From: Eledone cirrhosa
Taxonomy: Eukaryota
Assembly: GCA_964016885.1 (NCBI GenBank)
Contig: OZ024745.1
Coordinates: 65,906,001 to 65,970,000, forward strand
Reading direction: 5' to 3'
Length of the DNA: 64,000 bases
Part shown: positions 1-64,000 of the stretch, piece by piece
How the letters are laid out: the number at the start of each line of letters is the position of its first letter
How positions within the stretch are numbered: the first letter of the stretch is position 1
Translations under genes and position numbers: made by a program
The notes under the pieces: model-generated
The model's database searches: none
Seen by the model: the letters and a program-made list of their open reading frames with translations, nothing else
Told to the model about the DNA's origin: nothing

Positions 1-428
1 ATACCATTCTTAGTAATATGATCCATTATTTCCAAAAATTCTGATTCTTTTATTATTCACACAAAAGCATATAGTTTGTCTCTGTGTAATTGTGAAAATC
101 ATCCGTTTAATCGTCCTTTAGCTATTGACCGATCATGGCAAACTGAACACTGTTCATATAAATCGCATATCCTAAGAACTAAAGAATTCATTAAGTGCAA
201 GTAGGATTAGATATCAAAGGTATATATATATATAGAGAGAGAGGGAAGGAAACTGCGAGAGAGAGAATAAAAAAGAAAGATAGAGTGAAAGATTGACATA
301 TATGCTTGCATATATACATATATACATACATATATACATATATGCATGCAACATACACACATACACACATACATACATACATACATACATACATACATAC
401 ATACATACATACATACATACATACATAC

Positions 429-750
429 AGGAGAAGGAGGACTTCTACGGACCATTGATGAGGAGTTTACAAATCCAGTATCCAAGATACACCTTTAGCT
501 TCATACCCATCATTATTGGAGCTACGGGTTATATACCAACCAGCTTGGACCAAAGTATGACTGAACTTAGATTTGCGGACAAAGAGCGCAGCTCCCTAAT
601 TCATAGTCTACAAATGGCTGCGATAGCTGGCACCTTCAAAATTTGGAAAACATTCTTGCGATTCAAGGGATGACAATTTCTTTTCTTTTACAACCTTGCC
701 ACCAGGAAGGTGGCCGGTCAAAAAAATATGCTCGAAATTATGAGAAAGAG
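429..750 (+). mobile_element. 3' end of an RLE-type (R4/Dong/NeSL-like) non-LTR retrotransposon, 5'-truncated
   Basis: C-terminal part of ORF 293..673 (EKEDFYGPL..IPIIIGATGYIP..LQMAAIAGTFKIWKTFL*) matches the tail of restriction-like endonuclease domains; short 3' UTR; (CATA)n on both sides. Confidence 0.7.
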
Positions 751-1099
751 ATAACATACATACATATACAGAAAAGTTGATTGATAAAAGATATAAGAAA
801 TATCCACCTTTTAATGTTGAAAACAAAATTATAGCAATTTTTGAAAGGTTAAAATTTTAATGTTTTTAATCATTGTTGTATAATACATTGATTCTCAAAA
901 GTTAGTTTAAATTCCTGTTTGTCTACGACATCTCGGTGTGAATGTATGAGGTTTATTAATCATTTGTCATTGGACTTTGGATTTATTAGATATAGTCATA
1001 GAAAATGCATATGTAACATGAGAACACCAACACGTTAGTACAAATATCTATTGTCCAGGGGCCATTAAATCCTGTTTAATACTCGACATTTAACCATCC

Positions 1100-1192
<93 letters not shown>

Positions 1193-2141
1193 GATTAAAA
1201 CATTATTAAAATTGCGAGCCCGTTATTCAACAGAGTACTTTATACTTGGGATAGTAGAGTGTGACTATATTAGAGAGTCGGAGTCCGACGTCTGAGCTCT
1301 AGTTGTTTCGACAGATGAAGACAAATGAACCTAACTACATGCATACATACATACATACATAAATATATATATATGTGAATGTATACATACGAATATATAT
1401 ATATATATATGTATATACATATATAGATATCTACAATCCCATACATATATGTTTATATTTATGCATGTATGTGTATATAGGTCCTGTGGAAAGCACAACT
1501 CTCTTCTGTTGTCTACAATATCATCTACGAATTCATGGACGCCAATGGGATGACAATGAAGAATCAATAAGAGACGACAATTCTCTGTGAAGACGCTGCA
1601 ATCGTCATGTGTGTATTCATACATCTATGTAGGTCTATTTGTCTCTGTCTCTTTCTTTTACGCTTTCAATGGTTTCAGACATTAGACTAAAACTAGTGTA
1701 GTGATCTGCCTTGATTTAATCGATGATATCGACCGCAGTACTAATATTTTCAAGCTGGGGACATATTCATCACATGGCTGTATATAAAAGCAAATAGGAT
1801 ATGTTTATGTTTCCAAAATTATCGAGAGACTCGCTTTGAATTGTTTAAAACTTGTGATCACGTCACACCTATCTCAGTATCAGTGAGAAGTCCAGACAGC
1901 TAATTCTGGATTTTTATCCATCATTGGTTAGATTTTTCTTTTCCAGTCCTAAGCCAAAAATAAACTAAAGCCTATATGATTTTCCCATATAAACTTTCTG
2001 ATGGAAATGGTGCTTTGCAAACAGTCTGACATGACTGGTAGGGGGTAATTAGAAATAACACTAACATAGCATATTTCATCTTTTATTGTTGAACTGCTTC
2101 ATTAAAGTGTAATACACGGAAACAGATAAATATACATATAC

Positions 2142-2201
<60 letters not shown>

Positions 2202-2248
2202 AATGAATAATAACAGGTAGACATCATAAAAAGGTAATTTATTCCGTG

Positions 2249-2360
2249 TGCTTACAAATGTTTCCACAGTGGTACTACAGCCTTGTTATGCTATGTGCAA
2301 ATTTACAAGTATTTGCAGAACTCAAATATCCAATGCTGTGACCACTGTATCCTCAGAGCA
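2249..2360 (-). ncRNA. type I hammerhead ribozyme with extended stem II (pLTR copy 1)
   Basis: minus strand: UGCU-CUGAGGA-UACAGUGGU...ACCACUGUG-GAAAC-AUUU-GUA-AGCA. Confidence 0.75.
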
Positions 2361-2599
2361 GAATGGTAAAATGTACAATGTAAATACCCTTAAGTGGGGA
2401 TGTTGGGGAAGATAGAGTAGAAAAGGAAGAGAGAAAAGTAGGGGGGAGGGAGAGAGAGAGAAAGATATGCAGGGGTTGGAGAAGTAGGAGAGAGTGGTTT
2501 GTAGATATCTTAATCAAAATGTTATATATATATATATATATATATATAAAGAATGAATAATAACAGGTAGACATCATAAAAAAGGTAGTTTATTCCGTG

Positions 2600-2711
2600 T
2601 GCTTACAAGTGTTTCCACGGTGGTACTGCAGCCTAGTTCCGCTACGTGCAAATTCACAAGTATTTGCAGAACTCGAATATCCAATGCTGTGACCACTGTT
2701 TCCTCAGAGCA
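2600..2711 (-). ncRNA. type I hammerhead ribozyme with extended stem II (pLTR copy 2)
   Basis: minus strand: UGCU-CUGAGGA-AACAGUGGU...ACCACCGUG-GAAAC-ACUU-GUA-AGCA. Confidence 0.7.
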
Positions 2712-3203
2712 GAATGGTAAATATACAATGTAAAAACCCTTAAGTGGGGTTGTTGGGGGAAGATAGAGTGGAACAGGAAGAGAGAAAAGTAGGGAAGAAG
2801 GAGAGAGAAGGAAAGATATGCAGGGGTTGGAGAAGTAGGAGAGAGTGGCTTGTAGATATCTTAATCAAAATATTATGGTAGGGATTTTATTAGTTACTTT
2901 TGGAGAGATGCGTAGATAGTTGAGGTCGGAATTATTTATTGCTCCAGGGGGCAGGTTCATAAATGTTGAGAGGGAGGTAGGTCAAAGGTGAGAGATAGAG
3001 AGTGTAATGGATGTAGAGAGAGATATATAGGTAGAGAGGGGACAGATAAATATGTGTGGTGAGTGAACTTTTGGTATTGTAGTAGTATTCTAGGAGTTGT
3101 ACTGAGTTACCATGTATAGTGATAAGCAGTGTATTGTCTTGTAGTGTGGGGGGAAGAGAAGGTTGTTAGCTAGAAAGTGGTGTTGTAGTTACGGGTTCGA
3201 ATG

Positions 3204-4127
3204 TTAAGTTATTTTATAGTGAGAGAATTTAGCTTTTAGTTTGTGGTTGCAGTATAATGATCGTTCAATTCTATCGTTAAGTAGTTTGTTTTTGGATTTT
3301 AGTATGTAAAATAGCTCAAGGTTACATAACCTGCAGTACTTCAAACCACTCCGATATGCATTTGCGCTGGAAAGTATATCCCATTTTAAGGTGAACTGTT
3401 GGTTGTGTTCACGGAGTTGCCAGGTCTTGTTGGCGAGCGTGGTCACAAAACGGTGATTCTGATGTTTGATTGAGAATCGATGACGGTACCAGCGAGATTT
3501 AAACGATGTGGTGGTAGATCCGATATAATACCATTTCTGGTCGTCCGATTCAACCGTGCATTGGTAAACAATGTTGGACTTTAGGCATTCATTCTGCAAT
3601 GGACATCTTTCAGGTAGATGGCAGTTACATGCTTTGTTGTGGGTAGCGGGTATACCATGGATAGGTTGTGATAGCGGTACAGGTGGGTTGTGCAATACCT
3701 GTCTCCCATTTAGTGGTTGGGAGGCAGATATTGCGTTCTGCCCATCTGTTACTAAAATGTTTTGTTTTGTAGAGTTGCTTAATTGCCTTAAGTTAAGTTT
3801 TTTTATGTATGCTTCAAGGTTTGGTGCCGTGGAGTATGATAGTCTAATAGTTTTGGAGTTCAGAATTTTGCTGTACTTATGGGAACTAGGGAAGTGTTTA
3901 TTGATTAATTTAAAGAATGAAAGAGATAGTTTTGTACTAATCGAGGCATTAAAAATAGGATTATACCAGATATATTTTCTACAACGTGATTTATTTGGTG
4001 GTGAGATTCTATTATTAGTATGTCTGGTAGTACAGTGTGTGTGTGCTTGTGTTTTAGAAGGATCAGGAACTAAATTTCTTGAACAATTCTTCCATAACTC
4101 GTAGAGTAACTTCTTACCGTACGTCAA
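3204..4127 (-). pseudogene. PLE linker plus GIY-YIG endonuclease fragment
   Basis: Naiad-type Cys motif and GIY-YIG core; RT domain absent. Confidence 0.85.
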
Positions 4128-4207
4128 CCATATCCAGTGTAGTAATTAACCATCACTACATCTTGGATAATCCTATACCTAATAATCGCCTCCTACACAG
4201 TTGAGCA

Positions 4208-4241
<34 letters not shown>

Positions 4242-4576
4242 TTATATATATATATACATATATATACAGTATATATAGGTTATGTGTGGAGTCATATTCT
4301 AAACGAACTGTACATTACAGTGCCAGCCACCATCATTACGGTACACACAGTTGAAAAATCCATTACAAAATAATGTCCTAAAGATTCAATAAATACTCGA
4401 GACATTCACGAGAGTGGTTAACGGAAACTTTCAATTACTAAGTAAGACATATTCCTAGATGTAGATTAATAAAGAAATATAATTTAGATATACACGCTCC
4501 ACCATAAATATGATGTGGTGTTACAAAGTTACACACACACACACACACAGATATATTTATATATATATATATATAT

Positions 4577-4907
<331 letters not shown>

Positions 4908-4918
4908 ATAGATATATT

Positions 4919-4989
<71 letters not shown>

Positions 4990-5031
4990 CATCTATATAT
5001 ATATATATTTACATCATAATTTGATTTACAA

Positions 5032-5076
5032 TTGATTTACAATTGTTTCACCCTCGTGGGTCTCATCGGATTCAAC
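5032..5076 (-). ncRNA. minimal type I hammerhead-like motif (degenerate)
   Basis: minus strand: UUGAAU-CCGAUGA-G-ACCC acga GGGU-GAAAC-AAUU-GUA-AAUCAA; palindromic stem III. Confidence 0.55.
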
Positions 5077-5167
5077 CATTTTATGAATAAATACCTCAAT
5101 AAGTTCATATTTTCTAACACACGAAATGTCCGTAGATTTTTGTTTACATTTTACGAAACGGCTTAGT

Positions 5168-5217
<50 letters not shown>

Positions 5218-5362
5218 TGGTCGTTTTGGAAGCCTCACCAATGCAGATGGGTAAATCTCCGGGTAACAGAATCAGGTGAAGAGAGAGATGTAAGAGTAAA
5301 TGTAGAATGAGACGTATAGTGTATAGAGGAACGTAGGAAATATATATATTTTTATTAAAATA

Positions 5363-5438
5363 ACAGATTAAAGTTTAAGCAAAGAATTCGTGCTTTCACC
5401 CTTAACAGGATCTTCTGAAACTATGAAAATCAATCTGT
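5363..5438 (-). ncRNA. variant hammerhead (CAGAAGA core) in inverted pLTR
   Basis: same fold as 59106-59181. Confidence 0.6.
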
Positions 5439-5556
5439 GAACGCAGAAGTAAATATTTCGAAAAACGTTGCAACCGAAAGAAGACAGGAAGACGATACTT
5501 AGGTTCGTGAAAACGTTCCCTGGCAATGAACGGAAAAAAGCGAACATAACACGTCG

Positions 5557-5599
<43 letters not shown>

Positions 5600-8526
5600 A
5601 TATAATTATATAAACGTATATAAATATACACTCATAAATACGTATATAGCGCACGCACACACATACATATACATACAGGTAAATACACATATTTTCACCA
5701 AACGAACGTCAACCAAAACACAATGTACACATATACGCACCTTACATACGTGCAAACACGCATACACACATACACTCACAAACACAAAATACACATATAC
5801 ACATAACCACATACACATATACCAGTATATATAAGATAAGATATACACCTATAACAAATACAAACATATATACGTACGCGAAAGTATACGTACCTTCACA
5901 AAACATACGGATAAGATATACTTACCTATGCACATAAGTAATGGTATAAACATAAAATATACTTAGCTACCACATCAAGACGTAAATTATCCGCGTATTA
6001 TTCGTACTATCCGTTAGGGTATAATGTGGGACTGTAATACAGGAACGTTTTATGCACTTTGAAAACGGATTCGTTCCTTAAGAGGTTGCGTTGGCGTGCC
6101 TTTTATTTCGATAACCAGGAAAAAGCGAACATTAAACAGGATGAATTTGGGTTTAAAACTTATAATAACCCTCCGAGTAACCCAACATTGGTACCCTTCG
6201 AAAACGATATTTTGGAACTGATACGGAGTATCAAATTTCGGAATAGGAGCAATTCTTTCCAGAAGGGCCTGAAGAATAGAATTCGTTCTATTAAGGATTC
6301 TAATACCGTGCATGTCCTCTCCGACAAAACTGGCAATCTATATCAAGTGGAGCGCAGTACTTATCATCAACTGCTACATAATGCTGTAATTAAGGATTAC
6401 CGGAAAACCAATCGGAGTGTCATTAATGATATCAACGATGCTGGGTTTAAAATCACTTCTGAACTCAACATCCAGGACCGGACTGAACCTCTGGACCCGA
6501 TTTCTCCCCACTTTATCCTGAAGGATCACAAACCCAATTTCGCAAACAACCCTCTATTCCTCTAATTAATCCTACGAAGTCTGATTTAGGTAGACTTAGT
6601 AAAAGGATTTTAGATAGAATTATACCTGAAATTAGAAGCTTGGCTCTCTTGCACTGTGGAATAATTATTTCGCGGTGATTGCTTGTTTCAATGGCATATG
6701 CAACAAGGAACATTGCCGTTTTATACAATTCGATATCAATAACTACTTCTCCTCCATCACTTTACCACTTCTTCTTAGAGCTATCAATTTCGCTAAAACG
6801 TGGTTAAGGATTTCGAAGTTGATGTCATCCTCAAAGCCCGTAAGCCGGTGATTAATTTTGACGACTCCATTTGGATAAAAATATCTAATAATACCCCATT
6901 CGACGTGAGTATGGGCGCCAGCGATTCGGCGGAGGTTACAGATCTTATCGGCCTTTTCCTTCTTTTCTCTATCAAGGAAGAATTCCCCAATGAAGGCGGT
7001 GGTTTGTACCGCGATGACAGTCTTTTGACCATGGCAAAGTGCGGTCCACACGCCTGCGACGGGTTCAGAAAAGAACTCACAGCCTTTTTTAAAGGCTTCA
7101 ACCACTCCATACAGGTTGAGGCCAACCTGTAGGTCGTTAATTACCTCGATGTTACCCTCCATTTGTCGAATGGCTTGCACTACCCGTATAGAGAGCCGAA
7201 CGATACGCTTAATTACATAAGTAAGCATCCTAACCTTCCTGCCAGTATAACCAAGAATCTGGTAAGAAACGTTTCTTTGAGGCTTTCCCGTCTATCTACA
7301 AACGAGCATATTTTCACCGATCATTCCACATACTACAATGAAGCTCTTGCTCGGAGTGGATTTGTCGATAAGGTAGCATATACTAAGTATGAGCATAGAC
7401 CAAGGAAAAATAAATCCTGACGCATTGTAGGGTATTACCCACCATATAATATGGAGGTGGCCACACCATTAACTAAGATTTTTCTCTCCCTTATTATGAA
7501 GCATTTCCCCTCAGCACATAAATATAATAACATTTTTAATAGAAATACCATTAACACATCTTACTCTACGACTCCTAACCTTGCACATAACATCACAGCT
7601 TCAAATTTAGTTAAATTACCTAGCCGTAGGAACACGTGCAACCCTGTAGCTAGTACTAACTGCAATTGTAGGAATCGGGTGGACTGCCCTCTATCCGAGA
7701 AATGCCTCTCCAGTAACATTGTCTATAAATGTAAGGTCGAAACACCCAGGTTTAGTAGGGCCTAAAAAGGGTTAACCGCCAATAGATTCAAGCAGCGTCT
7801 TTATATGCACACCCATTCTTTTGTTAACCCTTTAAGGAGGAATATGACGTCACTTTCAGCTTATGTCTGGAGTCTAAAAGACAACCACACCCTATATAGG
7901 TTACACTGGGAGATCCTAGCTTAGGCTAGATCGTATAACGGAAATAAAAGATCCTGCGATCTTTGCGCCGCTGAAGCCCTGAAAATACTCTACGCCAATG
8001 ACCGCATCTTAAACAAGAAATCTGAGGCAATTTCGGTTTGTAAACACAAATTGCATAACACTTTACTGTAATACAGCCCCACATTATGCCCTAACGGATA
8101 ATACGAACAATGAGAGGATAAGTTAAGTCTTGATGTGGTAGCTAAGTATATTTTATGTTTATACCATTACATATTTGTATAGGTAAGTATATCTACCCGT
8201 ATGTTTTGTGAAGGTACGTATACTTTCTGTACGTATATATGCTTGTATTTGTTATAGGTGTATATATTATATTATATATACTGGTATATGTGTATATGGT
8301 TATGTGTATATGTGTATTTTGCGTTTGTGTCTGTATGCGTGTATGCTTGTTTGCACGTATGTAATGTGCGTATAAGTGTACTTTGTGTTTTGGTTGACGT
8401 ACGTTATGGGAACCTATGTGTATTTACCTGAATGTATGTGTGTGCGTGCGCTATATACGTATTTATGAGTGTATATTTATATACGTTTATATCATTATAT
8501 GTACACACACACACATACACACATAC

Positions 8527-8585
<59 letters not shown>

Positions 8586-9025
8586 AATATATATATATTT
8601 TAATGTGTATTTGGTGTATACGTTCGTATGTGTGCGGGTACATGTGTCGCGCGGGTTTATGTATGTGTGCGCGTCTTTATGTGCTCGTGCATATATTTGC
8701 ATGCATGGCGGGTGTTTTCGCCTATGCACGATTATGTACGTATATATTGATTTTAATAACCTTTGTCATTTTCGTTCTACTAATTTATTTACATTATCCT
8801 TAACTCTGAAGCCGAGAATCATTCGGTTTCCTAAATAGAATATTAGTCTACAACTTCATTTATACCATAAACGTGGTTTTGTCTTTGCGTGTATTTGTCC
8901 TCAATGTCCACATAATGACGTATGATCTTCGCTTTTTTCTGTTGATTGCCAGGGAACGTTTTCACGAAGAAAAGTATCATCTTCCTTCGGTTGCAACGTT
9001 TTTCGAAATATTTACTTCTGCGTTC

Positions 9026-9101
9026 ACAGATTGATTTTTTTAGTTTCAGATGATCCCTTTAAGGGTGAAAGCAGCGATTCTTTGCTTAAACTTTAATCTG
9101 T
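9026..9101 (+). ncRNA. variant hammerhead (CAGAUGA core) in 3' pLTR
   Basis: ACAGAUUGA..AGUUU-CAGAUGA-UCCC uuuaa GGGU-GAAA-GCA..UGC-UU-AAACU-UUAAUCUGU. Confidence 0.6.
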
Positions 9102-9213
9102 TATTTTAATAAATATTTGCTCTAGGGTTCTTATGCATTTCATATATTTTTATCCTTATCGAGCCCCCTTTGGATTTTAGTCTTCACATTTATTATTATT
9201 ACTATATATATAT

Positions 9214-9410
9214 AAGGGCGGTGGATTGGGAGTATCACTAGAGAGTCGGACGCCATGCTTTCCAGCATAGTTACGTCCCTCAACCGTCTGAGTTCAAATC
9301 CCGCCGAGGTTAACTTTGCCTTTCATCCTTACGGGGTTGATAAAATAAAGTACCAGTAATGTACTGGCTAATTGCTGGCCTTATGCCAAAAGTAGAAACA
9401 ATTATTACTA
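9214..9410 (+). mobile_element. tRNA-derived SINE (octopod-type family)
   Basis: B-box-like GAGTTCAAATCC, conserved body GCCGAGGTTAACTTTGCCTTTCATCCTTACGGGG..GATAAAATAAAGTACCAG, (ATT)n tail; many copies in window. Confidence 0.85.
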
Positions 9411-9581
9411 TACATATATATATATATATGTATATACTAGCAGAATGGCCCGGCGTTGCTCAGGATTTGCTCAAGGGTTCTTATATATTTGATATATATT
9501 TATCCTTATCGAGCCTCGTGAAATAAATACGTTTGATTATATTTTGTTATTGTGTATGCAAAACATCTGTACACGAATATA

Positions 9582-9653
<72 letters not shown>

Positions 9654-9654
<1 letters not shown>

Positions 9655-9690
9655 TGACAAGCCCAAACTGGGCGAAACGTACGTAGGTGG
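9654..9690 (+). ncRNA. minimal hammerhead remnant with U3-A8 core, 5' strand of stem I replaced by (TA)n
   Basis: UUGACAA-GCCCA aac UGGGC-GAAAC-GUAC-GUA-GGUGG. Confidence 0.6.
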
Positions 9691-9747
9691 TGTTTTAAAT
9701 AAACATGTTTTAACGGTCTATTCTCCCATTTCTTACTTTTCTACGTA

Positions 9748-9836
<89 letters not shown>

Positions 9837-10083
9837 GACGGGACGGGTAGCAGTAAACTATGGTACAGGCCTAGATGGGTCATTGTTTGGCTGAGAGGAT
9901 GAACTGACTAAGCGAATTTCGTTGATATCTGCGGTAGCTAATGGTCAACTTCCTTCGGACATGCGCCTGCGCAGACCGGTGTGGGTGAATTGGTACTCAC
10001 AGAGGAACGGATGAAGAACCCAAAAGCACACACTGTCGATTCAACTTGGATTGCCTCGGAAATTTAACCTTATTATGTAACAA

Positions 10084-10157
10084 GCTGTCTGATGATGTCA
10101 CGACACTCGCACACAGAACACTGTGGCCAGTGTTGTCATTGAAATATATATCCCAGC
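10084..10157 (+). ncRNA. type I hammerhead with extended stem II
   Basis: GCUGU-CUGAUGA-UGUCACGACACU..(CACAG aaca CUGUG)..AGUGUUGUCAUU-GAAA-UAUAUA-UC-CCAGC. Confidence 0.7.
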
Positions 10158-10159
10158 AT

Positions 10160-10272
10160 ATCCCGCCGAGGTTAACTTTGCCTTTCATCCTTACGGGGTC
10201 GATAAAATAAAGTACCAGTAATACACTGGGTAATTGCTGGCCTTGTGTCTAACGTAGAAACAATTATTATTA
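10160..10272 (+). mobile_element. 5'-truncated tRNA-SINE copy
   Basis: matches the body of 9214-9410. Confidence 0.8.
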
Positions 10273-10308
10273 AAGAACTTAAACATCTGAAACTACTTCG
10301 CTTTTACT

Positions 10309-10437
<129 letters not shown>

Positions 10438-10661
10438 TCATATCTTATTAGTTGTTTGAACCGAATAGCTTGTTCACTTCTATGGCTTTGGCGGTTAATG
10501 GTTTAACCATCGTCTCAGTGTGTTTGGCCTTTTGACGTTGTTGCTCTAGTTCACTCGTTTCTATGGAGCGCTTGCCACACATTTCTGAATTTGTTTTTCG
10601 ATAATTTCCAATAGCCGAAATGCGATTCTGGCTATTTTATATTTGTATTTATATATATATA

Positions 10662-10778
10662 TATTAAAATAATAGATTAAAGTTTAAGCAAAGAATCGCT
10701 GCTTAACGGGATCTTCTGAAACTAATAAAAAACAACCTGTGAACGCAGAAGTAAATATTACGAAAAACGTTACACACT
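10662..10778 (-). mobile_element. solo pLTR fragment of Naiad family A (internally deleted HHR)
   Basis: reverse complement of the pLTR 3' end; TTCACCC missing. Confidence 0.75.
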
Positions 10779-10836
10779 ATATATATCTATATATATATAT
10801 ACACACACAATATATATACATATATACACACACACG

Positions 10837-10990
10837 AAGGCGCATGGCTTAGTGGTTAAAGCATTATGATTGCAATCGAAAGCTTGTGAGTTCAATTCTC
10901 GGACCGGTTGATGTGTTGTTTCCTTGAGCAAGACACTTTATTTCATGTTGCTCCAGTTTATTCAGCTGAAAATGAGTACCAGCAATAGCT
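10837..10990 (+). mobile_element. second tRNA-derived SINE family (CORE-like body)
   Basis: A-box TGGCTTAGTGG, B-box GAGTTCAATTC, body CCTTGAGCAAGACACTTTA..TTGCTCCAG..AAAATGAGTACC. Confidence 0.7.
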
Positions 10991-11079
10991 GGAAAGACTA
11001 AGAATTATAAAGAGAGATCGCTAAATCGTCTAATGCTGTCCCTAGGGCATTGGCAATTTTAGATATAGAGATATAGATA

Positions 11080-11295
11080 TCTCTATATCTAAAACAGAGA
11101 ATGCCTGTGTCTGTCTGTATGTCTGTCTGACTCCCAAAAACTCGAGAACCACCAAACCGATTGTTTTCAAACTTTACACCTGTAATACTTATGATCCTGT
11201 GAGTGTTTTGAGCAAAAATTATTTCCCATTTCCAATGTCCTATGGACCGCATTAGGCGATTTAGCGATCTCTCTCTATAATTCTTAGTCTTTCTT
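11080..11295 (+). mobile_element. non-autonomous Helitron-like 5' portion; its end is also present inverted at about 10994-11053
   Basis: TCTCTATAT start followed by (GTCT)n and ACCGATT..AAACTT pattern typical of small Helitrons. Confidence 0.45.
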
Positions 11296-11412
11296 TTTAG
11301 ATAGATACATAGCTATAACGTTGCGCCTTTATAATATCTGTCTCTCTGGTTGTCTGCATTACGACATTATGACGCTATATGTGTGTGTATAGATATATAT
11401 ACACACACACAT

Positions 11413-11532
11413 GTGTAACTTTTTTCGAAATATTTACTTCTGCGTTCACAGATTGATTTTTTTAGTTTCAGAAGATCCCGTTAAGGGTGAAAAAACACAT
11501 TGTTTGCTTAAACTTTAATCTCTCATTTTAAT
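11413..11532 (+). mobile_element. solo pLTR fragment of Naiad family A
   Basis: contains TAGTTTCAGAAGATCCCGTTAAGGGTGAAA..TGCTTAAACTTTAATC. Confidence 0.75.
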
Positions 11533-11785
11533 ATATATATATAATTATATATATATATAATATATATATATAATTATATATTTGTGTACAGATATTTTTT
11601 CATACACAATAACAAAATATAAACAAAAGTATTTATTTCGCGATAAAGTGTTGATTTTCTTAGCACCGAAAAAAGCCCTGGTAATCTACGACGAATTTAT
11701 TTTATAAGCGCAAAATGTAGACACCATCCTGGGGCCGAGGTATTCAGTACTTCTCTACTGTTTCAGAAAGGAGGGATAAACATGC

Positions 11786-12021
<236 letters not shown>

Positions 12022-15000
12022 ATATGTATATATGTATATATATATATGTATATATGTATATATATATATATAAATATTGTAAAGAGTTAGTGCTTGATGG
12101 CTGAGCTCACGATGTTTTGACGGCCAATGGACATTCATTTGGCGTAGAAACAGGATAAGCTCATCCGTCGGGTATTAGCTCATTACAATACATACACTCT
12201 ACTTTGCCAAGTATTATCTTAACATAGTCTTTCTAATCTAAACTGGGAAGTGGCAATATATCTATCTATGGATATGTGAGAATTTCGCAATATTTATTTA
12301 AAGCTTAATATGTAACAATAACAGATATTGTCTATATATAGTAATTCATGTTAGTACGAAGGAATGATTCCCCCTCAAGAATATTAAATATATCCTAGAA
12401 TAATATGGGTGATGAACAGTTTTCTTTTTTTTTTTTTTTGAATCATTTGTATATCCATGCTAACGTTTTCTCACATATCCAAACTCTTAGGTGATATTCG
12501 TGTATATAAACACAATACACACTCATTTCTACATGACCAACACACAGAGACACATATATAAATGTTTACAAAAGTGCATACATACGTAACTACATATATA
12601 CATACATACAGAAATCTATATTTGTGTGTGTGTGTGCACCGCTAAAGGCACAAGGGGCTTTTAAATATGTATTTAAAATAATAGTATGAAAGTACGTAAT
12701 CGGTCGATATTTCCTTGGTAATTATTAGATGTAGTGAAACGAACAGCAAGAAAGATTGAAAGAAAGATATCGACAGAATGGGATGAATTATATACAAAGA
12801 AATAAAGACAGTGAAAAAACGAAACAGTGAAAACATGAAAATATAAAAGGGAGAAACAAAAATCTATTAATTGTTATTTAATGAAAATTTCAGAAACATT
12901 TAACATCAATGATATTCATCTTAAAGAAACCCTTCTTATGAGTGAAGACCAAAATAAAACCAACAATGATAACAAACCCGATACCATGGAGCCACCTAGG
13001 CGGATAATTGACATCAGCTTCCGTATTTCAGACTGTGCAATTTAAAGTTTACTCCCACAATATCAAATTTCGGTGTATCTCTGTGGTCATTCATTTCATT
13101 AATTCCATTCATTCTATTTATTCAATACATCCATACATCCCGTTTCATATAAAAACATGGGTTGTGCATATTTGCTTTAGAAGTAGATCAAAATGAATAG
13201 CTTAATAGTATGTCCACTAGCGTTAATAGCAAAACGATAGTGGCTGTAGTTTAAAGTAAAATCATATTAGTAGGATACCTGCTCACACCTACCCATATAT
13301 TGAAGCACTACACACGTACACACATACACATATTAACCCACACATTCACTCACACACACATTTACTCACACATACTAACACACATATATCTATTTATATC
13401 AGACGACAGTACGGCATTATCCGGGATATAAAACAATCTGTTTATTACCATATGTCTTTAATGCTAATGGTAATCTTGTATGAATTTATTATTTCAAACA
13501 CATTATTAATAGCATTCGGAAAGAAAACCGTTCTTTTGACTTCTGAAAATTATACTTGCATTTCGATAACCACCATAAAAGAAAATACAACAAACGCATA
13601 ACATTACAATCCAATCAATATACATATGTTATATATACAATATATACAATTATTGATATGTGGTAAATTGGAGCAATAATCTTCCACCAGTTAAACTTCA
13701 TAAGATTTTAGCTTTTGTTCCTATTTTTCTTTTTTAAACTTTGGCGAATTCGAATCTTTAAATAAATAAAACAATATATATATTAAATAAACTATATGAG
13801 TTATTGAAGCTCTGAGAGGGCTTAAATATAAAAATCCAGAAACATGTGTCTGACGTTTTCACACGCTTCAAACATTCATACATAGTCTTATATATTATTT
13901 AGTGTACATAAACATATTATATATGCCTTCCTATATACCTATATTACATTAACATCATGCCCCTATATATATATAACGACTTCACACAGTGGACCAGCAT
14001 CCACATGCATATTTGTACATATATCTGTGCTGACACTCACACACACACAAACACGTACATATGTTTGCACACATGACCTTGAAATATGTGAACAGATCAA
14101 CTCAGATTAACCTCCATTACATACAAAAATAAAAGTTTGTTTGTTCGACGCCTCGATATACTTATCGTCGGTTTCCAGCAGAATATAACGCCTAATTGCA
14201 TTAAATATACAAACTAGCATGGTACATGTATACCCTTTATTCATGTATACCCTCGTTTATTTGGATTAAAAAGTAACAACAAATAACATTAAATCTACCG
14301 AGCGAATGCGAAACTTCTACGTTGTCAGTAATACATTCTCTCATCCATCACACACCATCGTTTTAAGAAAAAAAGAGAAGAGAAAATTAGGATGATACTG
14401 TTTGAGGAAAAATGTCTCAAAAGATGTGATGATCACGGATAGTCTTCTGGTGATGTGTTCTCATGATCAGAGTTGGTTGACGTTGAATAACACGCTTGTC
14501 ATTGTGTTTGAATTACAAATATATACTTATCATCAGAAAGGAATTTTTACTATGCAGCAGAATGTAAATACTACCTTGGGTAACTTATTGTTATTAGCTT
14601 CGATTCTGTTTTCATAATTAACCAGGTGATGTTTAAACAATAATAACAACGTGTGTATGATATGCATCTTATTTCCACCATTGTAGGAACATATCTGAAA
14701 GTTTTAAAAATATCGTATGCATTAATTTATGGTTATTTGCATTCATAGTTTCAATATTTCAAAATTATTTAGAAAGGTTGCCTATTACCATATAAGAAAT
14801 ATATTTCATTCATGGGTGTTATTTTTAGAAGAAATTAAAAACTGCTATTCTGGTTTCGTCTCCCTCCCATTAGATGAATCAATCTTATTTTGCAAGACTA
14901 TCATATATTTCAAATCTTCCCTTTCTACATATTTCAACAATATAAGACACACTTTCTACATGAGGTCAAGTATAGTTAACACATTTCCTTCTCCTTCGGT

Positions 15001-15038
15001 TAGAGAACGTTCGCAGTTTTAAACACGCATTAATCATT

Positions 15039-15092
<54 letters not shown>

Positions 15093-15953
15093 TGATATTT
15101 ATTTTATTTTATTGATTTCATCAATAGGATGAAAGGCAAAGTCGATGCAAGTAGATATTTCGAAAACATTATAGGAACGTACTGCACTACTTATATGTCA
15201 TAATATCTCGTCTTGAGATTTACTGTTCTCATTCATCTTCAGGCAATCGAGATATTAACAATTTACAAATAAATATGAAACAAACCTATAAATAGAGGGA
15301 TGGTAAATGATGGGTGGTCATACCAGGTCAATATAAAGTAATATGGACTAAATACGTATATCTATAACTATACGTCTTACGTAGATCTTAATGAATCTTT
15401 AGGTCGGCATAGGAACCTTTGCCTTTATAACATCTTAGGTCAGTCAGATGGAGCCCACCTGACAACCAAAAACTGAACATGTATTCCAGAGAGTGCTTGT
15501 AGAGAATACCACTATTCTACTAAGTTTACCTTAGTATATGTATAATCGTAAGCATACACATGGGGATAAGCCATTATCACTATCATCATCATCACCATCA
15601 TCATCATCTGTATCTATCATTCTCTGTGACTGGTAAAGATTGTTAGCAGTGTTCAGCATATGTTAAACCTTTATACTATTCATACAAACCATTTTGAAAC
15701 GAATATAATTAAGTTTGCGACACAACCATTACATACTTCTCTCCTGCTATTGAATTATGCCTTCCTTTATACTACTGATATTACGCGCAGCTTTGGATTA
15801 AACTAGTGCGGAGATTGTTGCATATGTTCTATGATGGCTACACTCGATCATGGTCGATCTGGAATTAAACAACAGCTTGCACGTAAAATCTCTCTCCCAA
15901 ATACAAATATATTAAGACTTAAGACATTGAGACACACGCTCGTACGCACACAT

Positions 15954-16141
<188 letters not shown>

Positions 16142-16481
16142 GTAATAAAATGAAAACGAAATTTCATTTCTTAGTACGGCACTTACATAAATGTAAGTAT
16201 GTATGTATACGTACATACATATATGTATACAGACGTAAAATAACATGCATATATATATATATACATATATACATACAGGTACACAGACATATATGTACGC
16301 ATAAGTTTAGCGGACGCTTATTATAGCGCCCGCTTTGTTCATTTGTAAACAAACTGAACAGCCTGAATTTATGCCGCACGGTGTTAAGGCAACCACGTCA
16401 AGAAGTGAGAAATGAAATTTCGTTTTCATTTTATTACAACTCATCGTTTTCGGTGCGCCTGACCGATTTAACTCACTCGAT

Positions 16482-16489
16482 ATGCAAAT
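16482..16489 (+). promoter_or_regulatory. octamer motif ATGCAAAT in the retrozyme unit (also 16942-16949, 63798-63805, and minus strand 63484-63491)
   Basis: exact octamer conserved in both diverged subfamilies. Confidence 0.45.
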
Positions 16490-16562
16490 TAGGCTGCTCA
16501 GCCGTTAATTTTCATAAGGAAAGTATATACTTTCGAACGTTCAACTATCTGGCAGATGGGTA

Positions 16563-16607
16563 AACGGTGCTGATGATAGCTAACAAGCTTGAAACTAGTA
16601 CATCGTT
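16563..16607 (+). ncRNA. minimal type I hammerhead ribozyme, predicted cleavage after 16600
   Basis: AACGGUG-CUGAUGA-UAGCU aaca AGCUU-GAAA-CUAG-UA-CAUCGUU; canonical core, palindromic stem III. Confidence 0.9.
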
Positions 16608-17022
16608 CCTGTGTCAGTGTTGAACAAAAAGGTGACGTGGTTGCCTTAACACCGTGCGGCATAAATTCAGGCTGTTCAGTTTGTTTACAAATGAACAAAG
16701 CGGGCGCTATAATAAGCGTCCGCTAAACTTATGCGTACATATATGTCTGTGTACCTGTATGTATATATGTATATATATATATATGCATGTTATTTTACGT
16801 CTGTATACATATATGTATGTACGTATACATACATACTTACATTTATGTAAGTGCCGTACTAAGAGTGAGAAATGAAATTTCGTTTTCATTTTATTACAAC
16901 TCATCGTTTTCGGTGCGCCTGACCGATTTAACTCACTCGATATGCAAATTAGGCTGCTCAGCCGTTAATTTTCATAAGGAAAGTATATACTTTCGAACGT
17001 TCAACTATCTGGCAGATGGGTA

Positions 17023-17067
17023 AACGGTGCTGATGATAGCTAACAAGCTTGAAACTAGTACATCGTT
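17023..17067 (+). ncRNA. minimal type I hammerhead ribozyme, second tandem copy
   Basis: identical to 16563-16607, 460 bp downstream. Confidence 0.9.
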
Positions 17068-17295
17068 CCTGTGTCAGTGTTGAACAAAAAGGTGACGTGG
17101 TTGCCTTAACACCGTGCGGCATAAATTCAGGCTGTTCAGTTTGTTTACAAATGAACAAAGCGGGCGCTATAATAAGCGTCCGCTAAACTTATGCGTACAT
17201 ATATGTCTGTGTACCTGTATGTATATATGTATATATATATATATGCATGTTATTTTACGTCTGTATACATATATGTATGTACGTATACATACATA

Positions 17296-17376
<81 letters not shown>

Positions 17377-18474
17377 GTTTGTGTGTATGTATGTGTCTCT
17401 GGGGGTTAAGAGAGAAAGGAAATGAATGCGAAAATAGAAAGATAATACAGAAAAGACAGAAGAGACATGTACATAGAAGATGAGAATTATATTTTCAGCT
17501 TTAAATTTCAATTCAACGCCTACCATCTTCGTTATTTTTTTTTATTAATTTTACGTTATTAGGTTACACACATTATTAGGTTACGTGTGTGCGCATGTAA
17601 AGATTAAACTATGGCTATTTCGATTAACAATTTATTTATTACAAGCCAGATGTTATGGTACTAAGTTCAAGATATATATGATTGGGTACCAGAATTACAA
17701 CACGAAGAAACCTACAAAATTTGCAATTGAATACCTATATATCCTCCTAAATAAAACATCATTTTCATTTCCAATGAATCAACGTATCTTCTCAATAAGT
17801 AAGAAAATGACATTCAAACATCTTAGAAACCATATGTTATTTCATTGCTACTTCACACACATCGTCAGAGGCAAGTATTGTTGTTCATTAAAATTAGACA
17901 TATATAATATGGAGGTTTATTTGATAAAGAATGCATCATCAAAATCAGCACTTTAATTGGTGATAAAGAGAAATATATTAATGTTATACTTCATTGTAAG
18001 TTATCTCATATAATAGAGAGAGCTTTTAAGAACGTATTCTTGTTTTTTTTAATCATAAAGATAGCAGTTTGACTAAATATGATAGAGAACCTTAGACCGG
18101 GAAAGGATCAAGCCATCGAAAATGAGTAAATAAACTGTTATAATGTTTAAATCCTAACGGCAATACGCTAATATTATGTCCAAATATACATGCCATAAAA
18201 TATCTAGAGCTGATATAAAATATGTAGATTTATATATAAAATCGATTTACTGGAGAATTAGCTCAACAGTACATATCCCAGTATCTAAGTGCATCAGCTA
18301 TGGAGACGGAAGTTTTGATTGTATGTAATCTGTTAGTGTATTTACACATATACTAATGTTGAGGAATTCGAATGTCTGTATTCTGTGAAAAAAAACATTT
18401 ATTAGGATTTAAAACTTTTAGAAAGTCTGTTTCATTCTGAAGTAGAATGCTCGATTATAAGTTCAAAACATCTA

Positions 18475-18613
<139 letters not shown>

Positions 18614-18654
18614 GCACACACACACACACACACACACATACATATAATTATATA

Positions 18655-18875
18655 TAGAGTCTTCGGTGCTGAGACCGAGGAGATCACTAATCATTGGAGT
18701 ACTCAATGTATGGGGAGATGCAGAGTGGGTATAGATATAGGTAAAATCCCGACCGCGGCACCAAGTGGTTTCCTCTTGTATGTTCAGCAAGCGTTTCCAA
18801 CGGTGAACGGTGTAGGCTGAAAACACAAGCCGAAACTGCTTGGTGCTGCGGTTGGGATTTTACATATCTCTCTAT
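18655..18875 (-). mobile_element. fold-back PLE-end fragment related to 4577-4768
   Basis: imperfect inverted repeat 18741-18863 with GAAAC..GCG-GUC-GGGA; shares ATTGAGTACT with the 4577 element. Confidence 0.5.
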
Positions 18876-19329
18876 ATAGGATTACATATAATTCATGAAT
18901 CCATAACTAACTCTTGATTTTTCGCACGCGAGGTATTACAATAATGTTTATGGAATACCTACCTCCTACGTGTAAGTGAAATATGATGCTTTACAATGCG
19001 AGAAAAATGTTTCAAAAGAATTATAGCCCAATGTGCTATGAATTAGATGAGCCGAAAAACAGAGGCCTGGATGAGCCCTCACGTCTTTCTAGAAATATAA
19101 CTAAATCTTTGTATATTCACTGTTTTAAGACAGGTGACTAAGTAAAATAATATAATTTTTCATGCTATATTTCTGAAATATAACGCCTTTGATCATATTT
19201 TTTCTCAGTCAAACCTGGGGCTAAACAAGAAGGACATATTATATCACAGACATTTGAAAAATAAGAATTCTGATCAGCATGAGACTTGGATTAATAAATT
19301 TCATGAATACTGCAGTTAATACTGTACTT

Positions 19330-19505
19330 ATATCCTCATTAGTCCCATTGCATTTCCACTCCTCAAAAGCACAATTGTTTGCCCTTTTCTGAATGGTATT
19401 GAATACCACACGTGATTCCATTTCAATTTCAACTATTATCTGGACGTCACGTTCAATATGCTTCAATCTCATTTTGGGAAACATGACGAAGTCACAGGTT
19501 GACAA
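19330..19505 (-). pseudogene. mariner transposase C-terminal relic
   Basis: CDFVMFPKMR..IVEI..F..IQK..CAFEEWK resembles the mariner PCDFFLFPKLK..WK tail. Confidence 0.65.
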
Positions 19506-22500
19506 GATAAATGTTTGGAAAATTTCCTATTCAGCCATGTTGCCTGTTGATGGAGTAAATTTTGTTTAATTAAAATCCCCCTGTTCTATTGTAATTAATG
19601 CAAAACACATGATGTCAAATTTTAGATAGACGCTAGAAAGCACAACATAACGAACAAATGGGAAAGGGAAAATATACTTTGAATTTCGATATTGAAGTTA
19701 TCTCATATCATGTACAATTTGAACTTTAGTTCTATATTATTACTATATTTTGTTCTGGGTAAATATGTTTGAAATAAATAGGATTCCACATATGGAAATA
19801 CTTGTATATTTCCTGTAATCCTTCTATTAATTTTCTAAAGTTTAGTAGTCGTATTGGATATTACAATGTCACAAGAACTAACATTGATTGGAGAAAGCAA
19901 ATTATAAAACATAACATTTATGTATTTCTGAAGGCGATTAGTGATAAAGGCAAAATGGCTATAACATAGAATGGAAGCTGATTAAAAAATGCTTTTTGTT
20001 GGCAATTATCTCTTTTAGCAATATTTAGCAATAAACAGGATATGTCTTTCATAGAATATTGTATGCGATTCCGTAGCAAGTCGGCAATATAATTATAGAA
20101 GGTATTTTAAAGGATTCATATAAGTGATATGAAATAAGTTGCTTAATTAGACGATTCATTAATAACCATATTGAATATTATATGGTTTATTGACACATTA
20201 AATGTCTTTTAGCCTAAAATCATGTATACATATTAGTGCAAACTAGCCGTCTGCTGCATTCGATCACTGGCAAGATATCAGATCCTCTACATTTAGGTTA
20301 CAGGCTGTTTCTAAGGAGTTTGAATATATTTCATAATGGTTCCTAAATTTGGCAACGGACCGAATTTATTAATTGGGCTATACAAAGTGGTGTAAGATGT
20401 ACAGTCGATTAAATGAATCAAGTATATCTCTGGCGCTTATTTTATCGACTACAAAGGAAAAAGTAAACAGTCACGATGGAATTTGAACTAAAAAAGTTGA
20501 GCTAAAAAGCTGAATACCTCAGGTCAATTGAATGAGTAACATGTCACTTTCACCATCTAGATTTTCACATCTTACTTGAATTCTTAATTTAATTCCTCCA
20601 TGGAATGAGGATGGAAAAGACATATGGATATTTATCAAATTCCAGAGTTATCTCACTCTTTTTAAGGAAACCTATCCTTGGTTTACCTCCACCGCTTTCT
20701 GTTTGGTTTTAGCCATGTCAGTGCTGTGGCCGTACTCAACAGGCTTGGCAAATTGCAGGTTAGTGAGGATATTTAACCCAATGGTGGGGTGGATGGCCGT
20801 TGACTCTGAGGAGTTCATGCAACAGTTTTATAGATATTGCTGTTTGTGCTGCTGGAGTTCCACTTACTCTCCTCACCAGAGCAGAGTCTTGTGGGTGATC
20901 TGACTTAGTCGTTGACCTCTCAGCCAGGTTGTACTGGGTTACATGGTACCAGTGGCAAGCAGAGGCCTGATCTGACATATATACAGATATTATTTAATAT
21001 TAAATCAAAATCCCTTTTTAACAAAGAAGCCAACAAATTAAGCATGTTGTCAGGATAAGATAATCACTTTTGTAGATTTCCGTTAGAGGGCCTGTTCTTT
21101 ATGTATAATGTCTTATATAATAACATTTACTCTTTCTAATTGGATATACTATACGTCGATTATTTATGAATTTATGAATAATGTTGAAGGGCTTACTAAG
21201 ATAGTAATTTAACATATGATTGTTACATTAAGTTATGGTGAAAGATATTAATTTAAATAGGACCCCTTTAAAATTGCTCGTATTCTTTTATAGAACCACA
21301 GTCAGTTTTAGTCGGATTGCTTTCAAAAGTGTTTATGATTTGTTCACATTCTTATGTTAAATTTTCCTCATAAACAGCAAAATGAAGTACAATAATTCTC
21401 TGTACAAGAAACCTTAAGTATATCTGGGCGGAGTGATTGGTATGAAGCAAATGAAATATTTGTGGAAGTGGATGTTAGTGTATACATTTAATATTTATCG
21501 TAATATTTTGACAGAGAAAATGTGCATGATGACTGCTTTGTAATGGGTAATGAATATACCGACATAGGAAAGAAAGAGGAAATATCTATTTGAACATTTG
21601 AATTACTGACATTTTACCACGACATGATAATAGCCTAGGATATGAATACTAAAAGATTAGCAAAACGAAGATCTTATATCATGAAAAGAATTGGAATCAC
21701 AAGAACTTTCTAATCAAGTGCGAAACCTTATGAAATAAATCTGTAGATGACATCTATGAAATAGAACTTATTTAGAAGATAGAGAAAGTAGATATATAGT
21801 GAAATATATAAGACACATTGAGCTCTTAGATTTCTTAACACGGAAATTAGCCTTAAGTCAGGCACAGTTAAATGTGATACTGTGCAACAGCTACACGTAG
21901 ATATAGACTAATCAATCAGTGTTCTTTAGTTTAACTGCATAATAACTGTAACTCGCTAATTGACTATTTATTCCCCAGGAAAGATTCATTGGGTATATAC
22001 GTCAATCGCTTTTCTTAACAGTGGCAGGCCATGCGATGATTCACGTGATCATCTCTGGCTCATAGCATGTAGTCATTTGGCAAGTCATTTGACGACTAAT
22101 TTACAAACGCTGGTTGTATGGGGAAGATAGAACGAATCTTACATTATACTCAAGCATAAACTACGCGAAGATAGACTTCCTTATCTGGCAAAACAACAAT
22201 GATTAAACGCTGAATCAATCCTAAATTGCCAAGCTGAATCAACAATTGTACGTAGAACTTAAATGAACTTTGAGACATCGTTGATTTAAGTTTGGAAATT
22301 TCCCAATAGAGGCTCAAGGCTATTTTAAAAATATTCGGCGTAAACTAAATCAGACAATAATATAGCATTCACAACCATTATTAGTAATTAAATATAATCA
22401 ATCTTGGGTATTTTCTTTTGTGTATCACCACCTAGTTTAGTTCTTAATTAGGTCATTGTTTTGCGATCGTTTCAGGAGCTTTATTGACCATCATATATTA

Positions 22501-22559
22501 ATATAGTGACTAATCAATAGTAGTTATGTAACTCCATATCATGAGATTCATCTAACGGT

Positions 22560-22870
22560 CTTCGTTAGCAACAATGGTAGTGGCGTGCTGGTGAGTTATT
22601 ATCAATGAGGTAGCAGATTAGTTGTGGTTCTGCTTATCAAATCATTCACAACGAGCCCCATTTCTTTTAAGTGTGTTCGAGATGGGTGCCAAGCGAGCTT
22701 ATCGCAGAGCACAAGCGGAAATATGTTGAGGTCTTCCAACGTTTACTTGAGCCCGCTACAACAATGACGGCGAATAAACTTTGATCATAATAGTCACAGA
22801 ATATGAAACGTTGTTCCATCACTATGAGCCAGAATTAAAAAGACAGAGTATGGAGTGGAAATATCTTGAT
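22560..22870 (+). pseudogene. mariner transposase relic
   Basis: translates, with frameshifts, to RWVPSEL..EHKRK..IVT..ET..HHYEPELKRQSMEWK. Confidence 0.7.
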
Positions 22871-23157
22871 GCAAACTGCAAGCAGAGCGGCCATGTTTAC
22901 ACTGTAACATGACCCAGAAATCTGGTGTGATCAAGCTCAAACAAGATCACAATCGTATCAATTATAAGCACGCATGAGCAGAGGACAGTGACAAAGCTAA
23001 ACATGAGCTTTGATTTTACTTTTGTTAGGGCGGTGGATTAGCAGAATCGGTAGAGCATCGGACAACATTCTTCGTGGCATATCACATGAAATACCAATAT
23101 ACGTAATCAAACAGTATATTAAACTTCAATACAATATAATACTTATATATATATACT

Positions 23158-23733
<576 letters not shown>

Positions 23734-23741
<8 letters not shown>

Positions 23742-23975
23742 TAAAATAACAGATTAAAGTTTAAGCAAAGAATCGCTGCTTTCACCCTTAACGGGATCTT
23801 CTGAAACTCGTTAGTTTCAGAAGATCCCGTTAAGGGTGAAAGCAGCGATTCTTTGCTTAAACTTTAATCTGTTATTTTAATAAATATTTGCTCTACGGTT
23901 CTTATATATTTGATATATATTTATCCTTATCGAGCCCTCTTTGGATTTTAGTCTTCAAATTTATTATTATTACTA
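23734..23975 (+). mobile_element. fold-back pLTR fragment of Naiad family A (palindrome 23734-23887)
   Basis: 75-bp perfect arms with 4-nt spacer; each arm carries the CAGAAGA hammerhead core; the remainder matches 59190-59283. Confidence 0.85.
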
Positions 23976-24039
23976 TATATATATGTATAATAATAATAAA
24001 ATGTGGAGAGGAAGCACACGAGTTAGGATGTATATATAT

Positions 24040-24967
24040 ATATATATGAAAACAGGGAGAAAGAGACGATTATGAGGAAGAAAAATATTTTATTTTCCTT
24101 TTTTGTTTCTCTCTCTCTCTTTTCTGGGTTAGAAAATGATTAAAATGAAATGTTTTACTTTGTGTGAAGTGTTAAGGTTTTAGTTGATTTATTTATTATT
24201 ATTTTCCCCATTTAGAAATTCATAGACAACGATACTTTCATCCAACGTATCAATAAGGAAACACATTTCATTAATAAATTTAAACCACTACTCAATGCCC
24301 TAAAAATCGGACCAATCTAAAACTGCAACAAACCATCAAACATTTTTACAAAAGTTACCTCCCTCACACCCTACCTAATCCTTTTTCTTAAATAAATTAA
24401 ATATCACCCAGCAAGAATTGCTTCCCACTGCATATTAACTCTCTAAAAAGGGAAATCATATTAAACCTCAGTCCACCATTTGCCTCCATCACGGAACCAT
24501 GGTTCAACTAAGCACTCTTGCTATATTAACACATTTTGATCTTCTTAACTTCAATGACTGTGCTTGTAAATAACATTATTTTTTCTTCCACATTGACTTT
24601 TTACGTTCCACATTATGCACGTTTTTTTTTCCTTTTTCTTTTTTCTTTTAACTTCTTAAACCTTGTTTGTAAATAACATTATTCTTTCTGCACCTTCTGT
24701 TTAACATGTGCGAAACCACACTAATACATTTCACTATCATTTGATAATGCATATAAATGCTGAAACCGGTAATAGACAATAATTAAATATATAAATAGAT
24801 AAATAAATGCCATTGTTAAATAATAAATATATCAACTAATACCTTAACACTTCACACAAAGTAAAACATTTCATTTTAATCATTTTCTAACCCTGAAAAA
24901 AGAGAGAGAAAAACAAAAAATGAAAAAAAAAAAATGTTCTTGCTCATAATCGTCTCTTTCTCCCTGT

Positions 24968-24975
<8 letters not shown>
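24040..24975 (+). mobile_element. truncated PLE 3' end with inverted terminal copy and U3-A8 hammerhead (24734-24775)
   Basis: 24040-24180 is inverted relative to 24840-24975; decayed GIY-YIG-like tail at about 24400-24570; UUGAUAA-UGCAU auaa AUGCU-GAAA-CCGG-UA-AUAG. Confidence 0.6.
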
Positions 24976-25051
<76 letters not shown>

Positions 25052-25053
<2 letters not shown>

Positions 25054-25258
25054 TAAAAAGTGGGTTTTATTTTACAAAATGAAAAATAACCAAGGTGTGC
25101 TACACGAGTGAAAGTATAAAGAAAAAAAGATGAAATCGAAAACGCAACTGGAGTCTTATTTAAAAAAATATATATATATTTATTTGGTCCCTTTACCGGT
25201 TTCGCAGTTCTTCTGCTTTTCAAAAGTAGAGTTGAGATGGAGGGTCTGTGTTTTTCCT
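25052..25258 (-). mobile_element. solo pLTR of the Neptune-type PLE (hammerhead 25191-25226)
   Basis: near-identical to 48890-49096. Confidence 0.85.
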
Positions 25259-25399
25259 CTTATATATATATATGAATGACTACCCTCCCTACGGACAACT
25301 GACGCTGCACAGCAGGTCCGTACACAGAAGAGCCGAACTCCCACTGTCATCGCCTCCATCTCTCTGTATTATGAGCAAATGAAATCCCACGTGTTGGCC

Positions 25400-25625
25400 G
25401 CCCCACGGCCCCGGCGGACAGAATAGAGAAGGCATTTCCTCAGAGGGTTGTAACGAAGATGCGCTAGAAGAGCCATTCCATCTCCCGAGACTGACATCTG
25501 TGGTTAGCCAGCTCAGTGCCTACGGTGGTAAATAGGGAGATAGCCTTAGGGCCAGGGACACTAGAAGTCTCCAATGCTAGGAGCTCGACTGCAAACCTGT
25601 CGGAGGGTGACCGATACTTGAAGAA
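25400..25625 (-). mobile_element. diverged 3' fragment of a CRE-like LINE
   Basis: reverse complement aligns by eye with 34820-35045 (e.g. CTCCGACAGGTTTG, GCCTTCTCTATTCTGTCCGCCGGGGC). Confidence 0.8.
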
Positions 25626-26159
25626 AGATATGATATGACAAAAATGCAGATAATTTTTTATTTACCCTCGTACGTTATAATTTTACAAGCTAACCCAGTA
25701 GAATATCCATGGTTGTTTGAAACATTATTATCTCAATACAGTATCACTTATCATTATCATAATTTATGGTATTGTTTGGATACTTCTTCATATGCAATGG
25801 GATTTAATGATAGTGCTTCCTCATTCCCATCTTTGCTTATTAATACAAACCTTTTTACCAAACACATCAGTTCATTTACCAGCCTTAGATAATATAACAC
25901 ATAACTGTTCATGATTAAGCCGTATCCATACTAAGTAACTTCCTATATTTTTAAATGTTTCACCAATTGTCATTGAAATCAAAGGGTTCTGTTTAGCAGA
26001 CGGCAATAAATTTCCTTAAGACGCATGCGCTAAATAATTGATAATTAAAAACTAACATAAATGTTAGTAAATGAACAATAAACTAGTTCCTGATTTTCCC
26101 TCCCTTCTTTCCACAACCATGAATACCACCTCCAGCAACCAACATTTCTACCGATAATA

Positions 26160-26380
26160 GGTGTTTCTACTTTAGGCACAAGGCCAGCAATTTTAAAGGG
26201 AGGGGAAAGTCGATTAAATCGAACCCAGTGCATTACTGGTGCTTTATTTTATCGACCTTGTAATGATAAAACGGAAAGCTAACCTCGGCGGGATTTGAAC
26301 TCAGAACGTAAAGGGCCATAACTCTATGTTGCAAAGCCTGGTGTCTGACGCTCTACCGATACTGCCTATCCACTGCCGTA
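26160..26380 (-). mobile_element. tRNA-SINE copy
   Basis: reverse complement of the family at 9214-9410. Confidence 0.85.
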
Positions 26381-27225
26381 CCGACAATAATGCTACTTGC
26401 AATTCTCAGTACATCATATATGTGTGTATAATCTAGTTACAAAGAAGAAACATTTCAAAGCGAAAGAAAATACTTCTTATGAGAGGGAAAGTAGTAATGG
26501 TGTGAATGAGAAGAAGATGAGTATTTACTGGAATATTGATATAATGTTACATCTTACTTTCTCTGTCTTCATGCCTCTTTGCCCAAACTTGAAACAGATT
26601 GTGCCTACTCCCGCAATACGGTTAAAACATTCTCTTCTCATCAGCACACGCGTAAATGACTTTATGATTTATATGATCTTTATCACTTTATGATTTATAT
26701 TATCTTTATCACTTTATGATTTATATGATCTTCATCACTTCATAATTTGACGCTACTATGATTATATAATCTAAACTATAATAAAGTAAGGAGTGCCGGA
26801 CTGCGTCCAGAATATATTTTTTTATTCCATTTGTCAAATAATTTGGATTACTTTGAATAAATAATGAATGAATATTATATAATTTATCTACTAAATTTCG
26901 TTATTCTTGATTAAATATAAATAATTTTGTTGCTTATTTTTTAAGATTCACTTCTTTAAAATTTTCAAATGTCAACACTTCCGGTTAGCGATCGCTTAAA
27001 TAAACATTCATTAAATTTCCTTAAATAATTTTCTCCTAATGCAGATTATATATAATATCGTCTTTTTTAATGTATCATGGATTACGTTACTGATTACATA
27101 AGATAGTGTAACGCAGTTTCGTTCCATTTCTGTGTATATGGTCAATTACGATTTTATTTGATATATCATATCTACATGCATATATACTTGCGTATAATAT
27201 CAATATGCACACTACACATGCTAGC

Positions 27226-27257
27226 AAAAACCACCCTTCGGGTGGTTTTTCTTCTAG
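27226..27257 (+). other. Helitron-like 3' terminus (hairpin plus CTAG)
   Basis: AAAAACCACCC ttc GGGTGGTTTTT followed shortly by CTAG|T. Confidence 0.5.
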
Positions 27258-29949
27258 TCTTTATAGTCATGCTAAATAGGTATAATCTATATATACATAT
27301 CACTGAACTATTTTATTCAGCTTCTCATTAAAACCATTATAAAAGCGTTCTCTACAACGATTTTGATATAAACACACCATGAATATACCTACCAAGAACA
27401 TTAGATATCACACCTTAGCATTTCTCAAAAGAAATGCAAACATGAAAGCCATAAAGTTGATTGTAACATTAGCGGACATATATGATCATCAGACTTAAGG
27501 AATTGTATATGCCTTCAACAGTCAACAGACGGTGAAATATGATATATGCCTATAAGATAATAGTAATCAAAGTAAACTTCAACAACCACCCTATCTTGGA
27601 ATTCCTTCCGTCATCAACAAGAAAGCAAACATTTTAATGATTTAAGCACTGATGTAGCAAGATTACAAGACAGCAAACCGTCTTAAAGAGAATCTATAGC
27701 ATTCATTTATCGATTGTGATAAGAATGTTGCTGAACAAAAGTCAAGAAACCAATTGAAGAATAAAATTGATGCATACTGGAAGAGCATTAAATTTGTAAC
27801 ACTTGTCTTGTATACAGAAAACTTTGCTTTACGAACAGAGGAAGATTTACTGTTTTGGATATCACCACTAAATACTGTAAAACTATAAATAGATAAAATA
27901 AAAGTTTAATCCTGCTTAATGAATTAATGAATATTGATTTCATTTTGAGCAAACGCTCGAATTTCGCTCCAGACAAGGCACAATCGATTGAAAAAATACT
28001 CGTCTTATGTAACTGTGTACACTTTCTGCCAATACTATATGCAACACACACGCACACTGCCATTTCTACTACGTTTAATTCACACCACCCCTTCTTTCCT
28101 CTATTTTGTCTTTGTTCTTTTCCTATTCCACCTCCTCTCTCTCTGTTTTCTCACTTCCACTCTTTTCTTTTTCTCATTATCGTCCTCTCGACTTCTGGCT
28201 CCCTTTACGCTTTAGACCGTTCTTCTGTCTTTTATCCCTACGCATTTGTAGATAGCAGGCGTCTCTTCTTCAGCTCTGCAGCCTGCTCACATTATTCTGA
28301 AGAAAATCAAAGGTTTTAATTTCTCAATTTTTCTAGCGTCAACATGTACTTTTTACGTGCTAAGCTCGTTGTCAATATATTTATAGTCGATTTTTCCTTT
28401 TTGCAATTATGTTTGATTTTGTCGAAAGACACCTGTACATTTTCTTTCATTCTTTGTTTTGTTATCGTTTCACATGCCTCTTACCAACAGAGCGGTTCCC
28501 CAATCTATTGTGTAAACTCACTGTTCATGTTCAAAGTTGCATTCTGGCAAAGTGGTTGAAGAGGTAAAGATACAGCTCTCTGTTTGCATTTCTGCTGATA
28601 CAATAAATATATATATGGTGTCTATCTTATGAAATAGAAGAAGGCAAAACACGATACAAAATGCACATATTCATCTAACTTAATGAATATGCCTTTCTTA
28701 CATTAGTCTAAGTTTGCAGTTTGTTTTCCTCTCATTGAATCTTAGTTGGTATGATTGGTTTCAGTTCATGGTGGATATATTTTATTTTATTTTATAAGAA
28801 GAATGGCATCATCATTTCTGGGACAAAAGTTTAACATAAAATATAGAAATTTGGAATTTAATACGAATTTAAACAAGACCCTTTCTTTTAACGCCGAACC
28901 ACTTCTTCCAACTTTCTCACCTTCAAACTAAATGAGTATTGATTTCTAGAATTAGGCTAAAGCCACTGATTTCAGTGAATGACGCAGCGTAAAAGTGAAT
29001 TAAATTCCATCAATAGTTAACTAGAACTTATTTATACACCCAGAAATACTTTAAAGCAAACAAATGATCTCAACGTGATTAGAGCTCAGAACGTAAAGTA
29101 TTATAACTAAATAACACAAGGTATTAAATGCTACACTCTACAGAATGTGCTAGTCACCACCCTTTGAAGCTTAATGAATATTAAAATATTAAAGGCATCT
29201 AACCGTATGCCTTGACGAACAAATTACATAAGGAATTAGAGTTGTGTGTAAGTATCATATTATTAGCTAAATCAATGAACGTAATAACAGGATTAATAAT
29301 CTGTAAATTTCTAAATGAGTTTCGCGATGAAAGGAACTAAAGAACACAAAACCAAAAACATTGAATCTTGAATGAGAATTATTAATTATCGATCTAATTC
29401 GCTTTCAAGGAAGCGAAATTCTGTGGGAATTATTCAAACATTGTTTGTTTTTTTTGTATTTTGCTCCTTCACAAGTTTTCATAAATGTTGTCTCATGTTT
29501 CCATCTAAAACAAACATGTAAGCTAAAATACTAAACGATTAATGTAATCAAAGAAGTTTAAGAATGTTTTTTTTGAACTAACAATAATGAATCAATTCTA
29601 GCGAGTGCAAAACAGGTTACACGTAAAAATAGCAAGAACTAATCGCAGTAATATACCAGGAGTCTGTAAAAACACTACCAACATCAATCACCAACAATAA
29701 GAAGAGTATTAGAATTAGACAACAACATTGCTAGAAAGATAAAGGATGAAAAATACAGCAATATTTGTAGTATAATCAATAATTAGTAACAATAATATCA
29801 ATGGAAGAAGTAATAAAAAATTTAATAAGATCAATAATATCCATAGGGTTAATAACGGAGGTTTCAAGCATGCCGATCTAATTTTCTATTGCAACTAGCA
29901 GTAGAGGCCTCATCATCACAACAATAAAAACCTACTGTAAACTATAAAA

Positions 29950-31277
29950 GCAACTACCAAGTAATATTAAGACAATAACATGAACTACCAAGTAATATTA
30001 TGACAATAACAGCAACTACCAAGTAATATTAAGACAATAACAGCACACTACCAAGTAATATTAAGACAATAACAGCAACTACCAAGTAATATTAAAACAA
30101 TAACAGCAACTACCAAGTAATATTAAGACAATAACAGCAACTACCAAGTAATATTAAGACAATAACAGCAACTACCAAGTAATATTAAGACAATAACAGC
30201 AACTACCAAGTAATATTAAGACAATAACGGCAACTACCAAGTAATATTAAGACAATAACGGCAACTACCAAGTAATATTAAGACAATAACAGTAACTACC
30301 AAGTAATATTAAGACAATAACAGCAACTACCAAGTAATATTAAGACAATAACAGCAACTACCAAGTAATATTAAGACAATAACAGCAACTATCAAGTAAT
30401 ATTAAGACAATAACAGCAACTACCAAGTAATATTAAGACAATAACAGCAACTACCAAGTAATATTAAGACAATAACAGCAACTACCAAGTAATATTAAGA
30501 CAATAACGGCAACTACCAAGTAATATTAAGACAATAACAGCAACTACCAAGTAATATTAAGACAATAACAGCAACTACCAAGTAATATTAAGACAATAAC
30601 AGCAACTATCAAGTAATATTAAGACAATAACAGCAACTACCAAGTAATATTAAGACAATAACGGCAACTACCAAGTAATATTAAGACAATAACAGTAACT
30701 ACCAAGTAATATTAAGACAATAACAGCAACTACCAAGTAATATTAAGACAATAACAGCAACTACCAAGTAATATTAAGACAATAACAGCAACTACCAAGT
30801 AATATTAAGACAATAACAGCAACTATCAAGTAATATTAAGACAATAACAGCAACTACCAAGTAATATTAAGACAATAACAGCAACTACCAAGTAATATTA
30901 AGACAATAACAGCAACTACCAAGTAATATTAAGACAATAACGGCAACTACCAAGTAATATTAAGACAATAACAGCAACTACCAAGTAATATTAAGACAAT
31001 AACAGCAACTACCAAGTAATATTAAGACAATAACAGCAACTATCAAGTAATATTAAGACAATAACAGCAACTACCAAGTAATATTAAGACAATAACAGCA
31101 ACTACCAAGTAATATTGAGACAATAACAACAACTACCAAGTAATATTAAAACAATAACAGCAACTACCAAGTAATATTAAGACAATAACAGCAACTACCA
31201 AGTAATATTAAAACAATAACAGCAACTACCAAGTAATATTAAGACAATAACAGCAACTACCAAGTAATATTAAAACA
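29950..31277 (+). repeat. 31-bp minisatellite, about 43 copies (CAACTACCAAGTAATATTAAGACAATAACAG)
   Basis: head-to-tail units, no spacers. Confidence 0.97.
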
Positions 31278-31409
31278 AAACGACAGCTTTAATATCATAG
31301 ATATTTCACATACATACATGACTATACAAGCTCCTTAAATTGACTTCAGGCCGTATTTTATCGATTGTCACCATAATGGAATTTCAACACAATAAAGACG
31401 AAACTAAAT

Positions 31410-31410
31410 A

Positions 31411-31479
<69 letters not shown>

Positions 31480-31584
31480 GCTGCTGCTGTTACTACTGCC
31501 AGCACTGTTGCTACCACCACTACTATTACTACTACGACGAAAACCACCACCACCACCACCACCACCACCACCACCACCACCACC

Positions 31585-31633
<49 letters not shown>

Positions 31634-31650
31634 TTACTACTACAACAACA
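31410..31650. repeat. compound (TAC)n/(CAC)n trinucleotide repeat
   Basis: direct observation. Confidence 0.95.
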
Positions 31651-33129
31651 ATGACGATTTCTGATGATGATACTGTTGACGGTGATTTCTTTTTTATCCA
31701 CCACTCCTCGAACAGATGAAGGAAGGCTCGCGTGGTTTTGCAAGAAACAGGTATGTCACCCTCATTCTCTCCCGTGTACGAGCAATAGCGTTTCTAGCAA
31801 ACGATGGGTTTTGATCAGAGTTTGAAATATTTTCGTTTAATACAGTGCATGTCTACGAGAAGTATACATATCTGTTGTGTGTAATGTTCATTTATTTGTA
31901 AGCTAGCATTATTTCCTTCATTTTCTACAGTCTGAACGTCTATGTTCAAATATATTTATCATAGCTTTTTAATATTTAGGCATTGATTTATTTTGTTTGA
32001 CAGTATTCTTTCGGAATCTAGGTTTAACTCAGTATTTGATTAACTTCTCGTCTCTGCAACCGACTATTTGAAATTCTGTTTACTGTATATTACCATTGTC
32101 TGTTGACCATACACATACTTTATCTCTAAGGTCTAAATAAACCGATGCGATTTGTCAAAGTCTACATTGGTGCGTTTCAGAAAACCGGGTAGTTGGAACT
32201 GCAAGAGAAGATGTTCGAAGCTTTTACATCCTTTTAGTTATCGGCTCGTCCCACACCATCACAGCGAGCGATTAGATGCGGTGATTAATAAGAATATTTC
32301 GAGTGACGCATTAAAAGCGAAAATGACGAATACAACAAACAATTTCTTTACGCAAAACACCAATATTAGATAAGAGAGGGCAAAGTTTATTCGATGAGTG
32401 AGTATTAAAACGCCGTGACGTAAATAGCTCTGGCACATCGGATAGCAATGTGTCCGTGCTATTTGATTCCAGACAAATGTGTGCAATTTCCAATCAGTCC
32501 TTAGCCTAAATATTTGAAGTAATGATTAAATGAAGACGATGGAATTTAATGCGCATCTTAACGGCCAGTTGCAGTTCTTGAGAGAAGAGTTTGAGTACTA
32601 AAAAAAAAAATATATATATTTATATATATAAACGAAACGAAAATAATAACAGCTGGTTTTGATGGTGTGCCCTATAGGTGTAATGAATATATTCTAGACT
32701 TCTTCGTTCTTGGCTAACGTCTGTCACAACTGAAAGCAGACTGTAAGGGATTCCAAGCTGTAATAATTGGATTCTGGTGGAAAAACGCAAAGAAGAGAAA
32801 ATTAACATCAGTTTTCTGGTCAACCTTTCAAACTGTGGATAAAATTCTAAAGTAAGCCTGGTCTTTTCTTTTTTAATATGATCCGGAACGAAATGTCTCA
32901 AAAGCGATACCGTGAGTTGCATCATAAAACTAAATTCGCTCCAAAGATTCTATGTAATCGATCGCTCTGCTAGAAATATGCCCCCCCCCCCCGCGCCCCA
33001 AGAAAAAACAGCAACAAACAAAACCAATTTCCTATCTTAGAAAAACACATTGGATGATGTGTTCTTCGGTAGAATGTCGGACAAAAGGGTTGTTCATAAT
33101 GTGGCTAAAACACTCTTGCTGTGGGCAGT

Positions 33130-35190
33130 GTGTTCCGGAGGCTGGCTGCCAAGGTGATCTGTAAGTCCGTCACACATGAACTGGGTGAGGAGTTTAGTCC
33201 GGTGCAACTGGGTGTCGGCCTGTCCGGTGGCTGAGTGGGCCGGTCATGCAACCAAGCAGCTCTTCAGCAGCTGCCCATTGGTACCGGCATCCAGGGACTC
33301 CAGACACCTCATTGTCAAGCTTGACATGAGGAATGCCTTCGACTCTTTACGCCGGTATCATCTGCTCGAGGCCTGCCTCAGCCGAGCCCGCTTTTCCTAC
33401 CCGCTGGCCTACCTGTCATATGGAGCCCCGATTGTGCTCCTAGCTGCTGATACGGTCAAACCCTCGGCTACTGGGGTCCAACAGGGCGACCCTTTGGGAC
33501 CCCTCCTGTTCGCCCTTGGTATTGACCACATCGCCCGGAGTATCACGGCTCCTATCAACGTTTGGTATCTGGATGATGCTACTTTGGGCGGGCCCGTACG
33601 GACGGTCTGCCATGACCTTCAATCGGTGGTTCCTGCCCTGGCGGAAATCGGCCTCCAGGTCAACTCGGCCAAGTCGGAGTTGGTGAACGTCAGCCTCGAT
33701 TCCGCGAGCTTTGCAGCCTCCGTCTTGGACTTGCGTGCCATTCTCCGCCAGGTTCAGGTGACCCCCAAAGAGGATGTCCTCATCCTCGGGTCACCGATCC
33801 ATCATCAGGTCCAGGCTTCAACAGCTCCAGACTCTCACGAGCCGACTGGGCTTGATTGACGGCCACCCAGCTCTCTTTCTACTGAGGAACTGCTTCGCCA
33901 TGCCGAAGATCCGCTATACACTCCACAGCGCTCCATGCTACAGACAGGCATCTCTCCTCGCTGACCTCGATACTTGTATCCGAGCAGCAGCCGAGGGGAT
34001 ATGCAACGTCAAGTTTGACGACATAGGGTAGCAACAGGCCACTTTACCGGTCAGGAATGGCGGCCTTGGCCTCCGGTCCCCGATCTCACTAGCTTTGCCG
34101 GCGTATCTTTCGTCAGTAACCTCGTGCCGCGTCCTCGTCAGCAAGGTTCTTCAAAACACAACAGAACTCTCTGTGTTCAGAGAACGTGAGGCCGCCTGTG
34201 AGACGTGGGACCGGCTGGGACTTAGCCCAGTAGACGTCCATCCACCTTCTCCCCCTGTTGACGTCAAGTCCCCCCAACGCACTTGGGATGCCATCCAGTG
34301 CAGCCTGGCCTCAGACAGGCTCACGCGCCAGCTCGACCACCACCGCCTTGCCTGTTTTCGTCTGGCCTCCTAACCCCACAGTGGTGCCGGCTCCATATCC
34401 TGCCCTCCTTCTCCACTGGTACGCAGCTAGACAACCATAGCCTGCGAATCGGCGTTTCCCTGAGGCTCGGCCTCCGGATCTGCCAGCCACACCAATGTCG
34501 CTGCGGTTCCACCGTGGACTTTTTCGGCCTCCACCCCCTCTCCTGTCGCCACACTGCTGGTCGCATTCCACGCCATTCTGCCCTCAACGAGGTCATTAAG
34601 CATGGCCTGGACGCTGCAGGCTTCCCTTCCCAGCTCGAGCCGGTTGGGATGGATCGAGGGGACGGCAAAAGGCCAGATGGCATGACCATCTTCCCGTTTC
34701 CGCGGTGGCAAACCCCTCGTCTAGGATGCCACTTGCACCGACACTTTCTGCAGCCGCAACCTGGTGCAGTCTGTGACTGACCCAGGTTCTGCTGCACGTC
34801 GGGCTGAGAGGGCCAAACTCCTCAAATACCGGTCGCTCTCCGACAGGTTTGTGGTCGTACACCTGGCAGTGGAGACTTCTGGTGTCCTCGGCCCCAGTGC
34901 TACCTCCTTACTCACCACCATAGGCGCTGAGCTGGCCAGCCGCAGGTGTGAGCCCCGCGAGTTGGAGTGGCTTTTCCAGCGCGTCTCCCTTGCCGTCCTC
35001 CGGGGAAACGCCTTCTCTATTCTGTCCGCCGGGGCTGTGAGTGGGCCCGATCGCGTACCAATACATTAGTTAAATACCATTCTTTCATCTGATATATCAC
35101 TAAATTATATTTTGTACAATATACATTAAGTATCCATTTGACTAACTATACTAAACTAATAAATCTGTAAAAATAAAAAAAAATAAAAAG
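33130..35190 (+). mobile_element. 5'-truncated CRE-clade non-LTR retrotransposon (RT plus RLE), frameshifted
   Basis: KLDMRNAF, GVQQGDPLGPLLF, WYLDD, GGLG, CxC..H..C/RH, KRPDG, K..KY, QRVSLAVLRGNA; AATAAA and A-rich tail at about 35158-35189; GC-rich island. Confidence 0.9.
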
Positions 35191-36959
35191 ACTTCCAGAT
35201 GAATTGCAAATATAATACTTATGAACTTGTACAGTTCAAAGCTAAAAGACCAACAACAGGGTTAGATTAAAATGGGTGTCCTAAACTCCATCTTTCTCTA
35301 TACGTCAGTTTTTGCTCTGTGCATAGCTGGACAGCTGGTGGCCTAACTGTTTTAAGCACACAGACAGTGACAGTTGAATTGTTTTCAAAATATTAATTCT
35401 GTCAGATTCAAATTCTATAACTCACTTTAGGCCACAGAGATTTTTAAAAATGGATTTTTAGATTAATAAAAATATCATTCGATTCCTCACAAAGAGTTGC
35501 TACAGGTTAATACCTAATCAATCACTTTGGAAATATTCGTCTTGCATATTCTGAGAAGAATTTACATTTTAATCCTTTTTTATTTTACTAAAAAAAAAAC
35601 AAATGAACAATTGATGATCACGAATCATAAACGTATAATTAGAGTTGAAATAATTAGTGTGAGGACTAAACACTTACGAATATTTAGTTCTTTCTAAGTA
35701 AAGTATAGTGGTAATATAATGTCTTCGTCTGTAAAGAACTTGGTAACTGATGCCATTAACTATTATAAAATTACCGTTACAGAATGCTTTACATTACTGA
35801 TGTTAGTTTATTCATAATTAAGCAGATTAACAAATCAATAGAGTTGTTGAGGTTTCAAATGAAATTCAATTTTGATCAGATGTATATATAGGTAATTATA
35901 TTATATTTGATTATCAAATAGAATACAGTCATATGACATAAAGTGTAAATTCACTCTAAATTAAACAGTAAGGAGACTTTACAAGTAAGTACAATTACAT
36001 ACTGAAGAACCAAACAAACTTTTCCATTCATATAATGTCACAAGAAATGGAAACTTAAGCACTTCTAAGATTTACTAAATTGAAAATGTACCTATTGAAG
36101 ATCTACAAACAGAAACTGTTAATAAAATCAGAATAATGCAATAATCACTCAAGAAAGCTTTATAATTGTAAATGTAATTACTCAGTGAAAGAGGAAATGG
36201 GACACTGAAATTTAATTGACCAAAATGAGTAAAGCTAAGATAGAATTCTAGGCAGTACACTTAAAAAGTAATGGTTTCTCTTAAAAAGAACTGCACTATA
36301 AGTGATTTCCAAATATCTTTTGTTTGATTTTTACACTTGATATAATCAGCATATGCAAACAGTATAGCCAATTTTAGTGTTTTGTTAGAAATAATAATAA
36401 ATTAGATATTATAGAAAACATGATGAATGCATGAGATAACATTTAGATGATTAACTAACGTGTAAAGAAGAAGATATAGGGAACGGAAACATACAAATAA
36501 TGTAAGTATTGATAATCAAAATAGAGAAATAGTGACATAGACTTATACAGACATAACAATGGGATAGCCATACGTACACACATGTACGTATATAATATTA
36601 GCTCATCATAAGAAGCAATTCGATATAGAAAAGAAATCAGATACTTAACTAAATAGCTATTAGTTATCTAGTGACTGATATTACCACTCACTGCATTCTC
36701 TCTTATATTAAGTATGTAAATCTACTTATTCTTGCTATATCATTTGACTGTTCTGTTTTTAACACTTCAGGTTAAACCACCAATTACTTAGCATAATAGG
36801 GCATGCAATACCCTGTGTATAAATATCACATATATTAAGTTTTGAACAAGAATGATGTTACCTCAATTAAATTAAATTCAGTGTTGGTTAACCAAGAATT
36901 GAAGAACGAAAACATATGGCTGACGACTAGAGTAAACTGGAGGGAACACATTTGACAAA

Positions 36960-37700
36960 ATGTAAATCCACATTAAATAGTACCGGACACAAAAATATTT
37001 TGAAATCGGATAAAATCTTATATATCCCTTCCATGATAAGGTTTGTTCTAGATCAGAATTCTCTATAATACAAATGTATTTTACATTAATGTTCTTCTAT
37101 CTTGCTTTGGTTTGTATGGTGCTGTATGGGGCAGTGTGTTGCGATTGTTCCTTGTAAATACATGCTGTGTATTTTAATAGCTATAGTGTGCGAAGTATCT
37201 GTATCATTATGTGTATGTCTAGATATATATATGGTTTAGTCTACCAGTCAATTTGAATACATGTTCTTGATTAATAATTGCTTAATTCTATGGACATTGT
37301 CATCTAGCGTAAGTTTGATGGAGAAAAATGTGAATGTTTTCTAAAGTAAGGAGTTTACAACTGACATTCTATAGTTGTGTGCACATCTATATTTCCATGT
37401 AGGTATATACATTGATTTGTATTTTTTGGAGTGTACACGGACGTTAAATATCTATTATTTTCAATCTTGTTGTTTATATCCAGAAATGGAATTGTGTATG
37501 TAATTTTCTGGCTGGTACATTGTAGAGCAAAATAGTTTTCTAGGTCTTCTTTCAATCTTACAACGTCTTTCAGTGAATCCATTATAATGAATAGATCATT
37601 CACATATCTGAAATATATAATATGACTGTGCTTTTGTATTAAATTGTTTTCTATGTTGGCAAGATAGACTACCCCCATATTAACAACAAACCGCACACCA
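36960..37700 (-). pseudogene. old Poseidon/Penelope-type PLE RT relic
   Basis: MG..YLANIE..YFRYVNDLF..IPFLDI..TSVY.K.T in ORF 37355..37888. Confidence 0.7.
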
Positions 37701-38339
37701 GAGGAGAAGCAACTGCAACACCCAACACTACACAACACATTCCCCAACAGAAAGATAGATAGAACAATATTAACAAACAATGCACCTATATTAGAAAAAT
37801 GTCCGAATAAAAATAGGTGCTTAATCATGGAACTGGTGTTTATGTTGCTCTTTAGGGCCAAAGTTAATATCCAATGCATACTAACCATATGGATAACATA
37901 GACACATAAACATGTGACTTTAGATTCAACTTTTGGTTTAAAAAATAACTTCTTTATGATGAGACAGTGAAGGTATAACTATATCGTTTAAATGATGGAC
38001 TTAGAAAGTTTATTATTCCAAACAATTTACAGAGGTCTCATGCGAGAACATGAAACTCGAAGATAGTTTTCTTCAACCATATATACGAATTTATATATAT
38101 ATATAAAAGAAATCTTGCAAAACAAATTAAAAAACGAAGTATATCTATTTTTGTGTTTGTGTACTTCGGCCATTAACTCTAACATAGCTTTGTATATGGA
38201 ATATACGGTATGTTTATAAACAAACATTTTGAAAGCCCTCAGCTATAAAAATATATATATATATATATCTGTGTGAGTGTGTGTGTGTGTCTGTGTGTTT
38301 TCAGGATTTTGAAGGTCTAAAAACACATCCTAGCTTTCA

Positions 38340-38862
38340 ATTTCACAATGTACTTTCCCAGTTTAAATTTACTCAACAATCAAGAAATGTATTACATGAA
38401 AGATACATTGAATTTGTCCACAGTTGAACTAAGTGGGTGGGGAAGAAGAAGAAGAAGAAGAAGAAGAAGAAGAAGAAGAAGAAGAAGAAGAAGAAGAAGA
38501 AGAAGAAGAAGAAGAAGAAGAAGAAGAAGAAGAAGAAAAGCCCAACGTATAATTTCAAAGAAATCCTTGTTACTCCTGAGTATCATAAACATATTAGTCA
38601 TGGAAATTTAGACATTGCACCTCTTTTGTATGAGGACTATGAGACAATAAGTAAAATAGATTGTCAATGGAAGCAGCTATGGAATGTACTCTCGTTTGAA
38701 GTTCCCAATACAGTTATATTTCAAGTTTCTTTGTATAGAGATTCTGCGAGAGAACATCCGTTTAAAAAACTTTCTGATCAATCATTAAAACAATTTATTT
38801 TTCCGCATTCAAATGCGGATATAGAAAGACATTTTTCTTATCATGTATATCGTTCATTCTAG
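38340..38862 (+). pseudogene. hAT transposase C-terminal (dimerisation) relic interrupted by (AAG)n
   Basis: YRDS..HPFKKLS..FPHSNADIERHFS. Confidence 0.7.
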
Positions 38863-40220
38863 CGTTTTAGTACTTTTTAACAAAATACTAGCGAATTTGT
38901 GCGAGACATTGACCATAATTTAGCAAAAGTGGTAACATTTCTTGAGATGATGAACGTGCCCCGATTCTTTTAACCATAGATGTTCTCGAATATGTTCTTC
39001 TTATACATACATGCATATTGTTTCTTATATAGGCACAAGGCCAGTAATTTGGGGAGAGGGGAAAGTCGATTAAATCGACCCCAGTGCGTGACTGGTACTT
39101 TATTTTATCGACCCCATGCATATTGTCAGAAATATAGATACATATGCAAGAATACTAACATAAATGACCATAAGCACAAACACGATATTCTATAACATAT
39201 AAAATATGAGTTTTCTCATAAAGCGAGAAATGCCCGCAGTGGAGCGAAACCAGTCAGTTACTTCTCTATTTTGCCACATCTATAATCCATGAAACAGATT
39301 ACAGTTTATGTTCTAAAGATTAATGGCCAACAAACTTCACTTTCTATTATTTGTGAGAAAATGTATCAATATAAATTTGAACTAATATATTGTCTTTTGT
39401 ATGTGCTTAGTATATCAGTAAAAGTGTGCATCAAAGACAATCTGTTATGGCTTTTGGTATTGCTATCAAAAATGCAAATATATAATTGCAAACTTGCAAC
39501 ACTTCTGTACGTTTTATATAAATCTACATATTCTATCACACAGCTTCGATATCCAACTATTATAACAATGGTATTTCCAATGAAATGATGTTGTAAAAAA
39601 CAACACCTGACTTGATATGTTTACAACATTGACGATCACAAGCATCGACTACTTTTCCCTATTCCTCTGCACACAACTCTTTTCTCATCTCAAACCTTCT
39701 CTTACGTATTATGTTTCTAGCAATCTTTCTTAAGTATATATTTACAATTATATGTTATTTTTTACATGCATGCATATAGGTTTACATATGGAGGTTATAG
39801 TAGATTTCATGTTTTGTAACACTACGCTACGTTAATAGTAAGATTATATAAACATTTAGTTATATTTTCATTTTTTCTATTCCATAAATCTCCACATACA
39901 TCGATGCATTAAAATATTGCTATAAATATAAGGATACATTAGCCAAGCTCAAATTACTAATGCTTGAGCTAGCTATCCGTGTCCGAAGAAATGAATATTT
40001 TTACATACAATTTCTGGCGAAATATTATAAAATTATCAATGTCGATAACAACATTTGTCATAGATCTACAGACATTTCCACATATATAGAAATGAAATGT
40101 CATAAACAATGCATACAGAAAAAATTGCACACATAAACACACATATCTATATAACTTTGAAATGTTTTAAAACTAATTTTCCATCTCTATTTATTATAAT
40201 ATATATATATATATATATAT

Positions 40221-43200
40221 CTAAGGCGGGTAAAATTCCCGAGATCCATGGACGAGTTCTCTCCAGCGGTCTCTGTCCCTCATTATCGCTGCCATATCCT
40301 GCATCTCCAACAGACCAGTGTCTGTCCTTAGGGCATCAACATATGTTAACCTTGGTCTTCCTCTTCTAGTGTGTTCATGTAGGGGCTCCCAAAGGAGCAC
40401 AGAGCGCAATGTCAACTCTGGATGTCGGTGAGCATGTCCAGCCAACCTCAGTCTCCTCTGTGTCACTTTTGAGCTGACTTTTGGGATGCTCCCATACAGC
40501 TCTGAGTTTTTCATCCTCAGTGTATACTGATTAATGTTCAGAGCCATCCTCAGCATTCTCGTGTAGCACCCATCCACAATCTGAGTGAGTCTCTTGGTCA
40601 GTGTCCAAGTCTCAGACCCATACAGCAGCACAGACTCCACTACAGCAATGAAGAGGCGGATTTTCAGGTCTCTACGAAGGTCCGACTTCCACACCGATCT
40701 CAAGCTGTGACACGCCGCCCAGGTCTTGCTCTTCCTCTCAACCACATCATCTTCCGTATTCCCAATCTTTGCTCCCAAATACAGGAAGTCCTCAACCAAT
40801 TCCAGCGGCTTCCCGCCTACATTAGTGATCCCCTCTGGCTTCTCAACATTCTCTACCAGATATTTTGTTTTAGTCTCATTCATTCTCAGCCCCACACTGA
40901 TCGACACAGTCTCAACCTCCCGCATCAAATCTTCTGCCTCCTTCACTGTATTTGTCACCAAAACTATGTCGTCGGCAAATTCAGCATCCGATACCTTTTT
41001 CGCCCCAACTCTCCTGCTCTGAGCCGGTGCTACAGTAAAGCCAGTGTCCTGGTGTTTCTCCAGTGCAAGGCGCATACAATAGTCCACTACGATGATAAAA
41101 AGGTAGGGAGCCAATGTATCTCCCTGGAGCACTCCAGCCAGTATCTCAAAGAACTCTGTCATCCCATCAGGTGTAATGACTTAGGCTTTGGTGTTGGTGT
41201 AGAGCAGTGATATCAAGTCCACTATCCTCTTGGGGATTCCATAAGCCTGTAAGATCTTCATCAGGCAGTAACGGTCCACAGAATCAAAGGCCTTCCTAAA
41301 GTCAATGAAAACCATGACCGCAGGAAGGCACTTTGCTCTAGCTCCCTCTAATATCCTCCTCAGCATCAGGATGTAACTGGTGGTTGATCTACCCTCTCTG
41401 AAGCCGTTCTGGTTGTCCCTGAGCTTCTTCTCCATCTCAGGCTGGATCCTGTTAAGAATCATCCTGTTGAGGGTCTTTGCCACAAGTGACGTCAGTGAGA
41501 TCCCCCGGTAGTTGTTGGTGTTAGAGAGATCTCCCTTCTTTGGCACTGGGACGATGTTACTGATGCTCCACTGATTCGGGGCAACTCCTTTCTCCAGTGC
41601 CCCGTTACAGAACCCCAGGATGATATCATCAAAATCACACCTCTTCATCACCTCTGATGCCACTCCATCTTCTCCATGAGCCTTGCCCTCCTTGATCTTC
41701 TTCTTGGCTCTCTGAAGCTCCTCTCTGGTGAAGGGCTCTGTCTCAACATCCAGTTCCTCAAACAGCCGCCTGATCTCCCCAGTGCTCTGGGCTGTGGAGG
41801 GTGGCTCTCCTAGTAGGGTCCTAAAATGGTCTAGCCATTTCCTCTTCCTATCCTCGGGCCCCGTTCCCTGGATCTGACTCGAACACCTTTTCTTCCTCCC
41901 TGTGATCTCGTTGATGATCATCCAGCTCTCCTTACATCCAGATCTGTCAACCGCTCTCTCCACACTTCTGATCTTCTCTATCAGTGCCTCCTCTCTGACC
42001 TCAGTGTAAGCGGTACAGAGCTCTTCCCTCATCACCTCCACAGTCACCATCCTCTCCTCCGTAGGATCAGCATAGAATTGGTCCCTGGCAGCTTTCAGGT
42101 GTTCTCTGGCTGCACACACTTTTGGGTTTGCAGAGCTGACGTGCTTCCCTTTGTTCTTTTTCCTCGGCACCAGGGTTTCACTTGCTTTCGCCACTGCATT
42201 GGTGAAGTGCCCGCACCTCCTCGTCACACTCTCCTCAGTCCATCCAATCTCTCTCTCCTCTGACTCTCCACACAGAGCACTAAACCTGTTTCTCACTTCC
42301 ACTGTGAACCTCTCCTGTAGCTTATCATCTTCCTTGAAAGCTCCCCAGTCATAGATTGTTCTCCGGGGCTGAGCCTTGCTCTTTCTTAAGCTCACGCGGA
42401 CCTCACTCATAACAAGCCGGTGGTCACTACCCAGTGTACTGAAATAGCTGTATGGTTCCGTGTTCAGAACACTATTCCGCCACATTTTCCTCACCAGAAT
42501 GAAATCAATCTGGGACTTGGACAGGTGCATATCTGAGATGTAGGTCCACATCTTCCCCAGATTCTTCCTAAACCCTAGGTTGGTCGCCATCAAGTTCGCC
42601 TCCAGCAGGGTGTCTCTCAGTAGTCTTCCATTTCAGTTGGTGTTGTTATGGAAGTACCAGCAAGGATCTTCACTGCCCTCCTTACTCAGATGTGCATTGA
42701 AGTCCCCCAAAACAAGCAGGATATTGTGTGCCTGAGTGGTGTTGACAGCTCTACACACCTCCTCATGGAACTCCTCGGCATTCACATCACTGTCCCCCTC
42801 GGTTGGACTATAGGCTGAGATGACTGTCAGTCTTGGGTTTCCATTGAAGGTCACCCTCAACACTCGTGGGGAGATAGGCATTATTTCCCTCACCAACAGA
42901 TTGGTTTTTGCACTGAACACAAAACCCACTCCTCCTACTGCAGCATTTGTTGTGTTCTTCACTGCCGATGTAGTGATGAGCTGGCTCTTCCTCCCGATCA
43001 TCACACTCCTCACGAGCTCATTGTGTAGAATCCTGTGTTCTTGGATCGCAAGTATCTGTATACCACTCTCCTCGAACAGATGTCCCAACTCCTCTCTCTT
43101 CTCCAGCGTTCGAATAGTCCTCACATTCAAAGTGCCCATTTTGATGGCTCTTCTGCAGGACAAAACTGCATTCTTTATATTTGTCTCAGAGACAGCTGAT

Positions 43201-43530
43201 CCATCATCCACTGGCCCTCTCTGTGGCTCTAAGCCAGCAGAGTCATAACGACCAGGCTGCTCCTTGACAGTGTAATTAGGGGCTCTAACCCTAGGGCTGT
43301 TAGATCGACTCTCCATATTTCTTTTCAATGGCTGACAATACCTTACCGGCGCCACTCGAATAAGGTAGTTATTTAACCCATAAATGGAGCCCTAACAGGT
43401 ACTACCACCCCGGGCCAGGGCAGACCTGGGAGTCATGACAACTAAGGGGTAACTCCACATTCCCCACATCTCCTGAACTCCCGAACTGGAGCCTTGCCAC
43501 TGGATGTAGTTTAATGTCATACCCAGGAAT
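40221..43530 (-). mobile_element. near-full-length RTE-clade LINE (APE plus RT), one frameshift (about 42630) and one premature stop (41181-41183)
   Basis: GTLNVRT/QEHR/SAYSPT/GDFNAH/SDHR endonuclease; FIDFRKAFDS, GVLQGDTLAPYLF, FADD, LYGSETWTL RT; (TA)n at both ends. Confidence 0.93.
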
Positions 43531-43548
43531 ATATATATATATATATAT

Positions 43549-46500
43549 TCAGGACTCTTCCAACCCTACCACAAACCCAACGAGAACTTAAACTATGTCA
43601 ACGCAAAATCGAACCACCCTAGAATAGTCACTAACGGTATTACCAAAAGCGTCTCGAGTAGAATTTCAGGACTATCTTCCAATGAAGATACCTTAATAGG
43701 ATCTCGAATTACTATAATAGCGCCCTGGAACGCGCGGGGCATAGCGAGGGAATCTCATTCAAACGTCCATTAAATAGTAGAAGCAACATTGCCTGCAATA
43801 GCTTACGCCTAAATAATGACACTCGAGTTAACCGCAGGCGGGAAACGAGGGAGGATTTATATAGACTTCATGTTGTATTGCCGCCTAGTCCCAATGATGT
43901 TGGTACCAATGGAAACATCCACCCAAGTGCTAACACGGGGTCTGAGCAACGTAACGCCAGCGGAAACTATAATGGTAACCTTAATTGTAGAACCGATAAA
44001 ACTACCGCTGAACGCAGTTTGGAACAAGGGTCGAGTAGGGGGAATAGGGACAGGTGTAGCAGACGCATAGTGGATATAACACTGGCTATCAATGGTAATC
44101 CCAATGGCTGCACGGGGGTACACCGCCCTAGAGACTTGGGACGATTCCGAACACAATCGTGACACCCCAGGACACTATCGACCCACAGGAAATTTCCAGT
44201 TACATTAGATCAATAACTACTAGGGAGACAGGTAACTCTAATATAGTTAGTAAGAAGAAGAGGCATCGGACCAGAAAAGTCCTGTGGTATAATCCCCCTT
44301 ACTCCACTGGCCTGACTACTAGTATAGCTAAGCTCTTCTTTAGAGCCTTAGACAAATGCTTCCCTAGATCGCATAGATATTATAAAATATTCAATAGGAA
44401 TACCATCAAACTGTCCTACTCCACAACTAGTAACATAGCTCAGAATATAGCTAAGATGAATTATAATAGACTTAGGACAGCGCAAGAGGGAATTAGGCAT
44501 GGCAGGAACAATGACAGCTCTATGGAGGAACTATCTCATACACGTGAGGCAAGTCGGATCCCCAACCCCAGGGAATTTACCCATAGAGCAGACAGCAGGA
44601 AATGAGACCCGACTCCTAAGGTACCGTGGTCCATCTGGAACTACCCAGGTCGACATCAAAAAATGTAACTGCAGAAGCACCGCCACCTGCCCCATGGCTG
44701 GAAAGTGCCTTACCAAAAACATAGTCTACGACTGTAAGGTCTCCACTCCTGATAGAACCTTTAGATATGTTGGGGCAACTGCCACGGAATTTAAGGATAG
44801 ATGGTATAATCACCACCATACCTTTAATAGATTAGATTAAAAAAATAGCACGGCACTTTCTGAATTAGTCTGGAAGCTTAAACATCAGAATATAGAGCAC
44901 TCCTTATCCTGGTCCATAGTTTGCTCAGCCCAACCTTATAACGGCAGCACTGAGGTCTGCAATTTATGTATAGCTGAAACCTTTAATATTATTAGAGGCG
45001 GCCCCCTATTAATTAATAGGAGAGCTGATTTTTTCAGAAACTACCAACATAGACCCTCGAAAACCTTCCGCAGGATTTTTGGAAGGTAACCTACCACTAA
45101 CTCCTGCCTCTCTACTTTAGCCATAGAGTTCTCTCAATGAACAGACAGTCACACACTCATATAGTTAGACGGCTAAGATTGTTTGCGAACTTACAAACGA
45201 TACTCGACCTGTTTCCACGGAGTTCTCACAGCTGAGTGCACTTTTTTAGAATACCTAGCTAGTAAATAGTTAGATTGATTACACACTTAGAATACCTAGT
45301 TAGTAATTGATTGCACACTCAGGCATGACCGATTACGCGCACCTAACTTTACTTTAAGATACCCTAACCATTGAGTTCTCTCAGTTGGGATATAGCTAGT
45401 CATATTACACACTTAGTTAGGTCCGATTACGCTCTCTTTACATAACTCTACACACAGTACCCGTTTCCTTTAGACATTGAGCTCCCTCAATTACGACTTT
45501 CACGTTCCTACCGACTGAACACTACACTAGGTTTTGATCCGTGATCATCTAACCATGGAGAAATCATTGTTACGGATTGAACAATATTACTTACACACTA
45601 TTAGTGGGCCTACACACATCCTCTGGATTTTACTACCGTGTTTTTTTTACTTCACCTTCTGTGTTGGGTAACACACCACCAGCACTCAAACAACTATCTT
45701 AAAAGTTCATTGGCCCATATGACTGGAATAGCACTTAGTGACGCATTTACCCAATACCCAACCCTACACGGAGCGCCTTGCTGGCCTACACTGCGGTTGC
45801 TTGCATGCACGGATATGGTGACTCGGATTCTCAATGGGACAGCGGTACATACTGAGTTCGATATGAGCTGATTGCTTGCTCTTCACATGGCTGTGTGTAT
45901 ACCCAGACATACCCTTTTTTGGACGATTCGGATGTGTATATACTATAACATACACTTGAAGATATGGATGTTACAATTAAATCTATACACGTATAGCAGA
46001 ACACTGAACTGAACTTATTTGCTTGTGTGTGTGTGTGTATGGGCGTTGGTTAACCCAATATTTCCAATTTGCATCGGTATATTGAGATTTGACCAGTATA
46101 GCATCTGTTGTTTTGTGAACTAACTTTCGGTGAATGCTGTGTTGGTACATTCTTATATTTGTTTCCTTGTATTTTTTTCTCTGACATCGCTTCGGTGGGT
46201 GTGAGAGTATGTGTGTACCCACCCACACTAACTGTGACCTTGTATAATTCTACAGGTATGATACTGTGTTGATGTGTGTATGTATATGTATATATTTCTT
46301 TCTTTGACTTCGAACCGGTGTATTTGGGTGTGCAGTGTGTGTGTACCCACTCACATTAACTATATCCATACAGATTTGATTGATGTCCAGCGTTTTTTGC
46401 AGTGATAGAAATCCGACAACTTTTTTGACCTTAACTGAAGTTATTAGCAGTCGCCGTGTCTCTGACTGGTGTGTTTTCATATGAGGGAATGAATTCTGTG

Positions 46501-46670
46501 AGAGAGCATCGTTATTTTTTCTCCCTCATATCAAGAATTTGAAGACAATTCATTTTCACCTGATGAGATCAGTGATAATCGAACATGGCTTCACAATCGA
46601 TCTATCTCTTATTGAAACATGTGTCGTGATTAAAGGATTGGAATTTTACCTTGCCTTCGGATTTTCATTT

Positions 46671-46672
<2 letters not shown>
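43549..46672 (+). mobile_element. 5'-truncated Naiad-type PLE (family C) with long 3' UTR
   Basis: PYHKPN..YVNAKSNHP, WYNPPYS, NRNTIKLSYS, CNCRx4CPMAGKCL, IVY..YVG..FKDRWYNH; frameshifts and stops. Confidence 0.88.
46556..46629 (+). ncRNA. type I hammerhead with extended stem II at the 3' end of Naiad family C
   Basis: UCAC-CUGAUGA-[47 nt]-GAAAC-AUGU-GUC-GUGA. Confidence 0.75.
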
Positions 46673-46720
<48 letters not shown>

Positions 46721-47126
46721 ATATAAAATCCTTGTGAATTTACACATGTGCTTTTACGAAACTCAGTGTCATTCACAAATTTGGTATAGAGCAAAATACC
46801 GGTTGATAACGTGATATTCCTTGTTCGATCATTATACCTAAAGCTTATAGTTTTAAGCAGACAATGTTATTGATTCAGGTGTCATAGAAACCCTGCATTT
46901 GGATTTTACCATCAATTCCAATGGATACAGGTCAGTTTGTTTTATCATTTATTTTGTTTTGACCTATTTAGTTTGATTTTTTTTCTTGACCACTTTTTCA
47001 GTTTTGTATGGCGTTTTAACATATTGTTTAGCTCTGGTTTTTTAACTATGGACCGCTTGCCAGCATAATTCTGATTTTTGCGTTTTGTTTCGCTTTTTCT
47101 ACCCGCCGAAATGCGATTCTCGCTAA

Positions 47127-47205
<79 letters not shown>

Positions 47206-47327
47206 CGTGTGTAAGTATGCATGTTTGTACGTATGTCTTTATATTTAGATATATATCTATGTATATCATCATCATCATCATCATCATCGTTTAACGTCCA
47301 TCTTCCACGCTAGCAGGAGTTAGACGG

Positions 47328-47357
<30 letters not shown>

Positions 47358-47359
<2 letters not shown>

Positions 47360-47725
47360 ACATAAGAAACAGAGAATCAATGGTGCGGCGAATTAAAATT
47401 TATTAGACATATTACAATCGTTTCTCTGGCGACCAGCTCGAGGCACGATCGATGCGATGATCGAACCTGACTCTGAAATCGCAATATCCTCAGATACGTT
47501 TCGATTTTTCGAAGCAGAGTTTCCAAATCGGAATTGGTTCTATCATCGCATTGATCTGCCTCGAGCTGGTCGCCAGAGAAACGATTGTAATATGTTTAAT
47601 ACATTTTGATTCGTCGCACCACTGATTCTCCGTTTCTTATGTGATATTACACTCTGCTCTGTAAGAGCATCGAGTGCTCAAACGGTCTACCGCATACGAA
47701 CGCTTTAAGCATGCCACGCCAATTA
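47358..47725. mobile_element. fold-back PLE-end fragment (arms about 47358-47468 and 47535-47642) with a minus-strand hammerhead at 47407-47499
   Basis: minus strand: ACGUAU-CUGAGGA-UAUUGCGA...UCGCCAGA-GAAAC-GAUU-GUA-AUAUGU. Confidence 0.65.
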
Positions 47726-47734
47726 TATATATAT

Positions 47735-48372
47735 ATAGGCTTTAAAATGGAATGAGTATAAGAAGAAAGCAAGAACGGCTGGTGAGTTTTTCTCATCAGT
47801 TTTCTACTGGCGTCTCAGATATTTCAACGCTTTATAGACAATATATCTACCCCCAGAGCGTTCAATAACTGGGTAAGCTATTGGGAAAACGGAGGGGGGG
47901 GGGGGAATAGAAGGGAAAAGGGAAAATAGGGAAGAAAATAGAAAAATAGCGAAAAAAATAACAAACGGAAGAAAGTGCGAGCAACTTAAGGTAAGAAAAT
48001 CCAAGTCCACATCGGTAACTGAACGTAAGTTCGAGAACGTGTAGGCGAATGAAGAGACACGTCTGACACCAGCGAGTATAAGTGAGAAAAGGGCTGCTAG
48101 TGGGTCAGGCGAGGGAAACAATTAGGTGGCTGGTAGAGAGAGAGGGCGAGTGAAAGTGAGAGGGGAAGGGAGAGGAAGAAAGAGGATGGAGAGTAGATAG
48201 CAACGAAATAGGTAGGTAGAAGCAACTTAGGTGAGAAAATCCAAGTCCACATCGGTATTGTCTTTAAAGCGTTGAAATATCCGAAACTCCCAGTAGACGA
48301 CTGATGAGGAGACCCCTCCCACCCCCTCCGTCATTGCTTTCTTCTTATTCTCATTCCATCTTTGTAGCCTAC
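47735..48372. mobile_element. unclassified element with diverged inverted ends and internal direct duplication (PLE-end-like architecture)
   Basis: 47735-47845 inverted relative to 48255-48372; GCAACTTA.GGT.AGAAAATCCAAGTCCACATCGGTA occurs twice. Confidence 0.45.
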
Positions 48373-48637
48373 CTTAACTAGCAACTACACAGCCAATCAT
48401 ATTATCTCTCTCTCTATATATATATATAAACATTCATATGTTTATATATACATATGTATATATATCTATCTATCTATGTATGTATATATTGCCAGGATGC
48501 CCAATGGCAAGTGGGCCCCAGGAAAATATCCGGGAAAATATCTTACCTTCTCCAATAGAAAATATTATGTATTTGTGAAATCCAGTGACTTTCAAGAAGA
48601 ACCTTTGTACTTTCACACCCACACACACACACACACA

Positions 48638-48751
<114 letters not shown>

Positions 48752-48785
48752 AGGAGGTTATAGTTCACTTGAAGCACATTCTAAC

Positions 48786-48834
<49 letters not shown>

Positions 48835-48836
48835 TA

Positions 48837-48897
<61 letters not shown>

Positions 48898-49027
48898 GTG
48901 AGTTTTTTTTTACAAAATGAAAAATAACCGAGGTGTCCTACACGAGTGAAAGTATAAAGAAAAAAAGATGAAATCGAAAATGCAACTGGAGTCTTATTTA
49001 AAAAAAATATATATATTTATTTGGTTC

Positions 49028-49063
49028 CTTTACCGGTTTCGCAGTTCTTCTGCTTTTCAAAAG
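49028..49063 (-). ncRNA. minimal hammerhead with U3-A8 core
   Basis: minus strand: CUU-UUGAAAA-GCAG aagaa CUGC-GAAA-CCGG-UA-AAG. Confidence 0.7.
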
Positions 49064-49169
49064 TAGAGTTGAGATGGAGGGTCTGTAGTTTTTCTCACAT
49101 CTGGTTGGTTTCTGAATGTTACTTGTTTTATATGGAAAAAGTGGCTCGAAATGCCAGGTTTTTCGAGAA

Positions 49170-49402
49170 GTAATTTGATTGGTTGGTCAATAATTATAAT
49201 AAATTTCGCGCCAGTTCGCGTTACAAAGTTCTTCAAACAAGGGGGAGGGGGGTCACAGGTTGTTTTTTCATATATGAATGATTGAATTTCTTTTTACTTA
49301 AAAAAAGGGCTCACGAAGGCTTTTTTTTAATAAACGTAATTTGATTGGTTATAAATGAAATTTTGGCTGTCACGTGAACAAGTTTTCATTAAATTTCGCG
49401 CC
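49170..49402 (-). promoter_or_regulatory. duplicated CCAAT-box plus E2F-like module in the Neptune 3' region
   Basis: TAATTTGATTGGTT (ATTGG at 49178 and 49344) and AAATTTCGCGCC (TTTCGCGCC at 49204 and 49394); CACGTG at 49371. Confidence 0.4.
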
Positions 49403-51614
49403 CTTATTTGGAAATCTATTCTGTAGCCTTTTTAGAGAATTTTATGACAAGCAAAACATAATGGTCAAGAGAAATTGGATGGGAGAATTGTTCTGGTTCA
49501 GTGAATATGGTTAGTTCACTGGGGTGTCAGAATTCAGATTTTCTATTGAAGTAAAGAAAGTAAAGATATGTATGTTTATTTGTGTGCTTGTGTGTGTGTG
49601 TGTGTGTATTGGAAGATGATTCTATTAGTAGAAATGGGGGAGGGAGTTGTGTGCGTGTGAATATGTGTGTGTGGGGGGGAGTATGTTAAGATGGAGAGAA
49701 TATATATATATATATATATATTTTTTTTTTTGTGTGTGTATATATGTGTGTAGGAAAGTGATTCTATTAGTAGAAATGGGGGAGGAAGTTGTGTGTGTGG
49801 AGGTGGGGGTTGTTATGTGTGTGTATGGGTGTTATGTGTGTGGGAGTATGGTTAGCATGTTAAGATGAAGAGAATATATATATATTGTGTGTGTGTGTGT
49901 GTGTAGGAAAATCATTCTTTTAGTAGGAATATTTTTGAATGAACATATTTTCCTTACTTATTCGTATTTGTTCTGTTGTATTGTCAGTGCAAACGTATAT
50001 TAAGGTTTATTTAGTTCGGGTTTTTATTTTCTAAATAGAAGGTGTTATGTGTGTGTGTATGTGTCTGTTTGTATGGTTAGCATGTTATGGTGTTGACATA
50101 ATGTATATTAAACCATATTTAATGCTGGTCTATATTTTTGAATAAACATATTTTCCTTATTTATTCGTATTTGTTCTGTTGTATTGTTAGCGCAAAGGTA
50201 AAATGGGAAGACTTGGAATTTGGGTGTCTTATTACTTGCGCATATGTCTAGATATGCGCTTAGTGGTGTCTGTCTCGTGGTTGGATCTCGTAATTGTTGG
50301 CGATGATCTGTCATTCTGTTTCTGAGTGTGATTTTAGTTTGTCCTATATAATCTTCATTGCATCCTTTACATTTAATGGCATAAATCAAATTTTTTGATG
50401 AGCAAGTGAAGTGAATTTTTACAGTAAAATTTTGTCCTGATTTAAATGTATACGTGTTGCCTTCAATGAGGTGAGTGCAGGTTCCACAATTAGAGCGACC
50501 ACATTTTTTGACACTTGGTTGTGGGTTTGTGGTAGGTAATTTAGCATTGGTGAGTAATGTTTTTAGTGATTTCGGTTGTCTTTTGCTTTTGATTATTTTG
50601 TGTGTTTCAAGGGCTTTTTTCATTCTTGGGTTTGTTTTAGTAGTGGGATGTTCTTGTGAATAGTGTGGTAAGCTTCCGCATTTCTTGGGTTGTGTGTTGA
50701 AATATATGATAGAATATTGGATGTAGCTTGAATTTGTTTCTGTTTTCGTAATTCATCAATGGCTATTGCTTTAGCCCTTTCTATTCCATTATTTATTATT
50801 AATGGTGGGTACTGTCTTTCGAGCAGAATTTCCATTAATTCTTGAAGTCTTTTATTTCGCGTTTCATAATTGGAGACAATTGTGCAAATTCTTCTTGCTA
50901 GGTTAAAAGGAATGTTCGTCTTCGTGTGCTTTGGATGGTTGGAGGTGAATAGCAGGTATTGTTTGGAATCTGTTGGTTTGTAGTGTATGTCAGTTTCAAT
51001 ATTTGTGTCTTTTTTTAAGATTAAGATGTCCAGAAATGGGAGTTGATCTTGGCTGTATTCCATTGTGAATTGGATGTGGTTATTGACGCCGTTTATTAAG
51101 TTTTTGAAATCCTTCAGTTGGTCGAGTGTGTGGGACCAAAGAATGAGACAATCATCCAAGTAGCGTTTCCAATTCTCTGATAAATATTTGTGGAAGTTCA
51201 ATCCGTATTTTGATTTGTACTGTTCATATATCTGGACTTCTAAGTATGCCATGAGTAAGATGGCATAAGTTGGAGCGGCTTTTGTACCCATCGCAGTCCC
51301 CGATATTTGCTTGTAAGTACTGCCATCGAAATCAAAAAAGTTGTTCTGCAAGATGAATTTTATTACCTCGGTGATGAAGCTTTTTACTATTCTGTCAGGT
51401 ATCTCATTGGGATATTTCTCTAGCCAGAATCCTATTGCTTCTACTCCGTATTGGTGTGGGATCGTTGTGTAGAGATTCACTACATCGAAAGACATAATAA
51501 TAGTGCCGTTGTTGACATGTTTGGGGATGTGGTTTAAGATAAACATGTCAACGACACTATTATTGTGTCATTCGATGTAGTGAATCTATACACAACGATC
51601 CCACACCAATACGG

Positions 51615-52037
51615 ACTAGGTGTGAAACATGTCCTCCGCTGTTCGTTGTTTTGAATATCTGAGGTATTCAGTAGAGCGCGCGTGCGCGTTTAACGGGGTC
51701 GGTCAAGCAGAGGTCGGCGGCCGAAATAGTTCTTTAAATTGTGGGAGGGGAGGACACGTTTCGAACCTTTCCGACAGACCCCCCTCCCGCCCCCGGAAAA
51801 AACCCAGTTGATGGATGTGAATCCGAAATATATAGGGACAATTAAATCTCTCCCAAGGTAACTCTAACTCGTGTTATTATTTTTATGTTTATCCTTTACG
51901 CTCTTTCCTACATTCTTCTACACGCCACACATCTCAACGTACACTCACTTACATCTCTCTCTTCACCACTGGATCTTGTTACCCGGAGATTTACCCATCT
52001 GCATTGTCGAGGCTTCCAAACGACTTAAAGAAATATA

Positions 52038-52040
<3 letters not shown>
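51615..52040 (+). mobile_element. small non-coding element; its 3' part also occurs inverted at about 5215-5340
   Basis: TGTTACCCGGAGATTTACCCATCTGCATTG..GAGGCTTCCAAA shared; short inverted 5' end; ends in (TA)n. Confidence 0.6.
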
Positions 52041-52125
<85 letters not shown>

Positions 52126-52181
52126 CTATGTGTATATGTGTGTATATATATATATATGTGTGTGTGTGTGTATATATATAT

Positions 52182-52245
<64 letters not shown>

Positions 52246-52804
52246 GTAAGTATATATGTAAGTATATATGTATGTATATATGTATGTACATGCGTATGTA
52301 TATATATATATATACATATATAAATGTGTATATATATATGTGTGTGTGTGTGTGTGTATGTGAATGTGCCTGTTGACACCTGGAATATAGCTTAAGAGAA
52401 ATATGACAATAATGATATGATAGGCACCCAATATTTTGACTAGTTTATAGAATTCTCTTGGCCTTTGTCACTCTAAGTAGAGCTTTAAAGAATTAGCTTT
52501 TAAAGAATTTCCCTTTTCTTTAAATCCATCAACCATGACCGACCCCCTACCTTCTTATAGACATCTGAAATATAGGCATTGTTAGTTTCAGAGAAACTTA
52601 AAAATAAGGAGTTGCACTCCTTTCTGAACTAGTTTATAGAATTCTTTCTGCCTTTGTCACTCTAAATATAAATTATAGCCTTAAAGAAATAGCTTTTGAT
52701 GAATTCCCTTTTCTTTCAACCAATGACCTCGACCCATCCCACTCCCCGCCTTCTCCTACTACCTGAAAAGATATAAATACCAGAACATTTATTTTTGGAA
52801 AGCC

Positions 52805-52855
52805 AGATTTCTGATGATTTCTAAAGAATGAAACAGTTCTAGTCCTGTAGAATCT
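52805..52855 (+). ncRNA. canonical type I hammerhead ribozyme, predicted cleavage after 52849
   Basis: AGAUUU-CUGAUGA-UUUC uaaa GAAU-GAAACAG uucuaguc CUGUA-GAAUCU. Confidence 0.85.
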
Positions 52856-52869
52856 CATCTATATTAATA

Positions 52870-52944
<75 letters not shown>

Positions 52945-55459
52945 GTGTGAAAGACCAAAGATCCTTCTTGAATGTCTCTGGATTTCACAAATACATGATA
53001 TTTTCTATTGGAGAAGGTAAGATATTTTATGGAAAAAATCTTATTGCACTGTTTTTTTTCCACTTATGTATTTTTTGAAAATGTGATTTATTCATTATAA
53101 AAATTAAATGATAGCATTATATATGTAGGTGGGCGCCCTTCATCTCCTGGCAACCTATATTTTTAAACTCGTCCGCCAATGTATGTATGTATACAGAAGT
53201 TACATTGAATGCACACAGATATGACCTTTACAACAGAAACAATTACTCCACTATTTGTCTTTTCATTCACAATCGGCACTGTTCCTGACATCTAAACAGA
53301 AAATAAAACAAATGCAGTTCGCAGTAATTATCAGTAATTATAGACAAGATTAGCTGTTTATTTCTAACTTACATGTATGCAAGCATTATGCTGTGCACAC
53401 CCTCACACACATACACAAACTCGCACTCACAGACATACACATACACGCACACACACACATCACAAAGGTCGTTTTAACGACCACTGCTCCACGGTCAGTA
53501 ACATCTCAACTTCTGCCATTGCGCTGCACCACCGGAAGGAAGTCCGTACGGAAATCCAATTATTTTAATAATAATATAATAAATGTAACATATGGCGCAT
53601 GGAACCTATACATATATATTACACACACAAATTAAGCGGACTAAGCAATGAACCAACTTCTCTCAGTAGAAGACAATTATCAGGTTGCAGCATATTGTCA
53701 GTAGCATGTTATTGTAGCCATGTTACACATGTATGTTGATGTCAAGTAGACGGAAATAATAATGTTTAATGTATTAGAAAATTAGTACAGATCAACATGT
53801 TCACCTTGAAATCATATATCAATCAAGGATCAATACTTTTTCATGACAAGAAATTTATACATTCTTGGTAGAATTGTTAAGCGCCCCTTGAAAATATTCT
53901 TTGTGTTATATGGTCCGACTCTTTGCGATTTGAGTTCAAATAACGCCGCAATCAAATCTTGTTTTTAAGTCGATGTAATCGACTGATCCTCTCTCGCTTC
54001 GCACAAATTTCCGGCTTTGGTTTTATGTTTGAAACGATTATGTACTATGTTTTCAGGGGATAGCATTCTACTTTCGTTTGTTTAAGTATCCATGTTGTAA
54101 TATATTTCTTGTGCAAATATTAACAGGTGACGAATTCGAAATTTTAAATATCACTATTGTGTCAACATGATAAATCCTGTTGTCTTCTACACAACGTTTT
54201 TTTTGCCAGTGTATCTGACTATGAACATTATTTTTCTAGTAACACAAGTTTTCTATGGAAGCCGGAATTGAATTCCCACTGTGGAATTTTGCTATTTCAC
54301 TTTCTGCAATCAGTAATATTTTTCTCAATCCGCTATATGTTGTAATATGCAAAATTCTAAATGTATGTTTGTATTTTTCTTCCTGCTTATCTTCTCCGCT
54401 ATAATAATATGGTCACCATCTGTAGTACTGTCCAGTTTTGTCTGTTTTGTAGTATCATTAGGGATGTTATGCCTATAGAATATTTAATGATATTGTACGA
54501 ATCTATATAGCATTTACGTTCGCATGTTTGTAATCTTGTAGAGGGTATAGAAGGTCTACCTGGGATGTTCATTTTCTTATATGTTTAGGGAGGATTTTAA
54601 CGAGGTTTCATATAATAATAATACAGTTATATTGACATGGTATGACTGATACACATTCGAGCTTCTGTATTTATATCAAATGTCTCCAGTTTCAAAGAAT
54701 ATAGTATATCAATTCTTCCTGTATCCAATCCAAGTTTTGTTCTTTCTGATATCGTATGTTCCTAACCATTATATATACCTTTTCCCCTCTCATTTTCATC
54801 CTTCTCCGGTAATATGTTATTCATATCATATATACAGTCAGTCGGTTGTAAAATATATGATTTAATAATCAAGTCTTTTGTGGATTAATGTTGATCTCCC
54901 TCTTCGGTTTGCCTGCAGATGTATGATTACTGTTGTTTTGAAATAGATTTCCTTTTTTCATATCTCCTTTCCTTCCATGAATGTGGGGCAAGTAACTTCT
55001 ATCGTCTTTAAAATGGTGTCTCCCTAGCACCGTTAGTAGTTTTTTGTGTTTCTGTCGCAACTTTTCAATCACTTAAATTCCAGTATATTATTTAAAACTG
55101 TTTTTTTTTAAATAACTGGTATGGCTGGTGTATTTCTAGCAGTGAGTTCGGTTTTTAATATCAGTCTTAATCCTCTGAATTATTATTTATTTTCCATCCT
55201 TGTTCTATTCAATGTGTTTCGAATCAGGCCCTATATTTGTTGTTTATTGATCTGTTTCTGATATATATTTTTTCCATTAGCACCAAAATACATTTGAAAG
55301 AAGGTGTGTGAATAGTACTACAGCACATACCCTACCATGAATAGGAGCAGCAGCGATATTAGCAGCAACATCCTTAGCACGAGCATCGGAAGCAGCAACA
55401 GAACACATCAACAACGACAACACAAACAAAACCAGCAGCTTTGTCTTTAATGCCTACGA

Positions 55460-55992
55460 GGGTCGATAAAATAAAATACCAATAACGCACTCTGGTCAAT
55501 TTAATGGACATTACCCTTCCCTCAAATTGTTGGCCATGTTCCTAAATTAGAAAACATTATTATTTGAGGCGGTAGACAGGCGGTATCGGTAGAGGTCGGA
55601 CAACATGTTTTGTTACGGCCCTTTGCGTTCTTACTTCAAATCCCGCCGAGGTTAACTTTGCCTTTCATCCTTACGGGGTTGATAAATAAAGAACCAGTAA
55701 TACACTGAAGTCGATTTAATCGAATTTCCCCTCACCTTCAAATTGCTGGCCTTATGCCTATAGTAGAAATCATTATTATTATTGTTGGTATAGAGCGGTG
55801 GATTGGCAGTATCAGTAGAGAGTCGGATGCCATGCTTTGACGCATAGAGTTACGGCCCTTGCCATTCTGAGTTCAAATCCCGCCGAGGTTAACTGTGCCT
55901 TTCATCCTTACGGGGTCAATAAAATAAAGTACCAGTAATGCACTGGGATAATTGCTGGCCTTGTGCCAAAAGTAGAGACAATTATTATTATT
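55460..55992 (+). mobile_element. three tandem tRNA-SINE copies (first partial)
   Basis: family body repeated at about 55460-55565, 55566-55785 and 55792-55992. Confidence 0.85.
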
Positions 55993-57117
55993 GGTGGTGG
56001 TGGTGTGGGGGAGGGGCTTTCTTCTGCTGCTGTTGGCGAACGGTGGTTCATATTGTAACGCTCTGTGGAAATTGTACATTTGTTTTCAGCTTTGCCTGAT
56101 TATAACATTCATGTTATCCATTAATATGATCTGCCTTGTTGCGGAATCGATCAGTGATGCGATGTGATGGTTGTTTACTCTTTCAATTTCTATTGTGACC
56201 AGACTTTAGTTTTACAGTCTTCGAACTTTCTCATTAAAAGATTGATTGATTAAAACGCCACTTGCTTTTACAAACAAGAAAAACTTGATGAACACAGAAA
56301 TCAGCAAAGTGAAAGTGTGAGCATTTCTCTGAGCTTTTTGTCTTTAATAAATTAATGAAGAGAGAAATACAAGCGGCATTCCCCCAATGGGTGGGGTGGT
56401 TTGCGATAGCATGGCGACGTTATGACCGCCAAAACTACCCCCCCCCCCCCCCCCCCGAAAAACCAATGTTAACACTATCAAAGATGTTGACAGTGAAAAT
56501 AACATCCAAAATGAACAGTATCTGTGGCTCGAAGACTTTATTTAATAGCACCTCCACAACTTCCACCATCAGATACATGGCTATTAGAATCACCGACATC
56601 ATAAATGTGGTTGAAATACAAGCAAATGCAGCAGCGGCAACACTAGTGACATTAGAAACATGACTCTAAAACAACAGATATTTTATGGCGTACAGGAGGA
56701 AAGCAGACTTATGACGTTTTGTAATGATTCATAGACTAGCGAAAGAATGAGACAAGGAAGGAAATTGTGACTGGTGGGTTACTGCAGTAACAGGGAAATT
56801 AAATATTTAGTTGAAGTTGGTCTGAGTATCGCATCTGAATGCTGTTCGTCATTAATCTGTGCGATGGATTAAATATAACAGTCAAGTATATGTTCAACCG
56901 ATCCCTCTTCCCATCTAAAACATCAGAGACCACCAAATACAGCCAACTTTCACTAATATAAAAATCCATGAGGAATACAAAATGTTAGGATTTGCAATAG
57001 TAACAACACACACACACGGAATACACTTTTAGATAGTATATTTATTCGGAAAATATGTAGCACACTCTAATACAAAGCGTATCGCCATCAGAAAGTAAAA
57101 TTAACGTTACTGTATAA

Positions 57118-57305
57118 ATAATTGTTTCTACTTTTGGCACAAGGCCAGCAATTATCCCAGTGTATTGCTGGTACTTTATTTTATCGACCCCGTAAGGATG
57201 AAAGGCAAAGTTAACCTCGGCGGGATTTGAACTCAGACCGTAAAGGGCCGTAACTCTTTGCTGCAAAGCATGGCGCCCGAAATCTCTACCGATACTGCCA
57301 ATCCT
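57118..57305 (-). mobile_element. tRNA-SINE copy with probable target-site duplication
   Basis: family body; ACGTTACTGTATAAATAAT on both sides. Confidence 0.85.
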
Positions 57306-57589
57306 ACGTTACTGTATAAATAATACAACACATCCGTAATAGAATGTATTTCACCTGCGATCATTATACAACAAAGCTAAAATAGACTACAATGTAGGGA
57401 AAACAACACACTTATAATCCTTACAGTCTCTAAATCGTGCCGACGCTCCCGCCGCCGCCATTATTTTAAAGGCATATTGGATGACATTGACGATTTCTGA
57501 ATAGAAATGGTTTGAATATTTTTGAGTATAAGGATACTAGAAGACAGCTATTTTGTTGCAGAAAAACAACAGCAACAACAGCAATTATA

Positions 57590-57938
57590 ATTTCTAGTTT
57601 AGGCACAAGCTCAGCAATTCACAGGAAGAAGAAAATCAATTTCATCGACCTCCTTCTTTACTAGTACTTTATTTTATCGACCTTAGCAGGATGAAAGGCA
57701 AAAGTGGACTGCAACAATAATGGTTTATGATTTAGGCACAAGGCCAGCAATTTTGGGGAGAGGGGAAAAGTCGATTAAATTGACGCCAGTGAATTGTTGG
57801 TGCTTTATTTTATCGACCCCGTATGGATGAAAGGTAAAGTTAACCTCGGCGGGATTTGAACTCAGACCGTAAAGGACCGTAACTCTATGCTGAAAAGCAT
57901 GGTGTCCGACTCCCTACCGATACTGCCAATCCACCGCC
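57590..57938 (-). mobile_element. tRNA-SINE copies (one full, one partial)
   Basis: family body on the minus strand. Confidence 0.85.
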
Positions 57939-58218
57939 CTGTGGAATGGAACAATAATGACAACAATTAAAACATCTTTTTCTCATTTGCTGGAGACAAT
58001 ATCAGAGTTAGAAAATGACAGGGCAATGAAGAAAATGCAATGATAACATATATAAAGCTGATGTTGTGCAGTTATTTCTGTTTCATGTTAACAGGATATG
58101 ACAGTAACATATGTATGTCTATATATAAGTGTGAACATCGTTTAAGTACAGCTCACAAAGGCCACTGATATGATACATACATGCAGGATGTTAAAACCGA
58201 AAATTGGATGTTCTTGAT

Positions 58219-58702
58219 TAGAGGTTCTCAACGGGGGGGCATATGCCCCCGGGGGGAGGGCGTTTCGTAGCCCCAGGGCGGCGTTATGCAGTGAGGGGGC
58301 GTTAGAGGGCAGGTTAGGGGGGGGGGGCGTTATGCAGTAAGGGGGTGTTTGAAACTTTGAGGGCGCTAGAAGCCCTTTTAGTTTGCTAAGTTTTATAAGT
58401 CACATTTGTACGTCTCTTAGACAGTCAGTGATTTGAATGAAGAAAACAAAGAAAATAAATTAAAAAAGCTTGTCAACGAATTCCCTAGGGAGATAAAAGA
58501 AAATCAAAAGAAATCAAAGAGAATGTAGGTAAGGACTACTTCAACAGAAATGACAAGAAGAAGCAATGGTGGTGAACATACACACACATACATACATACA
58601 TACATACATACACACACACATATATACACATGCATACACACACACACATATATATATACACACATAGGCCGGCGTTAGTGTTTGATGAGGTTGAGAACCT
58701 GG
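58219..58702. mobile_element. hAT-type MITE relic
   Basis: terminal inverted AGGTTCTCAAC / GTTGAGAACCT; G-rich subterminal repeats. Confidence 0.45.
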
Positions 58703-59105
58703 TCAGTTTTCAGCCAGAAGTGTGGTATTTAAACTCCCTAGGTAATAAAATCTGGCGACAAACATGTTCTCCTTACCAAAAAAAGAAGACATAGATCATA
58801 TCAACATCCTTACACACTTAAATATAAATGCATGAATATATAGAAATGTATAAATGCATAGCTATATACATACGTAAATGTATTTATCTATGTATGTATG
58901 TATGTAGATGTATATATATATATAACCTCTTTTATACCATAAACGTGGTTCTGTCCTTGCACGTAATTGTTTTTCACCGCTCCTATTAATGACGTATTAT
59001 TCGTTTTTTCCCGTTCTTTGCCAGCGAACGTCACCATGAACCAAAGTATCGTCTTCCTGTCTTCCTCCGGTTGCAACGTTTTTTGAAATATCCAGTTCTG
59101 CGTTT

Positions 59106-59181
59106 ACAGATTGACTTTGTTAGTTTCAGAAGATCCCGTTAAGGGTGAAAGTAGCGATTCTTTGCTTAAACTTTAATCTGT
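59106..59181 (+). ncRNA. variant type I hammerhead (CAGAAGA core, CUU site), 5' pLTR
   Basis: distal stem I ACAGAUUGA/UUAAUCUGU, 7-nt bulge, proximal stem I AGUUU/AAACU, stem II CCC guuaa GGG, GAAA, stem III GUA../..UGC. Confidence 0.65.
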
Positions 59182-59325
59182 TATTTTAATAAATATTTGC
59201 TCTTCGGTTCTTATATATTTGATATATATTTTCCTTATCGAGCCCTCTCTGGATTTTAGTCTTCAATTTTATTATTATTACTATTTGGCTCCTTCGGTTG
59301 AGCACTCTACTGACTTATATTCATC

Positions 59326-61455
59326 ATGCAGAAACAACATCTGAATATTTCTACAAAGAACATACCCGTACCAAGCAGGAAAACATACCTAAAACTCCTG
59401 ATACAGAAAACAGACGCGTTCATTAAAAGGTTGCGTTGGCGTGCCTTTTACTTCGATAATCCGCGAAACGCATACAACAAGCAGGACAAATTTGGATTTA
59501 AAACCTATAATAACCCTCCGTGGAACCCAGCATTGCTACCCTTCGAAAATGATGTCTTGGAACTCATTCGGAGTATCAAATTTCGGAATAGGAGCAATTC
59601 CTTCCAGCAAGACCTGAAGAATAGAATTCGTTCTATTAAGGATTCTAACGCCGTGCACGTCCATTCCGACAAAACTGGCAACCTATATCAAGTGGAGCGC
59701 AGTACTTACCATCAACTACTACATAATGCTGTAACTAAGGATTACCGTAAAACTAATCGGTGTGTCATCAATGAAATCAACGATGCTGGGTTTAAAATCA
59801 CATCTGATCTCAACATCCTGGACCGGACCGAACCCCTGGACCCTATCTCTCCCCACATTACCCTGAAAGCCCACAAATCCAATTTTCCGAACAACCCCTC
59901 TATTCGGCTTATTAACCCTACGAAGTCCGATTTAGGTAGACTTAGTAAAACGATTCTTGATAGAATTATACCTGAAATTAGAAATTTGGCCCCTCTCGCA
60001 CTGTGGAATAATTCTTTCGCGGTGATTGATTGGTTCAACGGCATATGTAACAAGGAACATTGCCGTTTTATCCAATTCGACATCAACAATTACTACTCCT
60101 CCATCACTTTACCACTTCTCCTTAGAGCTATCAATTTCACTAATACACTCACAGTGGTTAAGGATTTCGAAGTTGATGTCATCCTTAATGCCCGAAAGTC
60201 GGTGATTAATTTCGACGATTCTATTTGGATTAAAAAATCCAATAGTACCCCATTCGACGTGAGTATGGGCGCCAGTGACTCTGCGGAGGTTACTGATCTT
60301 ATTGGCCTTTTCCTTCTTTTCTCTATCAAGGACGAATTCCCCTACGCGGGCGGTGGTTTGTACCGTGACGATGGCCTTTTGACCATGACTAAGTGCGGAC
60401 CTCGTGCTTGCGACAGATTCAGAAAAGAACTCACAGCCTTCTTTAAAGGCTTCAACCTCTCTATACAGGTTGAGGCTAATCTCTCGGTCGTTAATTACCT
60501 CGACGTTACCCTCAATTTATTGAATGGGTTGCATTACCCGTATAGAAAGCCGAATGATACGCTTAATTACATAAGTAAGCATTCCAACCATCCTGCCAGC
60601 ATAACCAAGAACCTGGTAAAAAACGTTTCGTTGAGGCTTTCCCGTCTTTCCCCCAACGAGCGCATTTTCAACGACCATTCCACTTATTACAATGAAGCTC
60701 TTGCTCGAAGTGGATTTGTCGAGAAGGTAGCATATACAGAGTACGAGAATAGACCTAGAAGAAATAGATCCCGCCGCATTTGTTGGTTTAACCCACCATA
60801 TAATATGGAAGTGGCCACACCATTAGCTAAGATATTTCTTTCCCTTATTACGAAGCATTTTCCCCCTACACATAAATATAGTAAAATTTTTAATAGAAAC
60901 ACTATTAAAATTTCTTACTCAACGACTCCTAACCTTGCACATAACATCACAGCTTCAAATTTAGCTAAAATACCTAGCCGTAGGAACACGTGCAACCCTG
61001 TAGTTAGTACTAACTGTAATTGTAGGAATCGGGCTGATTGTCCCCTATCCGGGAAATGCCTCTCTAGTAACATTGTCTACATATGTAAGGTTGTAACACC
61101 CACGTCCTGTTGGGCCTACATAGGGTTAACCGCCAATAGTTTCAAGCAGCGTCTTTACATGCATACCCATTCTTTTCGTTACCCTCTAAGAAGGAATATG
61201 ACGTCACTTTCAGCTTATATCTGGAGTCTAAAAGACAACTACACCCAATATAAGTTACACTGGGAGATCCTAGCTAGGGCTAGATCGTATAACGGAAATA
61301 AAAGACCATGTGACCTCTGCCCCGCTGAGGCCCTGGAAATACTCTACGCCACAGACCACATCTTAAACAAAAAATCTGAGGCAATTTCGGCTTGTAAACA
61401 TAAATTGCACAAAACTTTCCTGTATTACAGCCCTACGTTATACCCTAACGGATAG
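59326..61455 (+). CDS. PLE reverse transcriptase / GIY-YIG endonuclease, 709 aa, uninterrupted
   Basis: KNIP..KRLRWRA..FGFK N-terminus, FDINNYY, MGASDSAE, YRDDGL, YLD, WFNPPY, CNCRx4CPLSGKC, NIVY..YIG..FKQR, CDLC. Confidence 0.95.
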   Translation: MQKQHLNISTKNIPVPSRKTYLKLLIQKTDAFIKRLRWRAFYFDNPRNAYNKQDKFGFKTYNNPPWNPALLPFENDVLELIRSIKFRNRSNSFQQDLKNRIRSIKDSNAVHVHSDKTGNLYQVERSTYHQLLHNAVTKDYRKTNRCVINEINDAGFKITSDLNILDRTEPLDPISPHITLKAHKSNFPNNPSIRLINPTKSDLGRLSKTILDRIIPEIRNLAPLALWNNSFAVIDWFNGICNKEHCRFIQFDINNYYSSITLPLLLRAINFTNTLTVVKDFEVDVILNARKSVINFDDSIWIKKSNSTPFDVSMGASDSAEVTDLIGLFLLFSIKDEFPYAGGGLYRDDGLLTMTKCGPRACDRFRKELTAFFKGFNLSIQVEANLSVVNYLDVTLNLLNGLHYPYRKPNDTLNYISKHSNHPASITKNLVKNVSLRLSRLSPNERIFNDHSTYYNEALARSGFVEKVAYTEYENRPRRNRSRRICWFNPPYNMEVATPLAKIFLSLITKHFPPTHKYSKIFNRNTIKISYSTTPNLAHNITASNLAKIPSRRNTCNPVVSTNCNCRNRADCPLSGKCLSSNIVYICKVVTPTSCWAYIGLTANSFKQRLYMHTHSFRYPLRRNMTSLSAYIWSLKDNYTQYKLHWEILARARSYNGNKRPCDLCPAEALEILYATDHILNKKSEAISACKHKLHKTFLYYSPTLYPNG

Positions 61456-62365
61456 CACGATCTATACGTGGATATTTACGTCTTGATGTGGGAGCTAAGT
61501 ATATGTTTTGTTTATTCCTTTACTTTTTGCATAGGTAAGTATATATTACCCGTATGTTTTGTGAAGGTATGTATACCTTCTCGTACGTATATTTGACTGT
61601 TTTGGCGTATAATTTTTACATATTCTGGTATTTAGGGCTTGGTTATGTGTATATGGGAGTTTTGCGTCTGCGTGAGTATGCAGGTTCGTACGTATGGTGG
61701 GTGCGTGTATATGTGTACTTCTTGTTTTAGTTGACTTATGTCTCCGAACCTTCATGTATTTATTTGTAGGTATGTGTGTGCGCTTGTTATATACGTATTT
61801 ATTTACTTATATACGTTTATATAATTATTTATTTATTTGTACACAAGCATACACACATACACATATTTATATGTGCGTGGTTTTGTATACCTATGGTAAG
61901 GTTTTGCGTATGCTTGTGTATGTACGTATCTGTTTGCGTGTATGTATTTATTTGTTCCTATTACTTCTGTATTGTATTTATTTACTTTGTTCTTAACTCT
62001 GTAGCGGAGATTCATTCGGTCTCCTAGTTAGATTTTTAGTCTACGACTTCTGCTATACCATTTACGTGGTTTTGTCTTTGCACGCTATTGTTCTCCACGC
62101 TCCACATATGACTTATTATCTTCGTTTTTTCGTTCATTGCCAGAGAACGTCTCTATGCACCACTTAGAGAACATTAGTCTACGACCTCTTTTATACCATA
62201 AACGTGATTCTGTCCTTGCACGTAATTGTTTATCACCGCTCCTATTAATGACGTATTATTCGTTATTTCCCGTTCTTTGCCAGCGAACGTCACCATGAAC
62301 CAAAGTATCGTCTTCCTGTCTTCCTCCGGTTGCAACGTTTTTTTGAAATATCCAGTTCTGCGTTT

Positions 62366-62441
62366 ACAGATTGACTTTGTTAGTTTCAGAAGATCCCGTT
62401 AAGGGTGAAAGCAGCGATTCTTTGCTTAAACTTTAATCTGT
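62366..62441 (+). ncRNA. variant type I hammerhead (CAGAAGA core, CUU site), 3' pLTR
   Basis: same fold, 3260 bp downstream of the 5' copy. Confidence 0.65.
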
Positions 62442-62443
62442 TA

Positions 62444-62509
<66 letters not shown>

Positions 62510-63053
62510 TTATATATATATATATATATAAATCTACATACATATATATATGGTGGCTGCCAACTCGTTTTCGAGTACGGCCACTACTTTATATCCATGT
62601 AGGAGAAACCCTACCGATGCTCTGAACGAGTCTGACTTTTTAGTCCAGCAAGCGACTTGAAAACTCTGGTACAAACACTACACTTGTGACAATCATTGAC
62701 ACATAGTGCTGGGCCCATGGTACCATGTGACGACAAGTGCAGAGAGATCTCCAGATATAAAGCAATGCCTGTGCCGTGAAGCTTTTATAGTGAGCAAAGG
62801 CGCTGCACAAAGCCAGCCCCACTCTCTTAACCAAGATGATATTTACCAAAAAGAAGAATAATTCAACATCATTGGATACCATCAGGGTTGTAGGTGTTAT
62901 ATCAGAGTTTTCCTTCTCCTAGAATTCTGCCTTGACAAAGGCTAAGGGGTCATCTCTCCCGGTGATCTTTGATGGCCATTGACTCTTAAGAGCTTCTTTG
63001 TCTTTTGACAGGTTTTGTTTTTAGTCCTGCAGGATGTATATATATATATAAAT

Positions 63054-63090
<37 letters not shown>

Positions 63091-63374
63091 AATATATATA
63101 TATAAACGGAAAAAATGAAACGATATTTCATTTCCCACTCTTAGTACGGCTGTTATTTAAATATAAGTATGTACACGTACATACATATATGTATACCGAC
63201 GTACAGTAGTATGTATATATATATATATATACATGCATGCACACATATATATATGCACGTATGGATTCACCGAACATTTATTATAATGCTCGGTGTGTTT
63301 GTAAACAAACATCCCGTATTAAGCCGTAGTGTCTAGCAACCACCGTTGCTCGTTTGTTCAACACTGACAAAGGA

Positions 63375-63417
63375 ACGCTGTACTAGTTCCAAGCTTGTTA
63401 GCTATCGTCAGCAACGT
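63375..63417 (-). ncRNA. hammerhead copy with GAAA->GGAA core mutation
   Basis: minus strand: ACGUUG-CUGACGA-UAGCU aaca AGCUU-GGAA-CUAG-UA-CAGCGU. Confidence 0.75.
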
Positions 63418-63871
63418 ATACCTTCCTGCCAGATTGTTGAACGTATATACTTACCTTATGCATATTAACGGCTGAGTAGCCCAATTTGCATATCGAGTGG
63501 GTTAATCGGCCGGGTGCACCGAAAACGATAAACGGAAAAAAAGAAACGATGTTTGTTTACAAACACACCGAGCATTATAATAAATGTTCGGTGAATCCAT
63601 ACGTGCATATATATATGTGTGCATGTATGTATATATATATATATATATACATATTACTGTACGTCGGTATACATATATGTATGTACGTGTACATACTTAT
63701 ATTTAAGTAACAGCCGTACTAAGAGTGGGAAATGAAATATCGTTTCATTTTTTCCGTTTATCGTTTTCGGTGCACCCGGCCGATTAACCCACTCGATATG
63801 CAAATTGGGCTACTCAGCCGTTAATATGCATAAGGTAAGTATATACGTTCAACAATCTGGCAGGAAGGTAT

Positions 63872-63914
63872 ACGTTGCTGACGATAGCTAACAAGCTTGA
63901 AACTAGTACAGCGT
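63872..63914 (+). ncRNA. minimal type I hammerhead ribozyme, predicted cleavage after 63908
   Basis: ACGUUG-CUGACGA-UAGCU aaca AGCUU-GAAA-CUAG-UA-CAGCGU. Confidence 0.9.
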
Positions 63915-64000
63915 TCCTTTGTCAGTGTTGAACAAACGAGCAACGGCGGTTGCTAGACACTACGGCTTAATACGGGATGTTTGTTTACAAACACACCGAG

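What the first reader, a model, noticed from the sequence alone, without database searches (positions are those of the whole stretch)
58925..62450. Intact Naiad-type PLE whose pLTRs carry a non-canonical hammerhead (U4->A, U10.1-U11.1, CUU site)
Seen: an uninterrupted 709-aa ORF and near-identical pLTRs. Each pLTR folds as a full type I HHR with bulged extended stem I, but the core is CAGAAGA instead of CUGANGA and the predicted site is CUU. A4 is present in all 8 copies in the window, old and young, while free position 7 varies (A/U) and stem III shows C-G to U-G. Known: U4 is part of the consensus core and common natural sites are GUC, GUA, AUA and AUC. Inference: either a new active core variant or a deliberately slow or non-cleaving fold used by a live element; cuts at both pLTRs would give a 3260-nt unit RNA.
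Basis: partly seen in the sequence, partly recalled or inferred. Interest (0 to 1): 0.8.

Follow-up and report, generated by a model that had tools for sequence, protein, structure and literature searches.

The report
Jumping gene with altered hammerhead ribozyme
A very abundant Penelope-like jumping gene (Hydra group, not Naiad) carries a hammerhead-shaped RNA motif in which one normally fixed catalytic-core letter (U4) is A in about 21,000 genomic copies; the motif's stems and core are conserved while its loops drift, so the fold likely still matters, but it likely cuts slowly because the element appears to be copied from uncut RNA.

Summary
The ORF, both pLTRs and the A4 hammerhead core are real. 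"Naiad" is wrong: the RT lies before the endonuclease, with DKT, CxCx5C, CxxC and CxH motifs, which is the Hydra clade, where hammerheads are normal. U10.1-U11.1 (14 of 26 published Hydra motifs) and U17 (10 of 26) are ordinary. Only A4 and, less so, C16.2 are odd.

A4 is fixed: 21,011 genomic matches against 230 with another base, and in three subfamilies up to about 25% apart. Between them 0 of 57 stem/core columns change, against 6 of 19 loop and 53 of 259 flanking columns; no compensatory pair.

New here: most copies with a non-native base before 59122 start exactly there, 51 of 79 with an extra G, which points to a capped transcription start at the first base of stem I. Copies almost never start at the predicted cut (1 of 96), but neither do those of a canonical-core sister family, so this does not measure activity. 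The 3260-nt unit RNA is unsupported.

Verdict: new variant of PLE hammerhead, likely attenuated; cleavage untested.

The parts
58925..59196 (+). 5' pLTR, preceded by a (TA)n target stretch; 59195-59196 is the first of two 3' termini used by genomic copies
   Evidence: 42 of 76 copy ends at 59195-59196
59106..59181 (+). type I hammerhead fold, 5' copy: distal stem I 59106-59114/59173-59181; 7-nt bulge 59115-59121; proximal stem I 59122-59126/59168-59172; core CAGAAGA 59127-59133; U10.1 59134; stem II 59135-59137/59143-59145; U11.1 59146; GAA 59147-59149; stem III 59150-59154/59162-59166; U17 59167
59128..59128 (+). A at core position 4 (U in the consensus); also the centre of a 7-nt quasi-palindrome where fold-back junctions form
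   Evidence: 21,011 vs 230 matches; 669 fold-back junctions centred here
59122..59122 (+). inferred capped transcription start, first base of proximal stem I, in an initiator-like context
   Evidence: 79 of the first 100 of 2,157 rows start exactly here, 51 with an extra G (counted by eye; script check on 30 loci); control position 59128 shows no G excess
59167..59168 (+). predicted self-cleavage site CUU|A (62427|62428 in the 3' copy); cleavage untested
   Evidence: hammerhead topology; 1 of 96 copies starts within 59165-59170
59197..59284 (+). PLE 'tail' between the two 3' termini (inferred reverse-transcription start sites); also 5' UTR
   Evidence: 27 of 76 copy ends at 59284-59285; loose (TA)n ends at 59196 and 59284 in run X1
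59326..61455 (+). 709-aa Hydra-clade PLE protein: RT (RLRW 35, DKT 115, QFDI 250, MGA 314, YRDD 346), thumb (WFNPP 487), CxCx5C linker 564, C-terminal GIY-YIG-type endonuclease (YIGL 598, CxxC 662, CxH 690)
   Evidence: criteria from PMC8557442; its Hydra alignment read by eye; 471 homologs at E<=1e-30; no Pfam hit
61456..62183 (+). 3' UTR, with a 78%-identical older duplicate of the pLTR start at 62036-62162
62184..62450 (+). 3' pLTR, followed by (TA)n
62366..62441 (+). type I hammerhead fold, 3' copy (A4 = 62388); the only copy with the full extended stem I in a transcript starting at 59122

Best explanation
This is an intact Hydra-clade Penelope-like retrotransposon whose pLTR hammerhead has U4 replaced by A throughout the family and is likely an attenuated ribozyme: the fold is likely kept by selection, is predicted to cut slowly as naked RNA, and the element is likely copied from uncut RNA. 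Shown: domain order and motifs; A4 fixed in three subfamilies; stems and core invariant while loops change; two 3' termini (59196, 59284); a 5'-end cluster at 59122 with an extra G; copies spanning the cut site. Inferred: transcription starts, capped, at the first base of proximal stem I, so the 5' hammerhead of the mRNA lacks the distal stem I and bulge and only the 3' (read-through) copy can form the full fold. Reverse transcription starts about 29 or 117 nt downstream of the cut site and must cross it, so fast cleavage would destroy templates and a slow core is tolerated. Starting at the cap-proximal copy gives the many short pLTR fragments; two such cDNAs annealing at the quasi-palindrome around position 4 give the fold-back junctions, and the same event could have first turned U4 into A (speculative). 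Residual or protein-assisted cleavage, as reported for the Anolis element PAc, or use of the fold as the protein-binding site next to the RT start, would explain why the rest of the core is kept.
For: Fixation: (no variant at 1% or more listed at 59127-59133 in 4 runs of contigs). Selection on the fold: 0 of 57 stem/core vs 6 of 19 loop/bulge vs 53 of 259 outside columns differ among subfamilies A, B, C (95, 46, 15 copies; Fisher p 1e-4 and 2e-5; p 4e-4 and 3e-4 without the 14 columns fixed by the search anchor); subfamily C is about 75% identical in the ORF. Slow core expected: in a type III hammerhead all single mutants of the CUGA turn had low activity and only the C3-G8 swap was rescued (PMC9901934, passages); natural U4C is slow in vitro yet supports viroid infectivity (PMC3088659, passages). 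Cleavage dispensable: PAc hammerhead mutants insert normally, unprocessed RNA is the main template, and its hammerhead needs protein (PMC11167929). Cap signature: G 51, A 19, C 9 at 59122 against G 8, A 23 at 59128 (p 2e-5); an untemplated G is linked to cap copying in L1 (PMC9341517, passages). RNA starting at 59122 folds poorly as a hammerhead (-5.6 vs -9.4 kcal/mol, stem Ia pairing 0.01-0.04).
Against: No cleavage rate was measured. The lack of copies starting at the cut is not specific to A4: a sister Hydra family with canonical CUGA also shows 0 of 100. All other catalytic bases are unchanged across subfamilies, which fits real catalysis equally well. No compensatory base-pair change was found, and the core lies at +6 to +28 of the inferred start, so DNA-level promoter constraint could add to the conservation. 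The mutagenesis data come from a type III ribozyme and I saw no U4A-specific number. Part of the extra Gs can be templated by the inverted arm. Energy models ignore tertiary contacts.
Confidence: 0.5

Rival explanations
1. A fully active natural core variant: tertiary contacts between loop II and the bulged stem I, or the element's protein, make up for A4, and the full 3' copy cuts read-through or tandem transcripts (possibly followed by circularisation) at a normal rate.
For: All other core bases, H17, 5-bp stem III, extended stem I and the last A of loop II are conserved in three subfamilies; Perreault et al. report several active natural core variants and suggest tertiary rescue; the full 3' copy is within about 2 kcal/mol of the predicted minimum; copies spanning the cut are also compatible with a re-ligated circle (model in PMC4209133).
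Against: CUGA-turn single mutants were low-activity and not rescued by second mutations; capped RNAs evidently survive uncut through the 5' copy; 0 of 26 published Hydra motifs and none of the hammerheads in 16 of 25 outgroup loci has A4.
Confidence: 0.25
2. A catalytically dead relic: the sequence is conserved at DNA level (initiator and internal promoter around +1 to +60) or as a linear protein-binding site, and the hammerhead fold no longer forms.
For: The start site lies inside the motif; no compensatory change; the hammerhead is not the predicted minimum fold; no Rfam hit; Naiads thrive without canonical hammerheads (PMC8557442).
Against: Changes and indels fall in the bulge, loop II and loop III and just outside distal stem I, and spare both arms of distal stem I at -16 to -8 and +52 to +60, a pattern that follows the RNA fold rather than a promoter.
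Confidence: 0.2
3. A4 was selected for a second role, as a second transcription start (CA) or as a 3' splice acceptor (TTTCAG after a pyrimidine run).
For: U4-to-A creates both motifs (sequence); in D. virilis Penelope the intron ends at the 5' end of helix I (PMC4209133).
Against: No extra-G excess at 59128; copies starting at 59122-59130 share no common upstream exon or leader, apart from one chimeric repeat family.
Confidence: 0.05

Closest known systems
Hydra clade of C-terminal EN+ PLEs (Craig et al. 2021, PMC8557442), e.g. Hydra-1_Amil, Hydra-1_Obim, Penelope-1_HM
   Same: Single ORF of about 700 aa, RT then GIY-YIG, RW[K/R], DKT, CxCx5C, CxxC, CxH; (TA)n insertion; type I hammerhead near the 3' end; U10.1-U11.1 and U17 common
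   Different: Core CAGA instead of CUGA and C16.2 instead of G16.2 (26 of 26 listed rows have CUGA and G16.2); 3.5 kb with a longer 3' UTR; at least 36,583 exact 23-nt matches; hammerhead differs from that of Hydra-1_Obim
Naiad PLEs (same paper)
   Same: pLTRs, inverted truncated copies, tail, (TA)n preference
   Different: Naiads have an N-terminal endonuclease, a CxC linker to RT, DKA, IFD and CCHH, and lack canonical hammerheads; domain order and DKT here exclude them
PAc, Poseidon element of Anolis (Frangieh et al. 2024, PMC11167929)
   Same: Two internal RT start sites bounding a tail; uncut RNA as template; no RNA ends seen at the hammerhead cut
   Different: Other clade; canonical C3/G8 core tested, protein-assisted; ORF starts inside the hammerhead; no start site inside stem I reported in the sections read
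Natural hammerhead core variants (Perreault et al. 2011, PMC3088659): U4C, U3-A8, A6C, U15.1-A16.1, U10.1-U11.1
   Same: Single departures from the core in otherwise complete folds; U4C slow in vitro but sufficient in vivo
   Different: U4A not named in the passages and section read; those are rare individual motifs, this one is fixed in more than 21,000 copies of an expanded family
Minimal PLE hammerheads and animal retrozymes (PMC4209133; bioRxiv 10.64898/2026.07.22.740005)
   Same: Type I motif in the pLTR; low intrinsic activity proposed
   Different: Here stem III is 5 bp with a 7-nt non-palindromic loop, so no dimer is needed; autonomous element

Membership tests
Naiad PLE | GIY-YIG endonuclease N-terminal to RT | tested here: not met
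   RT motifs at 250-346, YIG motif at 598 of 709
Naiad PLE | DKG modified to DKA | tested here: not met
   DKT at 115
Hydra PLE | C-terminal GIY-YIG endonuclease, single ORF | tested here: met
   (motif level; Pfam gave no hit)
Hydra PLE | RWK and DKT motifs | tested here: met
   RWR at 37-39 (RWK in the same-genome sister family) and DKT at 115
Hydra PLE | CxCx5C linker; CxxC and CxH in the endonuclease | tested here: met
   CNCRNRADC 564, CDLC 662, CKH 690; matches the paper's alignment by eye
Hydra PLE | Insertion in (TA)n; pLTRs, tail, inverted truncated copies | tested here: met
Hydra PLE | Monophyly with named Hydra RTs in a tree | not tested
   reference proteins were only readable in the paper's supplement; loci at 40% identity carry a hammerhead nearly the same as that listed for Hydra-1_aMil
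Hydra PLE | Canonical hammerhead in the pLTR | tested here: not met
   fold present, but core has A4; described for the clade as a shared trait rather than its definition
Type I hammerhead ribozyme | Three stems around a junction, stem I open | tested here: met
   pairings possible in all subfamilies; conservation follows the stems; not the minimum-energy fold
Type I hammerhead ribozyme | Core C3 U4 G5 A6 N7 G8 A9 / G12 A13 A14 A15.1 / U16.1 H17 | tested here: not met
   all met except U4 (A); CUU obeys the NUH rule (PMC8495972, passage)
Type I hammerhead ribozyme | Compensatory base-pair changes in the stems | tested here: inconclusive
   stems invariant among subfamily majorities, so none to count
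Type I hammerhead ribozyme | Site-specific self-cleavage after N17 | not testable with these tools
   no assay; no RNA holder listed; the genomic truncation test does not discriminate

The most novel reading that the evidence does not exclude
A retrotransposon family that reached tens of thousands of copies runs on a hammerhead with A4, a core that mutagenesis predicts to be crippled, and starts its capped mRNA at the first base of the ribozyme's stem I. One sequence thus gives a disarmed 5' copy and a complete 3' copy that only the element's own protein switches on: a naturally tuned, protein-gated ribozyme with a new core, whose A4 arose from the element's own fold-back junction chemistry.
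Probability: 0.2. Interest if true: 0.75.

Novelty: new variant of a known kind. Interest (0 to 1): 0.52.

Why it matters
What hammerheads do in Penelope-like elements is open: they are nearly universal, yet one in vitro study found cleavage dispensable. This family is a natural experiment. It expanded hugely with a core change predicted to slow catalysis while keeping the fold, so one revertant pair, with and without the protein, separates 'cleavage' from 'scaffold'. If it cleaves well, the hammerhead consensus and the search descriptors (all built on CUGANGA) miss a class of motifs. The cap footprint in genomic copies also gives a way to map PLE start sites from DNA alone, and it places this one inside the ribozyme.

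Tried and rejected
Naiad label: rejected.

U10.1-U11.1 and U17 as oddities: rejected. CUU is not unique in this genome: another repeat has canonical CUGA with CUU (L282).

U4 revertant subfamily: 1,437 matches of a looser U4 pattern looked like one, but 22 of 30 loci examined are inversion junctions at position 4, 2 are truncated copies, 6 are unrelated, and 0 have the native upstream pLTR.

Truncation at the cut as an in vivo read-out: 1 of 96 and 8 exact fold-backs at the cut against 669 at position 4 (searches counted by eye among 36 loci), but the canonical sister family gives 0 of 100, so it does not discriminate.

Second start or splice/trans-splice site at A4: no G excess and no shared leader.

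No RNA holder listed; the runs laid are contigs of unknown kind, and the low-depth runs X5 and X6 say nothing on other species. Pfam: no hit. Rfam: no hammerhead hit. Viral contigs: no relative. A covariance model from outgroup hammerheads was dropped because the automatic alignments were out of register in stem III.

Literature: searches for 'U4A' with hammerhead and core, 'CAGANGA', core variants found no report of a natural U4A; the library lacks most subscription papers, and three papers asked for by id were not held. Figures S6 and S7 of PMC3088659 (active and inactive variants) are images whose content I could not read and may bear on novelty.
Full report
Observation. The ORF is open for 709 aa from ATG 59326. 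The two pLTRs are 97.8% identical and lie in (TA)n. Each holds a type I hammerhead pattern with core CAGAAGA, U10.1-U11.1, a 5-bp stem III and a CUU site. All 8 window copies have A4. The fold is not the predicted minimum: -13.0 against -15.1 kcal/mol for the 3' copy and -11.0 against -18.1 for the 5' copy, whose T59152 favours another fold. T59152 is a minor variant (C in 98% of depth). Rfam finds no hammerhead here, nor the canonical ones elsewhere in the window.

Clade. Craig et al. 2021 (PMC8557442; abstract, passages and supplement parts read) define Naiads by an N-terminal endonuclease and DKA, and the Hydra clade by a C-terminal endonuclease, RWK, DKT, CxCx5C, CxxC, CxH and (TA)n targets, with canonical hammerheads. 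This protein has RWR, DKT, RT motifs at 250-346, CNCRNRADC, YIGL, CDLC and CKH: Hydra clade. No tree with named references was built. In the paper's File S2 all 26 Hydra rows have CUGA and G16.2; 14 have U10.1-U11.1 and 10 have U17 (counted by eye). Among 25 outgroup loci (the latter titled as bacterial MAGs, likely host DNA), a scan that allowed any base at position 4 found CUGA hammerheads in 16 and no CAGA core; two weak non-CUGA parses were set aside as chance. A sister Hydra family in the same genome has canonical CUGA and GUA. So A4 is the real oddity, C16.2 a lesser one.

Fixation. In the 3.0-Gb genome the exact core pattern matches 21,011 times with A4 and 230 times with another base (first 100 rows: G 40, U 33, C 27, by eye). 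A looser U4 pattern gave 1,437 matches, but 22 of 30 loci examined are inversion junctions at position 4 and none is a full-context revertant. Even among the 14 U4 loci, 7 are truncated at about 59122 rather than full copies. Contigs of four runs list no variant at 1% or more at 59127-59133.

Selection on the fold. 156 of 157 copies spanning the motif were sorted into subfamilies A (95), B (46) and C (15), mostly by bases outside it; C is about 75% identical to this element in the ORF. Column majorities differ at 0 of 57 stem and core columns, 6 of 19 loop and bulge columns (plus indels there) and 53 of 259 outside columns (p 1e-4 and 2e-5; 4e-4 and 3e-4 without the 14 columns forced by the anchor used to find C). 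Many A and B copies were found with core-anchored patterns, but the sample anchored only on the 3' strand shows the same core. There is no compensatory change, so the evidence is conservation, not covariation; for the 13 core columns alone it is weak.

Ends of copies. The 3' ends fall at 59195-59196 (42 of 76) and 59284-59285 (27 of 76), as with the two RT start sites and tail of PAc (PMC11167929; passages and second half of the main text read). Of 96 copies anchored on 59168-59190 (from the first rows of 36,583 matches), 1 starts at 59165-59170, 14 at 59131-59164, 19 at 59119-59130, 1 at 59084-59118, 17 at 59020-59083, and 44 run further. A search for a non-native base before 59122 gave 2,157 matches; of the first 100 rows 21 are full-length variants and 79 start exactly at 59122, with G 51, A 19, C 9 (by eye; script on 30 loci agrees). 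At the control position 59128 the truncated rows show G 8 and A 23 (p 2e-5). An untemplated G is associated with copying of the cap (PMC9341517, passages). Some Gs may come from the inverted arm, but copies abutting (TA)n show it too. I infer a capped start at the first base of proximal stem I, 204 nt before the ATG with no upstream ATG. No RNA data confirm it. The 30 sister-family loci examined show no comparable start cluster.

Mechanism. A transcript from 59122 carries a 5' hammerhead without distal stem I and bulge, predicted to fold poorly, and a complete 3' copy. RT starts downstream of the cut site and must cross it; starts near the cap give the short pLTR fragments that dominate copy number (depth falls by more than an order of magnitude after 59293). 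Two cDNAs ending near the cap can anneal at the 7-nt quasi-palindrome centred on position 4, which explains 669 exact fold-backs there against 8 at the cut. The same flip is seen in the sister family, where one arm gains A4 (L327/L328), so it may be how A4 arose; this is speculation. The scarcity of copies starting at the cut does not show inactivity, because the canonical sister family gives 0 of 100.

Expected activity. In comprehensive mutagenesis of a type III hammerhead all single and double mutants of the CUGA turn were low-activity except the C3-G8 swap (PMC9901934, passages; no U4A value seen). Natural U4C is slow in vitro but supports a viroid, and U10.1-U11.1 is a known variant (PMC3088659, passages and section 8). 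Metazoan PLE hammerheads are slow in vitro (PMC4209133, parts 1-2 of 4), and PAc's needs protein and is dispensable for insertion. I therefore rank: attenuated ribozyme or scaffold 0.5, fully active variant 0.25, dead relic conserved for DNA-level reasons 0.2, second start or splice role 0.05.

Novelty. No report of a natural U4A core turned up in the searches named under Tried and rejected; subscription papers and unreadable supplementary figures could hold one. Other papers opened (bioRxiv 10.64898/2026.07.22.740005 part 1 of 5; PMC5993326, PMC6155905 and PMC8495972 passages) added background only. The scan's index has nothing for this genome and one note on a different, published U3-A8 variant elsewhere. 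Verdict: a real, selected, family-wide core variant in a known kind of element, less surprising than a hammerhead in a Naiad would be, but a sharp test case for what PLE hammerheads do. Interest 0.52.

Noticed in passing
window 3204-4145 (-); L253-L282: Fragment of a second, young Hydra-clade family (many 784-codon open frames, 95-99% identical) whose canonical CUGA/GUA hammerhead has an insertion of about 80 nt in loop II; 365 exact anchor matches in the genome.
   Followed up: partly
window 16564-16610, 17024-17070, 63872-63918 (+): Canonical type I hammerheads (CUGA, U10.1-U11.1, GUA) in non-coding palindromic repeats with (TA)n ends, likely fold-back remnants of another PLE; missed by Rfam at gathering score.
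   Followed up: no
L282 595-650: Another repeat with a canonical CUGA hammerhead, GAAA tetraloop and a CUU site, in head-to-head inverted copies.
   Followed up: no
window 5348-9205: Older, broken copy of the same family (subfamily B; 85% DNA, 74% protein identity) with an inverted 5' part; its hammerhead keeps A4 with U7.
   Followed up: partly
window 23734-23976: Head-to-head pair of short pLTR fragments joined at 59119/59122-equivalent positions, a twin-primed product of the cap-proximal RT start.
   Followed up: yes
L379, L400, L401: About 10 of 100 rows share one upstream sequence joined at A4: a composite repeat that carries pieces of this pLTR and has multiplied on its own.
   Followed up: partly
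window 43528-45068 (+): Broken third Hydra-like element (41-51% protein identity), next to an RTE-like LINE at 40221-43391 (-).
   Followed up: no
window 50108-51567 (-): Broken PLE of another type (RT and GIY-YIG with CxxxxCxxC linker, Neptune-like by recalled motif).
   Followed up: no
L361-L378: Hydra-clade PLE genes with canonical hammerheads lie in contigs titled as bacterial MAGs of invertebrate symbionts; likely host DNA in those bins.
   Followed up: partly
window 29892-31700: A 31-nt tandem array (41 copies listed) followed by a 9-12-nt period array.
   Followed up: no

Follow-up and report, generated by a model that had tools for sequence, protein, structure and literature searches.

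A high-copy, protein-free repeat in Eledone cirrhosa with a predicted hammerhead ribozyme and a likely snRNA-type promoter, probably inserted by Neptune-type Penelope-like elements

Animal non-LTR retrozymes have been described in coral, mussel and axolotl (Cervera and de la Pena 2020, PMC7229834), and the retrozyme class is also treated in Cervera 2014 (PMC4209133). According to the available portion of Li et al. 2026 (10.64898/2026.07.22.740005), an active copy needs at least two same-strand ribozymes per locus, and the survey lists no mollusc as far as that portion extends. A dependence of retrozymes on Penelope-like elements (PLEs) was put forward, and the routes of their transcription and integration have been proposed rather than demonstrated, as stated in the accessible sections of both sources (PMC7229834; 10.64898/2026.07.22.740005). 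PLEs themselves, in the sections available of Craig et al. (10.1101/2021.04.23.441226), are characterized by tandem or inverted arms, a one-sided tail and a bias toward microsatellites, while the accessible text of Frangione et al. 2024 (PMC11167929) reports that a PLE protein primes in vitro at two adjacent internal sites bounding the tail and extends both target strands. Moreover, newt satellite 2 is reported to contain an internal snRNA promoter (Coats, Zhang and Epstein 1994, as cited in the consulted part of PMC2220036).

The repeat considered here lies in a window, namely the whole analyzed stretch of 64,000 nucleotides from Eledone cirrhosa (GCA_964016885.1, contig OZ024745.1, positions 65,906,001 to 65,970,000). 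By sequence criteria it is an animal non-LTR retrozyme, in which a type I hammerhead motif was found in each unit together with short, non-coding, low-GC, dispersed tandem units and a highly self-paired monomer. These features agree with animal retrozymes as portrayed in the passages available, as do the tens of thousands of copies, the PLEs in the same genome and the U-U at the base of stem II, which is common to the window retrozyme and axolotl HHR_Amex2 (PMC7229834; 10.64898/2026.07.22.740005). Unlike the animal retrozymes in those passages, the present family carries the two-site signature of PLEs at its ends and a promoter-like block traceable to host snRNA genes, its unit lacks homology to the PLE terminal repeats tested (eight PLE 3' regions), and its cleavage and circles are predictions. 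With Neptune-type PLEs, as described by Craig et al. and Frangione et al., it shares tandem and inverted 5'-truncated arms, a tail at one end, microsatellite targets and a hammerhead in the repeat, but it has no ORF, its tail is 60 nt instead of 30-40, and its unit is unalignable to the resident PLE repeats tested. The likeness to newt satellite 2, within what the citing text conveys, is that of a hammerhead tandem repeat with an internal snRNA-type (Pol II) promoter, predicted in the present case; the difference is an invertebrate genome and a U6-type octamer word combined with U1/U2/U4-type TCAG and TATA spacing. The literature search returned no such cephalopod retrozyme family and no snRNA-type promoter in invertebrate retrozymes, although paper supplements may list such motifs.

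The reading favored here, with a probability of roughly three in four, takes the insertion for a copy of a protein-free repeat present in high numbers, in which the 428-base unit carries a predicted hammerhead and probably an snRNA-type promoter of its own, with Neptune-type PLE enzymes as the likely agents of its insertion into (TA)n. The unit anatomy, the copy number, the two fixed 3' ends and their one-of-each pairing, the covarying stems and the promoter-word match behind it are observed.

Unit anatomy, copy number and lineages

A subfamily-B insertion occupies 63105-64000 and is constructed of a minus arm with a period of 426 (1.06 units) and a plus arm with a period of 428 (1.36 units), with (TA)n on both sides; the (TA)n target of the left flank, without strand, was located at 63037..63104 by TRF and sequence. 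The inverted-plus-direct architecture beside (TA)n, which had been described in an earlier sequence-only reading, is thus recovered as two divergent arms. The left arm (63105..63547, minus strand) has its 3' end at the site termed E2, includes the 60-nt tail and adjoins (TA)n. It harbors the octamer ATGCAAAT at 63484..63491 (minus strand) and, at 63376..63416 (minus strand), a type I hammerhead motif whose GAAA has become GGAA (A13G) at 63389; the mutation claimed for the minus copy is seen in the sequence and its inactivity stays a prediction. A change of A13 would abolish hammerhead activity. The two arms meet head to head at 63548..63550 (no strand) with a 3-nt microhomology, GAT.

On the plus strand, a complete 428-bp subfamily-B unit with a GC content of 0.38 spans 63552..63979, and the longest Met-ORF in a dimer of it encodes 53 aa. 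The first fixed 3' end site, E1, falls after CATACTTA at position 63699 and E2 at 63759, which delimit the 60-nt tail (63700..63759, plus strand). Downstream, also on the plus strand, there follow the octamer word (63797..63808), matching the element that promoters of host U6, U6atac and RNase MRP genes have at -76 to -78; the TCAG (63814..63817), which stands 26 nt ahead of the TATA as in host U1/U2/U4 promoters (-56 to -58); a TATA-like box (63840..63846) with a predicted start near 63870; and an intact type I hammerhead motif (63873..63913), with CGUUG/CAGCG as stem I, a stem II that has U-U at its base, a palindromic stem III of 2 bp and a predicted cut after GUA at 63908. A partial second unit starts at 63980..64000 (plus strand). 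Inspection of the sequence past 64000, where a check for more tandem units had been suggested, revealed none: the plus arm runs 127 bp beyond the window end, to window-equivalent 64127, ends at E1 and stops in the adjoining (TA)n. There is accordingly one ribozyme in each arm, the minus-arm one being the GGAA mutant, and the window locus is without the two same-strand ribozymes that other copies of the family have. Because each arm has a single ribozyme, monomer release would be impossible for this copy, and the insertion is predicted to be a dead end.

A subfamily-A insertion at 16140..17300 served for comparison, whose minus arm (0.58 unit) ends at E2 and whose plus arm (1.96 units) holds two ribozymes and has its 3' end at E1. 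The claimed homology between the 426-428-bp unit and the 460-bp unit (reference unit at 16404) amounts to 363 identical of 462 aligned columns (79%). The differences that had been listed are likewise present, with stem I as CGTTG/CAGCG here versus CGGTG/CATCG and N7 as C versus T, and stems II and III and ATGCAAAT are the same in both units as stated.

In the 3.0-Gb genome, the core pattern gave 27,520 matches versus none for its reversed control, and a tail 14-mer gave 25,409 versus one for control. The 150 distinct segments, which come from 129 loci, sort into the subfamilies A1, A2, B and C, and an intact 11-nt hammerhead core is kept in 119 of 140 copies chosen independently of the ribozyme. 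A search for the octamer plus the core with a different stem II yielded 1,954 matches, the majority closely related to A-C, versus four for control, and brought to light four distant lineages, D-G, that are 52-67% alike over the span from promoter to ribozyme; the diversification that had been supposed finds stronger support here than the sequence-only reading could give it. These older lineages (L277, L282, L286, L285 and kin) bear other stems and the cut triplets GUU, GUC and AUC. Arrays of the family reach more than eight units, and the long local unit arrays at L312 (G000:C1:70.05-70.08 Mb) and L015/L030, with higher-order repeat spacing, look like conversion to satellite DNA.

Insertion ends and Penelope-type mobilization

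With insertions touching a locus edge excluded from the end counts, 128 were complete within the fetched loci, comprising 54 with two divergent arms, 71 with one arm and three convergent ones. Outer 3' ends lie at E1 or E2, which are 60 nt apart, in 160 of 179 cases, 130 of these 160 being beside TA. Among two-armed insertions with both ends at E sites, 44 of 47 pair one E1 with one E2 (p=1e-10), in a tail-anchored sample biased against E1/E1 and not against E2/E2, the latter being seen twice; within the consecutive chromosome-1 sample the figure is 26 of 27. The 5' ends of the arms are ragged, at dispersed (TA)n sites, and arms of 2-6 units are common. No enrichment of 5' ends was found at the ribozyme cut site (4 of 168 versus 4.2 expected), so that templates starting at the cut site were rejected; the 5'-end pattern fits circular or uncut multimeric templates and shows neither. 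Mobilization by PLEs had been invoked in the sequence-only reading, and the fixed ends together with their pairing take it beyond the evidence available there, making Penelope-type mobilization of the family a well-supported deduction from sequence.

Elements with an RT, a linker and a GIY-YIG domain are abundant in the genome. Within the window, a broken, 5'-truncated Neptune-type PLE (48890..51567, minus strand) retains RT, a CX4CXXC linker, GIY-YIG and a 3' repeat; it is 84-91% like L249 and belongs to a candidate driver family, in which L249 shows Pfam RVT_1 (below cut-off) and GIY-YIG. A CX2-5CXXC linker is present in 17 of 19 PLE ORFs, a linker also common to Nematis. The resident Neptune-type family has two ends of its own about 62 nt apart (6 and 9 of 15). 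The window PLE copy also has its own inverted 5' piece, and its tail end stops in (TA)n; its family (L249) has a hammerhead variant (U3-A8) that lies 178 nt from the end. In another PLE family (L252, L253, L258, L262, L264), a minimal hammerhead-like motif with U-U at the stem II base, as in the retrozyme, lies about 380 nt after the stop, as spotted by eye and not recovered by a stricter scan.

At L037 and L161, two of 60 one-armed copies, a Neptune 3' arm abuts a retrozyme arm head to head within 8 nt; L037 pairs a PLE E1 with a retrozyme E2, while L161 is not clearly E1/E2, and for both chimeras nesting of one insertion beside the other in a common (TA)n is a possible origin. The apparent chimera at L111 was rejected as a neighboring PLE insertion with (TA)n in between.

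Ribozyme fold, conservation and covariation

The circular monomer folds with an MFE of -143.7 (z=-7.6 versus 40 shuffles), while the 63-nt ribozyme segment, taken by itself, shows no folding advantage over shuffles (z=-0.4). Rfam gave no hammerhead hit at the gathering threshold and none among 69 rows at E<=10; the miRNA-like rows were rejected as (TA)n artefacts.

The sequence-only reading had taken the flipped pair of stem I as covariation support for selection on the ribozyme. The position is U-G in 98 of 105 B copies and G-U in 39 of 39 A copies, which amounts to a single inherited event, and it takes G-U, A-U and U-U in subfamily C, so that the flip does not serve that purpose and convincing covariation needs D-G. 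It is a wobble in six of seven lineages and U-G in both B and F. Loop 2 varies, being AAUA in most subfamily-B copies. The excess of ribozyme conservation over the rest of the unit, whose absence had been named as a refutation, turned out marginal: among four subfamily consensuses, 4 of 41 ribozyme columns vary versus 61 of 263 elsewhere (p=0.034), with the other two measures non-significant. The core positions vary in 0 of 11 (p=0.06), and a lineage-versus-private variation test gave p=0.11; 140 of 150 segments were used, 10 HHR-anchored segments being left out. In the contigs of run X19, common variants fall at 4 of 41 ribozyme positions versus 13 of 287 others, all four ribozyme variants being at tolerant positions and the divergent parts of the unit failing to align. 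Among close subfamilies, the ribozyme is thus only weakly more conserved than the rest of the unit, which comes near to the outcome named as refuting.

The distant lineages settle the question better, and it is from them that selection on the ribozyme gains support at the sequence level. Across 21 D-G copies, pairing within a copy holds in 88 of 105 cells of stem I (84%) and in 59 of 63 of stem II (94%), and falls to 46% and 59%, respectively, when strands are swapped between lineages; D_L291, with a mutated core, was left out of this count and L304, missed by the motif expression, was dropped. Stem II position 4 appears as C-G, G-C and A-U across lineages. These figures come from a search that required the core and a cut-site register set by the motif, which favors stem I pairing, and the copies come from four lineages that are related to each other, so they do not count as 22 independent cases. 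Five compensatory double changes between A and B lie in hairpins outside the ribozyme, where they are more numerous, and therefore the whole RNA fold appears to be under constraint. The second subfamily as originally posed is confirmatory.

Two further observations concern decay of the motif. U7C gives a CpG over the catalytic G8, at window 63882-63883 and in subfamily B, and the core is most often altered by G8A (9 of 140 copies), which together would imply faster active-site decay in subfamily-B copies. The idea that A-to-I editing turned GAAA into GGAA was rejected, since subfamily B has no sense-strand bias (A>G 39 versus T>C 44) and the bias in A1 is non-significant (13 versus 7, p=0.18).

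Promoter-like block, proposed cycle and rival explanations

The octamer had been cited as unchanged in the context of ribozyme selection; it is unchanged, but it reads better as a promoter element. Its word stands at -76 to -78 in five of five distinct host Pol III type-3 promoters (three U6, U6atac and RNase MRP), which have TATA at -30; 12 further U6 matches and seven of eight U6atac loci without promoter were set aside as pseudogenes. The word YCAG occurs at -56 to -58 in nine of nine U1/U2/U4 promoters versus none of five Pol III promoters, and a TATA-like box lies near -30 in eight of those nine. In the retrozyme, the octamer-to-TATA spacing is 42-45 nt versus 46-48 in host Pol III genes, and the TCAG-to-TATA spacing of 26 nt is that of host U1/U2/U4 genes; a pure U6-type promoter was rejected, its spacing being off by 4-6 nt. 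None of the 14 host promoters examined has octamer and TCAG together. Neither downstream word was required by the D-G search, and in D-G the TATA is at the expected place in 17 of 22 copies (shuffle mean 1.9, maximum 8) and CAG/CAC in 16 of 22 (shuffle mean 1.5, maximum 6). Most likely the block is a promoter of snRNA type for Pol II, adjoined by the octamer; T runs would then be no barrier to transcription. Lineage E has three tandem octamer-like repeats upstream. Neither transcript nor circle of the unit was seen: none of the sequencing runs recorded as RNA was listed with the unit, four of 18 small-share runs presumed to be RNA gave 0 contigs, and four of six runs of unrecorded kind that contain the unit gave contigs only, which are uninformative on circles.

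A fuller account, rated somewhat less likely than not, is put forward tentatively. The repeat would be a self-promoting ribozyme parasite of Penelope elements, in which a hybrid promoter (host U6-type octamer with U1/U2/U4-type proximal element and TATA spacing) would be kept in at least seven lineages, and a Neptune protein acting in trans would prime both target strands at two sites on a (probably circular) RNA and roll past unit length. In the cycle envisaged under the favored reading, host SNAPc and Pol II would initiate some 38 nt ahead of the cut site in B (46 nt in A), with transcription continuing across tandem units; ribozymes acting in pairs would excise a monomer, possibly as dimers, which the palindromic stem III suggests; and the monomer may circularize. 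The PLE protein would then nick both (TA)n strands, with cDNA primed at E1 on one and at E2 on the other, and the two cDNAs, often longer than one unit, would join head to head. If true, the parasite account would fill the two gaps in the animal retrozyme cycle, namely transcription and integration, and would offer thousands of natural footprints of two-site priming by PLEs. The family makes both steps testable: for transcription there are a prediction of the start site and three words of the promoter open to mutation, for integration a pair of priming sites and L249, the nearly complete ORF of a candidate driver. The main value resides in the end-pairing rule and the promoter geometry.

Several other explanations were weighed against the favored reading. 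The unit might be a pLTR, the terminal repeat of a hypothetical autonomous PLE, left behind as an orphan, with promoter-like words belonging to that PLE and arrays as insertion by-products. The accessible part of 10.64898/2026.07.22.740005 proposes such a model for vertebrate retrozymes, and resident PLEs carry hammerhead-like motifs, including the U3-A8 variant of L249; this origin is nonetheless unlikely, for the unit has no sequence homology to the 3' regions of eight PLE copies or, except for one separate retrozyme insertion, to 30 GIY-YIG loci (150 of 10,596 GIY-YIG candidates being scored), and in none of 60 one-armed copies does the sequence run on upstream into a PLE ORF of the same sense, as judged with eight PLE references.

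A variant that keeps the element and the PLE route replaces the polymerase: Pol III would transcribe from a U6-type promoter and end at the T6 before E2, giving linear read-through templates. The octamer being the U6/U6atac/MRP word followed by a TATA, and the T6 at unit positions 268-273, 6-8 nt before E2, speak for it, but the octamer-TATA spacing is 4-6 nt shorter than in all five Pol III promoters, the TCAG/TATA spacing equals that of Pol II genes, subfamily A has T4 runs only, and arms of 2-6 units are common, which leaves Pol III rather improbable. Spread as a satellite at the DNA level, through recombination and hairpin template switching, would make passengers of the ribozyme and promoter words and products of quasi-palindrome repair of the compensatory changes. 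Some arrays are indeed long and local (L015, L029, L030, more than eight units), hairpin DNA is capable of self-correction, and the excess of ribozyme conservation is weak among A-C. The fixed, complementary 3' ends and the raggedness of the 5' ends across dispersed (TA)n sites, as well as core, stems and promoter spacing kept across lineages just 52-67% alike, render such a spread very improbable.

The host snRNA promoters used above (L121-L123, L241, L319, L136-L141, L320, L322, L340, L341) are themselves unusual, many sharing a TTAYYTCCCTTG-like word near -260. The U6 pseudogenes at L134, L192 and L201 have on their flanks (TA)n and a palindromic repeat element that is common to them. In addition, an unrelated 31-bp tandem array of 43 copies lies at window 29944-31278.
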